From the NCBI GenBank assembly GCA_964502995.1, contig CAZCZB010000001.1, positions 45,854 through 109,853 of the forward strand: a stretch of 64,000 nucleotides of DNA, written 5' to 3'. A program made the translations under genes and the position numbers. Source of the stretch: an uncultured Dehalococcoidia bacterium. GTDB lineage: Bacteria; Chloroflexota; Dehalococcoidia; Lucifugimonadales; UBA3495. Shown here one piece after another: positions 1 to 64,000 of the stretch; positions within the stretch are counted from its first letter, which is position 1, and every line of letters begins with the position of its first letter. Under the pieces are notes generated by a model. It saw nothing but the letters and a program-made list of their open reading frames with translations. It was not told the origin of the DNA and did not search any database.

Positions 1-491
1 AGGTGGACGTCACCGACCTCCGGTGTCGGGTCCTCGTCGAACTCAGCCTCCTCTTGCAGGGAGTCCGCGATGAACTTGTCCAGGTCTTGAAGGGACGCCA
101 CCAGATCCGCGTGAGGCTCGGTGATGTCGTTCAACAGGGCCAGGTAGCCGGAAACGTCGAGCTCTGCCGCCATGGTGATCGCGTCCAGCGAAGCGAGCGC
201 GGCCTTTTCCTGGGTCTCGTCCAAATCCACAACCAGCACCGGAACCTCGGTATGACCCGAGGCGATGGCTTCCTGGGCGCGCAGGTGGCCGTCAATCAGG
301 TGGTCGGATCGCTCGTTGAACAGCAGCGGCGCCAGCCAGCCCAGGTCGTTGATCGCCTGGTGCAGGGCCTGCCGCTGCTTCTGGGGATGCTTGCGGGGAT
401 TCAGCGGGTTCGCCTTGAGGGAGTAGGGATCTCTCCACTCAAGACGAAACGGGAAGGCGCTGGTGTCAGAAGAGTTGCCGGTTGATGTCAT
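1..491 (-). CDS. ParB-like nuclease (ParBc) domain protein, N-terminal part; C-terminus lies beyond position 1
   Basis: Not in ORF track (no stop in window). My translation from ATG 491..489: MTSTGNSSDTSAFPFRLEWRDPYSLKANPLNPRKHPQKQRQALHQAINDLGWLAPLLFNERSDHLIDGHLRAQEAIASGHTEVPVLVVDLDE... NPRKH and DGHLR patterns fit the ParB N-terminal fold, which is often fused to phage methylases. Confidence 0.6.
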   Translation of the reverse strand, partial: MTSTGNSSDTSAFPFRLEWRDPYSLKANPLNPRKHPQKQRQALHQAINDLGWLAPLLFNERSDHLIDGHLRAQEAIASGHTEVPVLVVDLDETQEKAALASLDAITMAAELDVSGYLALLNDITEPHADLVASLQDLDKFIADSLQEEAEFDEDPTPEVGDVH

Positions 492-1116
492 CGCCACTCT
501 CGTTCCATGAGGAGCTGTACCGCCAGGGAACACCATCGGGGATGCCCAGGACCTCCGCCTCCAACTCGCCGTCCAGGGGCTGGAAAGCGTCCGTGTGCGG
601 GTGAACGTCCATGCAGTTCTCGACCCAATGCTGGGAACCGCGACCCATCCGTCGGCCCCTGGGAGTGTGCATGTCCAGAGCGTTGTCCGGGATGTCGTAC
701 CGCTCCTTCTGATGATAGACGGCCCACACCAGGTTATCGCAGATGCGAGTCTTGGGGGCGGAGCACATCGCAAGGATAGCATGGGCGAGGAACAATCGCC
801 AACTGTCGTTTTTGCGGGACTTGGCCGAGCTGTAATTCTCGGCCAGCGTCGGCAGCAGGATCGCCACCGCGTTGCCTTCCGGCGTTGGGCCGATGTCCTC
901 GGAGGCGATGACCCTGAGACGGTTCCACAGGTAGGTGGCCTCCTTGGATCCGGTAGCTTCGATCTCGGCCGCCCAGTAAAGGGCCTGGCGGGGATCGCCG
1001 GCCCTGATGGTCTTCTGGAGTGCCGACACGCACTCGCCGAAATCGTAGTCGCCAGGGGTGCGCTGCCGGAACATATTGAAGCTCCCCTGCCTTCTTCTGC
1101 CAGATGCTGAGGTCAT
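466..1116 (-). CDS. stand-alone RarA/MgsA C-terminal-like protein (helical lid + MgsA_C), no ATPase module
   Basis: 216 aa. ALQKTIRAGDPRQALYWAAEI, RVIASEDIGPT, ILAMCSAPKTR and IPDNALDMHTPRG resemble the C-terminal half of RarA/MgsA. No Walker motifs. RBS AAGGAG upstream of ATG 1116. Confidence 0.6.
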   Translation of the reverse strand: MTSASGRRRQGSFNMFRQRTPGDYDFGECVSALQKTIRAGDPRQALYWAAEIEATGSKEATYLWNRLRVIASEDIGPTPEGNAVAILLPTLAENYSSAKSRKNDSWRLFLAHAILAMCSAPKTRICDNLVWAVYHQKERYDIPDNALDMHTPRGRRMGRGSQHWVENCMDVHPHTDAFQPLDGELEAEVLGIPDGVPWRYSSSWNESGDDINRQLF

Positions 1117-1144
1117 ACAATCAACTCCTTATCTTGATACTCAT

Positions 1145-1173
1145 ATTCTAGCAGAACAGGGAGTTGCAAGCCA
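1145..1173 (-). promoter_or_regulatory. candidate promoter, extended -10 TGCTAGAAT
   Basis: Minus strand reads TGGCTT-N17-TAGAAT with TGC directly upstream of the -10. It sits ~30 nt upstream of the RBS of the 466..1116 gene. The -35 is weak. Confidence 0.35.
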
Positions 1174-1178
1174 GACAT

Positions 1179-1640
1179 TTACGCGGAGGCGGGGATTGAC
1201 CCGTCCAGTTCGTGGCGGCTTGGGAACGCATCTATGGACACATGATTCCTTGGTGCGGGGATGGTCTGCCATCCCGGTTCGATCATGCCACCCACGACCG
1301 GCTCCATGTCGTAGAGGTGCCGGTTGGCCAGGGCCTCGCGTCCAGCGTCGGTAATCCATACCGGGGCGGCGTAGCGTTCGTCAGACCACTCGCCTATCTC
1401 CGTCCAGTCCGGGTGCCGGTTCAGCCAGTTGACCAGTTCGTTTGCGTCTGGAATCCCGCACACCTTCAAGTCGGCCGGCCGATCTCCTTTGTGCCTTCCT
1501 GCTTTGTCCCACCAGCAGATATAGAGCGGATTATGTTCCACAATCCGCTCCAGTGTCTCCCACTGGAGGTCGCGGATGTAGCGGGCACGCTCCCGGTGCC
1601 AGGGTTCATCCAGTAACTTGGGTTCGCGTTTCGTAGTCAT
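1179..1640 (-). CDS. hypothetical phage protein
   Basis: 153-aa ORF tightly packed between neighbouring minus-strand genes. No recognisable motif. Confidence 0.55.
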   Translation of the reverse strand: MTTKREPKLLDEPWHRERARYIRDLQWETLERIVEHNPLYICWWDKAGRHKGDRPADLKVCGIPDANELVNWLNRHPDWTEIGEWSDERYAAPVWITDAGREALANRHLYDMEPVVGGMIEPGWQTIPAPRNHVSIDAFPSRHELDGSIPASA

Positions 1641-1662
1641 CGTGTCCTATCTCCTTGTCGGC

Positions 1663-2334
1663 CTACAGCCCCATGCTCAGGGACAGGCGCAGCGGGTCAA
1701 ACACCTCGTAGGCTTGATCCGTGCCGCGGAGTCCGTGCCCCAACGCCTTGCCGTGGAGCTGGTCGTTCCATTTCATCCCGCCGTACTTCTTCCATTCGGT
1801 GAAGTGGGCGTTGAGCGCGGCGAACTTCAACTGCATGGCCTCCGGTGAAACGGGCCACGACACCGCCCCGTGGAAGGGATGTCCGGGCATACGCGCCGCG
1901 CTGATCGGCTCCCACAGCAGGATGTTGGGCATGTACCGGGTCGCGCTGATCACCGCCATGGCCGTGGCGCGATGGTCCTGGTGGCTGTCCGACGGCGAAT
2001 GCGTCAACACCAGGTCCGGCTGGAACTCGATGATCTCCTGCTCGACGGGGATCACGGCGTCCTTGCCCCAGGGAACATCCATGTTCTCCAGAAACAGGAC
2101 GGCCAGGTTGTCGGCGCCTACCCCGATTACGTCCGCGGCCTTGCGTCCTTCCTCCCAACACACCTCGTCGCTACGGTGGTGCGTGCCTTCGAGATTGCGG
2201 TATCCGGACAGTGTCATTGACACCATCCGGACCTCGTGCCCTCGCAACACCATGTCGGCTACGAAACCTCCGGCGCCGATTTCAATATCGTCCAAGTGGG
2301 CCCCCACGGCCATGATCTTCATTGCCGCCTCCAT
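1663..2334 (-). CDS. PIG-L/LmbE-family N-acetyl-sugar deacetylase-like protein
   Basis: 223 aa. N-terminal MAVGAHLDDIEIGAGG (AHPDD-type motif) and THSPSDSHQDHRAT (HxDH zinc motif) are characteristic of the PIG-L family. Confidence 0.8.
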   Translation of the reverse strand: MEAAMKIMAVGAHLDDIEIGAGGFVADMVLRGHEVRMVSMTLSGYRNLEGTHHRSDEVCWEEGRKAADVIGVGADNLAVLFLENMDVPWGKDAVIPVEQEIIEFQPDLVLTHSPSDSHQDHRATAMAVISATRYMPNILLWEPISAARMPGHPFHGAVSWPVSPEAMQLKFAALNAHFTEWKKYGGMKWNDQLHGKALGHGLRGTDQAYEVFDPLRLSLSMGL

Positions 2335-2356
2335 AGCTTACGTTCGGGCGCCCAAT

Positions 2357-3325
2357 TTACACATCGTCTGCCGCCGTGTCCACAGCCGCCGTGTCAGCCG
2401 GCAGGTGGGCGATGCGTCGCACGCGGAGCGAGTTCCTGACCTGGTAGAGGCCCTTGATAACCTCGTCGATCTGGGACTCGACCAGGCTGGGGTTCGCCAA
2501 CCCCTGCGCGAAGGCTCCGGGCGATTCCTTGTCCATCGCCTGCAACTTGTCCAGAGTCGAGCAGATGCTCTTGAACGCCCCCTCGAAGCTCGTAACCGCC
2601 TCGCGCTGGGCCTCGGTCAGCAGCCCCTCAGTGAACAGGGCCGTTTCCTCGGAGTTCTCCTCCTCATGGACCCGGTTGCACAGCAGCTCGACCTCGCGGG
2701 TCGTCAGGTTGGACCGGTTCATCGCCGCCAACACCCGACCCTGGCCGCTGGGCGACAGCTTGGACATGAAGATGGCCGACATCGGGTTGACCTCGCCCTT
2801 CGACACCATTTGCAGGACGTCTTCCCGAGCATCCAGGAGCTTGATGAACCAGTTGATGTTGCCGGCAGTGGTGCCGACCGATTCGCCGATCTCCTTGGCT
2901 GTGTAATCCTCGTCCAGCATCTTCTGGTAGGCGCGGGCCTTCTCGACCGGGTCGAGGTCCACCCGCACGATGTTTTCCAGCAGCTGGAGCTTGGCCGTTT
3001 CCTGGGCGGTGAGGTCCTTGCGGATGATGGCGGGGATGGTCTCCCAGCCGAGCAGACCGGCGGCTCGCCACCGGCGCTCACCGGCGATGATGATGTAGCG
3101 CTTGTTGCGCGTGGTGCTGTTCTCCTCGTCGGGCCGGATGCTGATGGGCTGGAGCAGGCCGTTGCTGGCCAGGCTCGCCGACAGTTCCTTGAGCGCCGCG
3201 TCGTCGAAGGTCTTGCGGGGCTGATCCGGGTCCGGCGTGATGGAATCGTGCCGGACGCTGATGACGTTGCCGACTACGACGTTGGTGGTCGGCTTGGCCC
3301 TGGTCGATTTCTGCGCGGTGGTCAT
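2357..3325 (-). CDS. parB: ParB/Spo0J-type partition or DNA-binding protein
   Basis: 322 aa. LLQPISIRP, IIAGERRWRAAGLLGWETIPAII, QLLENIVRVDLDPVEKARAY and an HTH (YTAKEIGESVGTTAGNINWFIKLL) match ParB box I/II. Confidence 0.85.
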   Translation of the reverse strand: MTTAQKSTRAKPTTNVVVGNVISVRHDSITPDPDQPRKTFDDAALKELSASLASNGLLQPISIRPDEENSTTRNKRYIIIAGERRWRAAGLLGWETIPAIIRKDLTAQETAKLQLLENIVRVDLDPVEKARAYQKMLDEDYTAKEIGESVGTTAGNINWFIKLLDAREDVLQMVSKGEVNPMSAIFMSKLSPSGQGRVLAAMNRSNLTTREVELLCNRVHEEENSEETALFTEGLLTEAQREAVTSFEGAFKSICSTLDKLQAMDKESPGAFAQGLANPSLVESQIDEVIKGLYQVRNSLRVRRIAHLPADTAAVDTAADDV

Positions 3326-3343
3326 GGTGTACTCTCCTTTTTT

Positions 3344-3371
3344 GCGGGCTTGCGGTGTAGGTGATGCCCGC
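3344..3371 (-). promoter_or_regulatory. 5' leader hairpin GCGGGC-(..CCUACAC..)-GCCCGC directly upstream of SD of parB-like gene
   Basis: Minus strand: GCGGGCAUCACCUACACCGCAAGCCCGC AAAAAAGGAGAG..AUG(3325). Same architecture as the 3' products of the hammerhead elements. Confidence 0.55.
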
Positions 3372-3384
3372 TTTTCGTAGTCGT

Positions 3385-3413
3385 ATTCTGGCAGAATAAC
3401 TATCTATTGTAAA
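3385..3413 (-). promoter_or_regulatory. candidate promoter TTTACA-N17-CAGAAT (TGC extended -10)
   Basis: Minus strand: CCCTTTACAATAGATAGTTATTCTGCCAGAATACG. Shares the cccTTTAC -35 and TGC-NAGAAT layout with the promoters at 22467-22495, 10135-10162 and 18145-18172. Confidence 0.4.
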
Positions 3414-3552
3414 GGGTTTTAGTCGGGATATTCCGAAATTCCTACGGGAGATTTCCCAGAACGACGGTTTCAGTAATCCGGGGCAAGGTAGCCAAACCTG
3501 ACCGCTCGCAATACAATGGCGGCAGCCGGATTTGCTCTCCTTTTCCGGCGCC

Positions 3553-3586
3553 GTTGCAGCCAGGGAGTGTAGGCCCGGGCTGCAAC
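3553..3586 (-). other. 9-bp hairpin with CCUACAC in the loop, just after the radC-like stop
   Basis: GUUGCAGCC-cgggCCUACACucccu-GGCUGCAAC on the minus strand, followed by AAAAGGAGAG but no obvious ORF. Confidence 0.4.
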
Positions 3587-3602
3587 CCTTCGTCCAGCCA
3601 AA

Positions 3603-4118
3603 TCAGAACCCCAGACCCTTTTCCTTGTGGCTGACGAAGCGGCCGGCGCCGATGACGACGTGATCCAGCACCTCGATGTCCAGCAGCTTGCCGGCCTGCA
3701 ACAGGTCACGGGTCACCGCAACGTCCTCAGGGCTGGGTGTCGGATCACCTGACGGGTGATTGTGGGCGATAATGATGCTGGGAGCGTTTTCAATCACGGC
3801 CGTGCGGAAGACTTCTGCCGGCCGGACTGCCGATGAGTTAACAGTGCCCTGATAGATGACCCGCTGGCCTACCACCTTGTTGCGGGTGTTCAGCAGCAGC
3901 ACCCGGAGCTGTTCCTGGGTCAAGGACTGCATCTCCGGCGCCAGCAGGTTGTAGATGTCCTGGGGACAGTTGATGGTGGTCAGTCCGTCCGGCCCGTCCG
4001 TTGGGGCCGACACCTGGTAGCGCAGGGACAGCTCGCGGAGCAGGTTCATGTTGTCGCGCAAGGTGTCCAACAGCGTCGCTTCGATTGGCGTAGCGTCCGT
4101 TGTGGTGGTCGACGTCAT
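3603..4118 (-). CDS. RadC-like JAB/MPN domain protein
   Basis: 171 aa. IIIAHNHPSGDPTPSPEDVAVTRDL carries the HxHPSG...S..D JAMM motif typical of RadC. Confidence 0.85.
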   Translation of the reverse strand: MTSTTTTDATPIEATLLDTLRDNMNLLRELSLRYQVSAPTDGPDGLTTINCPQDIYNLLAPEMQSLTQEQLRVLLLNTRNKVVGQRVIYQGTVNSSAVRPAEVFRTAVIENAPSIIIAHNHPSGDPTPSPEDVAVTRDLLQAGKLLDIEVLDHVVIGAGRFVSHKEKGLGF

Positions 4119-4146
4119 AGCGGCTCTCCTTTGGTGAATGCGGCCG

Positions 4147-4163
4147 GCGCGGTGTAGGCGCGC
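4147..4163 (-). promoter_or_regulatory. leader hairpin GCGCG-CCUACAC-CGCGC upstream of radC-like SD
   Basis: Perfect 5-bp stem with a 7-nt loop CCUACAC on the minus strand, 34 nt upstream of ATG 4118. AAAGGAGAG SD follows. Confidence 0.5.
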
Positions 4164-4226
4164 GAGTCAGCCGCTGCTACTGGTCTTGCGGGTTGGGCGG
4201 TGCCGAGGTTCGCCTTGCCGATGGGA

Positions 4227-4442
4227 CTAAACGACCCGCTGGAGCCGGCGCTCCATGAGCGCCCAGAACTTCGACTCGTCAGCAGCTTTGTTGGCCTCCG
4301 ACCACGCGGCGGACGTGTTCACGCTCTTGGCTCGATCAGTGAGATTTTTCTCTGTGTTGAACGCCAACGTCTTGCTCCGCACAACGTCCGCGACCGTCAT
4401 GTTGTCCTCGATCCAACGAATCATGTTGCTGATAGTGGCCAT
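4227..4442 (-). CDS. small hypothetical protein (71 aa)
   Basis: Starts at internal ATG 4442 (MATISNMIRWIEDN...), preceded by GCAAGGAGAUC from the hammerhead-a leader. The longer track ORF (to 4640) would run through the ribozyme. Confidence 0.55.
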   Translation of the reverse strand: MATISNMIRWIEDNMTVADVVRSKTLAFNTEKNLTDRAKSVNTSAAWSEANKAADESKFWALMERRLQRVV

Positions 4443-4475
4443 CGTGTGATCTCCTTGCGGGGCAGGTGTAGGAAT

Positions 4476-4528
4476 CCCGCGACCCGCCGGCTGGCGGGTT
4501 TCGCCGTCGCTACGGCTCATCAGGCGGG
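4476..4528 (-). ncRNA. hammerhead ribozyme, type I (copy a)
   Basis: Minus strand: CCCGC CUGAUGA GCCGU-AGCG-ACGGC GAA A-CCCGCC-AGCC-GGCGGG-U C^GCGGG. Full catalytic core. Predicted cleavage between 4481 and 4480. Confidence 0.85.
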
Positions 4529-4738
4529 CTGGCTGCAATGTTGGGTGTTGAAGCCGTGTACCTGGCACCAATCCCTTACCGGCGTACCGGTGGAGCTTTG
4601 GCACGGAACCTGCGGAGTCCCGAGGTTGGCCTTCCAGCACTTGGGGCAGTCCTGCTGGCTCCAGTACTCGACCGTCTTCGGCAGCGCTTTGCCCAGGGAC
4701 TCCCGAGCGCGGTCGATGAGGACCTGGGGCGCCCGCAT
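4520..4738 (-). CDS. small Cys-containing protein, probably 5'-truncated
   Basis: 72 aa from ATG 4738, ending ...HGFNTQHCSQPA with its UGA inside the hammerhead core. The frame stays open and protein-like up to 4876 (..FKKKYETILDLDYLEG M..) with no ATG, GTG or TTG. Confidence 0.5.
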   Translation of the reverse strand: MRAPQVLIDRARESLGKALPKTVEYWSQQDCPKCWKANLGTPQVPCQSSTGTPVRDWCQVHGFNTQHCSQPA

Positions 4739-5011
4739 CCCCTCCAGATAGTCCAGGTCGAGGATGGTCTCGTACTTCTTCTTGAACGGGGAGGAAATTT
4801 CGCTACTCCGGATCAGATGGACCAGTAGCTGAAAGCCGCCAATCCCGTGACGAATTGCGTCTCGGTGTTTCTGGAGTCAGCCGGCCTTTGGGAGTGAGCA
4901 AATCCTAGGCAGACCAGCACCGTGCAAAGTCGCGGAAATCAGGCAACTAAAGCAGGGAACTCCGGTACCTAGGAGTTTTCGTCGAAATTGGACTCGTGGT
5001 GACCACAATCG

Positions 5012-7480
5012 CTAGGTCACCAACTTGTCCCCCAAATGCCCCCGCAAAGAATCTGTGGCATCTTGAGCGTCCCACTTCAAACGAATAATTTTCTCCACGT
5101 CGTCGCTGATATGGGACACCTCATTGCGGTCGTCATGAACAGGTAACACTAGATCTCGCCACCGGTCTGCGAGATTGGGCAGAGTGGTGTCGGTAAATAC
5201 GTGCCCGCTCATTTGCGCCTGGACGAACTCTGAAGACAGCAACGCCAGCAAGTAAAACGGAGTGATGCCATGCCGGTTTTGAACATTGACGACTCGTATG
5301 GTCAGCAGTTCCCGAGTTAGCAGGACATTTTTGTCCCTGCTGGATGCCATTGCCACGGTTCCTATCCTGTAGCTTCCACGCCTCACCATGATGATGTCGC
5401 CTTCTTCCGGTAGGCGCTTGTTTTTGGTCATTCTGCAGAACGTATCAATAGGCACCAAGGACACCGGATTGCGGTACATCTCCCAATTCACGATGTCCTT
5501 CACCCGAATGTAGGGGATAGTCCCTTGTCCCTTAGCAGTCGCGGGCGGAGACCCGTGACCATCCCAGCACTGGATGACTCCTTTTTCTTCCAGTTGCCCC
5601 AAGGTGATCCCGGTCCGACCTGTCGGGACATTGACTGGTCGGGCTTTTTTCGAGAGGTAGTACGACGGAACCAACGCGTTGCGGTCAACGTCAGAGTAAG
5701 GGACCGTAAACGTGAACTGGTTACCAGGGTCACCCGGGTTGTGAAGTTCGCCCTTGACGACGGCGATGTCATCCCATATCTCGGCTGTTCCAGTCCTGTA
5801 CAAAGTTTTGCCGTTATGGTCATGCCCCATCTCTTCTGGCACTGCCATGACGATGGTGTCTTGCTGAGGCACGCCTTTCTCCAGCACCAACAGGCAGGTC
5901 TTGGCATTGCAGTAGGGCCGGAACGTGTTGTGTGGTAGCTGGACAACCGCTTTGAGGTTGTTGTTTTTCATAATGAATTGGCGGAGGTAGCCGAGCTGCT
6001 GACCGTGAAGCACTGTTTCAGGCAACACGATTGCCAGCGTACCTTCGTCCAGTAGCATGTCCAAGCATCGCTCAACGAACAGAACGTAAGGGTCTCGGGC
6101 GATTACCGACCGGGTCATCTGGTATTCACCACTCTGCTTTTCCAACTTCCACTTGTGCCCGAGTTCGAAATTCGCACAATCAGACGTGAGGACCTTAGTC
6201 TTTGTCCCAAATGGCGGGTTTGTCAGCACGAAGTTGAACCGCCGGAAATTGTTTCCAACGACGAACTTGGCTTTGGCTGGGTCCGTGAAATGATCAGCCT
6301 CGTGTAGCGAATTGTCGTGGACGACGTTGCTTTTGCCGTCGCCGGCAATGGACATGTGCGCTTTCGCGATTTTCACGAGATCCGATTCTTTGTCGATCCC
6401 GAACAAGGTACGTGCCGCCATGGATTTCTTGATACCTTCGAGTTGGGCTGAGCCCTTGTACCTAGGATCCTGATCCATTTCCCGCCAAATATGGTGCATC
6501 GCCTGAATGAGAAATCCACCAGACCCACAAGCTGGATCACATACCGTCTCGTTAGGTTTAGGTGCAGCGATCTCGACAGCCAACTCCACTACGTTCCTTG
6601 GCGTAAAGAATTCTCCTTTTTCGCCAACGAGACGCGACTCAGCGAAAACTTCAAAAGCGTCCCCCACAACATCGGTATCAGTGGACAGCAGGCTGCCTCT
6701 CTCGAGTTGACCCACGACCCAAGCGGTCGAACGTGCGTCCAGCGTGACTGTATCACCCTCCAGGAACACTCCGTCGCTCTGCAGGTCCTCCTTCACGCGT
6801 TCGAACAGACCGTCGATTCTCTGTTTTACATCTTCGGGGTCCTCACCAAACTGGACGCGAAAATCTGGCGGAAGACTCAAAAAACTCTTCTCATCTTCGA
6901 TCTTGCAAAAGATCAATTTGATCATTTCAGCGCCGAGCTTTTCGCGGCGACTGATGTTCGTGTTCGCATACAGATTATTCAGGATGCGGCGAAAAGCAGT
7001 GATGAGGTCGGCACGCTGGAATGGTGCCAACTCCGACTTTTTGATACGTCCAATGTCAGCAATCGTTTGTCCACGGGCAGGGATGTTGTAAAGGGAACCT
7101 TCCAACACCGCATTCTGGCTGACGTCCTTGAACAGGTACTCAATGTCGTTCCCGTTCGTCCAGACTGCCCAGACGGCCGATGTGGCGGTCATATACGATT
7201 TGAGCTGAGCTATCCCGTCGTCCCGCTCTGGCCTTTTGGTTTCGACAATTCCCCACACGTCCCGGGCAGGGTCACGCCCCGAGGCTGGCCTGTAGACCAC
7301 GATGTCAGCCTTGTCGGCGAAATAGCCTGATCCACGAGGAATCTGCACCTCAATGTCCAGTTCGCTCTTGCGATAGCCATAACTCTCGATCAGCACGCGC
7401 TCGTAATCTTGGCGCACCCGTTCTTCAGGCTTCGACAGGTCAATGGACTTGCCCGTCGCAAAGTCTTTCGATTTCGCCAT
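5012..7480 (-). CDS. single-chain type IIG-like restriction-modification enzyme (PD-(D/E)xK HSDR_N-like nuclease + N6-adenine methylase + target-recognition region)
   Basis: Motif I DPACGSGGFL and motif IV LTNPPFG. N-terminus YGYRKSELDIEVQIPRGSGYFADKADIVVY...GIVETKRP resembles the type I R-subunit N-terminal nuclease fold. Start placed at ATG 7480 (MAKSKDF); the track ORF extends to 7666. Confidence 0.8.
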   Translation of the reverse strand: MAKSKDFATGKSIDLSKPEERVRQDYERVLIESYGYRKSELDIEVQIPRGSGYFADKADIVVYRPASGRDPARDVWGIVETKRPERDDGIAQLKSYMTATSAVWAVWTNGNDIEYLFKDVSQNAVLEGSLYNIPARGQTIADIGRIKKSELAPFQRADLITAFRRILNNLYANTNISRREKLGAEMIKLIFCKIEDEKSFLSLPPDFRVQFGEDPEDVKQRIDGLFERVKEDLQSDGVFLEGDTVTLDARSTAWVVGQLERGSLLSTDTDVVGDAFEVFAESRLVGEKGEFFTPRNVVELAVEIAAPKPNETVCDPACGSGGFLIQAMHHIWREMDQDPRYKGSAQLEGIKKSMAARTLFGIDKESDLVKIAKAHMSIAGDGKSNVVHDNSLHEADHFTDPAKAKFVVGNNFRRFNFVLTNPPFGTKTKVLTSDCANFELGHKWKLEKQSGEYQMTRSVIARDPYVLFVERCLDMLLDEGTLAIVLPETVLHGQQLGYLRQFIMKNNNLKAVVQLPHNTFRPYCNAKTCLLVLEKGVPQQDTIVMAVPEEMGHDHNGKTLYRTGTAEIWDDIAVVKGELHNPGDPGNQFTFTVPYSDVDRNALVPSYYLSKKARPVNVPTGRTGITLGQLEEKGVIQCWDGHGSPPATAKGQGTIPYIRVKDIVNWEMYRNPVSLVPIDTFCRMTKNKRLPEEGDIIMVRRGSYRIGTVAMASSRDKNVLLTRELLTIRVVNVQNRHGITPFYLLALLSSEFVQAQMSGHVFTDTTLPNLADRWRDLVLPVHDDRNEVSHISDDVEKIIRLKWDAQDATDSLRGHLGDKLVT

Positions 7481-7686
7481 GATGCCACCCCCAACGCCGT
7501 CGACGTCGACAGCTCGTGGTTTCGCAGCAAGACCGAACCGCCTGCAGGCGCTGACAGTCCGTACCATGCGATGTGATGTTATCACAAAACTCTCGGCCCT
7601 TTGATGCAGACGAACGCTCCTACCGGGGTAGCGGGAGAAACAATAGAGTTCGTCCTCGTCGGCCAATCGGCGTTAATGTGCTTCAC

Positions 7687-9174
7687 CTACGCCGCCTGTT
7701 GAGCGGCGTTGAGTTCGTGGAGCACCAGCGCCGCCACGACGCCCGGCTCAACGCTCTGCTCTTCCCGACGCTTGGAACCTTTGGCAGGCGGCATCCTGAT
7801 CCTCATGTGCCGCATGTGGACGTAGTCGTCGGCCTTCAGGTGGGCCAGCGCCGTGGCCAAGTAGGTCAGCGTCGCCATCGCCACGTGCAGCGACACCTTC
7901 TGGATGTTCAGGTAGCGGTGGGTGTCCAGCAGCCTGCTGTGCTTGGCACTGCTGAAGTGCCGCTCGATGATCGGCCGCTTCTTGTACTCGGCCTTCCATT
8001 CGTCCGAACAGCGGGGCAGCAGGCCCACAATCCGCAACAGCCGACCCTCGGTCTTCTCGTAGTGGGCGTAATCGCAATGCCTCGTAAACTGCACGCTGTC
8101 CTTCAGGTGGCAACCCTCGGCGGGACACCCGAACAGGTGCCCCTGCTCTGGATCAGTCTCGACGTACTCCATGGACTTACCGCCCACGCAGGTCGGCCGG
8201 CCATCAGCGTCATAAATGCCGTCGTACCGCCGCTCGCCGGTTTCCTTGTCCTTCTCGGGCAGCCGGACCGCGATCACTGGCATCATGCCCACGTCGATGA
8301 CGTGCCGGATGTTGTCCAATTTGTCGTAGCCCTTGTCGCCCAGGAAGTAGTGCGGCCTCAGTTCGGGGTACAGGACCAAGCAGTCATCAAGGTCCTCGAC
8401 CATCACCGCCACGTCGCTGGCGTTGGCTGGACGGGTCCTGGCGAACATCGGCAATCCGTAGTTGGAGTCTGCGACGACATCAATCGAGTAGCCGAAGTAC
8501 AGCTCGTCCTTGCTGTCCTTCTGGCCCGACTCCGCGCTGTCGCCTTTGGGCTTGGACTTGCTCTTCTTGGAATTGCGGCCTTTGCGTCCCTTGCTGGAGC
8601 GGGCATTCTTGGCGGTGCGGTGTCCCCACTTGGCGTCCGTATCCTTGGACGGTATCTCGTCACCCGTCTTCCGGCTCTTGCGACTTGGCCGTGCCCACGC
8701 CTCAACGTCGGTGCTGTCGATGACCAGCGAGTGTCCCAGCGGCGGCTTATCGGCAGGGACGATGCCGGCTTCGCGCAGCCGTTCGATCTCGCCTCGGCAT
8801 TCAAGGAACACTTCGGCGATGATGGGATCGAAGGTGTCTCGATGCGCGGCCAGTTTCTTCTTGAATCGGCTGTAGGCCCCTTCACTGGGGGCGCATTCGA
8901 GGTCGCAGATGCCCAGCAGGCGGTCGTCGCTGCCCAAGCGGTTCAGGAAGCCGTTGGCGTAGCGCTCATTGAGCGCGAACTGCATCACGAAAGCAGCCAG
9001 CATGGGCAAAGCTGTGTAGCCTGGGTTTCCGCCGCGCTCGTGGGGCGCGTCCAAGGTCTCCGCCAGAGGGCCGGCACGGGATACTACACCCCCAACCACG
9101 CCTTCGAGGAAGCCGTAGCCGCTCTTGGGGGGTTGTTTAGGTAATGGTGTATGCTTAAAATAGCAGTCGCCCAC
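7687..9174 (-). CDS. IS4/IS5-superfamily DDE transposase (DUF772-like N-terminus)
   Basis: 495 aa. GNPGYTALPMLAAFVMQFALNERYANGFL resembles the DUF772 N-terminus. FLGDKGYD and YKKRPIIERHFSSAKH give the Y-2-R-3-E-6-K signature. I could not define the IS ends by eye. Confidence 0.85.
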   Translation of the reverse strand: MGDCYFKHTPLPKQPPKSGYGFLEGVVGGVVSRAGPLAETLDAPHERGGNPGYTALPMLAAFVMQFALNERYANGFLNRLGSDDRLLGICDLECAPSEGAYSRFKKKLAAHRDTFDPIIAEVFLECRGEIERLREAGIVPADKPPLGHSLVIDSTDVEAWARPSRKSRKTGDEIPSKDTDAKWGHRTAKNARSSKGRKGRNSKKSKSKPKGDSAESGQKDSKDELYFGYSIDVVADSNYGLPMFARTRPANASDVAVMVEDLDDCLVLYPELRPHYFLGDKGYDKLDNIRHVIDVGMMPVIAVRLPEKDKETGERRYDGIYDADGRPTCVGGKSMEYVETDPEQGHLFGCPAEGCHLKDSVQFTRHCDYAHYEKTEGRLLRIVGLLPRCSDEWKAEYKKRPIIERHFSSAKHSRLLDTHRYLNIQKVSLHVAMATLTYLATALAHLKADDYVHMRHMRIRMPPAKGSKRREEQSVEPGVVAALVLHELNAAQQAA

Positions 9175-9683
9175 AACGATTTTTCTCGGTCCGCGGGGGC
9201 ACCAGGCCGCTTGGTTTGTGAGAGATCCAAGCGGTCAAAATTATGTTCTATTTTGACTGGTGACATTATACCCGGAGGCCCTTCCTGCCTCAACCGAAAA
9301 CAGGGGGTTCGGGCCGTTTTTGAGTACAAAAAGTGCTCATTTCGAGCAGGGTAGGGCGATTGCGCAACGGCCCGGCCGGGCGTTCCTAGGGCGCAGTTAA
9401 GGCCCCGAGTGCACCCTGATTTTTGCCCCAGCGAAAAATGGATGCCCCAGGGCGTCCGTAGACGGCCCGTATTGGCCGTTCCGGGATTCCATGCGGTATT
9501 ATTCGACGGAGTCGGAAAAATCGCTCAGGGGCCGGATATGGCGATTTTCGGGGGCATTTTCGACGGTGCGCCCGGGGCGATTTCGGGACGCCGGCAGGGG
9601 CCGGCAATCAGCGGTTACCCGGAAAAATCGGGTCTGTGGCGGATTACGAAAAGCGTCGCTTCGCTGGATGATATACGTCCCGG

Positions 9684-9803
9684 TCAGCTCGGGGGCGGAG
9701 TAGCGAAATTTCCTCTGAACGGGTTGAACTTCTTGACCAGCCTGGTGGCCTCGTGGCCGCAGCGGTGAAGCACGACCGTGCTGGCTTGGCTTTTGGTGGT
9801 CAT
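9684..9803 (-). CDS. short ORF (39 codons) behind hammerhead-b leader; possibly the 5' remnant of a disrupted gene
   Basis: My translation: MTTKSQASTVVLHRCGHEATRLVKKFNPFRGNFATPPPS*. Good SD (GCAAGGAGAGAGACC AUG). Followed by ~500 nt with no convincing ORF. Confidence 0.3.
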   Translation of the reverse strand: MTTKSQASTVVLHRCGHEATRLVKKFNPFRGNFATPPPS

Positions 9804-9835
9804 GGTCTCTCTCCTTGCAGGGTTGGTGTAGGTAT

Positions 9836-9891
9836 CCCGCGACGGCCCGTAGGTTGGGGCCGTTTCGCCGTCTCACGGCTCATCAGGCAGG
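9836..9891 (-). ncRNA. hammerhead ribozyme, type I (copy b)
   Basis: CCUGC CUGAUGA GCCGU-GAG-ACGGC GAA A-CGGCCC-CAACCUAC-GGGCCG-U C^GCGGG. Predicted cleavage between 9841 and 9840. Confidence 0.85.
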
Positions 9892-10092
9892 CTGGTTCTC
9901 GGAGTTTGCCAAGCAGTCTTCGCAGTTCACCATGTAGCCTGCCGAGCTGTAGACCACGTAGTGCTCTCCCGCCATAGTGGACTGGCCCATGGCATAGTGG
10001 CGGGTCGTGACCTCGGCCAAACAGGCGGGCCGGGAGCTACCAACGCACTCTGTCAAATGGAAGGTAGCGCGCTTCTCGAACTTCTCAAACAT
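9883..10092 (-). CDS. small Cys-containing hypothetical protein
   Basis: 69 aa ending ...SENQPA, with its UGA being core nucleotides U4-G5-A6 of hammerhead b. SD AAGGAGAGAGACC before ATG 10092. Confidence 0.55.
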   Translation of the reverse strand: MFEKFEKRATFHLTECVGSSRPACLAEVTTRHYAMGQSTMAGEHYVVYSSAGYMVNCEDCLANSENQPA

Positions 10093-10134
10093 GGTCTCTC
10101 TCCTTGCCTTGTGAACTAGCGTTCTGATACGATA

Positions 10135-10162
10135 ACGATAGCAGACCGACCAGTGGTGTAAA
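10135..10162 (-). promoter_or_regulatory. candidate promoter TTTACA-N16-TATCGT (TGC extended -10)
   Basis: Minus strand: CCCCTTTACACCACTGGTCGGTCTGCTATCGT. Nearly identical copy at 18145-18172. Confidence 0.4.
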
Positions 10163-10367
10163 GGGGTTTGCGGAAAATGCGAACCGTGGCATTGGGACGC
10201 CGGCCAGCGAGCGCATCGGACGCCCTGGGCTGCTACGGCGGTAAGACCGTCTGCAAAAAAACCAGTTCAGGATAGGTAGGAAGCGGGGGTTCTGTAACAT
10301 TTGCGGGGTAGTTCCCTGTTCTAAAAACTCGTGCTGGGATTTGGCGGTTTTAGAACGCTACCCCCCC

Positions 10368-10397
10368 TTGACAGGGTGTATCCGTAGGGTGTATCCT
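10368..10397 (+). promoter_or_regulatory. candidate promoter TTGACA-N18-TATCCT overlapped by a tandem direct repeat GGGTGTATCC x2
   Basis: TTGACA at 10368-10373 and TATCCT at 10392-10397. The spacer and -10 consist of GGGTGTATCC-gta-GGGTGTATCC. Confidence 0.45.
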
Positions 10398-10427
10398 ATG
10401 GGTACATCAAAAACGGAGGAACCCAAA

Positions 10428-10928
10428 ATGGCCACCACCGTCAACGGCTACGAGATAAAACCTGGCGCAGACCTGCGCCATGCGTGCCTGACCGGCGCGG
10501 ACCTGTACCGCGCGGACCTGTACCGCGCGGACCTGTACCGCGCGAACTTGCGCGGCGCGGACCTGATCGGCGCAGACCTGCGCCATGCGTGCCTGACCGG
10601 CGCGGACCTGTACGGCGCGGACCTGTACCGCGCGACCCTGCGCCATGCGGACCTGTACGGCGCGAACTTGCGCGGCGCGAACCTGTACGGCGCGAACCTG
10701 TACGGCGCGAACCTGACCTGCGCGGACCTGATCGGCGCGGACCTGCGCCGTGCGTGCACCGGCGCGAACCTGCGCCATGCGGACCTGACCGGCGCGGACC
10801 TGCGCCGCGCGGACCTGTACGGCGCGGACCTGACCGGCGCGGACCTGACCGGCGCGAACCTGTACCGCGCGGACCTGTACGGCGCGACCCTGCCCTCTGG
10901 ATGGCACGCAGTCAGCTGCTGGTACTGA
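10428..10928 (+). CDS. pentapeptide-repeat protein
   Basis: 166 aa from ATG 10428 (RBS GGAGGA). Nearly the whole length is A(D/N)L(Y/R/I/T)(G/R/C) pentads (ADLYR ADLYR ANLRG ADLIG...). Built from near-identical 15-nt DNA units. Confidence 0.85.
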   Translation: MATTVNGYEIKPGADLRHACLTGADLYRADLYRADLYRANLRGADLIGADLRHACLTGADLYGADLYRATLRHADLYGANLRGANLYGANLYGANLTCADLIGADLRRACTGANLRHADLTGADLRRADLYGADLTGADLTGANLYRADLYGATLPSGWHAVSCWY

Positions 10929-10932
10929 TGCG

Positions 10933-11106
10933 ATGCCCCCCTACGCCGATCCCGCTGACCGCCGCGCATTCGAGCGGTTGCGCGCAGAGCGTCGCCGCAA
11001 CGCCGGCCTCTGCGCCAACTGCAACAGCAAGGCCGAACCTGGCCACTCACGCTGCGCCAAGTGCGCGGAACGCCGCAAGAACCGCTTGACTACCCCGCAA
11101 ATGTAA
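10933..11106 (+). CDS. small zinc-ribbon-like protein (57 aa)
   Basis: Below the track cutoff. My translation: MPPYADPADRRAFERLRAERRRNAGLCANCNSKAEPGHSRCAKCAERRKNRLTTPQM*. Has CxxC...CxxC. Its stop lies inside IR-R of the cassette. Confidence 0.45.
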   Translation: MPPYADPADRRAFERLRAERRRNAGLCANCNSKAEPGHSRCAKCAERRKNRLTTPQM

Positions 11107-11330
11107 CAGAACCGAAGCGGGACTTCCATAAATCCTGCGTGTGCGGCCTTGTGGCAAAAATCGCCAGTCCGAACCGTTCGAGAAAAACCGCTCCAGGATG
11201 GTAAAGGGGCGATGCGGCGAAACCCTCGCGTGTGCAGCCTTGTGGCCTGTGTGCGCCGCCTTGCGAAATTGCCTTAGAGCGGCGCCGAACGGAGCTTGTT
11301 GGGCCGGAGCGTGGGGGACGGCGAGACAAC

Positions 11331-11368
11331 AAAAAAAGGCCGGGGCAGGGTTCAACCCTGCCCCGGCC
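11331..11368 (-). terminator. rho-independent terminator (minus strand)
   Basis: Perfect 13-bp stem GGCCGGGGCAGGG/CCCTGCCCCGGCC with a 5-nt loop. An A7 run on the plus side gives U7 after the hairpin on the minus strand, downstream of the 11403..11924 gene. Confidence 0.7.
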
Positions 11369-11402
11369 TCGGGATCCCTTTTCGGTGATGGAGGTAGGCG
11401 CT

Positions 11403-11924
11403 TCAGACCACCGTTTCGTCATTCGCCAACAGTTGCCGGTCTTTAATCACAATTGGCCCGGCGTAGCCAGACTCCAGAAATCTCTGCACCTGTTCTGGGC
11501 TCGGCGGTCGCTCCCCCCGCCGCTGCGCCCAGAAATCACCATTGGCTACGAGGTAGTCGCCAAGTTCCTCAAGTGTCGGGAAAGGCGGCGAGACCGGCGT
11601 GCCTTCGCTTATGGTTTCATACACCTGATACCAGGTCGGTGCCTCCGCGAAGGGCGGCCGGTAGTCCTCTTTCATGGGAGGTCCACCATCGTACTCCCAG
11701 TATTCCATGTGCCGAGTCTCATCGCTCAGGTCTGGGTGGTCCCCGGTCTCCCACTGGCGGAAGTTCTCCTTCCACGTGTGGCTTGCTTCCTCGAAGCATT
11801 CGTCGAACAACGGCTTGTAGTGGCCCATCCAATCCTTACTGATTCGATTGCCGGTGGGCGGGTCATCCTCGGTGTAGCGCGGATGCTCCCAGTTTGGCGG
11901 CACTCGCCTGATCTCTCTGCCCAT
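11403..11924 (-). CDS. hypothetical phage protein
   Basis: 173 aa (MGREIRRVPPNWEHPRYTEDD...). Followed by a strong terminator. Confidence 0.65.
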   Translation of the reverse strand: MGREIRRVPPNWEHPRYTEDDPPTGNRISKDWMGHYKPLFDECFEEASHTWKENFRQWETGDHPDLSDETRHMEYWEYDGGPPMKEDYRPPFAEAPTWYQVYETISEGTPVSPPFPTLEELGDYLVANGDFWAQRRGERPPSPEQVQRFLESGYAGPIVIKDRQLLANDETVV

Positions 11925-11952
11925 GATATTCCTCCAATCGTCATTAGCGAAT

Positions 11953-12315
11953 CTACTTGTCCGGGTGTTCAGCGGCAGGAGGCCGGCCAGGGCGTCCCCT
12001 GATGCGTTCGATTGGCGTGGGGATCGCCCATTTCTTGCCGATCTTCCTGGCCCCCACGATTCGCCCGCTCCAACAGAGCTGGATCACACGTTTCGTCGTG
12101 ACGCCCAGTTCGGCGGCGGCCTCTTCCACAGTCACGTGGTTTTTCTCCCAAGGGGCCTTGGGTTCGATGTTGAACGGATCTGGAATTGCCCAGGTAGCAC
12201 CCATCTTGAACGCGCCCCTTATGCGGCCTTCCCTGCACATTTGGCTGATCCAGCTGATGTGGCAGCCTTCCCGCTCCGCGGCTTGCCGAACGCTGATGTA
12301 TGGGGCTGGCGGCAT
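11953..12315 (-). CDS. tandem excisionase/MerR-type helix-turn-helix DNA-binding protein
   Basis: Two repeats of the HTH_17-like pattern: ISVRQAAEREGCHISWISQMCREGRIRGAFKMGATWAIP and VTVEEAAAELGVTTKRVIQLCWSGRIVGARKIGKKWAIP. Confidence 0.7.
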   Translation of the reverse strand: MPPAPYISVRQAAEREGCHISWISQMCREGRIRGAFKMGATWAIPDPFNIEPKAPWEKNHVTVEEAAAELGVTTKRVIQLCWSGRIVGARKIGKKWAIPTPIERIRGRPGRPPAAEHPDK

Positions 12316-12324
12316 GTCAGTCCG

Positions 12325-13602
12325 CTATTCCAAACCTGGCCTAATCTGCGTTATCTGACCTAATCTCTCGATTGGCGATCCACAGGCAGGCACAGTGTTG
12401 GTTGACGCTTCACCGACCACCGCCGGCGTAGCCGGACTTACACAGTCTCCACGTCCTGACACCGGGAAGCTCGAACCCGGCCATTGTTCCAAATTCAGCG
12501 CGGCGTTCGCGTCACGCTCGACCAGCGCACCACATCCGCCGCAATACCACTGCCGATCAGAGAGCGTCATCTCTGCGTTGTGCCATCCGCAGTGAGCGCA
12601 CAGCCTGGACGAAGGGAACCATCGATCCGCCTTCTCAAAGTGGGCGCCGTACCAGGCGCACTTGTACTCCAGTTTGACCAGGAACCCGGCCATCCCAGCA
12701 TCGGCGATGGCCCGCGCCAGTCGCCGGTTCCGCATCATGCCAGCCACGTTCAGCGTCTCCACCACCACCCGGCCCGCCGACTTGGCTATCGCCGTCGTCG
12801 CCTTGTGGTGGTTGTCATTCCGAACGTTGACTATCCTGGCGTGCAGCCGCCGTCGTTTCGCGTACAGACACTCGCGCCGGTTGGAGCGATTGCTCTTGCC
12901 GTGGACGTTCCGGCTGCGGGCGATGGCTTTGTCAAGCCGGCGCAACTGCTTGAGGCCGCTGGCCAGCGCCTTTGGATTGGCCACCCTGGTACCGTCCGAG
13001 CACTCGGCCATCGTACCAACGCCGACATCGACACCGGTGGTCCGTCCATCCTTGACCGGCGGCGGTTGTTCACCGTCCTCGATGCAGAACGCGGCGAACC
13101 ACGTCCCCGCCGTGCGATTGATCGTTACCTCGCGGATCGAGCCGGGAAAGCGCAGAGCCTCCACCATGTCCACCCGGCCTATCTTCGGGAGGACCACCGC
13201 CTTGCCGTCCACGCGCACGGTGTCGGGACCGTTGTCGGCTCGGAATCCTTGTTCGTGCCGCCGCCGCTTGAAACGCGGGAACCCAACGCGCCGTCCTGGG
13301 CGCTGGCCAGCCTTCACCGCCTTGCGGTACGCCCCCCAACCCGCCGCGGCCTGGCCGAAGTCGATGATGGCGTATTTCGCAGCGTTCTGAGACAGCGGCG
13401 CGGACCATGGGGCGATCATCCCCTTGACCTTGTTCCAACGCGGCCGCAACGTGCGCTCGGACAGCCACTCGCCAACGTCCAGTCCAGCCTTGAACTCGCC
13501 CACCGCCCAGTTGTAGGCGAACCTGGCATAGCCGGCGTGCTGAGCCAGGACGGACTCCTGCTCCCGCGTAGGCTTCAACGCTATCCGGTGTGCTCGCTTC
13601 AT
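12325..13602 (-). CDS. tnpB: TnpB (OrfB) RNA-guided-endonuclease-type transposon protein
   Basis: 425 aa. N-terminal MKRAHRIALKPTREQESVLAQHAGYARFAYNWAV and a C-terminal zinc ribbon CAHCGWHN...WYCGGCGALVERDANAALNL. Confidence 0.9.
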   Translation of the reverse strand: MKRAHRIALKPTREQESVLAQHAGYARFAYNWAVGEFKAGLDVGEWLSERTLRPRWNKVKGMIAPWSAPLSQNAAKYAIIDFGQAAAGWGAYRKAVKAGQRPGRRVGFPRFKRRRHEQGFRADNGPDTVRVDGKAVVLPKIGRVDMVEALRFPGSIREVTINRTAGTWFAAFCIEDGEQPPPVKDGRTTGVDVGVGTMAECSDGTRVANPKALASGLKQLRRLDKAIARSRNVHGKSNRSNRRECLYAKRRRLHARIVNVRNDNHHKATTAIAKSAGRVVVETLNVAGMMRNRRLARAIADAGMAGFLVKLEYKCAWYGAHFEKADRWFPSSRLCAHCGWHNAEMTLSDRQWYCGGCGALVERDANAALNLEQWPGSSFPVSGRGDCVSPATPAVVGEASTNTVPACGSPIERLGQITQIRPGLE

Positions 13603-13605
13603 GGC

Positions 13606-14262
13606 CTATCCGATCAGCGACAGTTGCCGCGCCGTCTCCACCACAGTCTGATCTCCATCGTTGGCCAGCGCGTCCAGCAGTTTCTTGCTCTTGTGGCTGC
13701 GACTGCCGTACAACTTCGCCGAAAACACGGTGATGATCTCCAGCACGTCCTGCGCCAACTCTTCCTCAAAACTCGGCTGCTCGCCTTGATGGATGATGAC
13801 GATCTCGATACCTTGCAGCTCGCACAACGTGAACACCAGTTCAGCGCCGAACCGCAACAGCCGGTCCTTGTGCGTGATTACCAGCCGCTCCGTCCGCCGG
13901 CGCAGGATCAACTCCAGCAACTCCTGGAGTCCTTTCTTGCGGTAGTTCATACCGCTGCCGAGGTCGCGGATCACCTGGGTGCGCCATCCTTTCGTCGCGC
14001 AGTAGGCCTCTAGCGCGGCGTGCTGGCGATCCAGATCCGCCTTCTGGTCCGGGCTGGATACTCGCGAATAGCAAATGGTCAGCGGTTCCGCCGGGTCGCT
14101 CCGGTAGCCGAGCAGGTCCGCGACGGCGTAGTAGCGAGTGCCGCCCTGCGTTTTGCGCGTCGGCATCAATTCGCCGGTGGACTCCCACTTCCGCAACTGT
14201 CCCGGTGTGGTCCCGAGCATTCTCGCCGCTTCGCCTATCTTGACCAGTCTGGCATCGTTCAT
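13606..14262 (-). CDS. tnpA: IS607-type serine recombinase transposase
   Basis: 218 aa. MerR-like HTH (VKIGEAARMLGTTPGQLRKWESTGEL) followed by the resolvase catalytic motif ICYSRVSSPDQKADLDRQ. Confidence 0.9.
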   Translation of the reverse strand: MNDARLVKIGEAARMLGTTPGQLRKWESTGELMPTRKTQGGTRYYAVADLLGYRSDPAEPLTICYSRVSSPDQKADLDRQHAALEAYCATKGWRTQVIRDLGSGMNYRKKGLQELLELILRRRTERLVITHKDRLLRFGAELVFTLCELQGIEIVIIHQGEQPSFEEELAQDVLEIITVFSAKLYGSRSHKSKKLLDALANDGDQTVVETARQLSLIG

Positions 14263-14298
14263 TAGACCATATTAGCATCGATTAGGTGAGATTTTGGC

Positions 14299-15057
14299 TT
14301 ACAGTTTCAAACCCCGTAGTTTCTTCAACCGGGCCAACCGGTCTTTCTGGCGCTTGATGTTGCCGCCGAGGTTCTGCAGGACATAAGGCGGGAACGTCTT
14401 GCGGCCGTGATTGGCGGCGGCGAATTGGAGATCCCTCGTTTCCTTCTCGGTCAACCCCAGGCTGTCCAGGGGTTCGCCCTTGCGGATGCGCCGGTTCAGG
14501 TCCTTGATCCTTTCCCGCTGCTCTTCCAGCATGGCGATGCGCTCGGTCAGCGCTTCGATCACGTCGGGGTCATCGTCGTAGATGGACTGGTCCAGCTGTC
14601 GCCGGATTCCCTCGGCCGCCTGCTGGTGGCGGTCCGCCATTCGGTGATGCTCAATTCCTTCAAACGCCTTCCGCTCCGAGGTTCCCAGCGCTTTCCGGTG
14701 GGCGCGCTCCGAGTGGTGTCCCACCAGGATGGGCTGGCCCAGCGGGATTCCCTCCACGGCCTGGCGGCTGGCTTCCCATGCCGCCTCTCCCTTCCGTTCT
14801 CGGCTGTCGGCCCACTCCTCCCGCCGCTCGGCCCGCCGATCCAATCGGTCGCGGGTCGCTCCCGACGCCGGCTCCGTTTGATCGGTGGACCATACGCCGG
14901 CGATGACCTCCTCGACCAGTACGGCAGTCCAGGTCTTGCCCTTGCGGGTCGTAACCTGGACCGTCTCACCGGTCACTCCACCGGGGCCTACCAGCACTCC
15001 CCAACCTAGTCCGCCGGGCAGTTTGCGCGGCGTTGCGTTCTTCAATTCGTTGGACAT
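14299..15057 (-). CDS. DUF3560-like phage/plasmid protein
   Basis: Start at ATG 15057 (MSNELKN; RBS GGAAAGGAGGAT). GQPILVGHHSERAHRKAL plus Arg/Glu-rich helices match my recollection of DUF3560. Confidence 0.65.
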   Translation of the reverse strand: MSNELKNATPRKLPGGLGWGVLVGPGGVTGETVQVTTRKGKTWTAVLVEEVIAGVWSTDQTEPASGATRDRLDRRAERREEWADSRERKGEAAWEASRQAVEGIPLGQPILVGHHSERAHRKALGTSERKAFEGIEHHRMADRHQQAAEGIRRQLDQSIYDDDPDVIEALTERIAMLEEQRERIKDLNRRIRKGEPLDSLGLTEKETRDLQFAAANHGRKTFPPYVLQNLGGNIKRQKDRLARLKKLRGLKL

Positions 15058-15080
15058 TCTATCCTCCTTTCCAATTCCCG

Positions 15081-15671
15081 CTACACGATTCGCCAGAAAA
15101 CCTGGGCGATGGTCTCGTCTTCCCGTTGCTGGTGGATCAGGTGGTTTGCCAGGTGATCTACCCAATGGACGCCGAACCGGTCTCGTCGGGGATCGCCTGT
15201 GGCGTTGTCGATGACGCAGTGCTCATAGATCCACTGCAACGCATCGGCCAACCTTTCCTCGTGGTTCGACCGGCTCCGGTGACAGAAAACGAAGTCGGCG
15301 CCGAACTTCACCAGTTTCACCTCCTCGGGCATCAGGTCAATCAGCATCCTGTTGTCCTCGCCCTGGTGGTGCCCCATGCTGCCCTCGGTACCGGGATCGA
15401 AATGCACCAGCACCGTACCGTCGGGCTTCAGGTAGTGGGTGCGGTAATAGGCCAGGTCAATTGACCCGTCGAACCCGCCGCCCTCGTACTGCCTGACGAC
15501 GGCTTCGACCGCGGATTCCAGGGGGCCGTCCTCCCATCTGACGTTGATGCTGCCACCGCCGGCGTACCTCTCGGACCGGACACTGAACTTCCGGCCTGGA
15601 AAGGCTGACTTCAATCGCTGGCGGACGAGCTTGGCCGTCTCCGCCGGATTCAGGTAGGTGTAGTCAGACAT
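15081..15671 (-). CDS. conserved hypothetical phage/plasmid protein
   Basis: 196 aa (LVRQRLKSAFPGRKFSVRSERYAGGGSINVRWEDGP...). RBS GAAGGAGG before ATG 15671. Family name not asserted. Confidence 0.6.
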   Translation of the reverse strand: MSDYTYLNPAETAKLVRQRLKSAFPGRKFSVRSERYAGGGSINVRWEDGPLESAVEAVVRQYEGGGFDGSIDLAYYRTHYLKPDGTVLVHFDPGTEGSMGHHQGEDNRMLIDLMPEEVKLVKFGADFVFCHRSRSNHEERLADALQWIYEHCVIDNATGDPRRDRFGVHWVDHLANHLIHQQREDETIAQVFWRIV

Positions 15672-15886
15672 CGTGGTCTTGCCTCCTTCTACTCACAGGG
15701 TTGCCGTCGCGCGCTGGCGGTGGAAAAGTAGTACCGCCGGCAGACGTAGCATTGGCGTCCGCCCAACTTGTCGGGCGGCGCCAGTCGGTGCTGCCGTCCG
15801 GAGACACACGCCCGGCAGGGGCAATGGTCGCCGTGCTCTCACCAAGGGCCCAGCAACGTTGGCATTGGTATCTGCCCTTCCATCGC

Positions 15887-16180
15887 TCAGGCTATCCTGG
15901 CGGTTGCCCGTTCGTAGTCGCGGCTTCGCCGCAGGATCCGGTAGATGGAGCGATCAGTAACCTGAAACCGTACCGCCGCTTCCCTGGTCGTCAGGCCCTC
16001 ATTCCTGATAATCGCCGCAACGATCAGGTCGCGCTCCCGGCGTTGCTGCAACCGGTAATCAGCCAGCGCGTCGGGATTGTCGTAGAGACATTCCGGCAAC
16101 GGGCAATTCAGGCACGAGGGGAAATACTTGCAGCCGGTGTCCTTGTAATAGTCCGGCCAGTGATTTTCCATCTGATCCAT
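15887..16180 (-). CDS. small HTH DNA-binding protein
   Basis: Start at ATG 16180 (MDQMENH; RBS GAGGAA). The C-terminal LTTREAAVRFQVTDRSIYRILRR is a typical HTH. N-terminal Cys cluster. Confidence 0.6.
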   Translation of the reverse strand: MDQMENHWPDYYKDTGCKYFPSCLNCPLPECLYDNPDALADYRLQQRRERDLIVAAIIRNEGLTTREAAVRFQVTDRSIYRILRRSRDYERATARIA

Positions 16181-16259
16181 GTCCTTGTTCCTCTGACCTG
16201 CCTTGTTCAACGCCGGGCGGTCAACCCCGGTCGGACGCCCCGTGTCCGGGGCGTTTCGG

Positions 16260-16433
16260 CTATCCCTCGGCAACCGTTACTTCGATGGCCTTGGGAGCGC
16301 CGCCGGGGAACGCGGACTTGCTGATGTACACCGTGCTGACGGCGGCGTTTTCGTCCACTGCGGCGTACCGGTAGGTGCCCTTGGTCTCCTTGTCCTGTTC
16401 CATTCGAATGCTGATTGGTGTAATCTTTGCCAT
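16260..16433 (-). CDS. small hypothetical protein (57 aa)
   Basis: Below the track cutoff. My translation: MAKITPISIRMEQDKETKGTYRYAAVDENAAVSTVYISKSAFPGGAPKAIEVTVAEG*. RBS AAGGAGG before ATG 16433. Confidence 0.5.
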   Translation of the reverse strand: MAKITPISIRMEQDKETKGTYRYAAVDENAAVSTVYISKSAFPGGAPKAIEVTVAEG

Positions 16434-16460
16434 GGTTCTTCCTCCTTGGCAGGTGAATCT

Positions 16461-16483
16461 GGGGGCCGGACATTCCGGCCCCC
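16461..16483 (-). other. intercistronic GC hairpin immediately after dnaN stop
   Basis: GGGGGCCGG-aaugu-CCGGCCCCC (9 bp) with no U tract. Followed by an SD for the next gene. Confidence 0.5.
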
Positions 16484-16490
16484 GTGGTGG

Positions 16491-17756
16491 CTACCACTGG
16501 ACGTACATGGGCATTACCACGTACTTGAAGGTTTCATCGTCTGGGAGGGTCCAAAGGCCGGGGCTGCTGGGATTGTTTGCCGACAGGACCAACGGCCCCT
16601 CAACGACCTTGAGCAATTCGGACACGTACTTCGAGTTGAAGGCGATGCGGCCGAGATTTTCGTCCTCACCATCCAGTCCCATGACTTCGGCGCACTGGGC
16701 CTCCCGCTTGGCGTAGCCGACATCCTCGGTCCTGGCCGACACCCGGATGATTCCCGCCATCGCCGGCCCGTCTTCAGTGCGTTCTTCCTCGGGGATGGCC
16801 GTCTGCTCCGTCCAGAAGCGGATGATGTTGCTACCGTCCACCGCGTACACTGCGGCGCTTTCCACGGCGCCCTTCAAGACTTTGGCGTCGGTCTGCACCT
16901 GCCACGTCGGGCTGTCGGGAATCAGGGGCTCATAGTTGGGAAATTCGCTGGCGATCATCTGGGTCAGCACCAGATAGCTGCCGACCTCGAACTGGGCCTT
17001 GCTGTTGTCACGGTCGATGTTCAACCGCACCGGGTCTTCGGTGGACTTGAGCAGTTTCTCCATCGCCGTGAAGGTGCGGGCCGGAATCACCACCTGTAGC
17101 GGATCCTCCATCGGCTCGGCCTCCGGTGCAATCTCCCCCGTCTGGCAGGCCGCCTCAATCAGGTTGCCCCGCTGGCAGGCCAACCGGAAACCGTCGGCTG
17201 CGGCCAGCTCGTAACCGTTGTCGTCGAGCTTGAGGCAAATGCCAGTCAACACCGGCCTGGACTCGTCCTTCGCCGCCGCCAGTTGCACCCGCCGGATGTT
17301 CCCGGCCAGCTCGTCAGGGTCGAAGAGAACCGCCACGGGTTGGTTGAACTCCGTCTCTATCGTCGGCGGGAAGTCCGCAACAGCAACGCCGTTGAACGTG
17401 GCCTCGGTGTCGTTGACGCCAGACCGGATGGTCAGAACCAGGTTGCTGCCGCCGATGCCCGGCTCGGCTTCCTCATCGACGGGGCCGACCTCAAGGTCCA
17501 GACGGTCGGAGGCGAGGGTGCGGACGAAATCGTTCAGCATCTTGTGGCTGACGCAGATCCCGCCCTCATCTTCCACCATCGCTCCGACCCAGGTGCTGAA
17601 CCCCTTCTCAAGGTCAGTGGTATCCACCCGAAGCATTCCACGGTCGGTGGTCAGTCTCACCATCTTGCAGACGGGGATGCCATCCCCGCTGGCGGTGAAC
17701 GGCTTGGCCGCCGCCAGCGCCCTGGTGAAGTTTTCCTGTAACAACGAGACTCTCAT
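16491..17756 (-). CDS. dnaN: DNA polymerase III beta sliding clamp
   Basis: 421 aa. The start (LLQENFTRALAAAKPF...VRLTTDRGMLRVDTTDLE), the three-domain length and the ending ...FKYVVMPMYV fit DnaN. Confidence 0.8.
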   Translation of the reverse strand: MRVSLLQENFTRALAAAKPFTASGDGIPVCKMVRLTTDRGMLRVDTTDLEKGFSTWVGAMVEDEGGICVSHKMLNDFVRTLASDRLDLEVGPVDEEAEPGIGGSNLVLTIRSGVNDTEATFNGVAVADFPPTIETEFNQPVAVLFDPDELAGNIRRVQLAAAKDESRPVLTGICLKLDDNGYELAAADGFRLACQRGNLIEAACQTGEIAPEAEPMEDPLQVVIPARTFTAMEKLLKSTEDPVRLNIDRDNSKAQFEVGSYLVLTQMIASEFPNYEPLIPDSPTWQVQTDAKVLKGAVESAAVYAVDGSNIIRFWTEQTAIPEEERTEDGPAMAGIIRVSARTEDVGYAKREAQCAEVMGLDGEDENLGRIAFNSKYVSELLKVVEGPLVLSANNPSSPGLWTLPDDETFKYVVMPMYVQW

Positions 17757-17786
17757 GGTCTTCTCCTTTGCGGGTAGTGTAGGTAT

Positions 17787-17842
17787 CCCGCGACGGCCCG
17801 GAGGCCGGGCCGTTTCGCCGTCGCTACGGCTCGTCAGGCGAG
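17787..17842 (-). ncRNA. hammerhead ribozyme, type I (copy c)
   Basis: CUCGC CUGACGA GCCGU-AGCG-ACGGC GAA A-CGGCCCGG-CCU-CCGGGCCG-U C^GCGGG. Predicted cleavage between 17792 and 17791. Leader and SD feed dnaN. Confidence 0.85.
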
Positions 17843-17850
17843 CTGGGCGT

Positions 17851-18102
17851 CTAGTTCTCGGTCGTCTTCAAGGTGCCGTCGGCGTTGAGTTCCTCGGCAA
17901 AAACGTGGCCAGCGCTGAAAGACTCCCAAGTCCGTGGAACTGTCATCGGGGGAAGTGGCACGTCGTTATGCAGGGTTGCGGGGCAGTAGCGGCAGATCAT
18001 GTCAATGGGGTCGCCGTTGCGGTCGCGGGGAGAATCGGGCGCGGCGGTGAAGGAATGCCGACCCCTTTCCTCAAAGTATTCGCAGATGATGGTGGCGTCC
18101 AT
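17851..18102 (-). CDS. small hypothetical protein (83 aa)
   Basis: Start at ATG 18102 (MDATIICEYFEERG; RBS GGCAAGGAG). The UAG stop lies just before hammerhead c. Confidence 0.55.
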   Translation of the reverse strand: MDATIICEYFEERGRHSFTAAPDSPRDRNGDPIDMICRYCPATLHNDVPLPPMTVPRTWESFSAGHVFAEELNADGTLKTTEN

Positions 18103-18144
18103 GTTCCTACTCCTTGCCTTGTGAACTAGCGTTCTGATACGATA

Positions 18145-18172
18145 ACGATAGCAGGCCGACCGGTGGTGTAAA
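18145..18172 (-). promoter_or_regulatory. candidate promoter TTTACA-N16-TATCGT (copy of 10135-10162)
   Basis: Region 18111-18180 is ~97% identical to 10101-10170 (2 mismatches by eye). Confidence 0.4.
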
Positions 18173-18226
18173 GGGGTTTGGCGGGGAGTTGCGGAAATTC
18201 CTGAAAATGCGAACCTTGGCAATAAG

Positions 18227-18397
18227 TCACGGACATTGCAGCCGGTTAACGGGCAGGCGTGGATCGTAGGGGCGACGGCATTGGCAACACATCAGGGAGC
18301 CGTCGGGCATTCGGTAACAGGCCAGGCCGTTCCAAGGGTGATTGGCGCGACAGGCGCACAGCAGGGCAATGCTGGCGGTCTCGTCGGTGATCGTCAT
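18227..18397 (-). CDS. small Cys-rich protein (56 aa)
   Basis: Below the track cutoff. My translation: MTITDETASIALLCACRANHPWNGLACYRMPDGSLMCCQCRRPYDPRLPVNRLQCP*. RBS UAGGAGAG before ATG 18397. Confidence 0.4.
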   Translation of the reverse strand: MTITDETASIALLCACRANHPWNGLACYRMPDGSLMCCQCRRPYDPRLPVNRLQCP

Positions 18398-18432
18398 CTG
18401 CGTGCTCTCCTAAATCGGTAGGTCGGAATCCA

Positions 18433-18840
18433 TTAGGCGTCGGCGCAACCGAAGCCCGTGCAGCGTGAGGCCATGCGGTCAAAGACATTAGGTTCGCCGC
18501 GCTGGTGGCACCCGACCTCGACCTCGTACATTGACCCTCCCCAGTTTTTGTCCAGAGGGACATGGGTGAGGTAATGGCCCCTCGCGCACAGGTACACAAT
18601 GTGCTTTTTGTAGTGCCGCGCGATTGCCCTGGCTGGACCCACGGGCCGGATTTGAGCGTCCTTGTTCGCGCAATCGGCGTTGACCTGCCCATCGTCGCGG
18701 TTACCGCAGTCGTCGCACAGGGGCAGCCTGCAACGCGGGCAAAACTTGTGGCCGTCCATGACCCAATTCCACACGCTGGCGGGAGCCGGGTCAATTGGAC
18801 GGGTACAGTGTGAGCATTGGTGCATCGCTGCTGTAGTCAT
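18433..18840 (-). CDS. Cys-rich hypothetical protein
   Basis: 135 aa with several CxxC pairs (CSHC, CPRC, CDDC). Confidence 0.55.
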   Translation of the reverse strand: MTTAAMHQCSHCTRPIDPAPASVWNWVMDGHKFCPRCRLPLCDDCGNRDDGQVNADCANKDAQIRPVGPARAIARHYKKHIVYLCARGHYLTHVPLDKNWGGSMYEVEVGCHQRGEPNVFDRMASRCTGFGCADA

Positions 18841-18852
18841 GGGTTTCCTGGT

Positions 18853-19209
18853 CTAGCCAGCGCGTTCGGTCGTGTGGCAGATGGTGCACTCGCGGATACT
18901 GTCGCGCCCTACCACGCCATAAACCCAATCGTGGCTGGCGGGGACGCACTGGTCTTCGTGGAATAGCGTACCGCCGCCGTCCTCCCTGTTCTCATCCGAG
19001 TGCCGCTGGCACAGGCTGTCCAGCCCCACCGACCGGAACGAGCAAACCTCGCCCTGCCGGGTTGCGGCGCAACACTGGTCCGCCCACTTGCCCGCGTACT
19101 CCACGAAAATCGGGATGACATAGCAGACCCGGTAGCTGAACGGCTCCCCCTTGTAGCCATTGGCCGTCAATTCGATTGTGACGGGTTCTTTGCTGATCGT
19201 GATAATCAT
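18853..19209 (-). CDS. hypothetical protein (118 aa)
   Basis: Start at ATG 19209 (MIITISKEPV), behind the hammerhead-d leader GCAAGGAGAGAACC. Confidence 0.55.
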   Translation of the reverse strand: MIITISKEPVTIELTANGYKGEPFSYRVCYVIPIFVEYAGKWADQCCAATRQGEVCSFRSVGLDSLCQRHSDENREDGGGTLFHEDQCVPASHDWVYGVVGRDSIRECTICHTTERAG

Positions 19210-19239
19210 GGTTCTCTCCTTGCGGGTTGGTGTAGGGAT

Positions 19240-19298
19240 CCCGCGACCCGCCGGTCCTGACCGGCAGGTTTCGCTGTCGATACAGCTCATCAGGCGGA
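19240..19298 (-). ncRNA. hammerhead ribozyme, type I (copy d)
   Basis: UCCGC CUGAUGA GCUGU-AUCG-ACAGC GAA A-CCUGCCGG-UCAGGA-CCGGCGGG-U C^GCGGG. Stem II is compensatory relative to copies a-c. Predicted cleavage between 19245 and 19244. Confidence 0.85.
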
Positions 19299-19391
19299 CT
19301 GAATTTGGATCGCTCCGTCCCGTATCTGCTCCTGAATGACGGACTTGGTGCGCTCGAAGTCGTCCTGGGCCGCTTCCAACGAGTCGTGAGA

Positions 19392-19583
19392 CTAGCAGTA
19401 GAAGCCCGGGTTGCCGCGGACCTGAACGGTCAATATGAACACCTCCCGGGACGGCGTAACGCCCTGGAAAATGAGGCCCATCGCGGTGCCGGGCTCAAGG
19501 TCGGCGGTGGACGAATGTGTCTCCCAGGTGGCGACGATGCCGTCGTTGGGATGTCCGTAACGTCTCCAAGTGGTCTCGCTCAT
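19392..19583 (-). CDS. small hypothetical protein (63 aa) ending at an in-frame UAG
   Basis: Track ORF. After UAG (19394..19392) the same frame stays open for 33 codons to the UGA inside hammerhead d (see findings). Confidence 0.5.
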   Translation of the reverse strand: MSETTWRRYGHPNDGIVATWETHSSTADLEPGTAMGLIFQGVTPSREVFILTVQVRGNPGFYC

Positions 19584-19595
19584 GCTGGTCCTCCG

Positions 19596-20258
19596 TCAGA
19601 ACTCCGCGTGTTCGTTGCCCTGGGCGTCGACGTAGGTCGGGAACTCCGGCAGCTCGCCTCGGGCTTCCTCAGCCCTGAAGGCTGCCAGCGCCTTGTCAGC
19701 AACTTCCCGGATTACCGGGTACTTTTCGAGCAACTTCTTCGTCCCGTTTGCACTCTCGTTCCACCAGATCCCGACCTCGGGATGGTTGTCGTAGAACATG
19801 CAGACAGCGGACAGCAATTCCTGCATCATCGGAACCGTCATGACGTCCATTTCTACCGAGTCGCCGTCAGCGGGGTGCAAATCCTCGTACCTCTCTTCGA
19901 CGGTTTGGATCGCCGCGACGAAGATCCGTGCCAGGTCCGTCCCGAGGATGGCCTGGGACTGGTCGTTCCATTGCAGCAGGGTCGGCCGGCGATCAGCCAT
20001 GGCCAACGTCTCGAATTCGGCCTCAGTGACTTCGACGAGCACCTGGTAACGCCTTTCACCGTCCGGCACAGAAACCCAAAGGGATGCTGCGCGGGGAACC
20101 GTAACGGACCGGTCGAGGACGGTATGCTCGCCTCCCGTGCCGATAGTCCAGTCTTCCCAGACATCCTGGGGCACACGGCGCAGTTCAACTTCGTCCAGGC
20201 TATCGACCGCGGCAAAGTCGCCGGTCGGCAACACCGCTATCAACTGATACTGACCCAT
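19596..20258 (-). CDS. hypothetical protein with C-terminal ELPEFPTYV..GNEHAEF tail
   Basis: 220 aa. SD AAGGAGAGAAUA from the hammerhead-e leader. Confidence 0.65.
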   Translation of the reverse strand: MGQYQLIAVLPTGDFAAVDSLDEVELRRVPQDVWEDWTIGTGGEHTVLDRSVTVPRAASLWVSVPDGERRYQVLVEVTEAEFETLAMADRRPTLLQWNDQSQAILGTDLARIFVAAIQTVEERYEDLHPADGDSVEMDVMTVPMMQELLSAVCMFYDNHPEVGIWWNESANGTKKLLEKYPVIREVADKALAAFRAEEARGELPEFPTYVDAQGNEHAEF

Positions 20259-20298
20259 TATTCTCTCCTTGCTGCGGGCAGGTGATTTTGTAGGCTAT

Positions 20299-20357
20299 CC
20301 CGCGATCCGCCTGACGGCGGATTTCGGCCCGGCGCCACCGGGCCATCGTCAGGCAGG
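20299..20357 (-). ncRNA. hammerhead ribozyme, type I (copy e; extra U after A9)
   Basis: CCUGC CUGACGA U GGCCCGG-UGGCG-CCGGGCC GAA A-UCCGCC-GUCA-GGCGGA-U C^GCGGG. Predicted cleavage between 20304 and 20303. Confidence 0.75.
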
Positions 20358-20795
20358 GTCATCAACCAGCGAATACCGAGGTTCGCGCCAGGTGTCGTCA
20401 TCATCGTCGTTCCGGGTTGACCATGGGCAGCGGCGGGGGGCGCACGGGACAGCGCGTTCGCCTTCCGGCCCATCGCGTCCATCGCCGTCTTCGCGCATCC
20501 TCAAATGGTCGTTGCCGCAGGCGTGCCAGACCGTTTCTTCACACTGGGGCGTCCCGTCGGTGTACCAGCGTTTGATACAACTAACGCCGTTCCTCATGGC
20601 GGGGGCGAAAGCGATGTTGAGGTCTTCCACACGGACGGACGCGGACGGCTGGCTTGGGGCACGGGAGCATTGGCGGCAGCGGTCGCAGGCCAGACAGACG
20701 TGCAAGAACCCACCGCAGGCTTTACAGGGACGCTTCCACGGTTCGAAGCGATGACCTTCGGGGCGGATGCAAGGGAGAAATGGACGCTTGTTCAT
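20349..20795 (-). CDS. Cys-rich hypothetical protein
   Basis: 148 aa ending ...LVDDPA, with its UGA in the hammerhead-e core. RBS AAGGAGG before ATG 20795. Confidence 0.6.
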   Translation of the reverse strand: MNKRPFLPCIRPEGHRFEPWKRPCKACGGFLHVCLACDRCRQCSRAPSQPSASVRVEDLNIAFAPAMRNGVSCIKRWYTDGTPQCEETVWHACGNDHLRMREDGDGRDGPEGERAVPCAPRRCPWSTRNDDDDDTWREPRYSLVDDPA

Positions 20796-20859
20796 GGCGG
20801 AACCTCCTTATTCGCGGTTGGTTGGCTTCTCTGCCGGGACAAGACGCCCCGATTCGTGG

Positions 20860-21150
20860 TCAGGCGGGCTGGCTGCAATTTTGGGTGTTGAACCCGTGTG
20901 CCTGTAACGTCGGCGGAATGATCGGGCCGATGTCGCCAAACAGCGTATGGGTATCATCAATCGGCGGCGCGTCGGGAAGATCGCATACCTCGCCATTGTC
21001 CTCACACCAGGTGCAGTAGTAACGCTCCCAATCCCGGTACTCGGACGGGCCGAATTGCAGCCGTTCAGCGTGTCCACAGACAGGACACTGCAGCAGTTTC
21101 AGCCCGCAGATGGTTTCGATCACGGCTGGCGTTGTGGGGATGGTCGTCAT
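20860..21150 (-). CDS. small zinc-ribbon protein (96 aa)
   Basis: Start at ATG 21150 (MTTIPTTPAV; RBS GAAGGAG). Has CPVC and CTWC. The C-terminus AHGFNTQNCSQPA parallels the 4520..4738 product. Confidence 0.55.
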   Translation of the reverse strand: MTTIPTTPAVIETICGLKLLQCPVCGHAERLQFGPSEYRDWERYYCTWCEDNGEVCDLPDAPPIDDTHTLFGDIGPIIPPTLQAHGFNTQNCSQPA

Positions 21151-21212
21151 GGGTTCGACTCCTTCTTGTATGTGTTGGACAGTATTTTCGGCGCCTTTTA
21201 TCGCAAGTCGGA

Positions 21213-21530
21213 CTAGCGGCCCTTGCGCAATCGCCCCGACAGTCCCGCCCGTTTCAAGGCCGCATTGACCCTTCGGCGGTTGAGGGAGAACATCTGGCGG
21301 GAGTTGCCGAACGTCCAGTCCACGGCATCGCCCATTTCCACGAAGAAATTGTGGGCCTTCCTGCCACAGTCCGCGCAGATTGGTCCGCCCTCGCCGTCGC
21401 AATGCACGGCCAGCTGATAGGCATAGTCTCCGGTCAGAATCTCGGCCGGGTGCCGGGCTTCTCCGCAGGTGTTGCAAGTCGCGGACGAATCCACTTTGCG
21501 CAAGCCTTCCAGAATTTCGGCAACGGTCAT
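21213..21530 (-). CDS. small Cys-containing hypothetical protein
   Basis: 105 aa, directly behind the hammerhead-f leader. Confidence 0.55.
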   Translation of the reverse strand: MTVAEILEGLRKVDSSATCNTCGEARHPAEILTGDYAYQLAVHCDGEGGPICADCGRKAHNFFVEMGDAVDWTFGNSRQMFSLNRRRVNAALKRAGLSGRLRKGR

Positions 21531-21563
21531 GCTGTCTCTCCCAGCGGGTAGTGAGTTTGGCTT

Positions 21564-21624
21564 CCCGCGATCCCCTGGGCCGGGGATTTCGGGCCGGGAG
21601 CCACCCGGCCCATCGTCAGGCAGG
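21564..21624 (-). ncRNA. hammerhead ribozyme, type I (copy f; extra U after A9)
   Basis: CCUGC CUGACGA U GGGCCGGG-UGGCU-CCCGGCCC GAA A-UCCCC-GGCCCA-GGGGA-U C^GCGGG. Predicted cleavage between 21569 and 21568. Confidence 0.75.
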
Positions 21625-21900
21625 CTGGCAGTCCAGTTTCACGTAGTATCCGAACCGGGATGTGCGCCGCAGCGTCTTCAACTGGTAGCGGACTTCCCGC
21701 TCGGTCTTCACCCAGCTGGAGCCGGACTCTAGCCAGGCTTGGGCATCGTCTCGGTCGATGAACCCGATGGCCAGGCGTAGCCAGCCCCTGCCGTCGTCTA
21801 TCACGATGCTGTACCCGCCCCGATCCGGCACTATGCGGAAAGGGCAGCCGAGCGCGACGGGCGTGTCCAGTGATCGTCGGATGATGTCAGTGTCAGTCAT
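21616..21900 (-). CDS. small hypothetical protein
   Basis: 94 aa ending ...KLDCQPA, with its UGA in the hammerhead-f core. Confidence 0.55.
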   Translation of the reverse strand: MTDTDIIRRSLDTPVALGCPFRIVPDRGGYSIVIDDGRGWLRLAIGFIDRDDAQAWLESGSSWVKTEREVRYQLKTLRRTSRFGYYVKLDCQPA

Positions 21901-21941
21901 TGCGTTGCTCCTGGGGGGTCGTCAGAGCTGGCTCATATGCG

Positions 21942-22142
21942 TCAATCGTTGCTGCGGGTATGCCCGCATTCGGTACATACCCGCACCACTCTGCTGGGGA
22001 ACCGGGAGGGCGATACCGCTACCGTTGGCCCGTTGCATTCGCGCCCAAACTCGGTCGAACCGACCCAGGCTCTGCAACCGTTAGGCTGTATCGCTACCCG
22101 TTTCTGCGCGTTCTCGGGGACGCCGGAGTAAATCGTGACCAT
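21942..22142 (-). CDS. small hypothetical protein (66 aa)
   Basis: Start at ATG 22142 (MVTIYSGVPEN; RBS GAGAGGAG). Confidence 0.45.
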   Translation of the reverse strand: MVTIYSGVPENAQKRVAIQPNGCRAWVGSTEFGRECNGPTVAVSPSRFPSRVVRVCTECGHTRSND

Positions 22143-22199
22143 TGCGTCAACTCCTCTCGTTGCTCCTGTGGGGGCGTCGTTTCTGTGCAAGCAGGCGGG

Positions 22200-22409
22200 C
22201 TAGTAACCACTGGCCTGACGCAGCATCTCTTTGGTCTCCCTGGCATCGGGCCTGCCAAGCCTGTCCCACTCGGTGATCTCACGGATCAGGTCCTCCGGCC
22301 ACCACGTGCGTTCTGCGATCTTGGGCGGCACGTTGCCCCCGTTTCGCATGATGGCGCGGATGTCCTCCCGTAGTTCGCTGGCGGTGTAGGTGGTCTCTGT
22401 GCTGGTCAT
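22200..22409 (-). CDS. small hypothetical protein
   Basis: 69 aa. RBS GAAGGAGGAA before ATG 22409. First gene after the promoter at 22467-22495. Confidence 0.55.
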   Translation of the reverse strand: MTSTETTYTASELREDIRAIMRNGGNVPPKIAERTWWPEDLIREITEWDRLGRPDARETKEMLRQASGY

Positions 22410-22466
22410 TTCGGGTTCCTCCTTCGTGTGACACCGGGCTTTCGTGGCAACCTTTCTTATACCGAT

Positions 22467-22495
22467 ATTCTAGCAAATCTAGGAGTAAAAGTAAA
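22467..22495 (-). promoter_or_regulatory. candidate promoter TTTACT-N17-TAGAAT (TGC extended -10)
   Basis: Minus strand: CCCTTTACTTTTACTCCTAGATTTGCTAGAATATCGG. Best sigma70-like match among the repeated modules. Confidence 0.5.
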
Positions 22496-22644
22496 GGGAT
22501 TTAGCCGCGAGATTTCGGAATTGCCGAAGATGCGAACCGTGGCAATATCGCGGTCGGCATCTAGGCCGGACGCCGGCACCCATGGACCGCGCCGAAGGGA
22601 CTTTCAAAAAAAGGCCGGTCAAGATAGGTAGGAAGCGAGCTATC

Positions 22645-22666
22645 AAAAAAGGCTGCGTGTGCAGCC
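22645..22666 (-). terminator. rho-independent terminator (minus strand)
   Basis: GGCTGC-gtgt-GCAGCC stem-loop preceded by A6 on the plus strand, which gives U6 after the hairpin on the minus strand. Downstream of the 22790..23236 gene. Confidence 0.55.
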
Positions 22667-22789
22667 TTGTGACATGGTCTTGGAGCGGCGCCGAACGGCG
22701 TTGGCGGCTCCCGAACGCCTCACACGCCAATGGCGACGGTTAGACGTTTCCGATGCAGGCGGTCAGGGCATGACTATTCCGCGGCGCTG

Positions 22790-23236
22790 CTACTGACCGG
22801 CCTCGCCCAGCCTATGCAACACCTGAACCAGGAGCGCCCGCACCTCTTCGTTTTCGATGCCGAACACTCTCCGCAGCAACGTGCTCATCACCCGTTCGGT
22901 CATTCCGCCGGCCGGCGCCAGCGCGTCAACCGTCGCCACCGCCACCGCCTGGTTCGCACTCAGCCCGTCCTCCACCAGGATGATGATGGCTTTCTCCATG
23001 GCGGAGCATTGCTGCCAGGGCTGACCCGCCCGCTGGATCGCGCCGTAGGCAGTGGTCACCGCAGATTCGACCTCACGCAGCGGAGCGTCGGGATCCCTGA
23101 CCCCTTTGTCGTAGGGCCACGCGGCCTGCCCGTGCCGGACTTCCTGCGCGTTCAGGTCTGGAGCCAGGCCGAGAATCAGCCCGACCACGCTGCACACGAT
23201 CTGCCGGTCGGACGCCTCAGGATCGGACGGCATCAC
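22790..23236 (-). CDS. hypothetical protein
   Basis: 148-aa ORF that overlaps the upstream gene by 20 nt. Confidence 0.55.
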   Translation of the reverse strand: MMPSDPEASDRQIVCSVVGLILGLAPDLNAQEVRHGQAAWPYDKGVRDPDAPLREVESAVTTAYGAIQRAGQPWQQCSAMEKAIIILVEDGLSANQAVAVATVDALAPAGGMTERVMSTLLRRVFGIENEEVRALLVQVLHRLGEAGQ

Positions 23237-23588
23237 GACTGCGCTCCATCAGGACGGCCAAGTCCTGAAGGATTTCCTGCTGTTGGGTTCGGATCGCCTG
23301 CAACTCGGCGAGGATCTGCTGCAACAGCGTCAGCATCTGCTGGTCGCGGACGGCGGCCTGTTCGCGGCTGGTCTCGCAGCTCGTGAGCTGAGTGGTGACG
23401 AAACCGGAATCCATTGGGCAGGCGCGATCTACTACGGACGGGGGCGGTGCATGTACTGACTTGCCGTTCGATTCCCAAGAGGCCTTGATCGTCCGTGTGA
23501 ACCACCGCACCAGCATGGAGACACCTCCTATGATGCCTGCAATAGCAATAGCCAGGAGGAACCATTCGGGCAACACATCGAGAGCCAT
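23217..23588 (-). CDS. membrane-anchored coiled-coil protein
   Basis: 123 aa. The N-terminal LPEWFLLAIAIAGIIGGVSMLV looks like a TM helix. The C-terminus is Gln/Leu-rich. Confidence 0.55.
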   Translation of the reverse strand: MALDVLPEWFLLAIAIAGIIGGVSMLVRWFTRTIKASWESNGKSVHAPPPSVVDRACPMDSGFVTTQLTSCETSREQAAVRDQQMLTLLQQILAELQAIRTQQQEILQDLAVLMERSRDAVRS

Positions 23589-23672
23589 CTTCCATCTACC
23601 CCAGATTAACCGTTCTCAGCAAGCGGACCGGCCACACCAACCCTCACCTGTGCCCATTGGCCACGCAAACGA

Positions 23673-23709
23673 CAAAAGGCCGTTGGCCGACGGGTGTCGG
23701 CTAACGGCC
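23673..23709 (-). terminator. 14-bp hairpin, possible minus-strand terminator
   Basis: GGCCGTTGGCCGAC-gggt-GTCGGCTAACGGCC (one G-T pair). Only A4 on the plus side, which gives U4 on the minus strand. Confidence 0.35.
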
Positions 23710-23977
23710 TCGATGTAATAACATAGCGTCGCATCGTGCCCCGCTTCCTCGGGTTGCGATGTAGGGCTGGTTCGTGTGTCCGCACGGGCCAGTCCACTTG
23801 CCCCAATCTTACAGGATAGGCCGGGGCAGGTAAAGGGGCCGACTGCTATGCTGGGAGCGCAAGACGCAATGGAACTGCGTGGCGACCACCCTGAAAGCCC
23901 GGGTGCTGGCCGGGCAGCAGCGGTTGAGATGGACGGGCGTTCCTCGTCCTTTGACACATCAGACTGGAGGTGAAACG

Positions 23978-24250
23978 ATGCCGTATCTGGTCGGTCTGGC
24001 CGTCGTGATTGCCGGGTTCCTGTTCTGGCTCTTATTCGTCAAGCGGAACAAACCCCGCCCCATGGGTTCCGATCTGACGGAGCTGCGCCAGGCGGAGAAC
24101 AAGGTCAAGGTGTCCGCTCCCATTCTGCGCAGAGACATCGACATCCTGGAACGATTTAGTTCCGAGGTGTTGCAAGAAGCCATTGAGCTGCGCCGCGCCC
24201 AGATACTGCGGGGCGACCATCCCGACAGCCCGGGTGCCGGCCGGCCCTGA
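23978..24250 (+). CDS. small membrane-anchored protein (90 aa)
   Basis: Start at ATG 23978 after GGAGG (MPYLVGLAVVIAGFLFWLLFV = TM helix). An isolated plus-strand gene. Confidence 0.5.
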   Translation: MPYLVGLAVVIAGFLFWLLFVKRNKPRPMGSDLTELRQAENKVKVSAPILRRDIDILERFSSEVLQEAIELRRAQILRGDHPDSPGAGRP

Positions 24251-24268
24251 GACCTACTCGGCCACAGC

Positions 24269-25084
24269 TTATTCCGGGAACTGCCGCCAGAGTCGCCCGC
24301 CCAACTCCGCTCCGCCCTTGCCGTTGGCGGGCGGGTCGATCTCCTTCACCGTGGCGATGCTGTAACCCCGTTCCACCACCAGCGGGTGGTTGCCATACTG
24401 ACCCCACTGTTTCCCGAACACTGCGACGCCCAGATTCAAGCATTCCACGGTGATGCTGCTTGCCCATCCCGGAGCCATCGGACGCGCTCCGGCCCCGCTC
24501 TCACCGCCCCATATCAACCAGTCGGGGACGGTGTCGTGGTCCATCAGCGTCAACGGCCCCAACGCTGGCTCGTAGCTCACGAACTTCACCACGGCGGGGA
24601 TGCTGTCAAGGATCGGCCAGCGATGGTCGTAGCGCACTTGGTCCTCGGCGGAGATCCCGAGCCAGACGTTGGGCCAACCGTCGCCCCATTCCGGTAGGTC
24701 GAACGCGCTGGGCAGCATCCGTGTGATGTTCTCGGGTCGCTTGGTCAGCAGCAGCCAATCCAAATCAGGCGTCTGGTCGATCAGCTTCCACAGCCGATAC
24801 CGCGCTCCGCATGGCGCCTGGTTGTCGAACACATCGGCCAAGGACGCGCAGAACACCCTGTGGCGCTCGCCGGCCTCCGCCGCCTTCCGGTTCCAGGCCA
24901 ACGGCTTGCGCCAGTTGGTCTCGGAGGTGATCTGGCGCGGGGCTAGTGGCCCCCACTGGACCTTGCCGAACCGGTTAGCCCAAGTCTCGGCGTAACAGTT
25001 GGTGCATCCTGGGCTGACCGGCTGGCAACCGATCCAAGGGTTCATAGTATGGTGACACCATTCTATTTTGCTGTTCTCAGCCAT
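24269..25084 (-). CDS. phage Gp37/Gp68-family (DUF5131) protein
   Basis: Start at ATG 25084. MAENSKIEWCHHTMNPWIGCQPVSPGCTNCYAETWA is the family's signature N-terminus. Confidence 0.8.
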   Translation of the reverse strand: MAENSKIEWCHHTMNPWIGCQPVSPGCTNCYAETWANRFGKVQWGPLAPRQITSETNWRKPLAWNRKAAEAGERHRVFCASLADVFDNQAPCGARYRLWKLIDQTPDLDWLLLTKRPENITRMLPSAFDLPEWGDGWPNVWLGISAEDQVRYDHRWPILDSIPAVVKFVSYEPALGPLTLMDHDTVPDWLIWGGESGAGARPMAPGWASSITVECLNLGVAVFGKQWGQYGNHPLVVERGYSIATVKEIDPPANGKGGAELGGRLWRQFPE

Positions 25085-25358
25085 CGCTATCCTCCGCATA
25101 CAACAATCGCTTTGCGGCCAGCAACGACGCCTTCACGTCCCCCCGGACCGGCAACTCCTCAATGTTTTCCAGCGCCACTTCCAGGTAGCCCAGCAGTTGC
25201 AGTCCCGGCGTAAGGCTCAGGCAATCGGGGCAATCATAGCTCGATGGCATGAAAGTCAGCGTCCCGTTGGATGCTCCGCATACTGCGTCGCCCTGGCGGC
25301 GGCCGGACACCGCAAAGTCAACTATTCGATGTACAACTCTTGTCGTGTTTTCAACCAT
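25077..25358 (-). CDS. hypothetical protein
   Basis: 93-aa ORF with an 8-nt overlap with the downstream start. Confidence 0.5.
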   Translation of the reverse strand: MVENTTRVVHRIVDFAVSGRRQGDAVCGASNGTLTFMPSSYDCPDCLSLTPGLQLLGYLEVALENIEELPVRGDVKASLLAAKRLLYAEDSDG

Positions 25359-25361
25359 CTT

Positions 25362-25997
25362 CTACTCCGCAACCACCAGGTCCGGTTCCGGCTCGATGCT
25401 AACCGAGTGCCCACACAGCCGGCAATTCAGGACGGTTTCCCGCCGGTTCAGGGAGTCCGCCACGACCTGCTCCACGAGTTTCCCGCCACACCGTTTGCAT
25501 ACAGGCTTGGGAGGCGGCGGATCCGTTGGCTCAGCCGGCGGTTCTCTGCGGGAATACGTACCGTCGCCATTGCTCTCGAACTCCTTGTAGACGTACATCA
25601 ATTGACGCACCTGCTTCACGCAGCCGGCCAAATCCTCCGCGGCTTTTTCGTCCGTGGAATTCAGCAGGGCCAGGGCGACGGCGCGAACGTCCACGTTTCC
25701 GCGTTCTTGTACAACATGGCGCAGGGCCGATATGCGGTTCGGAGCATCGTTGATTATCGCCACCAACTCCGGGTCGGGGGTCTCCTCCACTTCATTCGTT
25801 GCTGCCCTGGAAACAGCCGGGGCGACGGCGGGAGACGGCTCAGGTGGGGCTTCAATCACCGACACGACGCTGCCGCCTCTCCGCAGAATGTCCACCGTGC
25901 GTTGCAGGGCATCGACCTCGGTTTCCAGCGAGGCGATGGAATCCAGCCGCGTCTTGATTTCCTGCTTCAACATTTCGACCATTTCATTGTTATCCAT
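25362..25997 (-). CDS. hypothetical coiled-coil protein with C-terminal zinc ribbon
   Basis: Start at ATG 25997 (MDNNEMVEMLKQ; RBS GGGAGA). C-terminus has CKRCGG...CRLCGH. Confidence 0.55.
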   Translation of the reverse strand: MDNNEMVEMLKQEIKTRLDSIASLETEVDALQRTVDILRRGGSVVSVIEAPPEPSPAVAPAVSRAATNEVEETPDPELVAIINDAPNRISALRHVVQERGNVDVRAVALALLNSTDEKAAEDLAGCVKQVRQLMYVYKEFESNGDGTYSRREPPAEPTDPPPPKPVCKRCGGKLVEQVVADSLNRRETVLNCRLCGHSVSIEPEPDLVVAE

Positions 25998-26271
25998 CGT
26001 TCTCCCTCGCACAAATCGCGCATACCAATTCGACTCCCCTCCCACCCTCGTTGTCCCGCCATTGCCGCCGTGCCAGGAACCCGCCGCAGTGCCCGCATTT
26101 GCCGTCCACTGGAACGGGGCGATGCACCATCCTCAAGTTGCTGCGGTCGAACCGGCGACGCAGATACGCCTTATGAGCGCAGGCTTCGGAACAATACAGC
26201 TTGGCCTGCCCTGGCCGCACCAACGGTTCAAACTCGTTGGGACATTCGGGCAGCAGGCACTTTTGCAACAT
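25990..26271 (-). CDS. small zinc-finger protein
   Basis: Start at ATG 26271 (MLQKCLLPECPNEF...). Several Cys pairs. The start choice is tentative. Confidence 0.45.
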   Translation of the reverse strand: MLQKCLLPECPNEFEPLVRPGQAKLYCSEACAHKAYLRRRFDRSNLRMVHRPVPVDGKCGHCGGFLARRQWRDNEGGRGVELVCAICARENDG

Positions 26272-26302
26272 GGCGGGTTCACCACTTCGCCACCAAGAGC
26301 GA

Positions 26303-26533
26303 CTACAACCCCATCTCGCGGATTGCCCGGTAGTCTGTGATGGCGTCCCGGATCTGTCCGTCAGATAGGTCCTCGGCAGTCCGTATGCCATCGTGAAGGA
26401 ACGTGTCCGCGATTTCATCGGCGATTTCATCGGCGTCGTTCCACCACTCCACGGCCTGCTCGTAGGTGCCGCCGTTCAACTGGACGTCACGGATGAACTC
26501 CAGGCGGCTTCGGGCGGTCTTGTTGTCTGCCAT
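26303..26533 (-). CDS. small acidic hypothetical protein
   Basis: 76-aa ORF. RBS GGUAAGGAG before ATG 26533. Confidence 0.55.
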   Translation of the reverse strand: MADNKTARSRLEFIRDVQLNGGTYEQAVEWWNDADEIADEIADTFLHDGIRTAEDLSDGQIRDAITDYRAIREMGL

Positions 26534-26728
26534 CAGAATGACTCCTTACCCTTGCAGCCACACGGGCACCAGTAGAGAGGCGCCGGCAGCAGCATGGCCA
26601 ATGGCGTGAGTTGCGTAATCAACTCAAACTCGATCTCTTCGTGGTCGAGGTGATCGACCGAGCTGTTCTGTTCCTCGGCCTGGGTCCCTGGAACCCGTAC
26701 ATGGTTTCGTTCATTGCGATGAAGCCGA

Positions 26729-27100
26729 TCATTGCGCTCTGACCTCCGTAGGCAGCGGCTCCACGCCTTCCGGCGCGTTGGCAATGGCCCAGGCCCGCCA
26801 GGCTTCCTGGTCGCGGAACGGCTCGCCGTCCACATCGGGCAGGTACTCATACTCGGCGCTGACGGACTGGACGCAGCGGCGGCCCCGTCCGTTCTTACCG
26901 GCGAGCATCACCGAAACGATGCCGCCGTCGTTCTTGACGCAGCGATAGACGTGGATCCTCTCGCTGCCTTTGGGGTAGTCCCCGAGCTGGTCGAGGACGT
27001 CGGTTTCGCCCGTCTTTTCGTCCACCACCGCCCGGAGGTGGTACGGGGCCCGGCGCACGGCGTAGGCGCCTTTGGCGGGGCCGTCTTTGAGAACCATCAT
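26729..27100 (-). CDS. hypothetical phage protein
   Basis: 123-aa ORF (MMVLKDGPAKGAYAVRRAPYHLRAV...). Confidence 0.6.
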   Translation of the reverse strand: MMVLKDGPAKGAYAVRRAPYHLRAVVDEKTGETDVLDQLGDYPKGSERIHVYRCVKNDGGIVSVMLAGKNGRGRRCVQSVSAEYEYLPDVDGEPFRDQEAWRAWAIANAPEGVEPLPTEVRAQ

Positions 27101-27104
27101 GGTG

Positions 27105-27422
27105 TTACTCCTCCTTCACAATGATGACTGGCTTGCCAGTAGCAGCCAGCATCCCAATGATCTCCTCGATAGTGGGCGGCTCTTTGCCCTCATACAATTC
27201 CGCTTTCAAGCCTTCCCAATTCAACCCTAGCTCGTGGTTGTACACTGGCCGGCCGAAAACATCCGCCAGTGATTCGAGAAGGATGTCCATGGGCATACAC
27301 ACCAATCCGTGAGAAAACTGAAAGTCAACACGTTCCCGGTGGGTCATGCCTTTCCAGCCTTCATGTTCGTAGAACTCTTTCGCTTGTTCAGGTGTAATCA
27401 TGGTCTGCTCCATATCATCCAC
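27105..27422 (-). CDS. hypothetical protein
   Basis: 105-aa ORF, tightly packed. Confidence 0.55.
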   Translation of the reverse strand: MDDMEQTMITPEQAKEFYEHEGWKGMTHRERVDFQFSHGLVCMPMDILLESLADVFGRPVYNHELGLNWEGLKAELYEGKEPPTIEEIIGMLAATGKPVIIVKEE

Positions 27423-27732
27423 TGAGCCTGTCGTCAGCGGTCGAATCCAAGCGTCCTCTACGACGCGCCCGATACCAGGTCCCGAGCAGCGGATCCGCCA
27501 GCTCCCATTTCCGATTTTGGTGCGACACGATCCCCTTGGCCTTCAGGCGGGTGAGCGCCATGCTTGCCTTGCGGGGTTCCAGCCTGGCCTCGCGGGCAAT
27601 CTCCGTCGCGCCGGCGGGAACGGGTAGCCTGGTCAGCGCCCCGATGACCTTTCGATGAGCCAGCGGAAGGCTGTCCATCAGGCGTTTGTACTTGGGGGTC
27701 ATTTCGTCGATCTGGTCCAGCGTTATCATCAT
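27415..27732 (-). CDS. winged-helix (MarR/ArsR-like) DNA-binding protein
   Basis: Start at ATGATG 27732 after AGGAGG. VIGALTRLPVPAGATEIAREARLEPRKASMALTRLKAKGIV is wHTH-like. Confidence 0.6.
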   Translation of the reverse strand: MMITLDQIDEMTPKYKRLMDSLPLAHRKVIGALTRLPVPAGATEIAREARLEPRKASMALTRLKAKGIVSHQNRKWELADPLLGTWYRARRRGRLDSTADDRLSG

Positions 27733-27748
27733 CGCCTCCTGACCTGTG

Positions 27749-27991
27749 TTACTCATCGCTCCCGTCGATAAATGGCGAAGTCCCAGACACGCAAACCGGC
27801 GGATGATGTCCCCAAACCTCCAGCCAGACAACTCCGGTTGCGAGGATTTCAGCGATTTCCTCGGCGGACAGCTCCCAGCACGAAATGTTCAAGCCAGTGG
27901 CATCGTCGCGCCAGGCCGGCAGGTCGGCGATGTCTCCCGGCCCGCCCCAGGTGATCGTGGCTTCGGGGAATGCCGTAGGTCGCGCCATCAT
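27749..27991 (-). CDS. hypothetical protein
   Basis: 80-aa ORF with a start/stop overlap with the neighbour. Confidence 0.5.
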   Translation of the reverse strand: MMARPTAFPEATITWGGPGDIADLPAWRDDATGLNISCWELSAEEIAEILATGVVWLEVWGHHPPVCVSGTSPFIDGSDE

Positions 27992-28311
27992 TCCCCCACC
28001 GTGAGAGTGAGCCGGTCGGTGAATTGTTTGATGATGCGCTCCGGGATCTCGTTGCTCCAGACGTTGCCTTCCGGCGACGGGATTTTGAGCGTGGTCTCAC
28101 CGGCCTCGGGGCGCAGTTCGGGGTTGTGCTTGTAGCAGACGAACTTACCGCACTTCCAGCCGTTTCCGTAGTCGCAGGTCAGGTACTGCTCCAGAACCTC
28201 GTGTCCACCGCCGGTCAGGATGATGGCATCGACGCCGGCCGACTCGACGGTGTGTTTGAGGTGGGCATACTTCTCGGCGGAAATGCGTCCGCTGGGTATT
28301 TCTTCGATCAT
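27988..28311 (-). CDS. hypothetical protein (107 aa)
   Basis: Start at ATG 28311, sharing one nt with the upstream UGA (UGAUG). Confidence 0.5.
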   Translation of the reverse strand: MIEEIPSGRISAEKYAHLKHTVESAGVDAIILTGGGHEVLEQYLTCDYGNGWKCGKFVCYKHNPELRPEAGETTLKIPSPEGNVWSNEIPERIIKQFTDRLTLTVGE

Positions 28312-28523
28312 CAAATGTCTCCCATTAGGATTTTGTGAATAACGTCCTTGGCAATATCCACTAAATCGGCGTGGCACTCCGGGCAGAGGTCGAAATCGTC
28401 CTCCTCTACCCGTCTCCATTCGGCGATTTCCTCTGGCACCTCGCGGTTCCCCACCGCATCGCAACGGTCACAATAGACAACCGCCGTTTCCAAGCCTGTA
28501 GCCGTGATCGTCGAATACATCAT
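28311..28523 (-). CDS. small zinc-ribbon protein
   Basis: 70 aa with CDRC...CPEC. Confidence 0.55.
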   Translation of the reverse strand: MMYSTITATGLETAVVYCDRCDAVGNREVPEEIAEWRRVEEDDFDLCPECHADLVDIAKDVIHKILMGDI

Positions 28524-28535
28524 TCACTCCCTTGT

Positions 28536-28856
28536 TCATGTTCCTTCGACTTTGGCGATGACGGCCTTGGCCTTCGCCAGTGCTTCCTCGGCGTCGTATG
28601 GAGCAGAGCCGGCGAGGTCATTGATCGACGAGATCAGACTGTCCAACTCGTCGGTGACGTGCAGCAGGGCCTCGAAGGTTTCCGGTGCGTTGCCGAGGAG
28701 CCGGCGGTTGGCCTGGGTGCGCCGGTCCGCCGCGGGAGTAGCCGGCATTTGCTGGAACACCCAGAGTACGAGGTTGCCGTCGGAGTCTTCAAATTTGGCG
28801 AAGTCCCCTAGTCGGTGCTTCCACGGTCCGGGACTGTATTTGTTCTCTTGGCTCAT
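28536..28856 (-). CDS. hypothetical protein, GPW...AAP-helix family paralog
   Basis: 106 aa with YSPGPWKH, LLGNAPETFEALL and a C-terminal AVIAKVEG. Paralogous to 29057..29383. Confidence 0.55.
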   Translation of the reverse strand: MSQENKYSPGPWKHRLGDFAKFEDSDGNLVLWVFQQMPATPAADRRTQANRRLLGNAPETFEALLHVTDELDSLISSINDLAGSAPYDAEEALAKAKAVIAKVEGT

Positions 28857-28862
28857 GTGTTT

Positions 28863-29060
28863 TCACCTTTTCTTTACCGGCCACACATTCTTCACCGCTT
28901 CCACGGCCTCTGCTATATCGCTGAGGGATGCGTTGGGATCCATGACAGTCATGACGACGTAGCAGTCCGAGCAACGCCAGGCTACCCACATCGGGCCGGA
29001 AATTTGGCCTTGAAAATCGTGCCATCCGAAATGGCAGAATATCCGACGCAGGTATCTCAC
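28863..29060 (-). CDS. small hypothetical protein (GTG start)
   Basis: 65-aa ORF. GTG 29060 overlaps the upstream UGA (GUGA). Confidence 0.45.
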   Translation of the reverse strand: MRYLRRIFCHFGWHDFQGQISGPMWVAWRCSDCYVVMTVMDPNASLSDIAEAVEAVKNVWPVKKR

Positions 29061-29383
29061 AATTCACCTCGAGCCTTTGCGATGGCAGCTTTGATCCGCT
29101 GCATTTCGGGCGATGATTGGTACTCCGCCCATCCGGCCTGCCCGTGGAAAAATCTGATGATGTCCACCGCCTCCTCCAATTCGTCCAGGAGGTCCGGCGC
29201 GGCGGAGATGAGGCACACATTGGCGCATGTAGTCTCCTGATCGAAGTCGCTATAGGCGTAATCAACGATGGTCAGGCCCGATGCCTTTTCCCAAATTTGG
29301 GGCTCGACGTTCTTGTCATCCCAACAATCAGGCAGGTTGCAAGTTGCGAGCCAGGGTCCCTGCGTGTGCTTTCTTTCGCTCAT
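29057..29383 (-). CDS. hypothetical protein, GPW...AAP-helix family paralog
   Basis: 108 aa with HTQGPWLA, LISAAPDLLDELEEA and a C-terminal AAIAKARGEL. Confidence 0.55.
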   Translation of the reverse strand: MSERKHTQGPWLATCNLPDCWDDKNVEPQIWEKASGLTIVDYAYSDFDQETTCANVCLISAAPDLLDELEEAVDIIRFFHGQAGWAEYQSSPEMQRIKAAIAKARGEL

Positions 29384-29700
29384 ACTTCTCCTTTGGCCTT
29401 GGCGATGACCCTGCGGGCGTTGTCGAGGACGGCGCGCCGAAGTTGAGACTCCGGCAAGCTCTCCAGCAGGTCGTCGAGGATGAGCACCATTTGCTCGCAG
29501 CCGAGGCGCACCTTGTGCTGGTTGTTTCGATAGTAGTCGCCCACGTATTCGATGTACTGATTCAGCCCTTCTAACGCGCTGCCTTCCAGGGCAATGCTGT
29601 TCAATACGGTAATGCCATTGCTGGTTTCCACGATCAGCGAGTGGCCATCGTGCCGGACGTAAACGCCGTCTCCGATGTATCGCGGGTTGGGTAGTCTCAT
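29380..29700 (-). CDS. hypothetical protein
   Basis: 106 aa. The C-terminal RRVIAKAKGEV encodes the SD for the next gene (AUGA overlap). Confidence 0.55.
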   Translation of the reverse strand: MRLPNPRYIGDGVYVRHDGHSLIVETSNGITVLNSIALEGSALEGLNQYIEYVGDYYRNNQHKVRLGCEQMVLILDDLLESLPESQLRRAVLDNARRVIAKAKGEV

Positions 29701-29731
29701 CTCTGTACGTTCTCCTTGTTCGGTCGTCGGA

Positions 29732-30772
29732 TCAGGGTCGTCGCAGCGACGACGTCCCTGCCTCGCCGTCGCCTATGGCCCGCTGCCACGCTTCGCGCAG
29801 GGCCGGGAGTTGGTCAGCGAACACACTCGGGTCTTGATGGGTCAACCAGTAAACGAAATCGTCACTGGCGTCCGATGCGTTTTGAGGTGGCGGCAGACCA
29901 TCACAATATGACTGCCACAGCAGCGCGAGGATGCGGTCAATTTGCCGGCGTTCCGCGCAGCGACGGCGACGCTCCCAGAACAGGTACACTCCATGATCCA
30001 GCCATTCCTCGAGGGCGTGGTCCAGCGGGTCGCCTTGGAAGCCCAGCACGTCGGAGCGGTATGCGTCGCGTCCGATGCGCAGACGGTCAAACACGGCGTC
30101 GGCAAGCCAGTCGCGGCAAGCCTTCAGGTCGGCCGGCTGCATGGACCGCCAGCCGTGAACCTGTTGGTATTCCAGATCATCGGGCGCCTTGGCCGGGGCG
30201 CCGGCATCCCCCAGACTCACCGGCTCGATGTTGTGCAGCCACCACCAGCCGTTGAGGTTGTTGATCAGCTCGGCCTTCACAACCATACCGGCCAGCCCAC
30301 GCACCATCGGCATCACCATTTCCGAGACCTCAGCTATAAATCCGTCGATGATCACCTTGCGATTACGTGGCTCGTTGCTCTCGATTCGCAGCACGCCGAC
30401 GACCACCTCGGGATACGGGAGCTGACGCCGGTCTTGAAGATCTTCTTGGCCATCGCCTTGCACCAGCTCGTGTTCAAGCGCCGCCCCCAGCGGTCCGTAG
30501 GCTTCCCTGGCAGTGGGTAGGTCCGCCCGCTCTGCGGATTCCTCCCGAACGCTGCCGATGCCCTCCGCATCGTCGGACTGGGTGATGCCGACGGTGGCGG
30601 CTACTTCGGCCTGGAGTTCCTGTTCCGCTATGGTTCCAAAATGCGGTGATGCCCTCCAGTCGGCGTCAACGTAGTCGCTGAGATACCAGAGGTGTGCATA
30701 TCGGCTCCACCACGCGGCGGGGTGCTCTCCCGGTCTTGGGTTGTGCATCATGTAGGCAGGTATCAATTTCAT
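29732..30772 (-). CDS. hypothetical protein (346 aa)
   Basis: Long ORF with consistent codon bias and no recognisable motif. Confidence 0.6.
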   Translation of the reverse strand: MKLIPAYMMHNPRPGEHPAAWWSRYAHLWYLSDYVDADWRASPHFGTIAEQELQAEVAATVGITQSDDAEGIGSVREESAERADLPTAREAYGPLGAALEHELVQGDGQEDLQDRRQLPYPEVVVGVLRIESNEPRNRKVIIDGFIAEVSEMVMPMVRGLAGMVVKAELINNLNGWWWLHNIEPVSLGDAGAPAKAPDDLEYQQVHGWRSMQPADLKACRDWLADAVFDRLRIGRDAYRSDVLGFQGDPLDHALEEWLDHGVYLFWERRRRCAERRQIDRILALLWQSYCDGLPPPQNASDASDDFVYWLTHQDPSVFADQLPALREAWQRAIGDGEAGTSSLRRP

Positions 30773-30779
30773 TCTCCTT

Positions 30780-31727
30780 TTAGTTCCAATCGGCCACGTC
30801 CCACCCTTTCGGGCAGGGACCGTAGCCGCCCAGGGCGCGGTACACGTCCTCGGCTTTCAGCATCTTCACGTCGCCGGCGATCCCGTCCAGGTAGTCGCGG
30901 ACGCGCAGCACGAACATCACGCCGGCGTCGTCGTTGTCGCCCATGACCAGCACTTCACGGTCTTTCAGCGGCCACCACGAGGTCGGCGCCGGCCCGCTCC
31001 CGCCCACCGGACAGGTGCAGGCGTACTGCGGCCACAGCTCGGCCGCGGCGTCCGTGGCCTTCTCGCCCTCGCAGATCAGCACCGTGGCGTCGGGCATGGC
31101 CAACAGTTCCGGCAACCGATACAGGGGCAGGATGGCGTCCTGGGTTCCGCCCAGCGCCCAGCGCCGGCCCGTCCAGGTAGCCCGACGCACTTCCTTGTCC
31201 GGGATGCCCTTTTTGTCGTTCCACGCCGGCCACCTGACCACCAGCAGGGCGATGCCGCCGTCCTTCGTGCGGTAGCGGTAGATCTCCGGCGCTCCGGTGG
31301 ACGAAATTTCCTGGTTCTCCGCCCAGAAGTCCAGTTCCTCTTTACGCGGCAACCGGGCGTCGGGCGGCGCGATCTTCAGGCGGTAGGTGGGCGGCGGGGT
31401 CTCCGGTACCGCCGGCGCCGTGGCGACGGAGCCGGTGCCACGGCTGAGCCAGTTGCTTGCCCTGAGCCACCGGATCGCGTCGCCGGCGTCGCAGCCCAGC
31501 CTGGCGGCCACCACGTCCACCACGTCGTGATAGACGCCCCCGTTGAACTCGTACCCATGCCCATCAGTGAGCGAGATCATGCAGGACTGGCCCGGTTCGC
31601 CCTGGAAGTTGCCGACCTGGAGCGTCTGCTTCCGTGAGTTGACCTTCCCAGTGGGATAGAGGCCCACCATCAACGCCCGCATGTCCGCGATCCGCTGGGA
31701 GATTGGGGGCCGTTTGTGCTGCGTCAT
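30780..31727 (-). CDS. Toprim-domain primase-like protein
   Basis: Start at ATG 31727 (AUGA overlap). VLICEGEKATDAA and VLVMGDNDDAG match the Toprim E...DxD motifs. Confidence 0.75.
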   Translation of the reverse strand: MTQHKRPPISQRIADMRALMVGLYPTGKVNSRKQTLQVGNFQGEPGQSCMISLTDGHGYEFNGGVYHDVVDVVAARLGCDAGDAIRWLRASNWLSRGTGSVATAPAVPETPPPTYRLKIAPPDARLPRKEELDFWAENQEISSTGAPEIYRYRTKDGGIALLVVRWPAWNDKKGIPDKEVRRATWTGRRWALGGTQDAILPLYRLPELLAMPDATVLICEGEKATDAAAELWPQYACTCPVGGSGPAPTSWWPLKDREVLVMGDNDDAGVMFVLRVRDYLDGIAGDVKMLKAEDVYRALGGYGPCPKGWDVADWN

Positions 31728-32092
31728 CGGCCTGCCCTCCCTGAGCGCAGCATGTGGCCCGCGCTCGGCATGGCCGCACATGCGCTACACATTGGCAGGT
31801 CCGGTGATTCCTTACGCCGGCTGCATTCGCAGAGCGACCGCTGATACTCCCGTGACTTGGCTCGGCAGGCTTCCAAGTTGCGATAGTAATAATCGCGCCA
31901 CCATTGCCGCCGCCGCTCCGATGGCAAGGAGTCTTGATATACCCTCGTGCGGCAGCTCGCCGAGCAGTAGATCTGCCGCATCCCCTTGACCTTGGGTGTG
32001 AAGGTGTTTTCGCAGCCATCGCGGGCGCACGTTCTAACCTCTGTCGTCATTACTGGACTCATGCCCTTCTCCGTTCGCATAGCGGGCCTCAC
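31724..32092 (-). CDS. zinc-finger protein
   Basis: 122-aa ORF with CARDGC...CSASC and further Cys pairs. The true start may be internal (MSPVMTTEV). Confidence 0.5.
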   Translation of the reverse strand: MRPAMRTEKGMSPVMTTEVRTCARDGCENTFTPKVKGMRQIYCSASCRTRVYQDSLPSERRRQWWRDYYYRNLEACRAKSREYQRSLCECSRRKESPDLPMCSACAAMPSAGHMLRSGRAGR

Positions 32093-32226
32093 AACGCCGC
32101 TTTGCTGCCCTTTTGATGCGTCTGTCGTTCGGCGTCGCCCGGATGCGCGAATCTCGGCGTCTCGGCTCCAATCGCCGAGACTCGGATTTTCGATTTCATG
32201 TCACCTGCCTGTCGTTCCCTGACCTG

Positions 32227-32344
32227 AAAATTGTCAAAATTGTCAATTTTCCAGTGCGTGTTATTCCAAATACCTATATTTCGTATTTCCTCGCGTACTA
32301 AATCTGTTAACACGCACCGACAATTTGACAATTTTGACAATTTC
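32227..32344. repeat. iteron/palindrome array: AAATTGTCA x2 - GTGCGTGTTA - 44-bp AT-rich core - TAACACGCAC - TGACAATTT x3 (origin-like)
   Basis: Two direct 9-10-bp repeats at 32227-32245. Three inverted copies at 32319-32344. A perfect 10-bp inverted repeat at 32254-32263 and 32308-32317. The region is markedly AT-rich and lies between the helicase-like and primase genes. Confidence 0.7.
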
Positions 32345-32348
32345 GGCG

Positions 32349-33878
32349 TTACTCTCGTGCCGCCGGATGGACCAGCCACTTTCCGCGCTGGCCGGGGATC
32401 GGCTCGACCAAGCCCTCGGTTTCCAGGCGACGGATGGCGTCATTCCGGCGGTCTGGATCGGTACGAAAAGATCTCCAACCCAACGTCAACAGCGACCGCA
32501 GCCCGACCACCAGCTCGCCCTCGGCGTCGGTGCTGACGCCCTTGGCGCCGCTGTACACGGCGTCACCGATGGCCCTCCACGCGATGAGCGCGTCGTTGGC
32601 CTCCTGGGTTGCCATGCTCATGCTGGCCACACGGCGCAGTTCGTTGCCGTACCAGTCGGCCAGGTCAATGCCGGCCTGGGCCTCGTCCGGTGTCATGGTC
32701 AGGTCGGAGCCGGGGCTGACCGTCTGATAGCCGCGCAACGCGGTCAGCAGCCCGGCGATGCGCTGGGCGTGTTCCGTGGATCGGTTGTGCCAGCCGGCCA
32801 TGACGGTGTCCCCGTCGCCGTTGGCCGTGGCAACGAGCACGTACTCGGTCTCCAGGTACGAGCGCATCATCCCGTGGGCCTCCAGGTCCAGTGTGATGTT
32901 GGCCCGTTCCGGCGTCCGGTAGCCCGCGAATTCGACGCCGTCGTTCTGGCGCCGGAGGGCCTCCGCCATGATGCGCTCGATGCCGTTGAATCGGCGCTTG
33001 GCGTCGGCGCGTTCCTGACGGGACAGATCCGGCGGCAGGTCTTCGAGGTCCGCCTGATACGACACCAGCAACCGTTGGGCATAACCGTTGGCGGCGGCCG
33101 GGTCCATCACCCATGAAGCGAAGGGGCCGGGCTGCCCGAAAAACAGGCAGGACAGATAGCGGCCGGTGATCGTATAGTCGGTCTGATCGCGCACGCGGTT
33201 GACATGTATGCCGGTGCCGTCCCAAAGGGCGGCGTAGTCGTGCATGGTCTTGGGCCGGTTGGCGGACTTGCCGGACCAACCGTCGGTCAACGTCACCAGC
33301 TCGGTCAGATATTGCCACTGGGCGGGCCGGCCCTCCGCCAGGCATTGCATCAGGGCCTCGATGGTGGCGTCGGACCGGAGCACCTGGGGCGATGAACGGG
33401 CCGGGGCCCGGTCGGGATTGTCGTCGCGGGCGGCTTTGTCGGCGTGGGACCACCACGCCTTGGCGTCGCGCCAACGCAGGCCGACGGCGGTATCGGCCTG
33501 GTCGAATATCTTCTTGACCTCGCCCAGGGTCGAGGACTTGCGCTGTCCCGTGGGCGCGGCGCAGATCGCATAGACCTGGAGCGGGAGGTCGGGGCCGATG
33601 CCCTGCACCACGTAGTCCAGCTGAGCGACGCCGGCCAGACCCGCCAGCAGAGCCGTGCCCGCCATGGCGGGGTTGGCGCCAGTGAGTTCGTAGAGCGCAT
33701 CGACGGCATCCTGCACGACCGGCGGCAGCTTGTGCAGCGGATATGGGGCCTGATCCGGTATGCGGGCATCGAGCGTCGGCTCCGGCCACTCGATGGCCGG
33801 GAGCGCCGGCCTTGATGGGCCGTCGTCCCGTTCGGGAGGGGCGTTCGCCATTGCCGCGAGGTCGGTTGTATCAGCCAT
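32349..33878 (-). CDS. DUF3987/P4-type replicative helicase-like protein
   Basis: 509 aa. Walker-A-like ICAAPTGQRKSS. Position next to the Toprim primase, and its size, fit phage primase-helicase partners. Confidence 0.6.
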   Translation of the reverse strand: MADTTDLAAMANAPPERDDGPSRPALPAIEWPEPTLDARIPDQAPYPLHKLPPVVQDAVDALYELTGANPAMAGTALLAGLAGVAQLDYVVQGIGPDLPLQVYAICAAPTGQRKSSTLGEVKKIFDQADTAVGLRWRDAKAWWSHADKAARDDNPDRAPARSSPQVLRSDATIEALMQCLAEGRPAQWQYLTELVTLTDGWSGKSANRPKTMHDYAALWDGTGIHVNRVRDQTDYTITGRYLSCLFFGQPGPFASWVMDPAAANGYAQRLLVSYQADLEDLPPDLSRQERADAKRRFNGIERIMAEALRRQNDGVEFAGYRTPERANITLDLEAHGMMRSYLETEYVLVATANGDGDTVMAGWHNRSTEHAQRIAGLLTALRGYQTVSPGSDLTMTPDEAQAGIDLADWYGNELRRVASMSMATQEANDALIAWRAIGDAVYSGAKGVSTDAEGELVVGLRSLLTLGWRSFRTDPDRRNDAIRRLETEGLVEPIPGQRGKWLVHPAARE

Positions 33879-33913
33879 CGTGCTTGTTCAATTCGGCGTT
33901 GGTGGCGTTGTCG

Positions 33914-35941
33914 TCATTCCGTAGGTTGGGCGTCAGACAGCGTGGCCCGGACGAGCGCGGCCGCCAGATGGACGGGAACCGCGTTGCCGATTTGCTTCGT
34001 GACCTCGCTGATGTTGCCCACGAACTCGTACTGCGACTCCTCGTCGTCAAACCCCATGGCCCGGGCCAGCTCGGCGTTCTCCAGCATCCTGAACCGGATG
34101 TCCAGCAGGTGAGGCTGGCCGTCCACGAAAACGATGCGCCTGGGGTCGATGCCGGCTTCGACGGCCTCGCGGGCGATGTCCTCCGCGATGGTGGGCGTAA
34201 CCAGGTTGCCCGCCCCTCGACTGGTGACTTTGGGCAGCGGGTCGGACACGTCATGCACCCTCGGCTCCTGACCGGAAGCCTCGCCGAAGTTGGGCACGAT
34301 GTAGGACTGCGCCACCGGAACCGTCAGCGTCAAATCTCCCTTGGTGGTCATGGTGGGCAGTGGGCTATCCAGCGGCCGGCTATAGTCGCCGCTGCGTCCC
34401 GTCTGACTGATCCGGGCCACGATGGGTTGCGCCAACCCCAGCCCCGGCGAGGTGGTGATAGAACCCAACGGCTTATCCACCGAGTGGACACGGCGGTCGT
34501 CGCCCTTCTCCCCCTGGCTGCCGTTGCCGTGGGCCAGTTTGATCACGGCGGGGTTGGCCAGCCCATGACGCGCCTTCGTGGTAACCGTGTGCAGGGGATC
34601 GTCGATGCTGGCGGCATCGCTGTTGCCGTAGTATTCGACGATAACCGGACTGACGACGGCGTGTTTACGGCAGCCGGTGATCGCCGACAGCGGGTGAGCC
34701 GTGTCCTGGGCGAAGCTCTGGCCGTAATACTGGATGATGGTCGGGCGTACCAGCGAGATCTTGCCCGCCGTGGCGATGGTAGGGGTCGGCTCCTCGGTCG
34801 ATCTTGGCGCTCCGGCGCTCTGCTGGCCCAGCATGAAGGGCCGCAGGTCCGGCTCGACGAGAATGCTGCCGCCGCCGTGGGCCGTGGTGATACAGGGAAC
34901 CGGCTCATCGACACCCTTGGGGGCATTGTCGGTCCGGTTCGCGTTCAGGAACGGTTCGGCGTCGGTGTTCACCAGGTAGCCGCCGCCCTGGCAGGTGACG
35001 GTTGGGAACGGATCATCGATTGAATGGAAGCGGCCGGTCCCGTTCTCGCCGTGGCGATTCAGGATGAACGCCTGCGCCGGCAGATCGGCGGGATCCGCGC
35101 CGATCTCGTCTTCCAGGTCCAATAGCCGGATGTAGAGCGGGGCCAGCGGACCGCCGAAATGCTGGAGGCCCTTGGCGATGCGCCGGCGCGTCTTGGGGCT
35201 GAGCGGACGCTTCCGGTACTTGGGGTCGTCCAGCAGGGAGCGTCCCAGGTTCTCCCAGTTGATGATCTCCTTGGCCCCGCGCCAGGGTTGCCGCCCCGGG
35301 AACATCCCCGTGTCGCCCCTGGCATGGGACGGCTCGGGCCAAACCGTCGGCCTGCCGTCCTTCCGGGCCAGCAGAAAGAACCGGGTGCGCGTGGTCGCGT
35401 CGCCGTAGTCGGCGGCGTTGAGCATCTTCCACTCGGCGGTGTAGCCCAGGGCGTGGAAGGTCAGGAACCAGGCTTCAAAATGCTTGCCGCGCTGGGACTT
35501 ATCGGGCCGTCCACTTTCGTCGAGAGGCCCCCAATTCACGAACTCCGGCACGTTCTCTATGATGACGCAGCGGACATCGAGCTTGGTGAGCCAATTGTGG
35601 ATCGCCCAGGGGTTCATCCTGCCCTGGTCGTGAATGGGCTTGCCGCCCCGTGCGCGGGAGTAGAACCGGCACTCCGGGCTGGCCATCAGCAGGTCCAGCC
35701 GGCCCCCCGGTACGACGGCCTCGGGATCCACGATGCTGACGTCCTCCACCAGGTGCCTGGCCGTGGGATGGTTGGCCTGGTGTGTGGCGATAGCGGTGTT
35801 CCAGTGGTTGATTGCCACCAGGTCCATGGCGCTGCCGAGGTCCTCTATGGCGTGTTGGGCGCCGGTCGAGGAACCGCCGGCTCCACAGAAGAGGTCGGCG
35901 ACGAGGAACGTACTCTGCAAATCTATGGTGGATGCTTTCAC
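33914..35941 (-). CDS. DNA (cytosine-5) methyltransferase with an expanded, 8-fold repeated target-recognition region
   Basis: GTG start. Motif I DLFCGAGGSS, PC-type motif IV ASPECRFYS, VIIENVPEF, TTRTRFFLLA and motif X GNAVPV. Between VIII and IX there are eight D-x-P-x-x-[TS]-[IV]-T units. Confidence 0.9.
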   Translation of the reverse strand: MKASTIDLQSTFLVADLFCGAGGSSTGAQHAIEDLGSAMDLVAINHWNTAIATHQANHPTARHLVEDVSIVDPEAVVPGGRLDLLMASPECRFYSRARGGKPIHDQGRMNPWAIHNWLTKLDVRCVIIENVPEFVNWGPLDESGRPDKSQRGKHFEAWFLTFHALGYTAEWKMLNAADYGDATTRTRFFLLARKDGRPTVWPEPSHARGDTGMFPGRQPWRGAKEIINWENLGRSLLDDPKYRKRPLSPKTRRRIAKGLQHFGGPLAPLYIRLLDLEDEIGADPADLPAQAFILNRHGENGTGRFHSIDDPFPTVTCQGGGYLVNTDAEPFLNANRTDNAPKGVDEPVPCITTAHGGGSILVEPDLRPFMLGQQSAGAPRSTEEPTPTIATAGKISLVRPTIIQYYGQSFAQDTAHPLSAITGCRKHAVVSPVIVEYYGNSDAASIDDPLHTVTTKARHGLANPAVIKLAHGNGSQGEKGDDRRVHSVDKPLGSITTSPGLGLAQPIVARISQTGRSGDYSRPLDSPLPTMTTKGDLTLTVPVAQSYIVPNFGEASGQEPRVHDVSDPLPKVTSRGAGNLVTPTIAEDIAREAVEAGIDPRRIVFVDGQPHLLDIRFRMLENAELARAMGFDDEESQYEFVGNISEVTKQIGNAVPVHLAAALVRATLSDAQPTE

Positions 35942-35966
35942 TTTGGGTCTCCGATAGCGTGTAGGT

Positions 35967-36476
35967 TTATGTCTGGTAGAGCATCGGCGTCGCCGCCTTG
36001 GGCAGGTACAGCGGATGGCGGGGCGCTCCGCCCTTCGTGGTCCCGAGGCAGTACAGCGACCTGTGCCGGAACCTGCTCAACATCGTCGCCACCGTGTCTC
36101 CCCGGTCCCGGTGGTGGCCGTGGACGCCCCAGGCACAAACCGTCAACGTCGCGTTGTCGTGCATGTCCACCAGGGCATCGTCGTTGTCAGGGCCGACCGG
36201 GTCGTCGCTCTCGTAGAGCCGGTTCGGGTCGGTGGCACGGAGGGCAAAGAGGTTGCCCACCACGAGGCCGCCGAAGTCCCAGCGCCGGGCGTAGTCAATG
36301 CAGCGGCGGATGGTCGGATCATCCTGGCTGGCGTCGGCGGTGGACGGGTTCAGCATGATGAACAGGCACGACGGCTTGTCGGCGTCCCATTCGCGCCAGA
36401 GGCGGTAGCGGTACACGCCGTCGTCGGAGAGGACGGCCCCACTGGTTGGCGGAAGGTTTAGGTCTAGGGGCAACAT
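35967..36476 (-). CDS. DUF1643-family protein
   Basis: 169 aa. YRYRLWREW...CLFIMLNPSTADASQDDPTIRRCIDYA...VVGNLFALRATDP is the DUF1643 signature. Confidence 0.8.
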   Translation of the reverse strand: MLPLDLNLPPTSGAVLSDDGVYRYRLWREWDADKPSCLFIMLNPSTADASQDDPTIRRCIDYARRWDFGGLVVGNLFALRATDPNRLYESDDPVGPDNDDALVDMHDNATLTVCAWGVHGHHRDRGDTVATMLSRFRHRSLYCLGTTKGGAPRHPLYLPKAATPMLYQT

Positions 36477-36479
36477 GGC

Positions 36480-36725
36480 TCACTTCTCCAGAGCTATGCA
36501 CGTAGGGCAATCGACTACCTCAGTCGAAACGCGATAGTGAGCGCCGTTGGCAGGTACATCCATCGACCCGCAAGCGGTCCATGCACAAAACGTTGCCCGA
36601 GGATTCTTCGGTACCAACGGTTCGCCAAGGACCCAATGCACGGTCCCAGCGCGGTCGCAATAGACGGCCTGACCGATCTTCAACGAGGTATAAGGAAGGT
36701 GGTCTTTCGGGTTGGCTAAAGTCAT
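36480..36725 (-). CDS. small hypothetical protein
   Basis: 81-aa ORF, tightly packed. Confidence 0.5.
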   Translation of the reverse strand: MTLANPKDHLPYTSLKIGQAVYCDRAGTVHWVLGEPLVPKNPRATFCAWTACGSMDVPANGAHYRVSTEVVDCPTCIALEK

Positions 36726-36816
36726 TAGTCCTTCTCCAATGGTGTGACGGTGATGCAGACCGGTCTCGATGCCATCGGCCGCTGGGCGATGAGGTTGAGC
36801 AGGTTGTCGGTCATGG

Positions 36817-37050
36817 TCAGTCCTGTACTCCGTTGATGTCGTGCCACAGCGAGATGAGCGAGACCATCGGGCGGGTCAGACTGCGCTTCAACGACCGGAA
36901 CCTCGGCGGAGACTCATTGGCGTACTTCCATGCCGGCGAGCCGATCACCGCTTCGGAGGTCGTCTTGAGCGCGTCCTGCACCAGGACGTAGTAGCGCAGG
37001 TGGAGTTGCTGCTGGTCGGCCATGCCACCCTCCAATTCGGTGCCTACCAT
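36817..37050 (-). CDS. small hypothetical protein (77 aa)
   Basis: Start at ATG 37050 after AAGGAG (MVGTELEGGMADQQQ...). Confidence 0.5.
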   Translation of the reverse strand: MVGTELEGGMADQQQLHLRYYVLVQDALKTTSEAVIGSPAWKYANESPPRFRSLKRSLTRPMVSLISLWHDINGVQD

Positions 37051-37345
37051 CGTTTGTACTCCTTGGACGGGTCGCCATTCGGACGACGCCGACCGGTATC
37101 GGGAGACCTGAACCAGCCGTCCGGTTCGTCCGCTCCTGTGTTCACCATTTCTGCAAGGGCCGCGACCGCGGCCAGTAAATCGGAGTATCAATATGAGCGG
37201 GCCAGGCCGGGACGTACGGGGCCCAAGTAATGCAAGCGCCACCCGCCCATAAACAGCGGCTGTAACTCCCAATTCCGCACCTCTTCGAGGAATGCGGAGT
37301 CCTGGGTTGCTTCGGCGGCGGCACAGGTTTCGGATACTTCGGGTG

Positions 37346-37696
37346 TCATTGGGTCTTTCCTTTCGCCTTGGCGATGGCTAAGCGGGCGGCGGCGCAATTC
37401 TCGTGATGATCGCCCGAGTCAAGCGGGATGAAGCTGTCGGGACAAATGCACCAGTCATCGGATGGCCCGCGATTCAAACCAAGCAGCGCAGACATCAGGT
37501 AGGGAGCGGCTCTTATGGTGGCGTCGCTGAGATGGTTCGGCACCAACACCAGCCGCCAGTCCGCTCCGTTGCAGCAGGTGATCTCGTGATTGCACCGGCG
37601 GTAGCCGCACTCGGAACAATGGCTGCATGGGATTTGCAGGTCTCCTAAATTGGGGATAACCATTCGCAACTTGTCGGTGTGTTCGCAATCAGGCAT
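37346..37696 (-). CDS. Cys-rich hypothetical protein
   Basis: 116 aa. CSHCSECGYRRC and a C-terminal LAIAKAKGKTQ. Confidence 0.55.
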   Translation of the reverse strand: MPDCEHTDKLRMVIPNLGDLQIPCSHCSECGYRRCNHEITCCNGADWRLVLVPNHLSDATIRAAPYLMSALLGLNRGPSDDWCICPDSFIPLDSGDHHENCAAARLAIAKAKGKTQ

Positions 37697-37698
37697 GG

Positions 37699-38175
37699 CT
37701 ATCTCCCTTCACCCACGGGTGAACCGGACATGAGCATGGGAGGCATCCGGCCGGTGGCATAGGCTTCGTCCACCTGAGGGGAAAGCCAGTCAATGGCGCG
37801 GTGGTTGTTCGGCAATACCAGGTGAGCCATGAACTCTTCCTCCAGGGTGCTGATGCCGGACTCCACCGCTTCGAGCTTGGCCTTGATAACCAGGAGCAGG
37901 GCCCGCCAGCGTTGGCGACAGGCTTGTTCCCATGCTCTCTGCCATGCGTCTTCGCTGCGCCGCTGCCGGGTTGGCGTGAGGGTAAAGTTGTTCGCATCGG
38001 GCATGGTCATCACCATGCGGAACCGGCGACCGGACAACATGAACTCGATGAATGTCTGCCCGCCCTCGATGTTCTCTCCTCGCAGGAATGCCGTCGCTCC
38101 GTAACGGGCGAGCAGAGATTCAATCTCGGCCTTGCTGCGTTCAATCGATACAGTGGTTTTGCGTGCGTAGGTCAT
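37699..38175 (-). CDS. hypothetical protein (158 aa)
   Basis: Start at ATG 38175 (MTYARKTTVSIERSKAEIESLL...). The longer track ORF overlaps the methylase gene. Confidence 0.55.
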   Translation of the reverse strand: MTYARKTTVSIERSKAEIESLLARYGATAFLRGENIEGGQTFIEFMLSGRRFRMVMTMPDANNFTLTPTRQRRSEDAWQRAWEQACRQRWRALLLVIKAKLEAVESGISTLEEEFMAHLVLPNNHRAIDWLSPQVDEAYATGRMPPMLMSGSPVGEGR

Positions 38176-38182
38176 TCGCTTT

Positions 38183-39739
38183 TCACCTGTCTTCTGTATC
38201 CTCGTAGACCAGCGGCATTGGTAGGTTGGTCGCTTCCAGGTTGCGGCGGGCCAACGCGAGATAATCGGGGTTGAGGTCCAGGCCAACGGAACGCCGGCCC
38301 AGGCGTTGGGCGACGATGCTGGTGGTGCCCCGGCCGACGAAACAGTCCAGGACGGTGGCGGGCACGGTATCGGCGCCGCACTCGCAGGTGGGCCGCCACT
38401 GGTCGGTAGATACCATCGTTGGTTTCCACCCCGTGCTATCGGTTTTCGTTGGGCAATTCCCAGGAACATGGGCGGGCTCACGTTGATTGACGTGTCCGGT
38501 TTTCTCCGCCACGCGGACCCAGGGGTTGCCGCATTGGGCGCAGACGCCGCGCTCGCTGGTGCCGGCCAGGATGCACAGCTCAGGCAGGCGGTCGGGGAAC
38601 GAGGCGTAGTGCGTGTCCTTCCTCCCCTGCGTCGGGATCACCCACCAGTTGCGAAGGTTGGCGCTGCCGATTAGGCCGTTCGACATTGCAGACGTAAAAC
38701 CCTCATTGGCTCTAACCATGCCCGGCTCACCGACTTTGTTTTTCGACGAGGTGTTGGGGTTTTTACCAAATCGTTCTATCGTGCTATTGGCGTACGGCTG
38801 CCGGACAGCCTCAGCGTCATAGAAATAGCGGGCCTGCTTCGTCAGGTGGAACACGTACTCCACCCCCGACGTGGTGCGGTCGTTGACCGACTCCGGCATG
38901 GGGTTGGGCTTGATCCAGTGGTTGGTCTGCCGCGCGATCCAGCCGGGCGTTTCCACCGCGACGCCGTGGCTGCCCAGGCATTCGGGGCAGATAAGCCGGC
39001 CGTCGGGCCAGCGTCCGTATCTGCTCTGATGATGCGTCGCCTCGCACTCGCGGCAGGTGAGCCACGGCTGCTGCAACGCCAGCGCCACGCGGTGGGGCTG
39101 GAACACCAGGTTTTTGGCGGCCAACCCTTCCACCGGCATGTTGCCGCCACCCCAACGTCCGCTGCCCTCTCCGCGCGCAACCCGCTTCCCACGTACCACG
39201 GGGATGTTCAGGGTGCCCCGATTGGTCTTCTGTTTCTCACCGTCCGAGTGCGTCCCGTCCGCGTTCATGCCCTTGCCGCTGCCCGCGTAGGCGTCGCCCA
39301 AGTTGAGCCAGACGCTGCCGTCGTCGCGGAGCACGCGGCGGACCTCGCGCAGCACGGCGACGATGTTGGCCAGCCATTCCTCCAGGGACGGCTCCAGGCC
39401 GATGCCGGCCGATTGCTGGTGGGCACCGCAGTGTCCGCACACTCCGTTGGGCCAGTGTTCGGGAGCATCCCCGCCGTAACTCGCGGTCGTGTCCAGTCGG
39501 TCCGGCCAATCCCGCTGCTGCTGGTGGTCCCGAGCGTGTCGTATGTGGTCGCAGTGCGGGTCCCCGCCTTCCCACGTCGCCAGCCCGTAATCCCTGAGCG
39601 ACCAGTAAGGCGGTGATGTCACAACGCAGTGGACGGACTGGTCTGGGAGCGGGAGGTAGCGGGCATCGCCCTTCCGCAGCTCGACCAGGCCATTGCTCCA
39701 AACCACACTATCCGCTTGGGCTATCGGGTATTCAGGCAT
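38183..39739 (-). CDS. beta-class N4-cytosine/N6-adenine DNA methyltransferase with zinc-ribbon insert
   Basis: Motif IV VVTSPPYW is N-terminal and motif I VLDCFVGRGTTS is C-terminal (beta order). Inserted CRECEA...CPEC. Start placed at ATG 39739. Confidence 0.85.
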   Translation of the reverse strand: MPEYPIAQADSVVWSNGLVELRKGDARYLPLPDQSVHCVVTSPPYWSLRDYGLATWEGGDPHCDHIRHARDHQQQRDWPDRLDTTASYGGDAPEHWPNGVCGHCGAHQQSAGIGLEPSLEEWLANIVAVLREVRRVLRDDGSVWLNLGDAYAGSGKGMNADGTHSDGEKQKTNRGTLNIPVVRGKRVARGEGSGRWGGGNMPVEGLAAKNLVFQPHRVALALQQPWLTCRECEATHHQSRYGRWPDGRLICPECLGSHGVAVETPGWIARQTNHWIKPNPMPESVNDRTTSGVEYVFHLTKQARYFYDAEAVRQPYANSTIERFGKNPNTSSKNKVGEPGMVRANEGFTSAMSNGLIGSANLRNWWVIPTQGRKDTHYASFPDRLPELCILAGTSERGVCAQCGNPWVRVAEKTGHVNQREPAHVPGNCPTKTDSTGWKPTMVSTDQWRPTCECGADTVPATVLDCFVGRGTTSIVAQRLGRRSVGLDLNPDYLALARRNLEATNLPMPLVYEDTEDR

Positions 39740-40130
39740 AACGGTCAATCCATCGCCATTGCCACCAGGCTTCGTTGATGACCAACTCGGCCCAGAGGTC
39801 GTTTTTGTATCCATTCCACATTTGCAAGTCGCGGATCGCGGGGTCGTCGCTGTACTTCGTCAACATCCAATCACGGCCACAAAAGCGGGAGCGTGCGTCC
39901 TCAGCCATTTCCCGATCCAACCGTTGCTGCCAACGGAGAAATCGGGGGCTGGCTTCGTGGCCGGCTATCCAATCGCCCTCGGCGACGGACGCGCCGCACT
40001 TACGGCACCGCCAGCGGGGAGCCGTGCGATACTCGGTCATGTAGCGCTCGCGGTGTCCATTGCCGCACCGCGGTTTGTCAGGCGACGGCGGACCGAGCCA
40101 TGCGGGGCTAACACAGATGGCGGATGTCAT
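39732..40130 (-). CDS. hypothetical protein
   Basis: 132-aa ORF with start/stop overlaps on both sides. Confidence 0.5.
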   Translation of the reverse strand: MTSAICVSPAWLGPPSPDKPRCGNGHRERYMTEYRTAPRWRCRKCGASVAEGDWIAGHEASPRFLRWQQRLDREMAEDARSRFCGRDWMLTKYSDDPAIRDLQMWNGYKNDLWAELVINEAWWQWRWIDRYA

Positions 40131-40564
40131 GCTGCCTCCAGCCCTCGATTCACGGCGGCCATCGTTTCACTGTCCGGGAGCCACAACCCCAGCGCGCCTT
40201 TCGCCTCCACCGGTTCCGGCAATACCCGCAGGTTGCCCAGTTGCCATGCCCACCGGCCCGGGCTGTAATCCCCATAGCGGCGTTCATTGGGCGGGAGGTC
40301 CGCCGGCAACATCAACCCATCGGTGCGGTAGCACTCCATGAGATCGACGGCGCACAGGATCGCGCTTTGGGGCAGTTCCTCATCCAGGATGCCCTCATTG
40401 AGCAACTCCGCAGTGAAGGCGCGGTCGATGCCCTTACCGGCGTGTATCAGCAACGGCCCGCGATAGGTGGGTGCCCAACTCCGCGTCTCAAACCGTTTCA
40501 AGTGCAGGGCGATGAGCGACGCCCACGGTTGCCAAAGAGTGATAGCGCGAGGCGCGTCAGTCAT
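40127..40564 (-). CDS. ASCH-domain protein
   Basis: 145 aa. AITLWQPWASLIALHLKRFETRSW matches the ASCH N-terminal pattern. Confidence 0.75.
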   Translation of the reverse strand: MTDAPRAITLWQPWASLIALHLKRFETRSWAPTYRGPLLIHAGKGIDRAFTAELLNEGILDEELPQSAILCAVDLMECYRTDGLMLPADLPPNERRYGDYSPGRWAWQLGNLRVLPEPVEAKGALGLWLPDSETMAAVNRGLEAA

Positions 40565-40859
40565 AAATCCTCCTCAGCACCTCGCGAGGATTGACTTTGC
40601 CGTGCTCGATGTCGTTCAGGGATAGCGGCGTAATTCCCAACATCTGGGCGCGTTCTCGCCCGCCGACGTTATGAGCGATGCGATCACGGCGCAGCAGTTC
40701 TCCGCAACGGATCCACTCGGCTTGCTCGGACGGGATCGCCCGTTCGCCTTTGCATCTGAAGCAGGGCATGGTTCGGATGCTGCCGCCGTCAGGTCCGCAG
40801 ACCAGCCCTGTGATGTCGCCGGATGCGTTGCAGTCGGGGCATGGAATCATCGAGGTCAT
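40557..40859 (-). CDS. zinc-finger + XRE-type HTH protein
   Basis: CPDCNASG...CFRCKG, then RERAQMLGITPLSLNDIEHGKVNP. Confidence 0.65.
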   Translation of the reverse strand: MTSMIPCPDCNASGDITGLVCGPDGGSIRTMPCFRCKGERAIPSEQAEWIRCGELLRRDRIAHNVGGRERAQMLGITPLSLNDIEHGKVNPREVLRRIYD

Positions 40860-40863
40860 ACCA

Positions 40864-41121
40864 TCACTTCTCCCACACCAAGATGCAGTGGCTGTTGTCG
40901 AGGCCGAAACCTTGGATCTCGACCAGTCGATGCCCTTCCTCCACCCGGCGGTTTATGCGACTCAGGGCTTGGCGGCACTTCACGGTTTCCGCCCCGCCGC
41001 CAAAGAGCGTTACGCGCTCCGGCAAAGCTGGCGTTGGTTGCGGTGGTGGTCCGCCCTTGCCACAGGCAACCCCGAGGGCCAACAGTGTGGCTACCCCGAA
41101 CGCGGCGATTTGGTACTTCAT
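40864..41121 (-). CDS. putative lipoprotein
   Basis: 85 aa. The signal-like MKYQIAAFGVATLLALGVAC has Cys at the lipobox position. Confidence 0.5.
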   Translation of the reverse strand: MKYQIAAFGVATLLALGVACGKGGPPPQPTPALPERVTLFGGGAETVKCRQALSRINRRVEEGHRLVEIQGFGLDNSHCILVWEK

Positions 41122-41483
41122 GAGGACGCCTCGTCGCTTGGGCGCGCCGGTTGGCGCGGCGGTCGATACTCAAAGCGGGTAAAGTCCCCGTGTTCATCCG
41201 TGTAGCCAACGATAAAGCCCCAGCTGTCCGGTCCGATGCCAAACAGTCCGTTGATGACACCCAGCAGCCGCACTCGGTAAGGGCCGTGCTGTAGCGGGTC
41301 GTCGGTCTCGTCGTCGGTCTCCGGGTCATACGCGCCAACCTGGATGCTCCAGTGGTCGCCCAGGTCCCAGTTGCATTCCACGGAATGTTTGAGCAAGGCG
41401 TTCATCGCCACACGGTCGGCTTCAAGGGCCTCGTTCAGAACCTTGATCGCCAGTTGGATTGCGGGGATGTTTGGTGTCGTCAT
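41118..41483 (-). CDS. hypothetical protein
   Basis: 121-aa ORF with a 4-nt overlap. Confidence 0.5.
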   Translation of the reverse strand: MTTPNIPAIQLAIKVLNEALEADRVAMNALLKHSVECNWDLGDHWSIQVGAYDPETDDETDDPLQHGPYRVRLLGVINGLFGIGPDSWGFIVGYTDEHGDFTRFEYRPPRQPARPSDEASS

Positions 41484-41514
41484 CTTGGGTCGTCTCCTCT
41501 TCTCTCGGCAGAGT

Positions 41515-41745
41515 TCAAGTTCGGCTACTGAGTTTCTCGCCGATACGTTTCACGAGTCGCTTTTCGGCTGTCTGTAAGGCAGAGCGTGAGATGTACCCGC
41601 GAACTTTCAACCGTACCAGCGCGTTGGCGTCCAATTGCTCGTGCTCCCAATCAGCCTCCGACCCTCCCAATTGCTCGTGCAACGGTGGAGCCAAAGTGCC
41701 GAAAACCACTTCCGTGTTGGCTGGGAGATGTTTACTCGTCGTCAT
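41515..41745 (-). CDS. small hypothetical protein (76 aa)
   Basis: Start at ATG 41745 in an AUGA overlap with the upstream stop. Confidence 0.5.
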   Translation of the reverse strand: MTTSKHLPANTEVVFGTLAPPLHEQLGGSEADWEHEQLDANALVRLKVRGYISRSALQTAEKRLVKRIGEKLSSRT

Positions 41746-42170
41746 AGCATTACCTCCACGGGCGTAATCGTGATGCGGAAGCCGGGCTTGCCCTTGCGGT
41801 ACACCAGCTCGGCGTCGATATGTTTCAGCGCCGGCCAGTCGTCGCTCACCATGTCGCCCTCGTAGTGGACTCCCTCGATTTCCAGGGGGCACACGGCGTC
41901 CATGTAGGGCTTCGCCGCGGCAATCAAGTTTTCCACGCCGCGCCGGCCCTGGGTCGGCACGAAGAACGTTAGCTTGAACACCGCCTGCGCCATCATCAGC
42001 GGCGGGCGGTTGGCCCGTCTGCGCTGCTCATCAATCTGCCGGAACGCAGCCACCTTGACTTCGCGGGTGAGGCGGGCGCGGTAGGCCATACCCGCCTTGC
42101 TGGTGCCCTGGGAGCGGTTCAGTGTCTTGCCGGTCGGCAGGTGGTCGAACTCATACACGATGGGCGTCAT
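41742..42170 (-). CDS. possible RusA-like Holliday-junction resolvase
   Basis: 142 aa. VENLIAAAKPYMDAV...GDMVSDDW loosely resembles the RusA D-x-D-N...D-A...DD pattern. Weak. Confidence 0.4.
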   Translation of the reverse strand: MTPIVYEFDHLPTGKTLNRSQGTSKAGMAYRARLTREVKVAAFRQIDEQRRRANRPPLMMAQAVFKLTFFVPTQGRRGVENLIAAAKPYMDAVCPLEIEGVHYEGDMVSDDWPALKHIDAELVYRKGKPGFRITITPVEVML

Positions 42171-42369
42171 AGCAGTTTGCCCTGCGTGTTGAGTTCACAG
42201 CGGCAGTAGCCCCCGCCATAGCAGAATAGGCAGGTCTGGCATCCAAAGCCTTCCCGTAACACTTGGCGCACAGCCAGCGTCGGACGCGATCTACTCTTGC
42301 AGAGATAATGGCGACGTTGTCGCAGTGGGTGATCCGGTCATAATCGCAATTCACGGGTCTAGGCATCAC
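42151..42369 (-). CDS. small hypothetical protein
   Basis: 72-aa ORF overlapping both neighbours. Confidence 0.4.
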   Translation of the reverse strand: MMPRPVNCDYDRITHCDNVAIISARVDRVRRWLCAKCYGKALDARPAYSAMAGATAAVNSTRRANCYDAHRV

Positions 42370-43078
42370 TAACCTCCATCAGCACAGCCCAGGACACCGG
42401 AAAAGCGCGGGCCATTTCGTCGGCAATCATTTCGGCAACTGAGCGGGTCTCGGGTTGGGCATCAGGCGCCAGCCGTTCACGGCACAGCTTCGCGTAGGCG
42501 AACAGCGAGCCGGTCCACAGCCATGTCGTCAGCGTACACACGGGCAGCACCACGCGGGCTTGCTCCGGAGCGACGCCCATCGTTATCAATTCTCGGTATG
42601 AGGACATCATCTGCGCCACGGCCATTTCCGCGATATAACGGGCGTCCCGTTGCCGAGCGACGGGAAGCCCGCTGACTTGTGGATTGCCGGATTTGCCCGC
42701 CTCTCGCCATTCCTTGGGCAATTCGACCATCGGATCACTGCTGGTGTAGCGCCGGCTGACCTCGTTGCGGGAAACGTCGTTGTCGTCAGCGAAGTCGTCC
42801 ATTTCCACGATGCCAGGCTCATCAGCCCAATACAGCGGGCTAGCTTTCAACCCCACGTGGGAACGGCGAAGCTGCCGCGCCATGTAAAAAGGTATCGTGA
42901 TGCGAAACTGCGCCTGAGGATGGTAAAACGGGCTGTTATGGCCGCTGCGGGCGAGATGGACGATCAGGCGGCTATCCTTGTCGGTAAGCGTATCGCTCTG
43001 GCGGTCGTAAGAGATCCTGGCGGCGTTCACCACCATCAGGTCGTCGCCAAACGTGTCCATTAGTTCAACTTTCGCCAT
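42359..43078 (-). CDS. thyX: ThyX-like (flavin-dependent thymidylate synthase family) protein with atypical signature
   Basis: 239 aa. GHNSPFYHPQAQFRITIP, ...EVSRRYT and EQARVVLPVCTLTTW fit the ThyX fold. The RHR motif reads RRSH and is followed by a ~30-aa insert. Confidence 0.7.
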   Translation of the reverse strand: MAKVELMDTFGDDLMVVNAARISYDRQSDTLTDKDSRLIVHLARSGHNSPFYHPQAQFRITIPFYMARQLRRSHVGLKASPLYWADEPGIVEMDDFADDNDVSRNEVSRRYTSSDPMVELPKEWREAGKSGNPQVSGLPVARQRDARYIAEMAVAQMMSSYRELITMGVAPEQARVVLPVCTLTTWLWTGSLFAYAKLCRERLAPDAQPETRSVAEMIADEMARAFPVSWAVLMEVSDA

Positions 43079-43166
43079 GTTTGTCCTCCGTTTATGAATG
43101 TGGTGATGGTGTTTCCCATACTGTCAAAACGGCCCTCGCCACCCCGAAGGCAACAAAGGTAATCGG

Positions 43167-43448
43167 CTACACCTCCAGCGCCAGGCGCTCGTTGCCGGTA
43201 GCGTCGATGGCGTACACGCGGTCGCCCGGTCGCACGGCTACACCGGCAAACCGGATACCCAATTTCATCAGCCAGTAACCCAGCGTTGCCTTGCTGATGC
43301 CCAAGTCCTGGGCCGCCAAGGCCATGGATTGGTCCCAAAACTCAACGCCGTTCAACCGGTCCCACAGGTAGGTTTCCAACGGGCACTCGATGCGGGCCTC
43401 GACGCTCAACATCCTGCTCGTTTTCTTCTTGCTCATGGTCATCCTCAT
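43167..43448 (-). CDS. HTH DNA-binding protein
   Basis: 93 aa. MALAAQDLGISKATLGYWLMKLGI. Confidence 0.55.
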   Translation of the reverse strand: MRMTMSKKKTSRMLSVEARIECPLETYLWDRLNGVEFWDQSMALAAQDLGISKATLGYWLMKLGIRFAGVAVRPGDRVYAIDATGNERLALEV

Positions 43449-43452
43449 CTTC

Positions 43453-43686
43453 CTACCCCACTGGGTTCAGGTGGGAATAATCGCGTTCGGGGTGCATACC
43501 GTCGCCGGCGCTATCAACGTGGTGGTGCAGAACGCACCAGGGATGCAAGGGTGTTCTGCAAATGGAACAGTGGCGGACCATGCGACCGCTGACCGTCTCT
43601 CCACACTGGGCGCACACGCAATTGCGTGTGGGCTGGCGACGGCGAGGCTTGCGCTCTTCTCTTTTTTTGACGGGCATTGGTCGCAT
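43453..43686 (-). CDS. small zinc-finger protein
   Basis: 77 aa. CVCAQCG...CSICRTPLHPWC. Confidence 0.5.
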   Translation of the reverse strand: MRPMPVKKREERKPRRRQPTRNCVCAQCGETVSGRMVRHCSICRTPLHPWCVLHHHVDSAGDGMHPERDYSHLNPVG

Positions 43687-43727
43687 TCCTCCAACGGCTC
43701 GAATTCAGGGGAATCCCGCCTGTTGGT

Positions 43728-45494
43728 TTAGAGCAGTGCCGCGCCGGCGGGTTCCGGCTCGGTTGCTGGATCTTCGGATGTTGCCGGGTTGTTGCCGGGA
43801 ACCGGCATGGTGCAGAGCGAACACAACCCATCCTCATTGACTTGGGTGCTATCCACCTCCTCGCCGCATCCCTCACACTCCACGCGGACCGCCTGCTTGG
43901 GTCCTTCGCTTGCCTCGGCTCCGTCGCTCTTCTGGTCCGGCGCGGCGCTAGGACTGTTGGACGTCTCAGGTTCCTCGACGGCGTTGGTTGCCGTATCCTC
44001 CGCCTGGGCCACGGCCTCACCCTCAGTCGGCGGTTTTTCGGGTTCCGGCTCGACTTCCTTCACCCGAGGGTCGGAGATCAGCAACTTCGGCTTGTCCACG
44101 ACGTAGCCGCCTTCCTCGGCCGCGTCGCTGATCCGGTCCAGCAACCGTACTTTCTGCTCGCCCTCATCGAGGCGGTCGTACACATCGTTCAGCAGAGCGG
44201 TGTAGTCGGCCGCGCTCTCACAGGCGTTGATGCGGTCGCGGAAGGTCGCGCCCTTCTGATCCGGTTCCTGGGGGATTTCCCCCGTCTCGAAGTCTGCGTT
44301 GCCGAAGTCGTCATCCGCCTGGCGCTGTGGTACGCCGGCCTGGGCGCGGCGGAAATTGGCCGCGTTGGAATAGTCGTCATCGTCCGGGAGCGGAACCACG
44401 CCTTCGGGGGCGTACTCGCCGGCGTGGAGCATTTCATCCCTTTCCTCGTCCGGTTCCGGCACCACTCCCTCGCCGAGGGCCCACATGGGCGACTTTGCCG
44501 CTTCCAGGAGGTTATCCAGCTTGCCCTGCATTTTGAGTTTCAGCACGTACACCGTGATTTTCTTGCCGAACGGGGTGACGTCCTTCGGTTCCAGTGCCAA
44601 GGTCAACGGCACACCAGCGAAGTTGCCGAACAGGTTGAGGTAGGCCACGCTGTCGTAGAAGCCGGTGATGCTGTGAAAACTGCCGGTGTCGATTTGCCAG
44701 ACGCCGTAGCCATCCACATCGGGCATCAGGAACTGGAGGTTCATCACCTCGCTGCACGCGCCGCGAGGGTTGCTGTCGCTGTGATAGTCGGGGCACTCGC
44801 GGCCTCGGCAAACCACATTCGGATAGAGCTGGATGCTGCGGTCGTCGCGGTGCGGGAGCGGCCCCCACACTCCGTTGCCCATTCGGTCCACTCGCTCGGG
44901 ATTCATCTTGCGGTTGGCCCGTTCGCCGTCGCCCTTGCACACCCAGTCGCGGGTTTGCTGATAGGCTTTGTACCAGGTGGGCGCGATGACATCGAGATCC
45001 ATCGTGGGCAGGACGATGGTGAGTTCCTTCGGAAACTCGCCGTACACTTCCCTCACCTCCGGCGGGCAAACGAAGTAGTCGGTCTTGGCCGGGTATTCGT
45101 TACCGTTGGAATGCTTCTTCTTAATGCCGAGCCGGATCTTGCCGATGCGGGGCAACATCCTTTGCCGGTCGTGAGTCAGTCCTCTGATGGGCATGATTTT
45201 GATCTCCTCCAAGTAGGGTTCTAGCGTGCGAAACAGTCGGATGTGTTTGCAGTGGGTCAGTTTCGGCTGGCGCCGATATTTGAAGTCAGCACATCCGCAC
45301 CAGTCCAAAGTCGTCTTGTAGTGAAGCAGTCGCTCCAGAGCGTGGACGAGCTGCTCCTTGGTCAGTGCGTCTGACACGGCGGCATGGGCTGCCTCGCTCT
45401 CCTGGATGCCAACCACCGGTTCCGCGACCAGAGCAGGGCACCCAGCATCGTGCTGGCCATCGCCGAAAAGGACGCCGGCGCAGTCGCAGTCCAT
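43728..45494 (-). CDS. SWIM-zinc-finger-containing large protein with acidic C-terminal half
   Basis: Start at ATG 45494. CGCADFKYRRQPKLTHCKH gives CxC...CxH (SWIM). An internal strong RBS (GGAGGAG) precedes ATG 45194 (MPIRGLTHDRQR...). Confidence 0.6.
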   Translation of the reverse strand: MDCDCAGVLFGDGQHDAGCPALVAEPVVGIQESEAAHAAVSDALTKEQLVHALERLLHYKTTLDWCGCADFKYRRQPKLTHCKHIRLFRTLEPYLEEIKIMPIRGLTHDRQRMLPRIGKIRLGIKKKHSNGNEYPAKTDYFVCPPEVREVYGEFPKELTIVLPTMDLDVIAPTWYKAYQQTRDWVCKGDGERANRKMNPERVDRMGNGVWGPLPHRDDRSIQLYPNVVCRGRECPDYHSDSNPRGACSEVMNLQFLMPDVDGYGVWQIDTGSFHSITGFYDSVAYLNLFGNFAGVPLTLALEPKDVTPFGKKITVYVLKLKMQGKLDNLLEAAKSPMWALGEGVVPEPDEERDEMLHAGEYAPEGVVPLPDDDDYSNAANFRRAQAGVPQRQADDDFGNADFETGEIPQEPDQKGATFRDRINACESAADYTALLNDVYDRLDEGEQKVRLLDRISDAAEEGGYVVDKPKLLISDPRVKEVEPEPEKPPTEGEAVAQAEDTATNAVEEPETSNSPSAAPDQKSDGAEASEGPKQAVRVECEGCGEEVDSTQVNEDGLCSLCTMPVPGNNPATSEDPATEPEPAGAALL

Positions 45495-46015
45495 CAGAAC
45501 TCTCCGTGCTCCTGCCCGTCCCAGCCCACATAGATTGGGAACTCCGGCAACTCGACAGGTTCGGGTTCGCGGTGCATCTTCATGCGCCCGAACACATCGC
45601 CCGGATTGCACCGATCGCAGGCGGTGAGCCAATGGACCGCTTCAAAAAGTATCCCGGTGGGCACGCCGCAGAAATCGCAACGCGCCGCATCGATTTGGTG
45701 AATGAACGTATCGGACGGCTCACGCTCTTCCAATTCGCGGCCGTCAAAAAATGGGTTGTACCTACCGTCGCTATACCGCCAATGCCCTGCTTGCCACCAC
45801 GCCTGGTGACTGCGCCGTTCGGGTCGGGGCTGCGACGGGCAGGCGGGGTAGCAGACAAGGCGCCAGTTGTGGCCGATGATGCCGCGGTCCTCGGTTCCCC
45901 ATTTGGAGCGTCCCCCCTTGCCGCAGAGATCGCACAGGGCAGCGTCCCAAAAGAACCGGAATGGTGCCAACGGTGCCAGCTGCCCGAGGTAGTATGACGA
46001 TTCAACGATGTTCAT
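45494..46015 (-). CDS. Cys-rich hypothetical protein with C-terminal ELPEFPIYV..GQEHGEF tail
   Basis: Start at ATG 46015 (RBS GGAGG). The tail is shared with the 19596..20258 product. Confidence 0.55.
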   Translation of the reverse strand: MNIVESSYYLGQLAPLAPFRFFWDAALCDLCGKGGRSKWGTEDRGIIGHNWRLVCYPACPSQPRPERRSHQAWWQAGHWRYSDGRYNPFFDGRELEEREPSDTFIHQIDAARCDFCGVPTGILFEAVHWLTACDRCNPGDVFGRMKMHREPEPVELPEFPIYVGWDGQEHGEF

Positions 46016-46017
46016 GG

Positions 46018-46347
46018 TCAGTTGCCTCCGTTGTCGCGAAATCCGGGGAGTCCGAACATATCGGCCTGGCGAGTGCGGACCTCGTGAGCGTCCGGGTCCT
46101 CGGCCGGCAGGATGGCGAAGTCGCCGCCCAGCCAGTCCATGAAGCACTCGTCGCACATGGCGACCGTGGTGTCGCCCTCGCATGCATGGAACGGCATTTC
46201 GGTTTCGTGTTCGCAGCGCCAGCAGGTGGTCATAGGCATCTGTGGGAGTTCCGGCTGTTCACCTTCCTGTTCGTCGATGAGTCCATCGACGCGCCTGACG
46301 AATTGATCGACGCTTTCCGCGTCGACGGTAATGGTTGAATCGGGCAT
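46018..46347 (-). CDS. acidic zinc-finger protein
   Basis: 109 aa. CWRCEHE...CDEC. Confidence 0.55.
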   Translation of the reverse strand: MPDSTITVDAESVDQFVRRVDGLIDEQEGEQPELPQMPMTTCWRCEHETEMPFHACEGDTTVAMCDECFMDWLGGDFAILPAEDPDAHEVRTRQADMFGLPGFRDNGGN

Positions 46348-46489
46348 TTTCTATCTACTCCTCGGATGAATGGGACGCACCACGGTGACGATCCCGTCGC
46401 AGACATTGCACGGCTTTCCCGTCGGGCAAACGGCCGGCTGGCCATTCTCGAACTGGGGATGTTTGGGCTTGCGGGCCATGCTGGCCGAC

Positions 46490-46942
46490 CTATCGCCGGG
46501 GCGGCAGGAGCGCAGAGACGGTGGCTTCGACACGCTGGTCGGTGTTGTCAAACACAGCCGCGTCGTCAATCGGCCCGTAGCGTTCTTGGCTGCGCGCGGC
46601 TTCTTGTGCCGCCACGACGCGCTCCTGGTTGGCTTTCATTTCCTTGGCGCGGGGCAACAGTGTCTCCACCAAATGTTCGACCCACACGCCGGGGCGGAAA
46701 ATCTGAGGATGGCCCCAACTGCTGTAGCCCGCAGCAAACACCGTGGTCCACTGCTCGTTGAGATTGACCAAAACGTCGACGTTCGACACGTAAGTGTCGA
46801 GCGTGACGCGGATCTTCTCGTCCTCGTAGATGTCGTACCCACCGTGCTTCTTGGTCCTGTGCTTGGTCTTGAGGTACCGGGCCACCACTGCTGCCGCGGA
46901 CGCGACCATGATGGCCTGGTCTTTATCTGGCTGTGTCATCAC
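46490..46942 (-). CDS. hypothetical protein
   Basis: 150-aa ORF. Confidence 0.55.
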   Translation of the reverse strand: MMTQPDKDQAIMVASAAAVVARYLKTKHRTKKHGGYDIYEDEKIRVTLDTYVSNVDVLVNLNEQWTTVFAAGYSSWGHPQIFRPGVWVEHLVETLLPRAKEMKANQERVVAAQEAARSQERYGPIDDAAVFDNTDQRVEATVSALLPPRR

Positions 46943-46984
46943 TGGATCGTCCGTTTGTTCGGGTTCATCGGGACGGACAACCGA

Positions 46985-47452
46985 CTACGTCTTCACGTCG
47001 ACGCGCTCTTCACGGTCGGTGACCTTGTAGATGCCGGGGTGCTCCTTGGGAGGAAACGCCTTGCGGACTGCCGTGGTATCGATCTTGCGCGGGCCGTACA
47101 GCGAGGGGTATTCGTCCTCCGGGTACTGGTGCCGGAACTCCGGTTCGTCGATGTTGGTCGTGGTGCCGGGAGCTTTGTATTCGAACACCACGCTGGCGTC
47201 GGTCAGGATCGCGCTGGCGCCGACACCGCCGCGAACCACGTCCAGGGCGTCGTTCTTGCCGCTGGTCTCAAGGTGGTCGGCCAGCAGGCGCAATTCCACG
47301 GCCAGGTGAATGCGTTCGCCGGGCGAGTAGGTGCAGCCCGGATCGGTCAGCTCGTCGGCCAAGCGCTCCAGACCGTCTCCGCTCAGCAGCGTCGACAGGG
47401 AGCGCAGGCGCTCGATGGTGAGGGGAGATTGCGGGACAGATTTTTTAGCCAT
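46985..47452 (-). CDS. hypothetical protein
   Basis: 155-aa ORF. Confidence 0.55.
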   Translation of the reverse strand: MAKKSVPQSPLTIERLRSLSTLLSGDGLERLADELTDPGCTYSPGERIHLAVELRLLADHLETSGKNDALDVVRGGVGASAILTDASVVFEYKAPGTTTNIDEPEFRHQYPEDEYPSLYGPRKIDTTAVRKAFPPKEHPGIYKVTDREERVDVKT

Positions 47453-47717
47453 GGGGCCACTCCTTCGGTCGTGGTTGGGCCGGGTCGTCGTTTATCGAAA
47501 AGAACACGACCTTGCCGTCGTCTCTGGCCAGCAGGCTGCATCCGGTCTCCAGCGCCTCGTCCAGCAGCACGCAGATTTCGTCGGCGGTGGTTTCGACGTA
47601 CCACTCCCAGTCGGACGGGGCGTGCATGGGGACCTGCACTTGGCGATCCTTGGCCAGCGTTCTAACCTGGGCTTTATCGGTGACCACCTCGGTCACTGTT
47701 GGAATAGAAATTGGCAT
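47445..47717 (-). CDS. hypothetical protein
   Basis: 90-aa ORF. SD AAAGGAGAGGAA. CCUACAC lies 28 nt upstream of the start. Confidence 0.5.
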   Translation of the reverse strand: MPISIPTVTEVVTDKAQVRTLAKDRQVQVPMHAPSDWEWYVETTADEICVLLDEALETGCSLLARDDGKVVFFSINDDPAQPRPKEWPHG

Positions 47718-47761
47718 AATTTCCTCTCCTTTATGCCTTCGTGCGTGTAGGACGTGATCCG

Positions 47762-47983
47762 TCAGTACGTTTTGAAGGGCCCAGTCGCGTTCTCTTCCGC
47801 GGGCGTAGTTTCTTCCAGCCAGGCTTCCAAGGCCCAGGCCGGCACCAGGCGAGAACGCCCAACCTTTTTGCTGGCGATGTCGCCGCGCAGAAGAAGCTCT
47901 CGCATCTTGGTTTCACCCAGGCCCACGGCTTGAGCAGCCTCGGCCACGCTGTAGGCCAGTCGTTTGATTTCGACCTCAGACAT
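47762..47983 (-). CDS. excisionase/AlpA-type HTH protein
   Basis: Start at ATG 47983. LAYSVAEAAQAVGLGETKMRELLLRGDIASKKVGRSRLVPAWALEAWL is the HTH_17 pattern. Confidence 0.6.
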   Translation of the reverse strand: MSEVEIKRLAYSVAEAAQAVGLGETKMRELLLRGDIASKKVGRSRLVPAWALEAWLEETTPAEENATGPFKTY

Positions 47984-48245
47984 AGCGGCCCTCCTCCATG
48001 CAAGCGTTCTGAGCCTCCGCCAGCAGCATGTTGAACCTGGCCCGCTTCCGGGCGATGTCCCGTTCCAACTCCGCGATGCGGTCGGCGCGGTGCTCACCGG
48101 CCGGCCGGCAGCGCAGCACGGTCAGGCTCTCCCGGTCGTAGGCCAGTTCTCCGGCCAACTTCCGCAAGGGACCTTCGTAGCGGCGCCGAGCCGTGGGTTG
48201 GGCCAGACGTTTCTGTTGGCGTTCCGCGATGGCCAGCGTCATCAC
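47976..48245 (-). CDS. hypothetical basic protein
   Basis: 89-aa ORF, second gene of the rightmost minus-strand operon. Confidence 0.5.
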   Translation of the reverse strand: MMTLAIAERQQKRLAQPTARRRYEGPLRKLAGELAYDRESLTVLRCRPAGEHRADRIAELERDIARKRARFNMLLAEAQNACMEEGRYV

Positions 48246-48487
48246 TCCGTCTCCGGCTTTTCTTTCCCTGCCAATACCCGTTGCCGGGCCTCTTCGGCCC
48301 GATCCAACAGGTCCAGGGCTTCATAGACGTCCGGCTCGAACCCTTCGGGCATGGGGCGCCGGCCGTTCAGGATCGCGCTGAGCGCGGTTTCGTGGATTTG
48401 CAGGATATCTGCGAGTTCCCTGGCCCGGTGTCCACGGGAGGCTATCTGGCCCCGGAGCCGGGCTAGTAATGGCGTGACTTCAGGCAT
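48242..48487 (-). CDS. Cro-like HTH regulator
   Basis: 81 aa. ARELADILQIHETALSAILNGRR. Divergent from the cI-like gene across the operator region. Confidence 0.7.
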   Translation of the reverse strand: MPEVTPLLARLRGQIASRGHRARELADILQIHETALSAILNGRRPMPEGFEPDVYEALDLLDRAEEARQRVLAGKEKPETE

Positions 48488-48511
48488 TGCAGTCTCCTCG
48501 TTTTGCTGGTT

Positions 48512-48532
48512 GATACCAGTAATACTGGTATC
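48512..48532. promoter_or_regulatory. operator O1: perfect 10-1-10 palindrome GATACCAGTA-A-TACTGGTATC
   Basis: Read directly from the sequence. Related imperfect sites at 48548-48566 (AAACCAGTATTACTTGTAT) and a half-site GATACAGTA at 48584-48592. Confidence 0.75.
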
Positions 48533-48542
48533 AGATTGGCGA

Positions 48543-48571
48543 ATCCTAAACCAGTATTACTTGTATGTCAA
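48543..48571 (-). promoter_or_regulatory. candidate cro-side promoter TTGACA-N17-TAGGAT with operator O2 in the spacer
   Basis: Minus strand: TACTTGACATACAAGTAATACTGGTTTAGGATTCG. O1 lies just downstream of the -10. Confidence 0.55.
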
Positions 48572-48618
48572 GTATTTTTGTTTGATACAGTAAGGCCACC
48601 GTTGATAGCGGAGGTGTC

Positions 48619-49290
48619 ATGGCGACTACAAATCTTTTAGGCGGTCGGGTGAAGCGAGCACGTGACCGCGCCAACATGACTCAAGCGGAATTGGCCGATT
48701 GCTTGGGCGTGCGACAACAGGCCATATCCAACGTCGAGACCAACCGCAACGAGTTGAAGTGGGAGATGATTGTCGATTTAGCGAAAGCGCTCAACGTCTC
48801 CGTTGACTACCTAGCCTGTCTGACGGACGACCCCATATCCTGCGACGACCGATTTGTCAGGTCTATCGGCTATGAGTTCGTCGAATACGTACCCATCCAA
48901 CGGGATTTGGCAGTGGCCGGCATCAACATGGGGAATCTTGTTGGCCACGAGGTCGGCGGCTTGCCTTTTCGCCGCTTCCGACTGGAACAGCTCGGCATCG
49001 ACCCGACGAATGCGCGTGTGTTTCGGGTCAAGGGCGATTCCATGTGCCCGACATTGACCGACGGCGGCGCAATCCTGGTGGACTACGCCCAAAGCAGGCT
49101 CTACGACGGCGGGATATTCGTTTTTGAGATAGACGACACCCTGATGGTGAAGCGCGCCCGTTACAGCGACCAATGGATGATGGTCAGCGACAATCCGGAC
49201 CCGGCATTTGCGTCGATTCCCTTCACCGAAGAGGCCATTATCTGGGGGCGGGTGGTCTGGACGTCACGGATTTTCTACGGCAGTAAGTAA
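48619..49290 (+). CDS. CI/LexA-like repressor (XRE HTH + S24 peptidase)
   Basis: 223 aa. MTQAELADCLGVRQQAISNVE HTH. VKGDSMCPTL (Ser) and MVKRARY (Lys) form the autocleavage dyad. Confidence 0.9.
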   Translation: MATTNLLGGRVKRARDRANMTQAELADCLGVRQQAISNVETNRNELKWEMIVDLAKALNVSVDYLACLTDDPISCDDRFVRSIGYEFVEYVPIQRDLAVAGINMGNLVGHEVGGLPFRRFRLEQLGIDPTNARVFRVKGDSMCPTLTDGGAILVDYAQSRLYDGGIFVFEIDDTLMVKRARYSDQWMMVSDNPDPAFASIPFTEEAIIWGRVVWTSRIFYGSK

Positions 49291-49442
49291 TAGGGCAGGC
49301 TCGTTCCTTGCACTCTTGGGATGGCCGACGATGTGTCCGATGCTGAGGGGAACGGCCACCCCAGAATACCAAGCCCGCCTGATCAACCTAGAACTGGAGA
49401 AATGACGTTGACGAAACTACCGACGCTCTTCCAAGGAGAACC

Positions 49443-50294
49443 ATGAAACTCACCAAACGAATCGGTATTCTGATAATCGCCGTAGCCGTCATCGCGGCTG
49501 CGATAGTCGGATCGGTCGTTGCCGCCGGCGATGCCCAAAAGTTCACCACCTGGCAGGCCGCATTTGACCACCTGACCGGTCGCGTGGCGGACCTGGAGGC
49601 CAAGCACAGCATCGTCTGCTCCACGCTCGTGGACGAGTACAACGTCGGTCACCGGGCGTCCAGCACCGACACTGAGCAGGAATCGCACGACCTCGGGATC
49701 GGCAAGGTCGAAGATTACCTGGATAAGGCAACCAGCGGGACCCACTACGAAACGAGCTGGACGCGAGCCGGAGCGGAGGCTGAGTACAAACGATGCACTC
49801 CCGTCAGTCAGACCTCCAACACCCCGAAACCAACTTCCACCACGCCGGCGCCGTCATCGACCACGACCTGCACACCGGACGATTACGACCGCCAAGAATG
49901 GGGCGACTACCCGGCCGCCAATGCTGATGCAACGCCCCGGTGGACGTTGCCCGCAGACAATGTAAATTCACCGGGCATCACCCAGGACCACCATGTTGCG
50001 CTGAAGGACGCCCACGTATCCGGCGGATGCGATTGGTCGGAGGCTCGGAAAGATACCTTTTCCGACGACACCGGCAACCTGAACCCGACCACTCGGTCGT
50101 TCAACTCCAGCAAGGGGAATCGCACGCCCGACCAGTTGACGGGTATCGCGCTGCGCATCATTGATACGCCTGTTGAGAAGTGCGCTTATGCCACTCAACA
50201 CGACGCGGTGAAACGCAAGTACGGCCTGACCATGACGGACAGTGAGCAAACGACCGTGACCGCTTGGCTCGCACTCTGTTCGTCCGAGAGGTAG
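49443..50294 (+). CDS. membrane-anchored DUF1524/His-Me-finger nuclease-like protein
   Basis: N-terminal TM GILIIAVAVIAAAIVGSVVAA and a Thr/Pro linker. DYDRQEWGDYP...QDHHVALKDAH...GNLNPTTRSFNSSKGNRTP resembles secreted DUF1524 nucleases. Confidence 0.6.
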   Translation: MKLTKRIGILIIAVAVIAAAIVGSVVAAGDAQKFTTWQAAFDHLTGRVADLEAKHSIVCSTLVDEYNVGHRASSTDTEQESHDLGIGKVEDYLDKATSGTHYETSWTRAGAEAEYKRCTPVSQTSNTPKPTSTTPAPSSTTTCTPDDYDRQEWGDYPAANADATPRWTLPADNVNSPGITQDHHVALKDAHVSGGCDWSEARKDTFSDDTGNLNPTTRSFNSSKGNRTPDQLTGIALRIIDTPVEKCAYATQHDAVKRKYGLTMTDSEQTTVTAWLALCSSER

Positions 50295-50300
50295 TTCAAA

Positions 50301-50753
50301 ATGGCAACGGAGACAAGAAACAGGATCCCTTGGTGGCGCCGTTGGGGGATGATCGTCGTCTGGGGAGTCTTGATCGGTTTGTGCATTGCCGCAATATCTT
50401 GTGGCGACGAAACCGATCAATCCTCAGCCGTTAACACTCAGATTTCCGCTGACCTGAAAGCCATGATCGTAGCGCAGGTCACAGGCTACCCAGAAGCGTT
50501 GGACGCCGCGATCACGCAACAAGACGAGGACATCAGCATTGTCCTTGTGGTCGCAGGCTGGACTTCCGAATCGAAGGCCAGAGAACTAGGCGACAACGCC
50601 GTAAGAATGACCAAAAGCCTCAGCCCAGATTCTTCTCCAGGGGAGTCAATTGGACAGGGAAGGTACAACTACTTGGTCAGCGTATATGACCCAGGTGAGC
50701 GGTTGATTGCTCAGGGCGCTAAAGCCAAGGGCGCCGACCGTATCACGTGGTAA
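50301..50753 (+). CDS. putative lipoprotein or membrane protein
   Basis: 150 aa. WGMIVVWGVLIGLCIAAISCGDE is signal/lipobox-like. Confidence 0.5.
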   Translation: MATETRNRIPWWRRWGMIVVWGVLIGLCIAAISCGDETDQSSAVNTQISADLKAMIVAQVTGYPEALDAAITQQDEDISIVLVVAGWTSESKARELGDNAVRMTKSLSPDSSPGESIGQGRYNYLVSVYDPGERLIAQGAKAKGADRITW

Positions 50754-50792
50754 TCAGCGCAAACCTTTGCGGCGTCATTTCGGAGCCTAATC

Positions 50793-51899
50793 ATGCCACT
50801 TGAAGAAAGCATCCACTCCCTCGCTGCACGACTGCCCGACGTCCTGTCTCTGATAGAAACCGAGGAGGGCACCAAGAACGCCCTGGTGCTCCCCTTCATC
50901 GCGGCGCTGGGCTACAACCCATTCGACCCGAATGAAGTCATACCTGAGTACGTCGCCGACGTGGGGATCCGGCGCGGCGAAAGGGTTGACTTTGCCTTGA
51001 TGCGGGACAGAGAGCCTATCATCCTCTTTGAGTGCAAGGCAGCTAACGTCAACTTGGGCGATAGCCACATATCGCAACTGTTTCGCTACTTCACCACCAC
51101 GCCGGTCCGCATCGGCGTGCTCACCAACGGCGTCGTTTATCGGTTCTTTTCGGACCTGGACAAAGCCAACACCATGGACCAGCAGCCTTTTCTCGAAGTC
51201 AACCTGGCGGAGTTGGACGATGCAACGGTCGCTGTACTGCACCGTTTCGCCAAAGGTTCCTTTGACGCGGAACGGACCATCGAGGCAGCCCTCGATCTGA
51301 AATACACCAACTCAATCCAACAGGTGCTGGCCGAAGAGTTCGCCAACCCGTCCGGCGAGTTGGTCCGAATGATAGCGCGGCGGGTCCATGGCAGCAGCGT
51401 ACCACAGGCAGTAATCAAGAGATTCGAGGCGTTGGTCAAGGACGCATTTGCTCGGTTCATCAACAAAAGAACCGAAGCCCGTCCTCAGTCCGGTCCCGAA
51501 CCGGACGGGTCGGGGACATCCACAGAAGAGGCTATTGCACAACACCGCCCGAACCCGGCGCCCGTGGAGCTTCCCATTGACTTGTTTATGGAACCGGGCG
51601 TCGGTATGTATTCGAGGGCGCGACTGGAGGACGATGGCTTTACCGTTGTCGTGCTTGCCGGGTCAGCGATTTGCGCGCACGAAAGGCGGACAGCTGGACT
51701 CGTCGTTTCCGAACAAAGAAGAGACGCCCTGGAGCGGGCCACATGGGTTGAAGATGGCGAACACTATCAACTGACGCAAGACTACAGATGCACATCGCCT
51801 ACCAACGCGGCCACTTTCGTCTTGGGGTGGCACGCCAATGGTCGTCAATGGTGGACAGATGCAGACGGCAGAAAGCTGGCCCAAATCCTGAACGGCTGA
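50793..51899 (+). CDS. restriction-endonuclease-like (HSDR_N-type PD-(D/E)xK) protein with C-terminal DUF4357-like domain
   Basis: EEGTKNALVLPFIAALGY...VDFALMRDREPIILFECKAANVNL...QLFRYF matches the type I R N-terminal fold. The C-terminal FTVVVLAGS...TSPTNAATFVLGWHANGRQWWTDADGRKL resembles DUF4357. Confidence 0.65.
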   Translation: MPLEESIHSLAARLPDVLSLIETEEGTKNALVLPFIAALGYNPFDPNEVIPEYVADVGIRRGERVDFALMRDREPIILFECKAANVNLGDSHISQLFRYFTTTPVRIGVLTNGVVYRFFSDLDKANTMDQQPFLEVNLAELDDATVAVLHRFAKGSFDAERTIEAALDLKYTNSIQQVLAEEFANPSGELVRMIARRVHGSSVPQAVIKRFEALVKDAFARFINKRTEARPQSGPEPDGSGTSTEEAIAQHRPNPAPVELPIDLFMEPGVGMYSRARLEDDGFTVVVLAGSAICAHERRTAGLVVSEQRRDALERATWVEDGEHYQLTQDYRCTSPTNAATFVLGWHANGRQWWTDADGRKLAQILNG

Positions 51900-51928
51900 G
51901 CCGAGATAGTCCATAACGAACGACCGAT

Positions 51929-52405
51929 TTGACGACAAGGGAGACTACTTTGAAAACTAGGACCACTTTGCTTGCCGCCTTTGCGGTGGTCGTCGCCATC
52001 GTTGGGGCGTGGTTCTCTGCCGGCGCGAGCGTCTCCGCGCACCAGCCTGACGTTTATCAGATTGATCAGAGCAATGCACCTGATCCCCCCTGCACCTTCT
52101 ACCACGACGATGCCTGTGAAATCGCCGCTACCCCAGGAAGTTTGACTATCTCTGAGTCGAACTGGGCCGGGCAATCCCATGGACTCGATACCCAACTCAG
52201 CGCCGCGCAAGCGCACTTTCAGAACCTTACCGGCTTCGCCGAACTAAAGGGGCAGGTGAACGACCACATCGTGCCAAGCGTCACCCGCTTACTTGTCGCA
52301 AGCGGCGGGACCGATACTTCGAGCGGAGATGTGAGCTACGCCATAACCTCAGACATCACCGGCCTGCCGTGGATCGCGGAGGCGGAGTACCAGGTACTGC
52401 CTTAG
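51929..52405 (+). CDS. secreted hypothetical protein
   Basis: 158 aa. Signal-like TLLAAFAVVVAIVGAWFSAGASVSA. Confidence 0.5.
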   Translation: MTTRETTLKTRTTLLAAFAVVVAIVGAWFSAGASVSAHQPDVYQIDQSNAPDPPCTFYHDDACEIAATPGSLTISESNWAGQSHGLDTQLSAAQAHFQNLTGFAELKGQVNDHIVPSVTRLLVASGGTDTSSGDVSYAITSDITGLPWIAEAEYQVLP

Positions 52406-52425
52406 GTCAGACCGACATCAACCCC

Positions 52426-53553
52426 ATGGCCGGCCAGATAACACAACGCAAGCCCGGCGTCTGGAAGCTCGTCGTCAACCTCGGCCGCGATACCCAGGGC
52501 ATCCGCCGGCGCCGCGCCTTCACCGTTCACGGCACCCGCCGCGACGCCGAGCGACGCCTGCGTGAAATCCTGACCGACCTTGACCGCGGCGTCGCTCCGC
52601 CGGAACACATCACCTTGGCCGAGTGGCTCGACCGTTGGATGCGGGAGGTCATCGTCCCTCAGCGGAGTGTGGCCACCGCCGAGCGGTACGAGGGCATCAT
52701 CCGCAAGTACATTGGCCCAGCCCTCGGCCATCACGAATTGGCCCGACTATCGCCCCTGCGGATCAAGCGGTTCCAGGACGAGATGCTCGATGACGGCCTG
52801 TCGCCCTCGTCAGTGGGCCTGATGCACATCATCATTTCGGGGGCCTACCGCTACGCCATGATGCTGGAGGTAGTCCAGCGCAACCCCGCGTCGGCGGTGC
52901 CGGGCCCACCCCGCGTTCGGGGCGCAATCGACGTACCCGAGGTCGAATACGTTCAGGCGATGCTGGACCTGGCCGAACGCGAAAAGCACCTGTTGTTCCC
53001 CATGATCCACGCCATCGCCTACACCGGAATGCGCCGGGGCGAGGCCATCGCGCTGACGTGGGACGACGTCGACCTGGACAACGGCTATTTGGAGATAACC
53101 CGTTCGGCGGGCTGGCGACGGGCCGGGCTGGTCATCTCGTCGCCCAAGACTGCCGCCGGCGCCCGCATGGTGGACCTGGACCCGAGGACGATTGAGGTGC
53201 TGCTGGACCACCGGAAGTGGCAGGCCGCTTACATCGCGGACCATGCCGGCTACTACGACAACCGGGGCATATTGTTCGCTGACGAAAAAGGCGGCTATAT
53301 CAAGCCCAACCGGGTGTCGCGGACTATTGGGGACCTTGGTCGGAAGGTCGGCCACCCCCGAATGACGACCCACTCCCTGCGCCACTTCCACGTGACGATG
53401 CTGTTGCAATCGGGGTTCCACGAGGCCATCGTCGCCCAGCGCGCCGGCCACGCCAATTCCTCAATCACCCGGACGGTGTACGCCCACGCACTGCCCGGCT
53501 GGCAACGCGAAGCGGCGGAAGCCTTCGGTAAGGCTATGGAGCGTGGAGCGTGA
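52426..53553 (+). CDS. int: tyrosine integrase
   Basis: Start at ATG 52426 (MAGQITQRKPGVWKLVVNLG). AYTGMRRGEAIALTWDDVD (Arg I), HSLRHFHVT (H-x-x-R) and RTVYAH (Tyr). Confidence 0.9.
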   Translation: MAGQITQRKPGVWKLVVNLGRDTQGIRRRRAFTVHGTRRDAERRLREILTDLDRGVAPPEHITLAEWLDRWMREVIVPQRSVATAERYEGIIRKYIGPALGHHELARLSPLRIKRFQDEMLDDGLSPSSVGLMHIIISGAYRYAMMLEVVQRNPASAVPGPPRVRGAIDVPEVEYVQAMLDLAEREKHLLFPMIHAIAYTGMRRGEAIALTWDDVDLDNGYLEITRSAGWRRAGLVISSPKTAAGARMVDLDPRTIEVLLDHRKWQAAYIADHAGYYDNRGILFADEKGGYIKPNRVSRTIGDLGRKVGHPRMTTHSLRHFHVTMLLQSGFHEAIVAQRAGHANSSITRTVYAHALPGWQREAAEAFGKAMERGA

Positions 53554-53693
53554 CTGTGAGATTGGTGCCTCTCTCCGAAAATGGTGCCCTAATGGTGCCC
53601 TGCTCGCCAACGTCCCATGATGGACGGTGGCGCCAAACCCCTGATTTCCCGCACGGATGCGATGCCAACGATGCTTTGCGATGCTGATATGCG

Positions 53694-53713
53694 GAGTCCC
53701 TCCCTCGGCACCA
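53694..53713 (+). other. tRNA 3'-end-like fragment; candidate att core / right prophage boundary
   Basis: GAGTCCCTC-CCTCGGC-A-CCA reads as T-loop end + T-stem + acceptor strand + discriminator + CCA. The 5' two-thirds of a tRNA are absent upstream. 140 nt after the int stop. Confidence 0.3.
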
Positions 53714-54192
53714 GATTTCTTCCAAATGAGTATAAAAAGCCCCATCGGCGTTGCTGTGTATGACATCCTGCTTCTTTGGGTTGCCTGCTGCCAAGGCGCG
53801 ACGTCAGCCGTCAGCAAAGCGGAGCGCCACTCGTTCTATTGGCGCGGCTGCGGAACCGAAAAACCGTACGAGCCGAAAATCTGCGAACGGCATGGTTCCC
53901 GGGTCATGTGAGCGGGTACCGGGTAACAGGTGAAACCGGTGGCCCATGCCATAGCCGGTTCCTTGCCCGTCAAGAGTAAAGTCCCCACACGTGGATCAAC
54001 TGAAATCGGGTGGCAGGAAGATGGCCACCGCGTCATCCTGATCGGAATTACCAAAGCCCGATGAGGGAGGGCCGCGATGGCCAAGCACAGCGTGGCGAAC
54101 GCAGTCCGGACCGGCTCACCCACTGCGATGTGGTGGGCACGTTTGGGGATAAACTCCCAAAACCCCATTCCAAACGAGGTTGCCCATTGCCG

Positions 54193-55026
54193 TCAGGTAG
54201 GCTTCGTTGCCACGAACAGCGCCCAGCCAATGTTGCCGGCGTTGGCCGAATCGACCCAGAAGGACAGTGCCTCCACCGTTCCGTCAATGGTGTCGTAACC
54301 GATTCTGGGAGCCAGGGCCTCGCGGTTTTCCAGCAGGCGGTCGCGCACCCACGCATAGGAACGACCGACGTGCTGGGACCAGTCCTCCTCCCGTGTAACG
54401 GGCAGGTCGAGGCGGGACAACGCGGCCCGATAATCTTGCATATCCCACATATCGGGGGACTTGACCCGGTCATATATCTTTTCCCGATCGGCCTCCGGCG
54501 TGGTTCGGCGCACCAGGATGTCAGTGAATATCAGGCTGCCGCCCGGCCTCGCTACGCGCCGGCATTCCGACAGGACGGCGTTCTTGTCTGCGGCGTGCAG
54601 AAAGGCTTCCTGGCTCCAGACCACATCGTAGGAATCGTCGGCGTAGAAGAGTCGGTGAAAATCCCCGTACTCAAAGGACAGGAGGTGGTCCAGGCCGGCC
54701 TCCGTGGCGCGCGAGCGGGCCAGTTCCAATTCCTTCTCGCTGATGTTTGCGCCGGTCACCGCGCAACCGAAGTTTGCCGCAAGGTATCGGGCGGTGGAAC
54801 CATAGCCGCACCCCAGGTCCAACACCCGCGTACCCGGCCGCAACGAGACAGCGTTGGCCATAATCTCGTTGGTATGCTCCATCGCCTCGGGATGCGAGCA
54901 GTCGGGGTGGCGAGGCACGCCCAGATGCAGATTATCACCCCAGATGGTGCGATATATCTCGTCGGCGGGGCCGTCGTAGTATTCCTGGGTGCTGGCAACG
55001 ATGGCGCCGATGTCCCTTTCCGTCAT
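54193..55026 (-). CDS. SAM-dependent methyltransferase, sarcosine/dimethylglycine N-methyltransferase-like
   Basis: VLDLGCGYGSTARYLA is SAM motif I. YYDGPADEIYRTIWGDNLHLG is typical of this subgroup. Start could be ATG 55026, 55041 or 55086. Confidence 0.7.
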   Translation of the reverse strand: MTERDIGAIVASTQEYYDGPADEIYRTIWGDNLHLGVPRHPDCSHPEAMEHTNEIMANAVSLRPGTRVLDLGCGYGSTARYLAANFGCAVTGANISEKELELARSRATEAGLDHLLSFEYGDFHRLFYADDSYDVVWSQEAFLHAADKNAVLSECRRVARPGGSLIFTDILVRRTTPEADREKIYDRVKSPDMWDMQDYRAALSRLDLPVTREEDWSQHVGRSYAWVRDRLLENREALAPRIGYDTIDGTVEALSFWVDSANAGNIGWALFVATKPT

Positions 55027-55094
55027 GGTGAACGTCTCCATTGGTGTCGACTGGAATGAAGCCGGTTGTCCGGCAACAGCGGCCAAGCTGAAGC

Positions 55095-55865
55095 TTACTT
55101 CAAGGCGATCTGGATCACGAAATCCGGATCGTAGCGCTCATAACTCGCTTCGAAATCGCCGTACCGCTCCACGCTCCGAAAGCCGGCGTCGAGCAAAAGT
55201 CCGGTTATGTAGTCCTGCCGGATGGGACATATCGTCAGGAAGTGGACCTCGCCATCGCTGTATTCGTACCGCATCTTCAGGATGTCTTCGGTCAGTTCCT
55301 CGGGTTTGACATCCACGGTATCGCCCAGATAGTACGACTGGTGCTTGCTGCTGAAACCGTTGTCCAGAATGGCGTCATAGTTGCGCTGGTCGATGATGGC
55401 GACCCCGCCATCGTTGAGCAAGTGGTACACCTCATCAAGCGACCGGATACGATCCGATTCGTCGAACAGGTGGGTGAATGCGTTGCCCAGGCAGATGACG
55501 GCATCGAACCGCTCGTCGGGGAATGACTCTCCCAACGTGGTCCACTCGGCCTCCACGATACGCAGGTTGTCTATTCCCCAGCGTTCGGCGTTTTCCCTGG
55601 TCTGCGCCAGCATATTGGGCGCACCGTCGGCCGCGGTCACGTCGAAACCGTCGGATGTCAGCGTAACGGCGTGAAATCCGGTGCCGCAGGCGATGTCCAG
55701 CACGGTTTCCGCCCCATGCTGGCTCAAAATATCCTGGAAAAAATTGTTCTCCGCCTCTGCCCGACGCTGCCAATCGATCAATTCGTCCCACCGTCCGGCG
55801 AACTCCGGCGAGTACTCCTCCTTGTACAACTCCTTGGGGACGATGCTTCTTTCGGCTTTGGACAT
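55095..55865 (-). CDS. SAM-dependent methyltransferase, glycine/sarcosine N-methyltransferase-like
   Basis: Start at ATG 55865 (RBS AAGGAG). VLDIACGTGFHAVTL is motif I. AVICLGNAFTHL is GNMT-like. Confidence 0.7.
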   Translation of the reverse strand: MSKAERSIVPKELYKEEYSPEFAGRWDELIDWQRRAEAENNFFQDILSQHGAETVLDIACGTGFHAVTLTSDGFDVTAADGAPNMLAQTRENAERWGIDNLRIVEAEWTTLGESFPDERFDAVICLGNAFTHLFDESDRIRSLDEVYHLLNDGGVAIIDQRNYDAILDNGFSSKHQSYYLGDTVDVKPEELTEDILKMRYEYSDGEVHFLTICPIRQDYITGLLLDAGFRSVERYGDFEASYERYDPDFVIQIALK

Positions 55866-56575
55866 GCCATCACTCCTTGTGTGGTGAACTCTATTCCCCT
55901 GGAAGGGTCGGCAACCGGTCAGCATCGTGATTCGCTTCAAGGAATCCAACAGTCGGGTGGGCAGCAGCGGAATCCTGAAACCCCGCACCGCATCCCTGCC
56001 AGCGAGCGATGCAGCCCCGGATTCGGGCGGGAATCGGGCGCGAGAGGCGCCGGAGGCGAAAGAGCCGGCAAGATGCCGGCGCAATGGCACGGCCAGACTC
56101 TACCCAGACCTGGCCCACCAGGGTTTATTCGTTTGTAACAGTAAGTAGCCGGACCCGGCCCGGTCAAAGATAATCCGCTCCGGCGTCCTTCCCCCACGGT
56201 TGTACCACGTTCGATGTGGACCGACCAGCCTGGGTTCAGGATCCCTGGGCCGGATGGCCCCGGACGCGCCGGATCATAGCAGCCATTGAACCATGTGGTG
56301 GCGGCCGCACTACGGAAACTCGACCGTGATGGCGCCGTATCTCTCCAGATAGCCGTTCGCGTGGCGCCAGAGGGGCGGCGTTTCATCATCGTCCTGGACA
56401 ATCATCGGAGGCGTCGGTTATCGATGGCAGCGCTCGCCGCTCCGAGCGGGCAGGGACAAGGACACCAACGACAGGGAAACGGCAAACTGCACCGGTCAAA
56501 CTGCCACGCGACCAGGGTCGGGCGTGATCCCTGGCGATCACCGGGTCAATTCCCGCCGCGTTTCCGGATGGCGGC

Positions 56576-57784
56576 TCAGATAACCCTGACCGCCCGCAGC
56601 AGTCCCAGGTCCCGAAGCGTGAGGCCCAGTTCACCACACAGAATTTCGACGTTGTGTTCGCCCAGGCGGGGCGCCGGTCGGGTCGATGCCATGGCGTTTT
56701 CCCCATCGATAAAGAATCCCGAACCCGGGTAGTTCAACTGCCCGGCGCTGGCATGATCCATTTCCACGAAGAATCCTCTCTCTTCCAGGTGCGGCGATTC
56801 CACCACTTGCTGCGGCGTCTGAACCAGTCCAATGACGAGGCCCCGGGCCATGCTCTCTCGCATCAAGTCCAGATTGGTCCACTGGGCCAGTTTGGGGGCC
56901 ACCAGGGCGTGAAGTTCCTCCCAGTGTTCCATCCGGCCTCCGCGGGATGCGAACTTGGGGTCCAGCAGCCCGGGTTCTTCCAGAAACTCTGCCCACGCCT
57001 GCATGGGTCGGCCGCCGGTGCCGGCTGTGGTGAGTGTTACTTCTCCGTCCAGGGTGGGCAGGTGCATCCCGTCCATGACGTTGCCGTCGCTGCCTCCCCG
57101 GTGAGGATTGCGTCCGGTGTAGGTGTAGGGGTGAATCAGCCCGGAGGGGGTGCTGACGGCGGCCTCCATCGTCGAAACGTCGATGTGCGTGCCGTTGCCC
57201 GACTGCTCCCGTCGCATGAGCGCGGCCATCACCGCCACCGCGCTGTTGCGCGCTGCGGTGATCTCCATCTGCTGCAGGGCTGTGCCCATTGGCGGCTTGC
57301 TGGCCGAGCCGGTCACTGCGTAAAGGTAACCGCCCATGGCCTGAGCCACCAGATCATCGCCCTGGTAGCCGGCGTATGGCCCGTCCTGGCCAAAATAGGT
57401 GATGGAAACCAGGATCAGGCCGGGGTTGAATTGAGACAGGTTTTCATAGCCCAGCCCCAATTCCGCCAGCCTGCCGGGTGGATGGCTCTCAACAATCACA
57501 TCCGCGGTGGCGGCCAATCGCTGGAAAAGGTCGCGCCCGTCCGCCTGCTCCACGTCCAGCGTGATGCCCCGCTTGTTGGTGTTGAAGGCAAGGTAGGAGG
57601 TGCTCCGGTCGGGATGGGGCGCCTCGTCTATGAAGGGTGGTTCGTGCCGGGCCTGGTCGCCCCAGCCGGGCGGCTCAACCTTGATGGTGTCCGCGCCCTG
57701 ATCGGCCAGCAGCTTGGCGCAATAGGAACCGGAGGGCCGGTGGGTCAGTTCCAATACGCGCAATTCTGAAAGTATTCCGGGCAT
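56576..57784 (-). CDS. family III CoA-transferase (CaiB/BaiF)
   Basis: 402 aa. LRVLELTHRPSGSYCAKLLADQGADTIKVEPPGWGD is the N-terminal signature. Confidence 0.85.
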   Translation of the reverse strand: MPGILSELRVLELTHRPSGSYCAKLLADQGADTIKVEPPGWGDQARHEPPFIDEAPHPDRSTSYLAFNTNKRGITLDVEQADGRDLFQRLAATADVIVESHPPGRLAELGLGYENLSQFNPGLILVSITYFGQDGPYAGYQGDDLVAQAMGGYLYAVTGSASKPPMGTALQQMEITAARNSAVAVMAALMRREQSGNGTHIDVSTMEAAVSTPSGLIHPYTYTGRNPHRGGSDGNVMDGMHLPTLDGEVTLTTAGTGGRPMQAWAEFLEEPGLLDPKFASRGGRMEHWEELHALVAPKLAQWTNLDLMRESMARGLVIGLVQTPQQVVESPHLEERGFFVEMDHASAGQLNYPGSGFFIDGENAMASTRPAPRLGEHNVEILCGELGLTLRDLGLLRAVRVI

Positions 57785-57862
57785 ATTCTCTCCAACAATC
57801 GCCTATTCCAGAGTGTTTATTCCACTGCCCTTCTCAATCGGTCGTGGGCGCCGGCGTTTCAA

Positions 57863-59122
57863 CTACGGCCTTGGTTCGTCGGGACGGGGCGCGCCGAAAA
57901 CCACGCCCTCGGATTCCAGATCGGTTATCTCCGCCGGCGACAACCCGGCCAGGTCGGCCAATATGGCCTCGTTGTCCTGCCCCAATCCCGCGACCTTTTC
58001 GATCGACATGGGATTGCCCGGGTCTCTAAACGGTCGCCCGGCGAAAATACGGGGCCCCACGGCAGGCGCTTGAGGGTTGGAAAACTCCCACATATAGCCG
58101 CGTTCCCGTAGATGAGAGTCGTTCGCCAGATCCTGTGCGGTCATCGCCGAACCGGCCGCGATGCCCAGTCCCTGCAACCTTTGAGCCAAGTCCAGGTCGT
58201 CGTGCTGGGAGGTCCAGTTGCCGATCGACTCGTCCAGTTCGTGGCGGTTGTGCCAGCGGGACAAAGCCGTGGCGAATTTGGCATCCTCGGCCCATTGCGG
58301 TCCGCCCATTGCTGCCTTCAGCGATCCCCATTCCGCATCGGACGACACGACGATTACTATCCAACGGTCGTCGCCCCTGGCCGGATACACATTGTGCGGC
58401 GCCTTCCACCAGTGGGCGCAGCCCAAACGATCGCGGGTGATCCCCCGCTGCGCCTCCAGGATGGCCGGTCCCACCGCCGAGACTCCCGTTTCCAGCATGG
58501 TGAGGTCAACCCGCAGGCCCTGGCCGGTTCTGGCGCGCTGGTACAGCGCCAGCAGCAGGGCGTAAGCCACGTTGTTGCCCACGGAATGGTCCATGTAGTT
58601 GGGGCTGGCACGCTGGGAGGGTCCCTCCTCGTAGCCGGTCAGGAAGGACAGACCGCACGCGGCGTCAACAGTCCGGGCACGGGAGCCGGCGCGCCGCCAG
58701 GGTCCGGTGTACCCGTATGCGGTGCTGCTTAGGGTGATGATACGGGGATTGACTGCGGAGAGACTTTCGTGGTCGAACCCGAACCGCTGCATGGTGCCGG
58801 GACGGAAGTTATCGGTCACGATGTCAGCCGTTTCCACCAGTTTGAGAAAGACTTCCTTGCCTCGCGGGTTCGTCACGTCCATGCACAGGCTGCGCTTGTT
58901 GCGAGCGCCGTAATAGACCATGTTGCCGGCTTCGTTCCACCACTCATCGCCGGGAACGCCCTCGGGAAAGGGGCCGGCTTTTCGGTCCTGCAGGTGGTCG
59001 GGGCTTTCGACGCGTATCACATCGGCGCCCAGATCAGCGAGGAACCCCGTCCCCCACGGCAGCGCATGCACCTGCTCCAGGGTCAGGACTCTAACGCCGT
59101 CGAGAATACCCTTCTCCGCCAT
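57863..59122 (-). CDS. family III CoA-transferase (CaiB/BaiF), paralog
   Basis: Start at ATG 59122 (RBS GGGAGG). VRVLTLEQVHALPWGTGFLADLGADVIRVESP. Confidence 0.85.
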   Translation of the reverse strand: MAEKGILDGVRVLTLEQVHALPWGTGFLADLGADVIRVESPDHLQDRKAGPFPEGVPGDEWWNEAGNMVYYGARNKRSLCMDVTNPRGKEVFLKLVETADIVTDNFRPGTMQRFGFDHESLSAVNPRIITLSSTAYGYTGPWRRAGSRARTVDAACGLSFLTGYEEGPSQRASPNYMDHSVGNNVAYALLLALYQRARTGQGLRVDLTMLETGVSAVGPAILEAQRGITRDRLGCAHWWKAPHNVYPARGDDRWIVIVVSSDAEWGSLKAAMGGPQWAEDAKFATALSRWHNRHELDESIGNWTSQHDDLDLAQRLQGLGIAAGSAMTAQDLANDSHLRERGYMWEFSNPQAPAVGPRIFAGRPFRDPGNPMSIEKVAGLGQDNEAILADLAGLSPAEITDLESEGVVFGAPRPDEPRP

Positions 59123-59811
59123 TGTTGCTGGACCTCCCTTTGCCGCCGGTGCGCCGGTGCGTTTGACAGGCGCAATGATAGTCGAGGCCAGGGGCCGCGT
59201 CCACTTGACCGGTGTCCGCTGCATCGCCGCTCTCCCGCTACGGCGACGTTCGACATCTTTACCGGCCTGCCGGCGCGCGACGCATAGGCACTCTGGGATC
59301 CTCGCTTTCGAGCGGTTATCGGCTGGGCGAGACGAGCAATGTCCGCCCCGCCCTGTTCATCCATACAGGTCTGACCCGTAGATTGCCGTCCGATCAGAAT
59401 CGCATTTCTGGCAGACAACGCGCTGCGCTAACACGGCGCCGTTAACCGGCCAGATCAGCATTGGCGGGTGCTTACTGTATTGCGCCGCTTGCCCCAGATC
59501 ATTCGTTGGCGAACCGGTCGGGGCCAACCGGCCGGGTTCAAGAGCCGTGAGTGCATACCCCCGATAGCGGCTCCGGAGATTCGCGGGTCCGGTTTTGACG
59601 GTCAAAGGAGTTTCGGACTCACGAATGAACGGCAACATGATGCCGCGGTTCGGCGGCTGAACCGAAACGGGCTCGCCAGTCTCCTGGGCTTGCCCGCGGT
59701 CGATCTACGCCGTACAGTAATGGCGCTGTGTACTTCACGCTCCGATACCTTTGTCCCGTACCAGGGCGGGCCAGGGCAGCGGGCGGGATCAATCTGGAAA
59801 GGGAGGTCAAG

Positions 59812-60912
59812 ATGCGACTCGACCCCATCAATCTTTACGACTACGAAGAGCGCGCCAGGCTGGCGCTTCCCCACGACGACTGGGACACCATTGACGCCGG
59901 GGCAATGGACATGTTCACCACCCGCCGCAACCGGGCGGCTTTTGAGGAACTTACCCTGCGCCCCAGGTTCCTGCGCGACATCACGGACCGGGACCTTTCG
60001 ACCACCATGCTGGGCAATGAACTCAGCATGCCGGTGTTCGTCTGCCCGGCGGGATCCCATCACCGCGCCCATCCCGAAGGAGAGGTTGCCACCGCGCGCG
60101 GCGCGAGCATGTCGAATACCCTGATGATGCTCAGCACCGGTTCCAACTGCAGCATGGAAGAAGTGGCCGAAGCTGCCACCAGCCCGCTGTTTTTCCAGCT
60201 ATACCACCGGGGTTACGACCTGACCGAAATGCTGGTACGCCGCGCCGAGGAGGCCGGGTTCAAGGCCATCACCCTCACGGTGGACACCCCAACTCCCAGT
60301 CCCAAGGAGCGCGACCTGCGCAACCGGTACAACCGGAACTTCGAGCAGGGCAACTTCCGGGGCGTCAACAAGCCGGAGAATGTTCTTCGGGGCACCGACG
60401 AGTCCGTCGGTTGGGACGTCAACCGAACCGCTCCCCTCACCTGGGAGGAGCTTGAATGGCTCCGCAACCTGACCGGGCTGCCCCTGGTGCTCAAGGGAAT
60501 CCGCACCGCCGAGGACGCCCACATCGCCGCAGAGAGCGGTGTTGACGGCATCCTGGTATCCACCCACGGCGGACGCCAATTGGACATGACCATGGGCGCA
60601 ATCGAGATGCTGCCCGAGGTCGTCGATGCGGTGAAGGGCAACTGCGAAGTGTACGTTGACTCGGGAGTACGCCGCGGCAGCGATGTTGTCAAGGCGCTGG
60701 CCATGGGGGCGAGGGCCGTCGGCATCGGGCGTCCGCTCTACTGGGGACTGGCCGTCGACGGGGCCGAGGGAGTTCACGGTGTGCTGGAACTGCTCAGGGA
60801 AGAGATCGACCGGGCCATGGCCTACTGTGGGCAAACCTCCGTCCAGGACCTGGAGCCGAACCTGGTCAACATACCGCAGGGCTGGGGAGCGCCCCCGCAG
60901 CCTGACTTTTAG
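59812..60912 (+). CDS. FMN-dependent alpha-hydroxy-acid dehydrogenase/oxidase
   Basis: Start at ATG 59812 (RBS GGGAGG). LRPRFLRDI, FFQLY, TVDTPTPSPKERDLRN and ILVSTHGGRQLD. Confidence 0.85.
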   Translation: MRLDPINLYDYEERARLALPHDDWDTIDAGAMDMFTTRRNRAAFEELTLRPRFLRDITDRDLSTTMLGNELSMPVFVCPAGSHHRAHPEGEVATARGASMSNTLMMLSTGSNCSMEEVAEAATSPLFFQLYHRGYDLTEMLVRRAEEAGFKAITLTVDTPTPSPKERDLRNRYNRNFEQGNFRGVNKPENVLRGTDESVGWDVNRTAPLTWEELEWLRNLTGLPLVLKGIRTAEDAHIAAESGVDGILVSTHGGRQLDMTMGAIEMLPEVVDAVKGNCEVYVDSGVRRGSDVVKALAMGARAVGIGRPLYWGLAVDGAEGVHGVLELLREEIDRAMAYCGQTSVQDLEPNLVNIPQGWGAPPQPDF

Positions 60913-61186
60913 GATGGCGCCCGTAATGGCTGTGGTTCCGAGGAGTTGGTGAATCCCCGATCGCTGCAGGACAGTGAACCCACTTGCGGTGGCGGTGTCT
61001 ACCGCCCTGCGGTCGTATCGCTTTTCAAGCCGGGTTGATCGCCACCTTTGCAGGATGATCCTCGGTGCGGGTTGGGGATAACCGCCAAGGTCTGCGGTCA
61101 ATAGGGAAAGGCGCGCATCATCGTTCGGTTGCACGGGCGATGGGCGCGCCTTACGTCATAAATCTGCAACTACTGATGCCAGCGAG

Positions 61187-61612
61187 GTGAACAAAATGGC
61201 GGAATTGCAGCGGACAGCGATAACCAGCGATCAGGCTCCCCGACCTTTGGGCGCGTATTCAGTCGGAATGTCGGTGAACGCCGGCAGGTTGATATACGTA
61301 GCGGGACAGGTTGGCGTGGACATTTCGGGCTCCCTGGTGGGGCCCGGCGATGCAGCGGCCCAGACCCGCCAGGTGTTTGAGAACATAGGCAGCGTCCTGG
61401 CATCCGCCGGCGCAGGGTTCGACAACGTGGTGGAACTCACGACCTACGTTGTGGGGCGCGATTCGGTGCAAGGCTTCATCGACGGCCGCAACCAGGTATT
61501 CCCCGAGATTTTCCCCAATGGAGACTATCCTCCAAACACGCTGCTGGTGGTCAGCGGCCTGGTGAGGGAGGAGTTCCTGGTGGAAATAAAGGCGGTGGCC
61601 GCCCTGCGGTAA
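61187..61612 (+). CDS. ridA: RidA/YjgF-family enamine/imine deaminase
   Basis: 141 aa. APRPLGAYSVGMSVNAGRLIYVAGQVG...LVEIKAVA. Confidence 0.85.
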   Translation: MNKMAELQRTAITSDQAPRPLGAYSVGMSVNAGRLIYVAGQVGVDISGSLVGPGDAAAQTRQVFENIGSVLASAGAGFDNVVELTTYVVGRDSVQGFIDGRNQVFPEIFPNGDYPPNTLLVVSGLVREEFLVEIKAVAALR

Positions 61613-61773
61613 CGGTAACGGGTAACTTCCTGTCCCCCGCATGAGAATGGGCCGGGTGCATCGCCCCGGCCCAATCATTGCCGATCCTTCCACAGAGCCG
61701 TTCCTGCGACCGAGCCGTCCCTTCAGCAAAGGTTTCGCCGGCTGCGGAAATCGCGGGCCATATCGTCCAGCGG

Positions 61774-63153
61774 TTAGGCTGCTCCCAAATCTGCGGCCAC
61801 CTGACCGATGGCGCTGTCCATCGTGGCTATGATTTGCTCGACCTCGCCGGGCGTAACGCAGAGGGGAGGCATGATGTTCATCAGGTCTCCGCCACGGAGG
61901 AAAAGTCCGTCATCGGCGAATTTCTGGGTCAACCTTGGGCCCAGTCCGGCTTCCGCGGGGAAGTGTTCCTTCGTTTCCCGGTCCTTTACCAACTCCATCC
62001 CGCACATGAGGCCCAGGCCACGCACGTTGCCGATGATGGAATGTTTCCGCTTGAGATCTTCGAGGCCGTCCAACAGGTACCGACCCATCCGGGCCGAATT
62101 CTCCACCATTCCTTCCCGTTCCATGATTTCCAGGTTTTTGAGGGACGCGGCCGCGGCAACCGGGTGGCCGCCGAATGTGATCACGTGGCGGAATGCCGCT
62201 CTGGGGCTGCCCACAAACGCGTCGGCAATGGGCTTGCGCAGGATGGTTCCGCCCATGGGGATATAGCCGCTGGTGATGCCTTTCGCCACGGTCATCATGT
62301 CCGGCACAATTCCCCAATGGTCGCAGCCGAACCACTTGCCGGTGCGTCCGAAACCGGTAATCACCTCGTCGGCGATCAACAGGCAACCGTACTTGTCGCA
62401 GACCTCGCGGAGCAGGGGCCAGTAGTTGTCCGGCGGCACCACCGCTCCCATGGGGCTGGAGATGGGTTCGGCGATCACCGCCGCCACCGTGTCGGGCCCC
62501 TGGAACTGGATGATTTTCTCGATGGCGTCCACGGAACGCTGGCCACATTCCTCCGGCGTTTCGCTGTTGAACTCGCAGTGGTAGAAGTTGGGCTGCGGAG
62601 CGTGGAAGGTATTGGGCATCAGGGGCTCGTAGTCTTCGCGGGGATAGAGGTAATTGCCCCCCAACGCCATCGCGCCCATGGTCGCGCCGTGGTACGAGTC
62701 CCGGCGGCTGATGAACTTGGTGCGCTGGGGCTCGCCCATCCGCTTGAAATAGGCGCGGGACAGTTTCAACGCCGTTTCCACCGACTCGGAACCGCCGCTG
62801 GTGAAGAAGCAGCGGGAGAGATCACCGGGCATCATGGACGCGACTTTTTCCGAAAGCCGAATGGTGGGTTCGGTGGTGGTGCCCATGGGCATGTAGGTGA
62901 TCTTGAGCATCTGCTCGTAGGCTGCGTCCGCAATTTCGCTCTGACCGTAGCCTACGTTTTTCAGCCACAGTCCGGACATGGCGTCAATGTAGGTGTTGCC
63001 CTGGGAGTCGGTCACCTGGCAACCCTTGCCTTCCACAAAAATTTGCGGCTCCCCTTTCTCGGCCATATCGCTGGGTTCCCTCAGGTACACCCAGAGATTT
63101 TCCAGGGCGGTTCTCTGCAGGTCCTGGAGCATGGATTCGGATTGGGTAGCCAT
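61774..63153 (-). CDS. class III (omega) aminotransferase
   Basis: 459 aa. SYHGATMGAMALGG and ADEVITGFGRTGKWFGCDHWGIVPDMMTVAKG (PLP lysine). Confidence 0.9.
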   Translation of the reverse strand: MATQSESMLQDLQRTALENLWVYLREPSDMAEKGEPQIFVEGKGCQVTDSQGNTYIDAMSGLWLKNVGYGQSEIADAAYEQMLKITYMPMGTTTEPTIRLSEKVASMMPGDLSRCFFTSGGSESVETALKLSRAYFKRMGEPQRTKFISRRDSYHGATMGAMALGGNYLYPREDYEPLMPNTFHAPQPNFYHCEFNSETPEECGQRSVDAIEKIIQFQGPDTVAAVIAEPISSPMGAVVPPDNYWPLLREVCDKYGCLLIADEVITGFGRTGKWFGCDHWGIVPDMMTVAKGITSGYIPMGGTILRKPIADAFVGSPRAAFRHVITFGGHPVAAAASLKNLEIMEREGMVENSARMGRYLLDGLEDLKRKHSIIGNVRGLGLMCGMELVKDRETKEHFPAEAGLGPRLTQKFADDGLFLRGGDLMNIMPPLCVTPGEVEQIIATMDSAIGQVAADLGAA

Positions 63154-63448
63154 ACGTTCCTCCCGGTGTTGTTTGAGTCATCAGACTGTTTCGATGACTG
63201 CGCGGCAAGTCTAACACCGGAAACAGGCCGCCACAAACCGGAAAGGCAGCCTGGGGTCGAGTCTCTTTGCAATCCGGCGTCGCAGACTCGTCAATTCGCG
63301 ACGCTGGCCGGTCGCCGCTACGGATTGAAAGCAGGCCGGCGCCGTGCTACCGTGCCGGAATTGTAGAATTGAACCGCCGGATGTCGACGGCGCAGGTTCC
63401 CCCGGCGTCTGGCACACCCCGGCGTTCACAAGGAGTCCCACCGTGCGA

Positions 63449-64000
63449 ATGGATCCAATCAACCTTTACGACTACGAGGCCAGGGCCAGGCAGGTCCTGC
63501 CCCATAACTACTGGGAATTCATCGAAGCCGGCGCGATGGATGAGATCGCCACCGCCCGAAACCGCTCCGCCTTCGAGTCGCTGACCCTGCGTCCGCGATT
63601 CCTGCGGGATACCACGGAACGCAAGACCGCCACGACGGTTCTGGGCGCCGACATCAGCTTTCCGGTGATGATCTCTCCCACCGACGCTCACAGCAACGCC
63701 CATCCGGATGCGGAGTGCGCCACCGTCCGAGGCGCGGGAATGTCCAACACCCTGATGATGTGCAGCACCAACTCCAACTGCAGCATGGAAGAGATTGCCG
63801 AGGCCGCAACCGGCCCGCTCTGGTTCCAGCTTTCGCACCGCAGTTTTGAACTCACGGAGAACCTGGTCAAGCGCGCTGAGGCGGCCGGCTACGGCGCAAT
63901 CGTGCTGACCATCGACGCCCCGTTTCCCAGCCCGAAAGAACGGGACATTCGCAATCGCTACGAGCGTCCGGGCGAATACGGTAATTTCCGCGAGCAATTG
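63449..64000 (+). CDS. second FMN-dependent alpha-hydroxy-acid dehydrogenase paralog, partial (runs off window)
   Basis: Not in track (no stop in window). My translation: MDPINLYDYEARARQVLPHNYWEFIEAGAMDEIATARNRSAFESLTLRPRFLRD...LTIDAPFPSPKERDIRNRY. RBS AAGGAG. GTG 63443 is an alternative start. Confidence 0.8.
   Translation, partial: MDPINLYDYEARARQVLPHNYWEFIEAGAMDEIATARNRSAFESLTLRPRFLRDTTERKTATTVLGADISFPVMISPTDAHSNAHPDAECATVRGAGMSNTLMMCSTNSNCSMEEIAEAATGPLWFQLSHRSFELTENLVKRAEAAGYGAIVLTIDAPFPSPKERDIRNRYERPGEYGNFREQL

Follow-up and report, generated by a model that had tools for sequence, protein, structure and literature searches.

Opposed iterons around an AT-rich core beside a DUF3987 helicase gene: a candidate replication origin in a predicted prophage

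The window, by which we mean the whole 64-kb stretch of DNA that was analysed, was annotated through a GC3-guided ORF survey combined with profile searches. Judged by its gene content, most of the window is occupied by a prophage of >50 kb: more than 48 kb of minus-strand early genes are accompanied by a CI-like repressor gene (48619-49290, plus strand) and an integrase gene (52369-53553, plus strand) that has host-like genes to its right. The early operon runs leftward on the minus strand in the order thymidylate synthase, two DNA methyltransferases, DUF1643 and a DUF3987 gene, followed by the element that is the subject of this analysis. Beyond the element lie a possible 36-aa ORF, a zinc-ribbon ORF, a primase-like ORF, genes for unknown products, a sliding-clamp-like protein and IS elements, and then a ParB-like gene (2357-3325, 29 kb away from the element). 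The element stands within a polycistronic early operon and is therefore almost certainly transcribed as part of it.

Several other features of the prophage were recorded in the same survey. Its right end appears to lie near 53.6-54.2 kb, since the integrase gene is followed there by host-like methyltransferase and aminotransferase genes; no tRNA gene was found anywhere in the 64-kb window. The AT-rich gap that separates a cro-like minus-strand ORF from the CI-like repressor gene holds, within 48500-48600, a perfect 21-bp palindrome (GATACCAGTAATACTGGTATC) and related half-sites (ACCAGTATTACT, TTGATACAGTAAG), which are probably the immunity operators. Among the early genes, a 15-bp period is repeated in tandem about 26.5 times (10487-10893) within a plus-strand ORF (10341-10928) that looks like the gene of a pentapeptide-repeat protein. 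Two stretches, 12325-14262 and 7687-9174, hold signs of transposition: a TnpB-like ORF (phrog_506) and a serine-recombinase-type transposase (phrog_6620) together suggest an IS607-like insertion, and another transposase-like ORF is present in the early region.

All genes flanking the element are on the minus strand, so the zinc-finger/primase operon that the initial annotation had described as downstream lies to the left of the element, and the three-repeat set of the element comes first in the direction of the genes. The gene on the right (32349..33878, minus strand) encodes a 509-aa protein of the DUF3987 family (PF13148; SF6, MCM-like), a predicted helicase and putative initiator. On the left, a possible 36-aa ORF of uncertain gene status (32089..32199, minus strand) carries a Shine-Dalgarno-like AGGTGA and starts 28 nt beyond the distal iterons. 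Next to it are an ORF for a zinc-ribbon-like protein of 122 aa (31724..32092, minus strand; zf-CGNR at E 0.0048, below the cut-off, with Cys pairs in the translation) and an ORF for a primase-like protein of 333 aa (30780..31781, minus strand). The latter is a weak assignment based on matches to phrog_239 (DNA primase/helicase, E 2.5e-9), phrog_6088 (DNA primase, E 1.3e-4) and NCBIfam PRK07078 (E 8.5e-16, far under that model's cut-off); searches of this product against Pfam and against PDB sequences gave no match. The element had been placed between helicase-like and primase genes: the helicase gene does adjoin it, but two ORFs intervene before the primase-like gene.

The element itself covers 116 bp (32228-32343) and consists of short repeats in palindromic order with an AT-rich centre, a nested symmetric layout that had been proposed for it and that both sequence reading and a repeat finder bore out. 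The helicase-proximal set is made up of three GACAATTT iterons (plus strand; 32319-32326, 32327-32334 and 32336-32343) at 8- and 9-bp spacing. The first of the right-hand repeats had been given as TGACAATTT, and this was corrected to CGACAATTT. The helicase-distal set (32228-32245) holds two iterons at 9-bp spacing that read AAATTGTCA on the plus strand, inverted with respect to the proximal set. Between the two sets, which are 73 bp apart, the repeat finder located an inner inverted repeat with the arms GTGCGTGTTA (32254-32263) and TAACACGCAC (32308-32317). These arms enclose a 44-bp AT-rich core (32264-32307, 34% GC), the proposed melting region, which contains TACGCGAGG in the minus-strand reading, so that 3+2 GACAATTT repeats in opposite orientations flank the core. 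Taken as one inverted repeat, the whole element has 36-nt arms that are 89% complementary, with 44 nt between them. In gene orientation, the proximal three-repeat set starts 5 nt past the stop codon of the helicase gene and the distal two-repeat set ends 28 nt ahead of the next ATG. The hexamer TTGACA, a -35 consensus, is embedded in the iteron.

Within the window this arrangement is statistically singular. The exact 8-mer GACAATTT occurs five times in 64 kb, each time inside the element, with an expectation of 1.08 copies per window from shuffled sequence and none of 100 shuffles reaching 5. When one mismatch was allowed, GACAATTT was found elsewhere in the window only at background level, and the inner 10-mer pair GTGCGTGTTA/TAACACGCAC has no other exact occurrence in the 64 kb. 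The most AT-rich 60 bp of the window falls in the element (GC 0.283 vs 0.614 window-wide), and nearest-neighbour duplex instability puts the element in first place over 60 bp and in second place over 100 bp. It had been called the sole strongly AT-rich stretch of the replication module; it is the AT-rich extreme of that module, but three further intergenic regions of the window (at about 48.5, 22.45 and 3.4 kb) are similarly easy to melt. The opposed-repeat pattern scan described below found no iterons in these three regions. The cumulative GC skew (200-bp windows, 29000-36000) drops from 29 kb to about 32.6 kb and then rises; this local minimum coincides with the element, and it was given no weight because the whole-window profile has a lower minimum elsewhere.

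The product of the adjoining gene (32349-33878) matched PF13148 at E 3.1e-34 (119.2 bits against a gathering cut-off of 27; 363 of 364 profile positions covered) and phrog_2373, 'DNA helicase', at E 4e-14. A search with the helicase profile against PDB sequences, including those of solved Rep structures, gave no match. For structure prediction, a 31-sequence alignment was built from an exhaustive HMMER search, and the AF2 model computed from it (pLDDT 91.6, pTM 0.85) superseded a poor earlier model based on six sequences (pLDDT 58), with which the fold search had been non-significant (weak local winged-helix matches to ETS and CooA at E >0.6). The best 50 Foldseek matches in the PDB were all MCM chains, archaeal or eukaryotic (best E 7e-5, prob 1.00), in alignments that cover 350-520 columns, 495-519 in some, at a sequence identity of 8-14%. 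In the AF2 model, the C-terminal about 65 residues (about 445-505) adopt the topology E-E-H-H-H-E-E, which is winged-helix-like. The lysine K114 of a Walker A-like P-loop (GQRKSS) is invariant across the 31 homologues, and close relatives keep the C-terminal motif DPxRRxxAIxRLExEGL...PGxKxxWLIHP, with its variable positions inside the third helix. Profile match and predicted fold together mark the protein as an MCM-like ATPase (DUF3987/SF6) whose C terminus is winged-helix-like. DUF3987 proteins have been described as MCM-related members of SF6 with a C-terminal wHTH and proposed to be phage replicative helicases (PMC4889955). A PriCT-DUF3987 protein was shown to be a helicase; it is so far the only characterised helicase among DUF3987 proteins, and its polarity is 5'-3' (PMC11724360).

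Relatives of the locus were sought at the level of DNA and of protein. A word-indexed homologue search returned six close proteins, and HMMER detected 4,231 homologues for the DUF3987/MCM-like helicase family as a whole. Two public sequencing runs, SRR8304783 and SRR8304784, were found to hold the sequence itself, exactly. Searching the segment 31000-34000 against phage and plasmid collections with blastn gave no match. With tblastn, the helicase had no match among 50,697 sequenced phage records even at E 0.01 and a single one among plasmids, from Paracoccus (locus L027 below). An exact iteron search in IMG/VR hit nine AT-rich giant-virus or phage contigs, which were taken as chance matches. 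Searches for related loci with the protein or with alignments found nothing in viral and metagenome collections and, in the genome collection, only L015 (the same as L012) and L016. On the strength of these searches, the helicase lineage of the window is a rare one.

For comparison we used 12 further independent DUF3987 loci, whose proteins are 19-53% identical to that of the window. In 10 of the 12, opposed sets of repeats at 8-10-bp spacing surround a core beside the DUF3987 gene, and the repeat sequence is different in every lineage. The close clade comprises L010, L014 and L017 (51%, 43% and 49% identity to the window helicase, respectively), in each of which 3+3 opposed repeats are found, the first of them 1-5 nt past the DUF3987 stop. 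Each of these elements opens with three tandem repeats and closes with three inverted ones; between them come a G/T-rich inner inverted repeat and then an AT-richer core. The repeat reads TTTAGGAC in L010, TGTTGTCA / GGCAACAA in L014 and TTATGGCA in L017 (consensus form YTATGGCA). Including the window, the distance between the two repeat sets is 67-73 bp in all four close loci, with a core GC of 0.38-0.49 at a locus GC of 0.59-0.64; for L010, L014 and L017 taken alone, core GC is 40-49%. The elements of L010, L014 and L017 end 12-25 nt ahead of the next ATG; in L010 and L014 they also precede small ORFs, which have no evident similarity to the 36-aa ORF of the window. The inner repeat has its counterpart in AGGCGRGT for L010 and in GTGYG..C for L014, while L020 and L022 have long, extended arms in that role. 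A terminase is encoded on the same 54.7-kb contig as L014. Aligning the four close elements with MAFFT gave no useful information, since their repeats lack sequence homology to one another.

Short matches are nevertheless seen in the cores. The 9-mer TACGCGAGG (32278-32286, minus-strand reading) recurs in the L014 core (about 6796-6804); in both loci it stands some 22-26 nt away from the proximal iterons, and L017 has TACGGAGA at the core position where the window and L014 have TACGCGAGG. Closer to the distal side, TATTTTTA is common to the cores of L010, L014 and L017. These shared core sequences may be a conserved signal, for example a site for priming or for a host factor.

In more distant relatives the plan recurs at other distances from the gene. 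Two Paracoccaceae loci, L016 and L027 (26-27% identity), carry opposed CCTATTC and GTAGCGG sets, respectively, 48-54 nt after the stop. In L020, L022, L025 and L026 (25-31% identity in the 31-sequence alignment), the DUF3987 gene is directly followed by the next ORF, and it is on its upstream side, at 92-427 nt, that the opposed sets are found; their repeats are CATTTCGGA, TTAGCAG, GAGATACG and TTTTTMAC, respectively. The DUF3987 gene of L023 is preceded, at a distance of about 500 nt, by large opposed GGGTTTSG / CSAAACCC arrays on both sides of a palindrome of roughly 50 bp (L023 700-1000). The position of the element accordingly differs between clades: one clade has it 3' of the gene, the other 5'. 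L013 and L021 showed no clear element in the available DNA, which for L021 is a contig of only 2.9 kb.

Some details of these loci are recorded here for completeness. The L023 arrays are bracketed by direct repeats of about 45 bp, and a Rad52-like gene lies downstream. The DUF3987 gene of L013 is apparently frameshifted near its 3' end (3300-3445), with the C-terminal GKKGRWLIHP in another frame, and it is directly followed by the next ORF without an iteron element. L027 is from Paracoccus versutus pTAV4 (NZ_CP035287.1, at about 625.0 kb), in which the DUF3987-like ORF is unannotated. Just past that ORF (L027 4490-4760) are two palindromic GTAGCGG clusters, each with reverse and forward copies, 150 bp apart; L027 is in this respect a doubled form of the element in a cultured strain.

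The association with the gene was also assessed by scanning 130 kb for a strict pattern in which copies in tandem, at 8-11-bp spacing, are succeeded within 190 bp by tandem copies in the inverse orientation. With a threshold of at least five copies, the scan gave seven matches, all seven beside a DUF3987 gene and none elsewhere in the 130 kb; the four-copy matches include about four background ones in GC-rich coding DNA. A geometry that is retained, repeats that change and a constant linkage to one gene are as predicted for a cognate protein-DNA recognition pair.

The closest parallel in the literature is the origin of staphylococcal pathogenicity islands (SaPIs) and of the PICIs. SaPI Rep helicases are initiators whose C-terminal winged helix reads penta- or hexanucleotide iterons; directly after rep come 6-12 of these iterons, set about an AT-rich centre, at least two per side and in opposite directions, and the Rep of the SaPIbov1/SaPI2 type belongs to SF6 (PMC9371898). 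In every PICI origin an AT-rich region located 3' of rep is bordered by two sets of iterons, and a pri-rep-ori module from an E. coli PICI supports replication and plasmid maintenance (PMC6092414). The candidate origin of the window likewise lies immediately 3' of its putative initiator-helicase gene and has opposed short iteron sets, at least two per side, around an AT-rich centre. Other points of likeness are the adjacent AAA+ helicase with a C-terminal winged helix (a predicted fold in the window), a primase gene in the same module (only primase-like in the window) and an iteron sequence that is specific to the lineage.

There are also differences. The element is carried by a prophage of full size, in which a CI-like repressor and an integrase accompany >50 kb of phage-like genes, rather than by a satellite of roughly 15 kb that lacks most phage genes; the primase-like gene of the window is downstream of the origin, whereas the SaPI/PICI primase is upstream of rep; the iterons are 8-9 bp long, compared with the 5-6 bp stated for SaPIs; and the element has an extra inner 10-bp inverted repeat. 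Because the prophage exceeds 50 kb and carries CI and integrase genes, and because the L014 contig carries a terminase, the carrier is best described as a prophage and not as a PICI, with an origin type that fits SaPI/PICI with an SF6-type Rep. The opposed-iteron layout is already known from staphylococcal pathogenicity islands, and its presence in a full-size prophage would not be a new principle. In 2018 the plan was called common to PICIs and 'no other known bacterial replicon' (PMC6092414).

Taking these results together, we consider the element at 32228-32343 a candidate that is probably the cognate replication origin of the prophage, used by the adjacent DUF3987 helicase. An origin had been suggested by the iterons and the AT-rich unwinding core beside a helicase gene, and that suggestion is supported by the MCM-like neighbour, by the recurrence of the element at 10 of 12 loci and by the match to the SaPI/PICI layout. 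In the mechanism that we propose by analogy, the DUF3987 MCM-like helicase would bind the 8-9-bp iterons via its C-terminal winged-helix domain. [quoted passage not shown] The core (32264-32307) would then melt, the rings would load themselves without a separate loader and unwind in both directions, and the primase-like product encoded downstream would prime synthesis. The inner 10-bp inverted repeat may serve as a second contact for the rings, or it may favour extrusion or melting. MCM and SaPI Reps have 3'-5' polarity, in contrast to the 5'-3' polarity of the characterised DUF3987 helicase, and with the latter polarity the loading geometry may differ from that of the proposed model.

Other replicative systems share parts of this plan. 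The MCM of archaea and eukaryotes resembles the window protein in its ATPase fold with a C-terminal winged helix, and the symmetry of the candidate origin suggests two opposed rings; MCM, however, is loaded by ORC/Cdc6, whereas the window helicase is itself proposed to read the origin. In SV40 and papillomavirus, large T antigen or E1 binds palindromic short repeats beside an AT-rich tract and assembles as two hexamers. A viral initiator-helicase, palindromic short repeats and an AT-rich tract are thus features in common with the proposed origin, but the SV40 and papillomavirus proteins are SF3 helicases with a separate origin-binding domain, and in their origins the AT tract lies beside centrally placed repeats. 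The element of the window has the reverse layout, an AT-rich core enclosed by its repeats.

Iteron plasmids (pPS10, RK2 and F; Rep_3-type; PMC4980987) and lambda ori resemble the element in having repeated initiator sites beside an AT-rich unwinding element, near or within the initiator gene. The plasmid iterons are direct repeats of 17-22 bp to which a WH1-WH2 Rep protein binds, with the AT-rich region to one side, whereas those of the window are 8-9 bp long and opposed with the AT-rich DNA between them. The initiators of iteron plasmids and lambda are not helicases and recruit host DnaB, and lambda ori lies inside the O coding sequence. Profile searches found no Rep_3-type protein among the ORFs neighbouring the element. 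An iteron-plasmid (Rep_3/RepA) origin was ruled out by the 8-9-bp opposed repeats, the inner AT-rich region and this lack of a Rep_3-type neighbour, and by its arrangement the element is neither an iteron-plasmid nor a lambda-type origin.

We regard a purely regulatory role of the element as unlikely. On that reading it would be an operator or similar site, bound by a transcription factor or by the helicase itself as repressor, that controls a core promoter for the zinc-ribbon/primase genes and takes no part in initiation. The position of the element would suit such a site, being directly upstream of the next ORFs (last repeat 12-28 nt from the ATG in the window, L010, L014 and L017) and, in L020, L022, L025 and L026, 5' of the DUF3987 gene as an autoregulatory operator would be; the -35 consensus TTGACA inside the iteron of the window points the same way. 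However, a scan with an E. coli-type sigma-70 consensus (-35 and -10 hexamers 16-18 bp apart), which may not be that of the host, found no sense-strand promoter in any of the four close elements: there was none in the window or L017, and the matches in L010 and L014 were weak (9/12) and antisense. Only DUF3987 is constantly linked to the element, the downstream ORFs (36, 45, 160 and 307 aa) not being conserved, and in the distant relatives the element precedes the helicase gene and not zinc-finger/primase genes. Five or six repeats over about 120 bp with a constant 67-73-bp core are moreover larger than a usual operator, and the arrangement matches that of proven SaPI/PICI origins (PMC9371898, PMC6092414). 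An operator for the zinc-finger/primase operon, which the initial annotation had offered as an alternative, is accordingly the weaker proposal; the element may still have a regulatory role or hold a promoter in its core, and an element that serves as origin may also affect the expression of downstream genes.

A role at the level of RNA, in which the hairpin formed by the 36-nt arms would give the polycistronic early mRNA a processing site, cut by RNase III for instance, or an attenuator or a stabiliser between the helicase and downstream cistrons, seems to us very improbable. The element is almost certainly transcribed in the minus-strand operon, and its sense RNA folds at -48.6 kcal/mol (z = -8.1 vs shuffles). 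The sense strand also folds better than the antisense strand in the window (-48.3 vs -40.3 kcal/mol) and in L014 (-49.6 vs -33.6 kcal/mol), but L010, L017 and L020 have no strand asymmetry and L016 has the opposite one. Tandem repeats within the arms have no rationale in a hairpin and are expected for arrays of protein-binding sites. A search of 31800-32700 for intrinsic terminators (GC-rich stem-loop plus U-tract) found no site, and thus no U-tract terminator at the element. Nor did the element match an Rfam family: the sole hit was a chance one to a miRNA-precursor hairpin (20.8 bits vs a gathering score of 195).

A plan of two repeat sets with a core between them is also that of centromeres such as parC. 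Least probable of all is a DNA site of another kind, be it a partition centromere (parS/parC-like), to which that two-set-plus-core plan and the ParB-like gene of the window (2357-3325) would be suited, a pac site, or a miniature inverted-repeat mobile element, with which the shortness and terminal inverted repeats agree: the ParB-like gene is 29 kb off and none of the related loci has a partition or terminase gene linked to its element, the window holds no second copy of the element or its repeats and no visible target-site duplication, and an insertion would not recur in the same place and geometry, with different sequence, beside helicases of 43-51% identity.

To our knowledge, temperate-phage origins outside the lambda, P2/P4 and phi29 paradigms have rarely been mapped, and an origin of the kind proposed here is a testable prediction for an unstudied phage lineage. 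If the origin reading is true, the module would be a compact two-part replicon of about 1.7 kb, made up of an MCM-like self-loading helicase and a 116-bp origin, that is directly testable and would be usable as a vector module in high-GC hosts. The SaPI/PICI origin plan would also reach beyond satellites into a full prophage. Each helicase C-terminal domain would form a natural pair with its iterons, of which there are at least four distinct sequences, and such pairs would offer a route to how a winged helix reads 8-bp sites.

The DUF3987/MCM-like family occurs in full-size temperate phages and in other integrated elements. That DUF3987 genes in general carry an adjoining opposed-iteron element, as the loci compared here suggest, would be modestly surprising to specialists. 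Whether the plan of a rep gene with adjoining opposed iterons is the general origin type of the whole DUF3987/MCM-like family is a more tentative matter, which we put at somewhat short of an even chance. If that plan holds family-wide, origins and their specificity would be predictable from sequence, and the replication modules of PICIs may derive from phage modules of this kind.

Follow-up and report, generated by a model that had tools for sequence, protein, structure and literature searches.

A C5-cytosine DNA methyltransferase of a Dehalococcoidia mobile element carries an array of eight units that may serve as alternative target readers

RESULTS

A C5-cytosine methyltransferase gene on a prophage-like element

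We analyzed a window of 64,000 nucleotides from an uncultured Dehalococcoidia bacterium. It holds a complete C5-cytosine DNA methyltransferase gene of 675 aa at positions 33914-35941, with a GTG start and a stop codon at 33914-33916, taken from the list of open reading frames. The gene is on the minus strand, as are all parts of it described below. Two independent Logan contigs give the same 675-aa gene call, identical to this one. The protein matches phrog_116 "DNA methyltransferase" over its full length (E = 6.6e-70). Pfam PF00145 is found at 103.4 bits (cutoff, 22), with the match split into an N-terminal part, residues 14 to 198, and a C-terminal part. The NCBIfam model TIGR00675 "dcm" scores 93 bits, under its cutoff of 100.65, because the alignment is restricted to the N-terminal part.

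The N-terminal catalytic part (aa 1-200; 35342-35941) covers the Pfam stretch 14-198 and contains motif I (LFCGAGG, 17-23), motif IV (SPEC, 88-91, with PEC at 89-91 and the catalytic Cys91), motif VI (ENV, 129-131), and motif VIII (TRTR, 184-187). The C-terminal catalytic part (aa 584-675 and the stop codon; 33914-34192) includes a helix at 583-595, motif IX (RFRMLENAELARAMGF, 616-631), and motif X (GNAVP, 652-656). Motif IV reads PEC, not PCQ, and motif VIII reads TRTR, not QxRxR; both variants are conserved in 106 homologs. The C5-methyltransferases in PDB (M.HhaI, M.HaeIII, and DNMT1) match solely residues 14-207 and 604-666 of the query, the C-terminal matches to DNMT1 and M.HaeIII starting at 604 or 617 and ending at 666.

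An earlier note on this DNA had named the catalytic C5-methyltransferase motifs and quoted eight peptides from the region between motifs VIII and IX. All of the motifs and all eight peptides are indeed in the protein. The note had put that region at ~330 aa; we measure ~430 aa. It is made up of a partly helical linker (~201-288), a 295-aa array (289-583), and a helix and strands that lead into motif IX. The linker (aa 201-288; 35078-35341) is conserved (WPEPSH...) and has its helices within 240-272. Across the 106 homologs, identity to the query is 78% in the N-terminal part, 71% in the linker, 59% in the array, and 70% in the C-terminal part.

The neighbors of the gene encode DUF1643 and DUF3987 proteins, and the gene sits within a replication module with the DUF3987 primase/helicase-like protein, a sliding clamp, and ThyX. 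The element also carries an integrase, an RDF-like gene, and further methyltransferase genes, among them a second DNA methyltransferase gene (N6_N4) at 38183-39814, within 3 kb of the C5 gene. We found no restriction gene adjoining the C5 gene; apart from a fused N6-type enzyme located between transposases 26 kb off, no restriction-type gene was seen. There were no phage structural genes among the ~40 ORFs scanned, and we therefore call the element prophage-like. The 64-kb window has no tRNA marking an attachment site. On the best reading, the methyltransferase is an orphan on an integrated mobile (prophage-like) element of a Chloroflexota/Dehalococcoidia host.

The array consists of eight tandem units

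Residues 289-583 form eight tandem units of 32 to 42 aa each. Every unit follows one plan: it opens with a hydrophobic strand and a loop 1 particular to its type, continues with a [D/E]xPxPT[IV]T[TS] core and a Gly-rich loop 2 that is again particular to the type, and closes with a strand that ends in Pro. The prolines of the PxxT cores are at 311, 347, 385, 417, 449, 491, 527, and 568. We scored each unit with an HMM made from the other seven and compared the score with those of 500 shuffles of that unit. All eight units beat all 500 of their own shuffles, with 7.2 to 33.7 bits versus shuffle maxima of 3.8 to 15.3. The repeat in the array is real, beyond chance. We sought a tandem repeat at the DNA level within the gene and found none; the unit duplications are therefore ancient.

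When 1018 units from 120 close homologs are compared, they group into 11 clusters, with nine main types, and the order of types in the query is B-G-C-D-F-A-H-E. Unit HMMs and type clustering support units 1 to 4 and 6. Unit 1 (aa 289-325; type B; 34967-35077) starts with FILNRHGENG and continues to DDPFPTVTCQGGGYLV; its leave-one-out score is 23.9, versus a shuffle maximum of 6.4. Unit 2 (aa 328-364; type G; 34850-34960) runs from PFLNANRTDNAPK to DEPVPCITTAHGGG and scores 16.0 versus 6.6. Unit 3 (aa 366-400; type C; 34742-34846), from PFMLGQQSAGAPRS to EPTPTIATAGKISLVRP, scores 17.4 versus 7.8 and has a GQQS..PR signature conserved at 90% or more. Unit 4 (aa 398-432; type D; 34646-34750), which starts with TIIQYYGQS and includes HPLSAITGCRKHAVVSP, has the most deviant core and the weakest score, 7.2 versus 5.1. 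Unit 5 (aa 430-464; type F; 34550-34654; VIVEYYGNSDAASIDDPLHTVTTKARHGLANP) scores 33.7 versus 15.3. A longer loop 1 marks unit 6 (aa 466-506; type A; 34424-34546; VIKLAHGNGSQGEKGDDRRVHSVDKPLGSITTSPGLGLAQP), which scores 20.1 versus 3.8. Unit 7 (aa 505-542; type H; 34316-34429; SQTGRSGDYSRPLDSPLPTMTTKGDLTLTVP), at 12.3 versus 6.1, shows the lowest conservation, 0.45, and is the unit most often missing from close relatives. The best-conserved unit, at 0.70, is unit 8 (aa 542-583; type E; 34193-34318; YIVPNFGEASGQEPRVHDVSDPLPKVTSRGAGNLVTP), with a score of 15.5 versus 7.7.

Units are gained, lost, and permuted in a large family

A search with the unit profile returned 3001 protein clusters at 50% identity. 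The 83 complete proteins among the best 150 matches have 5 to 12 units, most often 8, and the array lies between motifs VI (ENV) and X (GN[AS][VI]) in every one of them. We counted eight units in phage F116, seven in a Klebsiella phage, and four in mycobacteriophage Xavia. The family, with 4 to 12 units, occurs in phages of Proteobacteria, Actinobacteria, Firmicutes, Cyanobacteria, and Chloroflexota. Eight modules, in which the earlier note saw either an exceptionally broad enzyme or a different repeat-built architecture, are not exceptional: eight is the commonest number in this very large family.

Each type can be told by conserved residues in its two loops, such as GQQS..APR, NFGER.GQEPRVHD, KARHGL, and NKHGL, and many of these are at least 90% conserved across the 106 homologs. 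Since type-specific loop residues are conserved in an array that is 59% identical, we conclude that the units are under selection and not decaying.

Close relatives have 6 to 11 units, and proteins with more units tend to be longer (r = 0.81). They differ from each other by single clean insertions or deletions of 27 to 52 aa, mostly 32 to 42 aa, about one unit; such changes are seen even between proteins that are 70 to 80% identical. Relative P0003 is without query residues 283-320, essentially unit 1, and P0005, P0006, and P0008 are without 507-546 or 508-547, about one unit in the region of unit 7. P0012 has an additional unit of type I, and P0009 has three additional units. Architectures among the close homologs include BGCDFAE, GCDFAHE, BIGCDFAHE, and BGBCDDFAAHE. 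Distant relatives have recognizable types in permuted order, with E internal and F last; in the query, F comes before a terminal E. In P0127, P0134, P0139, P0172, and P0230, the FGER.GQEPR signature of type E lies inside the array instead of at its end, and in P0159, C stands ahead of G. These comparisons of protein sequences support the view that the units behave as discrete, position-independent modules.

A full-text literature search found no description of this long-array methyltransferase family or of long arrays of target-recognizing domains (TRDs). Experimental methylation data for members of the family were not found in the searchable literature, and a K. pneumoniae methylome paper does not mention prophage C5 enzymes.

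Likeness of the units to known TRDs

We compared the unit types with TRDs of Bacillus and other Firmicutes phage enzymes. Type F aligns with the last TRD element of the SPR, phi3T, rho11s, and H2 enzymes and of six Firmicutes phage enzymes, with an hhalign probability of 90.7%, a P value of 1.3e-6, and a score of 29.4. Column-shuffled controls had a mean of 8.0 and a maximum of 17.1, and 0 of 200 reached the real score. The type-F HMM matches the last TRD element in 10 of 10 Firmicutes enzymes. Type D aligns with the last TRD of the SPR family at 55% (P = 1.2e-4), type B with an SPTLTTMGGG-type TRD at 42%, and the remaining six types with Bacillus TRDs at 12% or less. The generic unit profile gives a weak alignment to the pooled Bacillus TRDs, 12% with a P value of 0.0025, and the unit HMMs give weak matches to Bacillus enzymes, at most 4.7 bits, in register on SPT[IL]TT. 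By profile comparison, support for a relationship to a known TRD is confined to types F and D.

In searches against PDB sequences, the generic profile of 62 units found no methyltransferase TRD and gave chance matches only (PhzF, E ~0.4). The profile of F-type units and Firmicutes elements had no methyltransferase match there, and the TRDs of M.HhaI, M.HaeIII, and DNMT1 went undetected by both. Unit 8 with the C terminus matched motifs IX and X and nothing else. Among the TRDs of Firmicutes phage enzymes, the HhaI-like group matched none of the nine types. Nearly all tblastn matches to the SPR TRD region were Firmicutes phage records; there was one from Croceibacter and none from the query's family. 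The link to the Bacillus TRDs reached significance only in comparisons of one unit type with one TRD family.

Structure prediction

AlphaFold2 on the full-length protein, with a 107-sequence alignment, was confident in the catalytic parts. The N-terminal part has a pLDDT of mostly 80 to 97, and the linker ~66 to 80, with helices at 240-244, 249-262, and 264-272; the C-terminal helix at 583-595 is also from this model. Residues 279-585 have a pLDDT of 25 to 48, unusable for fold. A run on units C-D-F (98 aa), with an alignment of ortholog and paralogue triplets, had a mean pLDDT of 44 and was likewise unusable. To our knowledge, no structure of any multispecific C5-methyltransferase exists. We considered a closed propeller-like domain and rejected it: unit numbers of 4 to 12 in one-unit steps misfit a closed ring.

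DISCUSSION

Comparison with characterized enzymes

In Bacillus phages, the SPR, phi3T, rho11s, and H2 enzymes protect phage DNA from restriction. For 35 years, a C5-methyltransferase with tandem TRDs has been regarded as a peculiarity of a few such phages. M.SPRI, M.Phi3TI, M.Rho11sI, M.H2I, and M.SPBetaI are, like the query, orphan C5-methyltransferases of phages or prophages with one catalytic domain. They too have contiguous modules of ~40 aa, each built around a PT[ILV]T-type core and arranged in tandem between motifs VIII and IX, and here as in the query family, modules are common to and exchanged between relatives. The Bacillus enzymes are 439 to 503 aa long and have two to four TRD-like elements by our own segmentation, whereas the query has eight units and its family 4 to 12. 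Unlike the Bacillus enzymes, the query family has a conserved pre-array linker of ~90 aa and the PEC and TRTR variants of motifs IV and VIII, and except for F and D, no unit type is significantly similar to a Bacillus TRD. If one unit is one TRD, the array would exceed the module number of every characterized multispecific enzyme that we know of.

The monospecific C5-methyltransferases M.HhaI, M.HaeIII, and DNMT1 have the catalytic fold and motifs of the query but a single TRD; the query has ~300 extra repeat residues. M.BssHII/M.(phi)BssHII and M.BceSV, compared by description only, resemble the proposed enzyme in being prophage associated and reportedly methylating several different sites. 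The TRDs of M.(phi)BssHII are at separated locations. The most multispecific characterized case known to us reads five sites. A 2025 review presents arrayed TRDs as a known anti-restriction strategy of Bacillus temperate phages and cites only those.

A multispecific methyltransferase?

The array is best read as a much longer variant of the SPR/phi3T type. We see an even chance that this is an orphan, mobile-element multispecific C5-methyltransferase whose units are alternative target readers; the multispecificity is inferred. The 295-aa array interrupts a single catalytic domain, and each of its eight small modules would be an alternative TRD. A single module at a time would engage the DNA-bound catalytic domain and set the sequence whose cytosine gets flipped and methylated. 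Such an enzyme would have a number of distinct short target sites, as many as about eight, and the DNA of the element would be protected beforehand against many host Type II restriction enzymes simultaneously. The units would bind DNA, and most would be active, each with its own specificity. The array probably lets one enzyme guard DNA against many restriction systems. Tandem TRDs had been proposed for this protein before, and that proposal gains from the TRD position of the array, its discrete modules, and the resemblance of type F to the SPR/phi3T/rho11s/H2 TRD; what did not hold is the exceptional status of eight.

A bolder reading, possible though doubtful, has most if not all units active as TRDs in their own right, with about eight sites read here and up to twelve in relatives. 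Pseudo-TRDs exist in Bacillus enzymes, and by analogy, some units of the query may be inactive. The array could then have only one to three functional TRDs and few specificities, the other units being pseudodomains or spacers needed for folding or spacing. We regard this as unlikely, if still a serious prospect. It draws on the inactive pseudo-TRDs that reportedly occur in rho11s/H2-type enzymes, on the degenerate HPLSAITG core and low score of unit 4, on the poor conservation of unit H, dispensable in many close relatives, and on the limitation of known-TRD resemblance to types F and D. Against it, each type has characteristic loop residues conserved at 90% or more among the 106 homologs, which is unlike relics; deviant cores, such as PLS.IT of type D, are conserved as such, with no decay; and unit loss is clean, with no erosion.

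The units could also stack into a single elongated DNA-binding domain and read DNA collectively instead of acting as alternative TRDs. The enzyme would then have one long or degenerate site or methylate cytosine almost nonspecifically. The strand that ends one unit abuts the first strand of the next (GLANP followed by AVIKL), which could form a continuous sheet; no independent fold was predicted for a single unit or a triplet; and nonspecific or frequent-cutting phage adenine methyltransferases exist, such as M.EcoGII. However, unit numbers vary from 4 to 12 by whole-unit changes, even at 70 to 80% identity, and unit order is permuted between lineages. A cooperative reader of a single site would tolerate neither, and this argues against such a composite architecture, as does the significant similarity of one unit type to a self-contained SPR-type TRD. 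We consider a collective reader improbable. Finally, it is very improbable that the enzyme, multispecific or not, mainly serves packaging, replication control, or gene regulation of the element: some orphan phage methyltransferases, such as P1 Dmt, act in regulation or packaging (2025 review), and the C5 gene has its place among replication genes, but regulatory methyltransferases are typically monospecific with a stable architecture, and rapid gain, loss, and shuffling of modules, together with the other methyltransferase genes of the element, fit a restriction arms race.

Implications

If the units are TRDs, tandem readers would be a widespread phage counter-defense, with arrays two to three times as long as any studied, and the question of how one catalytic domain works with many alternative readers would be sharpened. 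With most or all units active, no known DNA methyltransferase would come close to these in multispecificity. The 3000 or more clusters at 50% identity, from phages of at least five phyla, would then form a natural combinatorial library of DNA-reading modules of ~35 residues. Natural variants one unit apart would allow types to be assigned to motifs, and the thousands of module combinations could yield a module-to-sequence code for 5mC writers, useful for annotating methylomes, evading restriction barriers in engineering, and designing methyltransferases. Should the units form a single composite domain, a very common enzyme class would turn out to include a DNA-reading architecture of a new, repeat-based kind.

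For alternative readers, one assignment can be proposed from the type-F alignment. If GGCC is what SPR and phi3T read with their last TRD, unit 5 would be a candidate GGCC reader.

A C5-cytosine methyltransferase with an array of eight units

The ORF at 33914..35941 (-) encodes a 675-aa C5-cytosine methyltransferase (C5-MTase), and the identical protein was called on two further public contigs. Its best-supported reading, to which we give an even chance, is an orphan, mobile-element-encoded multispecific enzyme whose repeat units are alternative target-recognizing domains (TRDs). Every catalytic motif of a C5-MTase was found: LFCGAGG (aa 17-23), SPEC (aa 88-91), ENV (aa 129-131), TRTR (aa 184-187), RFRMLENAELARAMGF (aa 616-631) and GNAVP (aa 652-656). 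Pfam PF00145 matched with 103 bits in two pieces only, an N-terminal part (14-198) and the C-terminal end, and the solved C5-MTases DNMT1, M.HaeIII and 3g7u aligned with residues 14-207 and 604-666 only. The array, residues 289-583, lies between the two PF00145-matching pieces, by definition the TRD position, and holds all eight peptides that the note had quoted; the stretch between motifs VIII and IX, put there at ~330 aa, is actually ~430 aa, 295 aa of them array.

The proposed eight repeat units are indeed present. Each is 32-42 aa long and runs from a hydrophobic strand (FILNRHG, PFLNANR, PFMLGQQ, TIIQYYG, VIVEYYG, VIKLAHG, IVARISQ and YIVPNFG) through a loop, a [D/E]xPxPT[IV]T[TS] core and a Gly-rich loop to a short strand with Pro at its end. 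In a leave-one-out test, an HMM from seven units was scored on the eighth and on 500 shuffles of that unit, and all eight units outscored 500/500 of their own shuffles. No DNA-level tandem repeat was found in the gene, so the repeats are old.

Unit types and modular behavior

The 1018 units of the 120 closest homologs gave 11 clusters at ~45% identity, with nine main types and three singleton-level units, and the type string of our enzyme is B-G-C-D-F-A-H-E. Both loops contain conserved residues specific to the type: LNRHGENG for B, ANRNNN.PK...TTAHGGG for G, GQQSGGAPRS...DGAISL for C, YYGQS...NKHGL for D, YYGNS...TTKARHGLANP for F, NHGNG...RRVHS for A, QTGGNG.Y.RP...TLTTKNDM for H, and NFGER.GQEPRVHD...VTSRGAGSL for E. 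In a comparison of 106 homologs, conservation reaches at least 90% at many of these positions. Mean identity to our enzyme is 59% in the array, 78% in the N-terminal catalytic part and 70% in the C-terminal part; the array evolves faster than the catalytic core, yet under clear constraint. That only few units are active, amid conserved relics, is rather unlikely.

Between proteins with 70-80% overall identity, the differences are single clean insertions or deletions about as long as one unit. Unit H (507-546/508-547 of our enzyme) is missing from the homologs P0005, P0006 and P0008, and unit B (283-320) from P0003; P0012 has an extra 38-aa unit of type I, a type found in relatives, and P0009 has three insertions (36, 32 and 40 aa). 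By strict signatures, P0127, P0134, P0139, P0172 and P0230 carry E (FGER.GQEPR) internally and F (TTKDRHAL) last, in contrast to our enzyme, where F precedes a terminal E, and P0159 has type C before type G. Whole-unit gain, loss and permutation would be the pattern expected of independent modules. One cooperative domain would not accommodate such changes well, which makes it improbable that the array forms one composite repeat domain of single or relaxed specificity. In the AlphaFold2 model of the full-length protein, the catalytic parts and the linker 201-288 came out well and the whole array had a pLDDT of 25-48; three units modelled on their own from a paralogue-enriched alignment reached 44. 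Such low values may reflect flexible beads on a string and would fit missing signal equally well.

Relation of the units to known TRDs

We compared the units with the multispecific C5-MTases of the Bacillus phages SPR, rho11s, H2 and phi3T and with six further Firmicutes phage enzymes that have the same TRDs. Against the Bacillus enzymes, the unit HMMs scored no more than 4.7 bits, yet always in register on SPT[IL]TT cores, and the unit profile matched the pooled Bacillus TRDs weakly (hhalign 12%, P=0.0025). The type-specific comparison appears decisive for one type, F. It aligned with the last variable-region element of ten Firmicutes enzymes (consensus ...PVLTPER.EKRQNGRRFK..gEP.FT[LV].[ST].D[RK]HG[VI]...) at hhalign 90.7%, P=1.3e-6 and a score of 29.4, against a mean of 8.0 (sd 2.0, maximum 17.1) in 200 column shuffles, and the type-F HMM found the same last element in 10/10 of these enzymes. 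Type D, a relative of F, aligned with this element at 55% and type B with the SPTLTTMGGG-type TRD at 42%; the remaining pairings were weak. As far as sequence comparison goes, this shows homology to mapped TRDs for one or two of the nine types. A sequence search of the TRDs of solved structures with the unit profiles detected none.

In SPR and phi3T, the GGCC domain is reportedly the last TRD. This assignment fits the sequence data: the last TRD is the sole element common to the SPR, phi3T, rho11s and H2 enzymes, all four of which methylate GGCC.

If the units are alternative TRDs, each would read its own short site, and methylation of several sites would protect the element's DNA against many Type II restriction enzymes, the working principle of the SPR and phi3T enzymes; a role other than defence is very improbable. 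The defining biochemical property of multispecific C5-MTases is one specificity per TRD. Our enzyme resembles the SPR/phi3T type in architecture, in evolving by modules and in being an orphan on a mobile element; in the narrow sense it would belong to that type only in part.

The mobile element

The C5-MTase gene belongs to an integrated mobile element that carries an arsenal of methyltransferase genes. The gene is flanked by a DUF1643 gene (35967-36476, -) and a DUF3987 gene (32349-33878, -), and no restriction gene lies beside it. The trio DUF1643, C5-MTase, DUF3987 (32349-36476, -) recurs in the same order on two Logan contigs, L001 and L002, from separate sequencing runs, SRR8304783 and SRR8304784, so these samples contain the element. 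The surrounding ~50 kb is mostly on the minus strand and includes genes for ParB (2357-3325), DUF5131 (24269-25099), a primase/helicase-like protein (30780-31781), a 543-aa N6_N4 DNA methyltransferase (38183-39814, -) and ThyX (42359-43078, -, 239 aa), which adjoins a 634-aa protein (43728-45632, -). In the 543-aa protein, residues 61-424 form a long insert that interrupts the N6_N4_Mtase domain, and an additional Methyltransf_25/11-like domain lies at the C-terminus. The 634-aa protein has a Gp3-like recombination-directionality-factor domain at residues 163-368 and no Pfam or PHROG match elsewhere. A tyrosine integrase gene (52369-53553, +) lies downstream of an endonuclease-family gene (50793-51899, +); the ORFs scanned past ~54 kb include one aminotransferase-family and one methyltransferase-family match. 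No tRNA that could mark the attachment site was found anywhere in the window. The element is likely a prophage; among the ~40 ORFs scanned, no phage structural gene was found.

Three minus-strand genes within 14299-17756 point to an early or establishment module of the polyvalent-protein type: a primase-like ORF (14299-15165), a gene (15081-15671) for a protein with an LPD29 ("large polyvalent protein-associated") domain, and a gene for a sliding-clamp homolog (16491-17756). In the locus formed by 5012-7666, 7687-9174 and 12325-13602 (all -), an 884-aa restriction-modification-type fusion of HSDR_N_2, N6_Mtase and an Eco57I/MmeI-like methyltransferase adjoins a DDE transposase; close by are a resolvase and a second transposase (phrog_506). 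This locus resembles a mobile Type IIG/IIL-like system that has inserted into the element or next to it.

A large family with variable unit numbers

An array of eight units is typical rather than exceptional. We searched 1.84 billion cluster representatives with a unit-only profile. At E<=1e-3 it matched 3001 proteins, of which 1679 reached E<=1e-10 and 317 reached E<=1e-30; one protein could hold as many as 12 matched stretches. The 83 complete proteins among the best 150 matches, a set ranked by summed score and so biased to long arrays, have 5-12 units with a mode of 8, with the array placed between ENV and GN[AS][VI] in 83/83. More than 3700 homologs are in the protein database; the closest 120 of them, at 51-100% identity to our enzyme and 588-843 aa long, have 6-11 units, and unit number correlates with protein length (r=0.81). 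The closest genomic relatives all come from Dehalococcoidia/Chloroflexota MAGs. A tblastn search found relatives over the full length (28-40% identity, coverage of at least 80%) in 182 phage records, with hosts including Bradyrhizobium, Microcystis, Nostoc, Myxococcus, Burkholderia, Pseudomonas, Klebsiella, Escherichia, Aeromonas and Mycobacterium. Among distant relatives, Pseudomonas phage F116 gp10 has 8 units, Klebsiella phage 5 LV-2017 7, and Mycobacterium phage Xavia gp59 and an Acetoanaerobium phage 4 each.

The window's protein is an ordinary member of a large family, and the interest lies in the family as a whole. The principle of arrayed TRDs is already known; the searchable literature, including reviews of 2020-2025, attributes it only to Bacillus-group phages and prophages, and in the literature searched (REBASE not included) no account was found of a family whose members, spread across phyla, have 4-12 units.

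In F116, as in our element, further methyltransferase genes accompany the C5-MTase: gp10 is flanked by two genes annotated as DNA adenine methyltransferases (L008, AY625898.1 4903-8620), a cassette of three methyltransferase genes. Of eight long members scanned (907-1066 aa), six have their catalytic domain interrupted by an intein made up of Hint and a LAGLIDADG homing endonuclease, which starts near residue 86-91 in P0213, P0205, P0200, P0143 and P0260 and near 128 in P0192, apparently around motif IV. Inteins in C5-MTases of this phage family may merit separate study. In the 1066-aa P0195, which has about 10-12 units, the C-terminus is extended, and the extension gives a weak Pfam match to PRAI (phosphoribosylanthranilate isomerase); this may be a gene-calling fusion.

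Follow-up and report, generated by a model that had tools for sequence, protein, structure and literature searches.

Organization of the locus

The stretch of DNA analyzed here (the window, 64,000 nucleotides from an uncultured Dehalococcoidia bacterium) carries four genes between a CI/LexA-type repressor gene and a tyrosine integrase gene, and the question raised by this locus is whether these genes form one defence system or a set of separately acquired passengers. An earlier note on this DNA favoured the former, namely, a two-layer exclusion system of the lysogen in which an outward-facing nuclease is paired with an intracellular, restriction-like one. Our analysis addressed the structure of the four genes, the folds and motifs of their products, and their distribution and neighbourhoods in other genomes. 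An ORF scan revealed four tightly packed plus-strand ORFs (O1-O4) that span positions 49443-52405, exactly the limits given in that note. The relevant features are as follows:

47762-48097, minus strand, HTH_17 gene, divergent
48242-48487, minus strand, Cro-like HTH gene (HTH_31), divergent from the repressor gene, lytic side of the switch
48619-49290, plus strand, CI/LexA-type repressor (HTH_3 and Peptidase_S24), which opens the plus-strand array on the lysogeny side
49443-50294, plus strand, O1, 283 aa
50301-50753, plus strand, O2, 150 aa
50793-51899, plus strand, O3, 368 aa
51929-52405, plus strand, O4, 158 aa (151 aa from the likelier TTG start at 51950)
52426-53553 (open from 52369), plus strand, tyrosine integrase (Phage_integrase and Phage_int_SAM_3)

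The repressor matches the Pfam families HTH_3 (1.4e-12), Peptidase_S24 (5.1e-13) and Phage_CI_repr (5.7e-6), and the integrase matches Phage_integrase (1.9e-19) and Phage_int_SAM_3 (3.4e-9). The match of the Cro-like protein to HTH_31 (E=1.8e-5) is slightly under the curated cut-off; a sigma-70-like promoter on the minus strand (48571-48543) reads into its gene. Together with the repressor, the divergent HTH_31 and HTH_17 genes complete a lysogeny switch. The slot, whose genes are co-oriented with those of the repressor and integrase, is a cargo position of the lysogeny module, as had been proposed.

From repressor to integrase, the gaps between the six genes measure 6-153 nt, those within the block being 6 nt (O1-O2), 39 nt (O2-O3) and 29-50 nt (O3-O4). 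A pattern scan found no terminator-like sites on the plus strand inside the block or between the repressor-to-integrase genes. This combination of one strand, short gaps and no terminator-like site makes co-expression, and therefore cooperation of O1-O4, possible. In the lysogen, O1-O4 probably share a transcript with the genes on the repressor and integrase side; their expression in lysogeny is inferred. GC3 exceeds GC2 in all four ORFs. Shine-Dalgarno-like sites precede O1, where the ribosome-binding site is strong, as well as O3 and O4, and the GC content of the cargo genes (0.55-0.61) is below that of the integrase gene (0.66). O1, O2 and O3 are beyond chance ORFs, with many homologues each, while O4 matches itself only.

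The element and its relatives

The block lies in an integrative, phage-like element, or temperate phage, of Chloroflexota. A screen of the approximately 20 largest ORFs, on the minus strand, in the 48 kb to the left of the repressor gene revealed no phage structural genes, and we therefore infer the prophage status of the element solely from its lysogeny and replication modules. The left end of the element is undefined, as the search for attachment sites gave no tRNA or tmRNA gene, no Rfam family and no direct repeat of at least 15 nt between the integrase-distal flank and positions 1-48000. The element is flanked by a CoA-transferase cluster, which, along with the origin of the O1-family loci (see below), points to a Chloroflexota host. 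At the DNA level, region 48000-54000 matched none of 50,697 GenBank phages.

Elsewhere, the whole block was seen solely in copies of this very element, 100% identical and from three sequencing runs. The closest related prophage, represented by three sponge-metagenome contigs (L002-L004), encodes an integrase 52% identical and an O3 homologue (P0002) 50% identical to those of our element. In these contigs the integrase gene directly follows that of P0002, with nothing between, and the genes upstream of P0002 encode a 125-aa lipoprotein-like protein, a TM2 protein and a PaREP1 protein. Thus, the O3-integrase pair is kept, three other small genes replace O1 and O2, and O4 is absent.

O3, a candidate stand-alone PD-(D/E)xK nuclease

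Results of our analysis indicate that O3 is a predicted cytoplasmic, stand-alone PD-(D/E)xK nuclease of HSDR_N type joined to a DUF4357 domain, which agrees with the earlier reading of this gene. The HSDR_N-type core with a helical extension comprises residues 1-235 (50793-51497) and matches HSDR_N (PF04313; 1.2e-13, 51.8 bits vs. a cut-off of 25.1), HSDR_N_2 (PF13588; 9.8e-9, 35.7 bits vs. 25) and phrog_4225 "endonuclease" (3e-83). The D...(D/E)-x-K motif is formed by D66, E80 and K82, none of which varies among 31 homologues. The AF2 model of the N-terminal domain has a pLDDT above 90, and Foldseek matched it to nuclease domains of DrdV, HsdR fragments, Cas4 and BpuSI with probabilities up to 1.00. 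The C-terminal domain (residues ~262-365; 51576-51887) contains DUF4357 (1.5e-13, over the cut-off) and is modelled with low confidence (pLDDT below 50 for residues 238-349). No hydrophobic segments were detected in O3, and searches of PDB sequences with O3 and with the DUF4357 profile returned nothing informative.

O3 shares the fold and family of its nuclease domain with type I HsdR and the type IIG/IIL enzymes (DrdV, MmeI, BpuSI), the DrdV nuclease domain and HsdR fragments being its best structural matches, but it differs from them in having no SF2 motor, methyltransferase, target-recognition domain or HsdM/HsdS neighbours. The assignment of O3 as a type I HsdR was therefore rejected, as it has no helicase domain and the block has no HsdM or HsdS. 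It resembles the stand-alone HSDR_N/HSDR_N_2 proteins (COG2810-type, phrog_4225), which are likewise solitary, about 360 aa long and equipped with the D...E-x-K motif, although its placement in COG2810 follows the source names of its homologues. Hundreds of these are named "type I restriction endonuclease" or "predicted type IV restriction endonuclease". COG2810 has been grouped with HSDR_N (PMC3424549) and is enriched in sponge symbionts (PMC5649159). Most stand-alone HSDR_N members have another C-terminal domain, DUF4357 being present only in a small clade to which O3 and its sponge-prophage homologues belong. As regards a possible type IV (modification-dependent) activity, O3 is solitary and has no adjacent methylase, and its DUF4357 occurs also in GmrSD and McrB-like proteins (PMC4619093, PMC11090510).

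DUF4357 has been found fused to GmrSD type IV enzymes, GIY-YIG/T5orf172 proteins and McrB-like proteins (PMC4619093, PMC5714182, PMC11090510). In PADLOC, the DUF4357 single-gene candidates PDC-S14 and PDC-S57 share with O3 a C-terminal region of ~95 aa (E=7.6e-19 and 1.5e-7, respectively) that lies within O3 residues ~257-365 and in which residues 269-365 match profile positions 200-294 of 301 and 146-223 of 229. Membership of O3 in either family was rejected because the match concerns the tail only and leaves the N-terminal effector part of the models unmatched. This tail is all that PADLOC models recognize in the block, consistent with the earlier impression that no described system is present. 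The remark that no methylase is nearby holds within the block, but large genes for DNA methyltransferases are present in the element itself (33914-35941 and 38183-39814), and a fused, type IIG-like gene (HSDR_N_2, N6_Mtase and Eco57I-type) is found elsewhere in the window (5012-7666). No consistent methylase neighbour was found across the loci of O3 homologues.

Genes of the O3 type recur next to repressor and integrase genes in unrelated temperate phages. The family is present in 19 GenBank phages, including Streptococcus pneumoniae phage IPP25 with the gene order repressor, hypothetical gene, O3-like gene, integrase. Among 78 IMG/VR loci, a tyrosine integrase gene lies within 6 kb on either side of the O3 homologue in 20 and within 1.5 kb in 13, mostly downstream and on the same strand. 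Immediate neighbours (n=95) include HTH_3 (13), Peptidase_S24 (6) and integrase (3). In Porphyromonas phages the gene is located mid-genome and not beside the integrase gene. In cellular metagenome loci, O3-family genes are solitary with mostly housekeeping neighbours, and a search for a defence-island signal around them revealed little or none; two such loci (P0008 and P0010) differ just downstream of the gene, and a third (P0043) adjoins transposases and HicB.

The recurrence beside repressors and integrases of unrelated temperate phages makes O3 a plausible single-gene, lysogen-expressed, restriction-like defence; on its own, it is a putative defence gene. Most likely, this recurrent cargo component, devoid of a helicase motor, specificity subunit and adjacent methylase, would cut incoming foreign DNA in a restriction-like manner and provide type-IV-like defence against superinfection, with DUF4357 possibly serving as a target-recognition or sensor module.

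O1, a membrane-anchored candidate His-Me-finger nuclease

O1 has the features of a type II membrane-anchored protein, with a single N-terminal transmembrane segment (residues ~7-28), a helical stalk (~30-118), a Pro/Thr-rich linker (~120-140) and a C-terminal module (~142-283; 49866-50294) predicted to be extracytoplasmic. This module, as its fold and motif indicate, is a predicted divergent nuclease of the DUF1524/GmrSD_C type with a His-Me finger. Its match to Pfam GmrSD_C/DUF1524 (PF07510; 15.4 bits, E=0.017) does not reach the cut-off of 23 bits, and 10 of 63 family members match GmrSD_C at E<=0.1 (best 7e-4). Conserved in at least 90% of the family are D182, H183, H184, N212, N221 and K224, as well as four cysteines (143, 196, 247 and 279). 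The AF2 model of the module has a pLDDT of ~90 or above over most of its length; in Foldseek, Vvn and Vibrio cholerae Endonuclease I ranked first among its PDB matches (probability 0.94-0.98), and a GmrSD_C protein of a phage ranked first in BFVD (E=1.3e-3; 100 aligned columns with an rmsd of 1.9 A). Conservation, AF2 and Foldseek thus agree on a D-H...N...N catalytic motif placed on a beta-beta-alpha-metal fold, and the resemblance noticed earlier is borne out in spite of the sub-threshold Pfam score. Searches for PDB relatives with the O1 sequence and the O1-family profile gave none that were informative.

With GmrSD/DUF1524 nucleases and Vvn/Endonuclease I, O1 shares this motif, fold and conserved cysteines. 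The extracellular subgroup of DUF1524 is similar to O1 in its membrane anchor and predicted outside location; DUF1524 group 3 has been described to include putative extracellular nucleases that carry TM helices and Excalibur domains (PMC5714182), and Excalibur is matched by 3 of the 63 O1-family members. O1 differs from the DUF1524 group in its score under the GmrSD_C cut-off and in forming a tight subfamily of ~80 proteins with module identities of 60-73%. Their N-termini are shuffled and include fn3, LRR, trypsin and cyclophilin domains. The first two count as "eukaryote-like" domains in symbionts. Two further candidates were rejected: O1 is not a GmrSD type IV restriction enzyme, as it has no DUF262 domain (GmrS, ParB-like NTPase) and is predicted to be extracytoplasmic, and no immunity-protein partner can be assigned to it, as there is no conserved neighbour at O1 loci.

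An extracellular nuclease as prophage cargo, which O1 is predicted to be, has known counterparts in the secreted DNases Spd1, Spd3, Sdn and Sda1 of Streptococcus pyogenes prophages, which are products of lysogenic-conversion genes. These DNases are His-Me-finger enzymes. They belong, however, to a different nuclease family, O1 giving no Endonuclease_NS-type Pfam match, and they are released by a pathogen, whereas O1 is membrane-anchored in a sponge-associated Chloroflexota host. The S. pyogenes genes are retained even in degraded prophages (PMC8115907).

The genomic loci recovered for the O1 module (n=9, species-representative) come from Chloroflexota/Dehalococcoidia MAGs and one Gemmatimonadetes MAG. 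Neither the locus of the nearest full-length relative (P0122, 69% identical) nor the eight others contain a relative of O2, O3 or O4 within 6 kb on either side, or any conserved neighbour. The O1 and O2 families were both absent from the scanned IMG/VR viral contigs, so these two look like captured host genes, O1 apparently from a family typical of Dehalococcoidia/Chloroflexota MAGs. The Chloroflexota cell is generally taken to be monoderm. At its surface, O1 may be displayed as a non-specific His-Me-finger DNase, probably stabilized by disulfides. Most likely, it would serve there to degrade extracellular DNA, as a lysogenic-conversion trait, and exclusion of incoming DNA would be a less likely role.

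O2 and O4

O2 has one N-terminal hydrophobic segment, either an anchor or possibly a lipoprotein signal. The earlier note described this protein as lipoprotein-like; its AISC sequence is not a canonical lipobox, which leaves the lipoprotein assignment unproven. The segment is followed by a domain of ~100 aa (residues ~45-150), predicted to be extracytoplasmic and without assignable function, for which 360 representative clusters were found at E<=1e-3. The domain is nearly always C-terminal, has invariant R102, G120, Y124, G139, K141 and W150, and is combined with Zn-ribbons, fn3 and, in one member (P0288), SNase. No Pfam, PHROG or PADLOC family matched O2, and the O2-family profile found no PDB relative.

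O4 had no homologue but itself among 5.8 billion proteins and no match in Pfam, PHROG, PADLOC or PDB. Its TTG start at 51950 is preceded by a GGGAGA ribosome-binding site and is used in public gene calls. The single N-terminal hydrophobic segment and the predicted signal peptide (...AGASVSA|HQ) fit the earlier view of O4 as a secreted protein. Variable membrane or secreted proteins such as O2 and O4 in this slot are typical of superinfection-exclusion or surface-modifying cargo.

One system or separate cargo

A co-occurrence scan (HMM and tblastn; 182 loci, 1.5 Mb) covered the loci of O1 and O3 relatives. In none of the 182 loci were any two of the O1-O4 families found together, except in the identical copies of this element, and none of the ~165 O3-relative loci contained a relative of O1, O2 or O4. 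The earlier note had named the absence of co-occurrence across genomes as an argument against its own proposal, and this absence is what we found for O1, O3 and O4. A four-gene defence unit is recognized by conserved co-occurrence and order across diverged genomes, which are missing here, and a moron by its location in the lysogeny module, variability between relatives and independent phyletic distribution, all of which the block displays. We therefore regard the block as a mosaic cargo ("moron") region whose genes were gained in separate events and probably function independently of each other, O3 and O1 in the roles proposed above, and assign to this reading a probability of about 60%.

Integrated two-layer exclusion, with O1 (and O2 and O4) at the envelope and O3 inside the lysogen, would explain why the genes are tightly spaced on one strand with no internal terminator-like site, why nuclease folds are supported for both O1 and O3, and why an extracytoplasmic location is predicted for all products but O3 in a block that no known system matches. 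It is nevertheless highly improbable, as no two of the families meet outside the 100%-identical copies, the related prophage retains O3 alone, the O1 and O2 families were not found in viral contigs, and O4, having no homologues, cannot be a conserved component. A smaller unit, in which O1 and O2, possibly with O4, make up an envelope pair independent of O3, with surface DNase activity or exclusion as its function and O2 as partner, anchor or inhibitor of the nuclease, is suggested by the 6 nt between the O1 stop and the O2 start, the predicted outward orientation of both proteins and the SNase fusion of P0288, a second tie of the O2 domain to secreted nucleases. We consider it unlikely, since an O2 relative or conserved neighbour is missing from all nine of the other loci with an O1 module, and the O2 domain is far more widespread than the O1 module and mostly fused to unrelated domains.

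The role of O3 itself can also be read differently. Its N-terminal domain is about 40-60% identical to that of diverse homologues across phyla, which is unusually high for a restriction nuclease and could mean that O3 acts on a conserved substrate of the cell and not in an arms race. Together with its solitary position amid housekeeping genes in cellular contigs, where defence-island signal is scarce, and its mid-genome position in Porphyromonas phages, this would fit an enzyme of repair or recombination, of excision or replication processing, or of host-DNA degradation after induction, in which case its place in the slot would reflect linkage to the integrase and not lysogenic expression. We judge such a function rather unlikely: phage copies prefer the repressor/integrase lysogeny strand to replication and recombination modules, DUF4357 is otherwise carried by type IV restriction enzymes and PADLOC candidates (PMC4619093), and the surroundings of some cellular copies are variable or mobile. 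Within the preferred reading of separate cargo, O3 and O1 might still provide two independent, complementary nuclease barriers of the lysogen, O3 as a hitherto unrecognized, phylum-spanning single-gene prophage defence, carried beside integrases, whose DUF4357 would read foreign (e.g., modified) DNA, and O1 as an ectonuclease that would destroy DNA at the surface; this stronger claim we hold to be quite improbable.

Significance

As a four-gene system, the block is ordinary: it is a mosaic cargo slot with two candidate nucleases worth testing. Proteins that share the O1 module form a tightly conserved family of predicted surface or secreted nucleases, which may bear on the handling of extracellular DNA by the bacteria that carry them, and if O1 destroys DNA at the Chloroflexota surface, prophages would have a mode of exclusion that has not been described for them. 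With the IPP25 homologue from pneumococcus, the O3 hypothesis can be put to the test in a tractable host. Should proteins of the O3 type restrict incoming DNA, DUF4357 would gain its first function, and these proteins would represent a compact single-gene defence encoded beside the integrase in phages of hosts as different as Chloroflexota, pneumococci, enterococci and clostridia.

Organization of the cargo block

Four plus-strand open reading frames, referred to here as O1-O4, lie between a repressor gene and an integrase gene at positions 49443-52405, as was confirmed by an ORF scan.

Genes of the cargo block and its flanks (O1-O4 as delimited by the ORF scan)
47762-48097, minus strand: HTH_17 gene, divergent from the repressor gene
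48242-48487, minus strand: HTH_31 gene, divergent from the repressor gene
48571-48543, minus strand: sigma-70-like promoter, with the divergent HTH_31 and HTH_17 genes
48619-49290, plus strand: repressor (HTH_3 and Peptidase_S24), upstream of O1-O4
49443-50294, plus strand: O1, 283 aa
50301-50753, plus strand: O2, 150 aa
50793-51899, plus strand: O3, 368 aa
51929-52405, plus strand: O4, 158 aa
52426-53553, plus strand: tyrosine integrase, downstream of O1-O4

The two minus-strand HTH genes and the promoter round out the lysis/lysogeny switch. The gaps between successive genes of the block are 6, 39, and 29-50 nt, the likelier start of O4 being the TTG at 51950, which follows GGGAGA and is also the start in public gene calls. 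In all four ORFs GC3 exceeds GC2, and a pattern scan did not find a plus-strand terminator-like site inside the block.

Probable mosaic character of the block

The earlier note had proposed that the four genes form a two-layer exclusion system expressed in the lysogen. The shared strand and tight spacing leave room for co-expression of O1-O4, and hence for their cooperation. Elsewhere, the exact block was found only in short contigs of three runs (SRR8304785, SRR8304786, and SRR22586457), where its identity is 100%, and these copies are the same element. The nearest relative of O3 (50% identical) is encoded in three sponge-metagenome contigs, with an HTH repressor upstream and a 52%-identical integrase directly downstream; the slot of this prophage contains neither O1 nor O2, and in none of the three contigs does anything separate the O3 relative from the integrase. 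The cargo slot of this prophage (6914-7972 in L002) encodes a lipoprotein-like 125-aa product, a membrane protein of 69 aa with a TM2 domain, and a PaREP1-like protein. The different genes present there show that the slot is subject to turnover, whereas the O3-integrase pair is retained. Neither the locus of the closest full-length relative of O1 (69% identical) nor any of eight other loci with O1-type modules contains a relative of O2, O3, or O4 or a conserved neighbor. Moreover, no mixed occurrence of the block families was detected by tblastn and profile scans in 182 fetched loci (1.5 Mb), which include O3-family loci from viral (78) and metagenomic (80) sequences, and thus co-occurrence elsewhere was not found for O1, O3, and O4. 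The four-gene system is therefore unsupported, and a mosaic cargo slot, ordinary for a prophage, is the best reading of these genes.

The element beyond the block

To the left of the switch, the minus strand encodes replication proteins and a ParB-like protein, as well as the products listed below.

Other features of the window, left of the switch
5012-7666, minus strand: 884-aa type IIG/IIL-like fused restriction-modification enzyme (HSDR_N_2, N6_Mtase, and Eco57I/MmeI-type methylase domains)
12325-13602, minus strand: large transposase-family protein of an IS607-like pair (phrog_506)
13606-14262, minus strand: serine-recombinase-type transposase of the same pair
33914-35941 and 38183-39814, minus strand: two large DNA methyltransferases (phrog_116 and phrog_67), early/replication region
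42359-43078, minus strand: ThyX-type thymidylate synthase (Pfam Thy1, 2.3e-34), early region
43728-45632, minus strand: 634-aa protein with a Gp3-like 'recombination directionality factor-like' domain, early region

The IS607-like pair (12325-14262) is inserted amid minus-strand genes. The restriction-modification gene, listed together with 7687-9174 (minus strand), lies in a low-GC stretch (0.52-0.54) and adjoins a DDE transposase; its product contains a domain of the same nuclease family as O3, encoded about 44 kb away.

None of about 20 large ORFs screened in positions 1-48000 matched capsid, portal, terminase, or tail families, so the designation of the element as a prophage rests on its lysogeny and replication modules. 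The element may extend past the left edge of the window, with its structural module encoded there; alternatively, it is something other than a complete phage. Host DNA forms the right flank from 54193 onward; a flanking CoA-transferase clusters at 90% identity with proteins of which the named ones come from Chloroflexota MAGs. The region of about 640 bp between the integrase stop codon and the first host gene (53554-54192) contains no tRNA, tmRNA, or Rfam family and no repeat of at least 15 nt in common with positions 1-48000, and an attachment site was not found there.

O3, a cytoplasmic nuclease

The nuclease-domain assignments of the earlier note proved largely correct. O3 matches HSDR_N, HSDR_N_2, and DUF4357 above the Pfam cut-offs and, over residues 3-242, phrog_4225 'endonuclease' (3e-83). 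An alignment of 31 homologues shows no variation at D66, E80, and K82 (GERVDFAL...ILFECK). In the AF2 model, residues 1-235 have pLDDT values above 90, and the best PDB matches are nuclease domains of type IIL DrdV, HsdR fragments, Cas4, and BpuSI. No hydrophobic segment is present. The family is large (519 matches among the candidates scored, of about 360 aa each), and its members are named in their sources 'type I restriction endonuclease' or 'predicted type IV restriction endonuclease'. O3 thus adds a new member to a nuclease family that is already known, though uncharacterised.

DUF4357 is limited to a small clade containing O3, most members of the family having another C-terminal domain. 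This part of O3 is poorly modeled by AF2, and no solved structural relative of DUF4357 was found. The PADLOC models PDC-S14, PDC-S57, and DUF3780 match only the C-terminal ~95 aa of O3, which places it in no catalogued system. Fusions of DUF4357 to GmrSD type IV enzymes, GIY-YIG/T5orf172 proteins, and McrB-like proteins have been reported (PMC4619093, PMC5714182, PMC11090510), which suggests that it may be an accessory recognition module of restriction-type enzymes.

Genes of the O3 type recur in lysogeny modules. In pneumococcal phage IPP25, the order is repressor, hypothetical gene, the O3-like gene IPP25_00002, and integrase; in a Clostridium phage, the O3-type gene adjoins HTH regulators, and in Porphyromonas phages, it adjoins HicAB. 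A tyrosine integrase is encoded within 6 kb on either side at 20 of the 78 IMG/VR loci of the family and within 1.5 kb at 13 of them, mostly downstream and on the same strand. The immediate neighbors of O3-type genes (n = 95) include HTH_3 (13/95), Peptidase_S24 (6/95), and integrase (3/95) genes.

In cellular contigs, the O3-type gene is solitary, with no consistent partner, and its neighbors (n = 113 surveyed) are mostly housekeeping genes, with few toxin-antitoxin or restriction genes. The homologue P0043 is surrounded by transposases and HicB. Two others, P0008 and P0010, occupy syntenic chromosomal loci (L179 and L180) that diverge just downstream, an N6_N4 methylase gene and a methylase-HNH gene being present in one and missing from the other, which suggests a variable hotspot. 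The strong conservation of the O3 N-terminal part, together with the weak cellular defence-island signal, fits less well with an arms-race gene.

O1, an outward-facing nuclease

The positively charged N-terminus of O1 is followed by a single transmembrane segment (residues ~7-28), long helices (31-118), a Pro/Thr-rich linker modeled with low confidence, and a compact module at the C-terminus, most of which reaches a pLDDT of ~90 or more in the AF2 model. This nuclease module (~140 aa) is 60-73% identical across about 80 proteins, in which its N-terminal partners vary (fn3-like, LRR, DUF4352, trypsin, cyclophilin, He_PIG, and Excalibur among P0123-P0198). Recent transfer among members of a community, or else strong functional constraint, could account for its strong conservation despite such domain shuffling. 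O1 is itself modular: P0190 and P0191, both encoded in mobile or variable regions, share its TM-stalk half and are devoid of the nuclease.

The assignment of O1 as a nuclease holds by fold and motif. The match of O1 itself to Pfam GmrSD_C (DUF1524) is sub-threshold (E = 0.017), yet no other nuclease family recurs among its relatives, and 10 of 63 members match GmrSD_C (best E = 7e-4). The Excalibur Ca-binding domain is present in 3 of the 63. Residues D182, H183, H184, N212, N221, and K224 and four cysteines (143, 196, 247, and 279) are at least 90% conserved. Foldseek placed the O1 model near Vvn and V. cholerae Endonuclease I (probability 0.94-0.98, E~0.1), which are periplasmic or extracellular His-Me nucleases and the nearest structures to it. 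In BFVD, the model came closest to a 'GmrSD C-terminal domain' protein of a phage, with 25% identity and an rmsd of 1.9 A over 100 columns (E = 1.3e-3). An identity of O1 as a GmrSD restriction enzyme was rejected because O1 lacks a DUF262 domain and faces outward. We conclude that O1 is a member of a divergent subfamily of DUF1524-type extracellular nucleases.

Among species-representative genomes, nine loci encode the O1 module, all in MAGs (eight of Dehalococcoidia/Chloroflexota and one of Gemmatimonadetes); the module was not found in IMG/VR. In one Dehalococcoidia MAG (OZ220699.1, locus L010), the 457-aa protein P0127 (5044-6417) ends in an O1-type module, and an integrase 40% identical to that of the window is encoded about 1.6 kb downstream (7973-8932). 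This may be a second association of the module with a mobile element.

O2 and O4

O2, described in the earlier note as lipoprotein-like, has a single N-terminal hydrophobic segment, and its motif AISC differs from a canonical lipobox. The C-terminal domain of O2 (~100 aa) is present in 360 representative clusters, with R102, G120, Y124, G139, K141, and W150 invariant; searches of Pfam, PHROG, NCBIfam, PADLOC, and PDB gave no assignment, and the family was not found in IMG/VR. Relatives of O2 combine this domain with cytoplasmic Zn-ribbons, fn3, SH3 or, in a single protein (P0288), a staphylococcal nuclease; the last of these fusions is a second, though weak, connection of the O2 domain to secreted nucleases. 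O4, as predicted earlier to be secreted, has a signal-peptide-like N-terminus, and no homologue but itself was found among 5.8 billion proteins. Variable membrane or secreted proteins in the position of O2 and O4 are typical of exclusion or surface-modifying cargo.

Possible roles of O1 and O3

O1 most likely represents a DNase of the cell surface that was acquired from the host gene pool, its closest functional analogy being the prophage-borne DNases of S. pyogenes (PMC8115907). Its benefit could lie in the turnover of extracellular DNA; exclusion of incoming DNA appears less likely. The conserved cysteines suggest that O1, like Vvn, may fold and become active only outside the cell, and such confinement would explain the absence of need for an immunity partner.

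In the lysogen, O3 is probably expressed alongside the repressor and the integrase, and it is probably a restriction-like nuclease that works on its own against DNA entering the cell, as judged from its fold, intact catalytic triad, position, the company that DUF4357 keeps, and the lack of a methylase partner. As the earlier note had stated, no methylase gene adjoins O3, but the element itself encodes two large DNA methyltransferases. The overall novelty of O1 and O3 in the cargo slot is modest. O3 and its pneumococcal homologue are reasonable candidates for single-gene defence.
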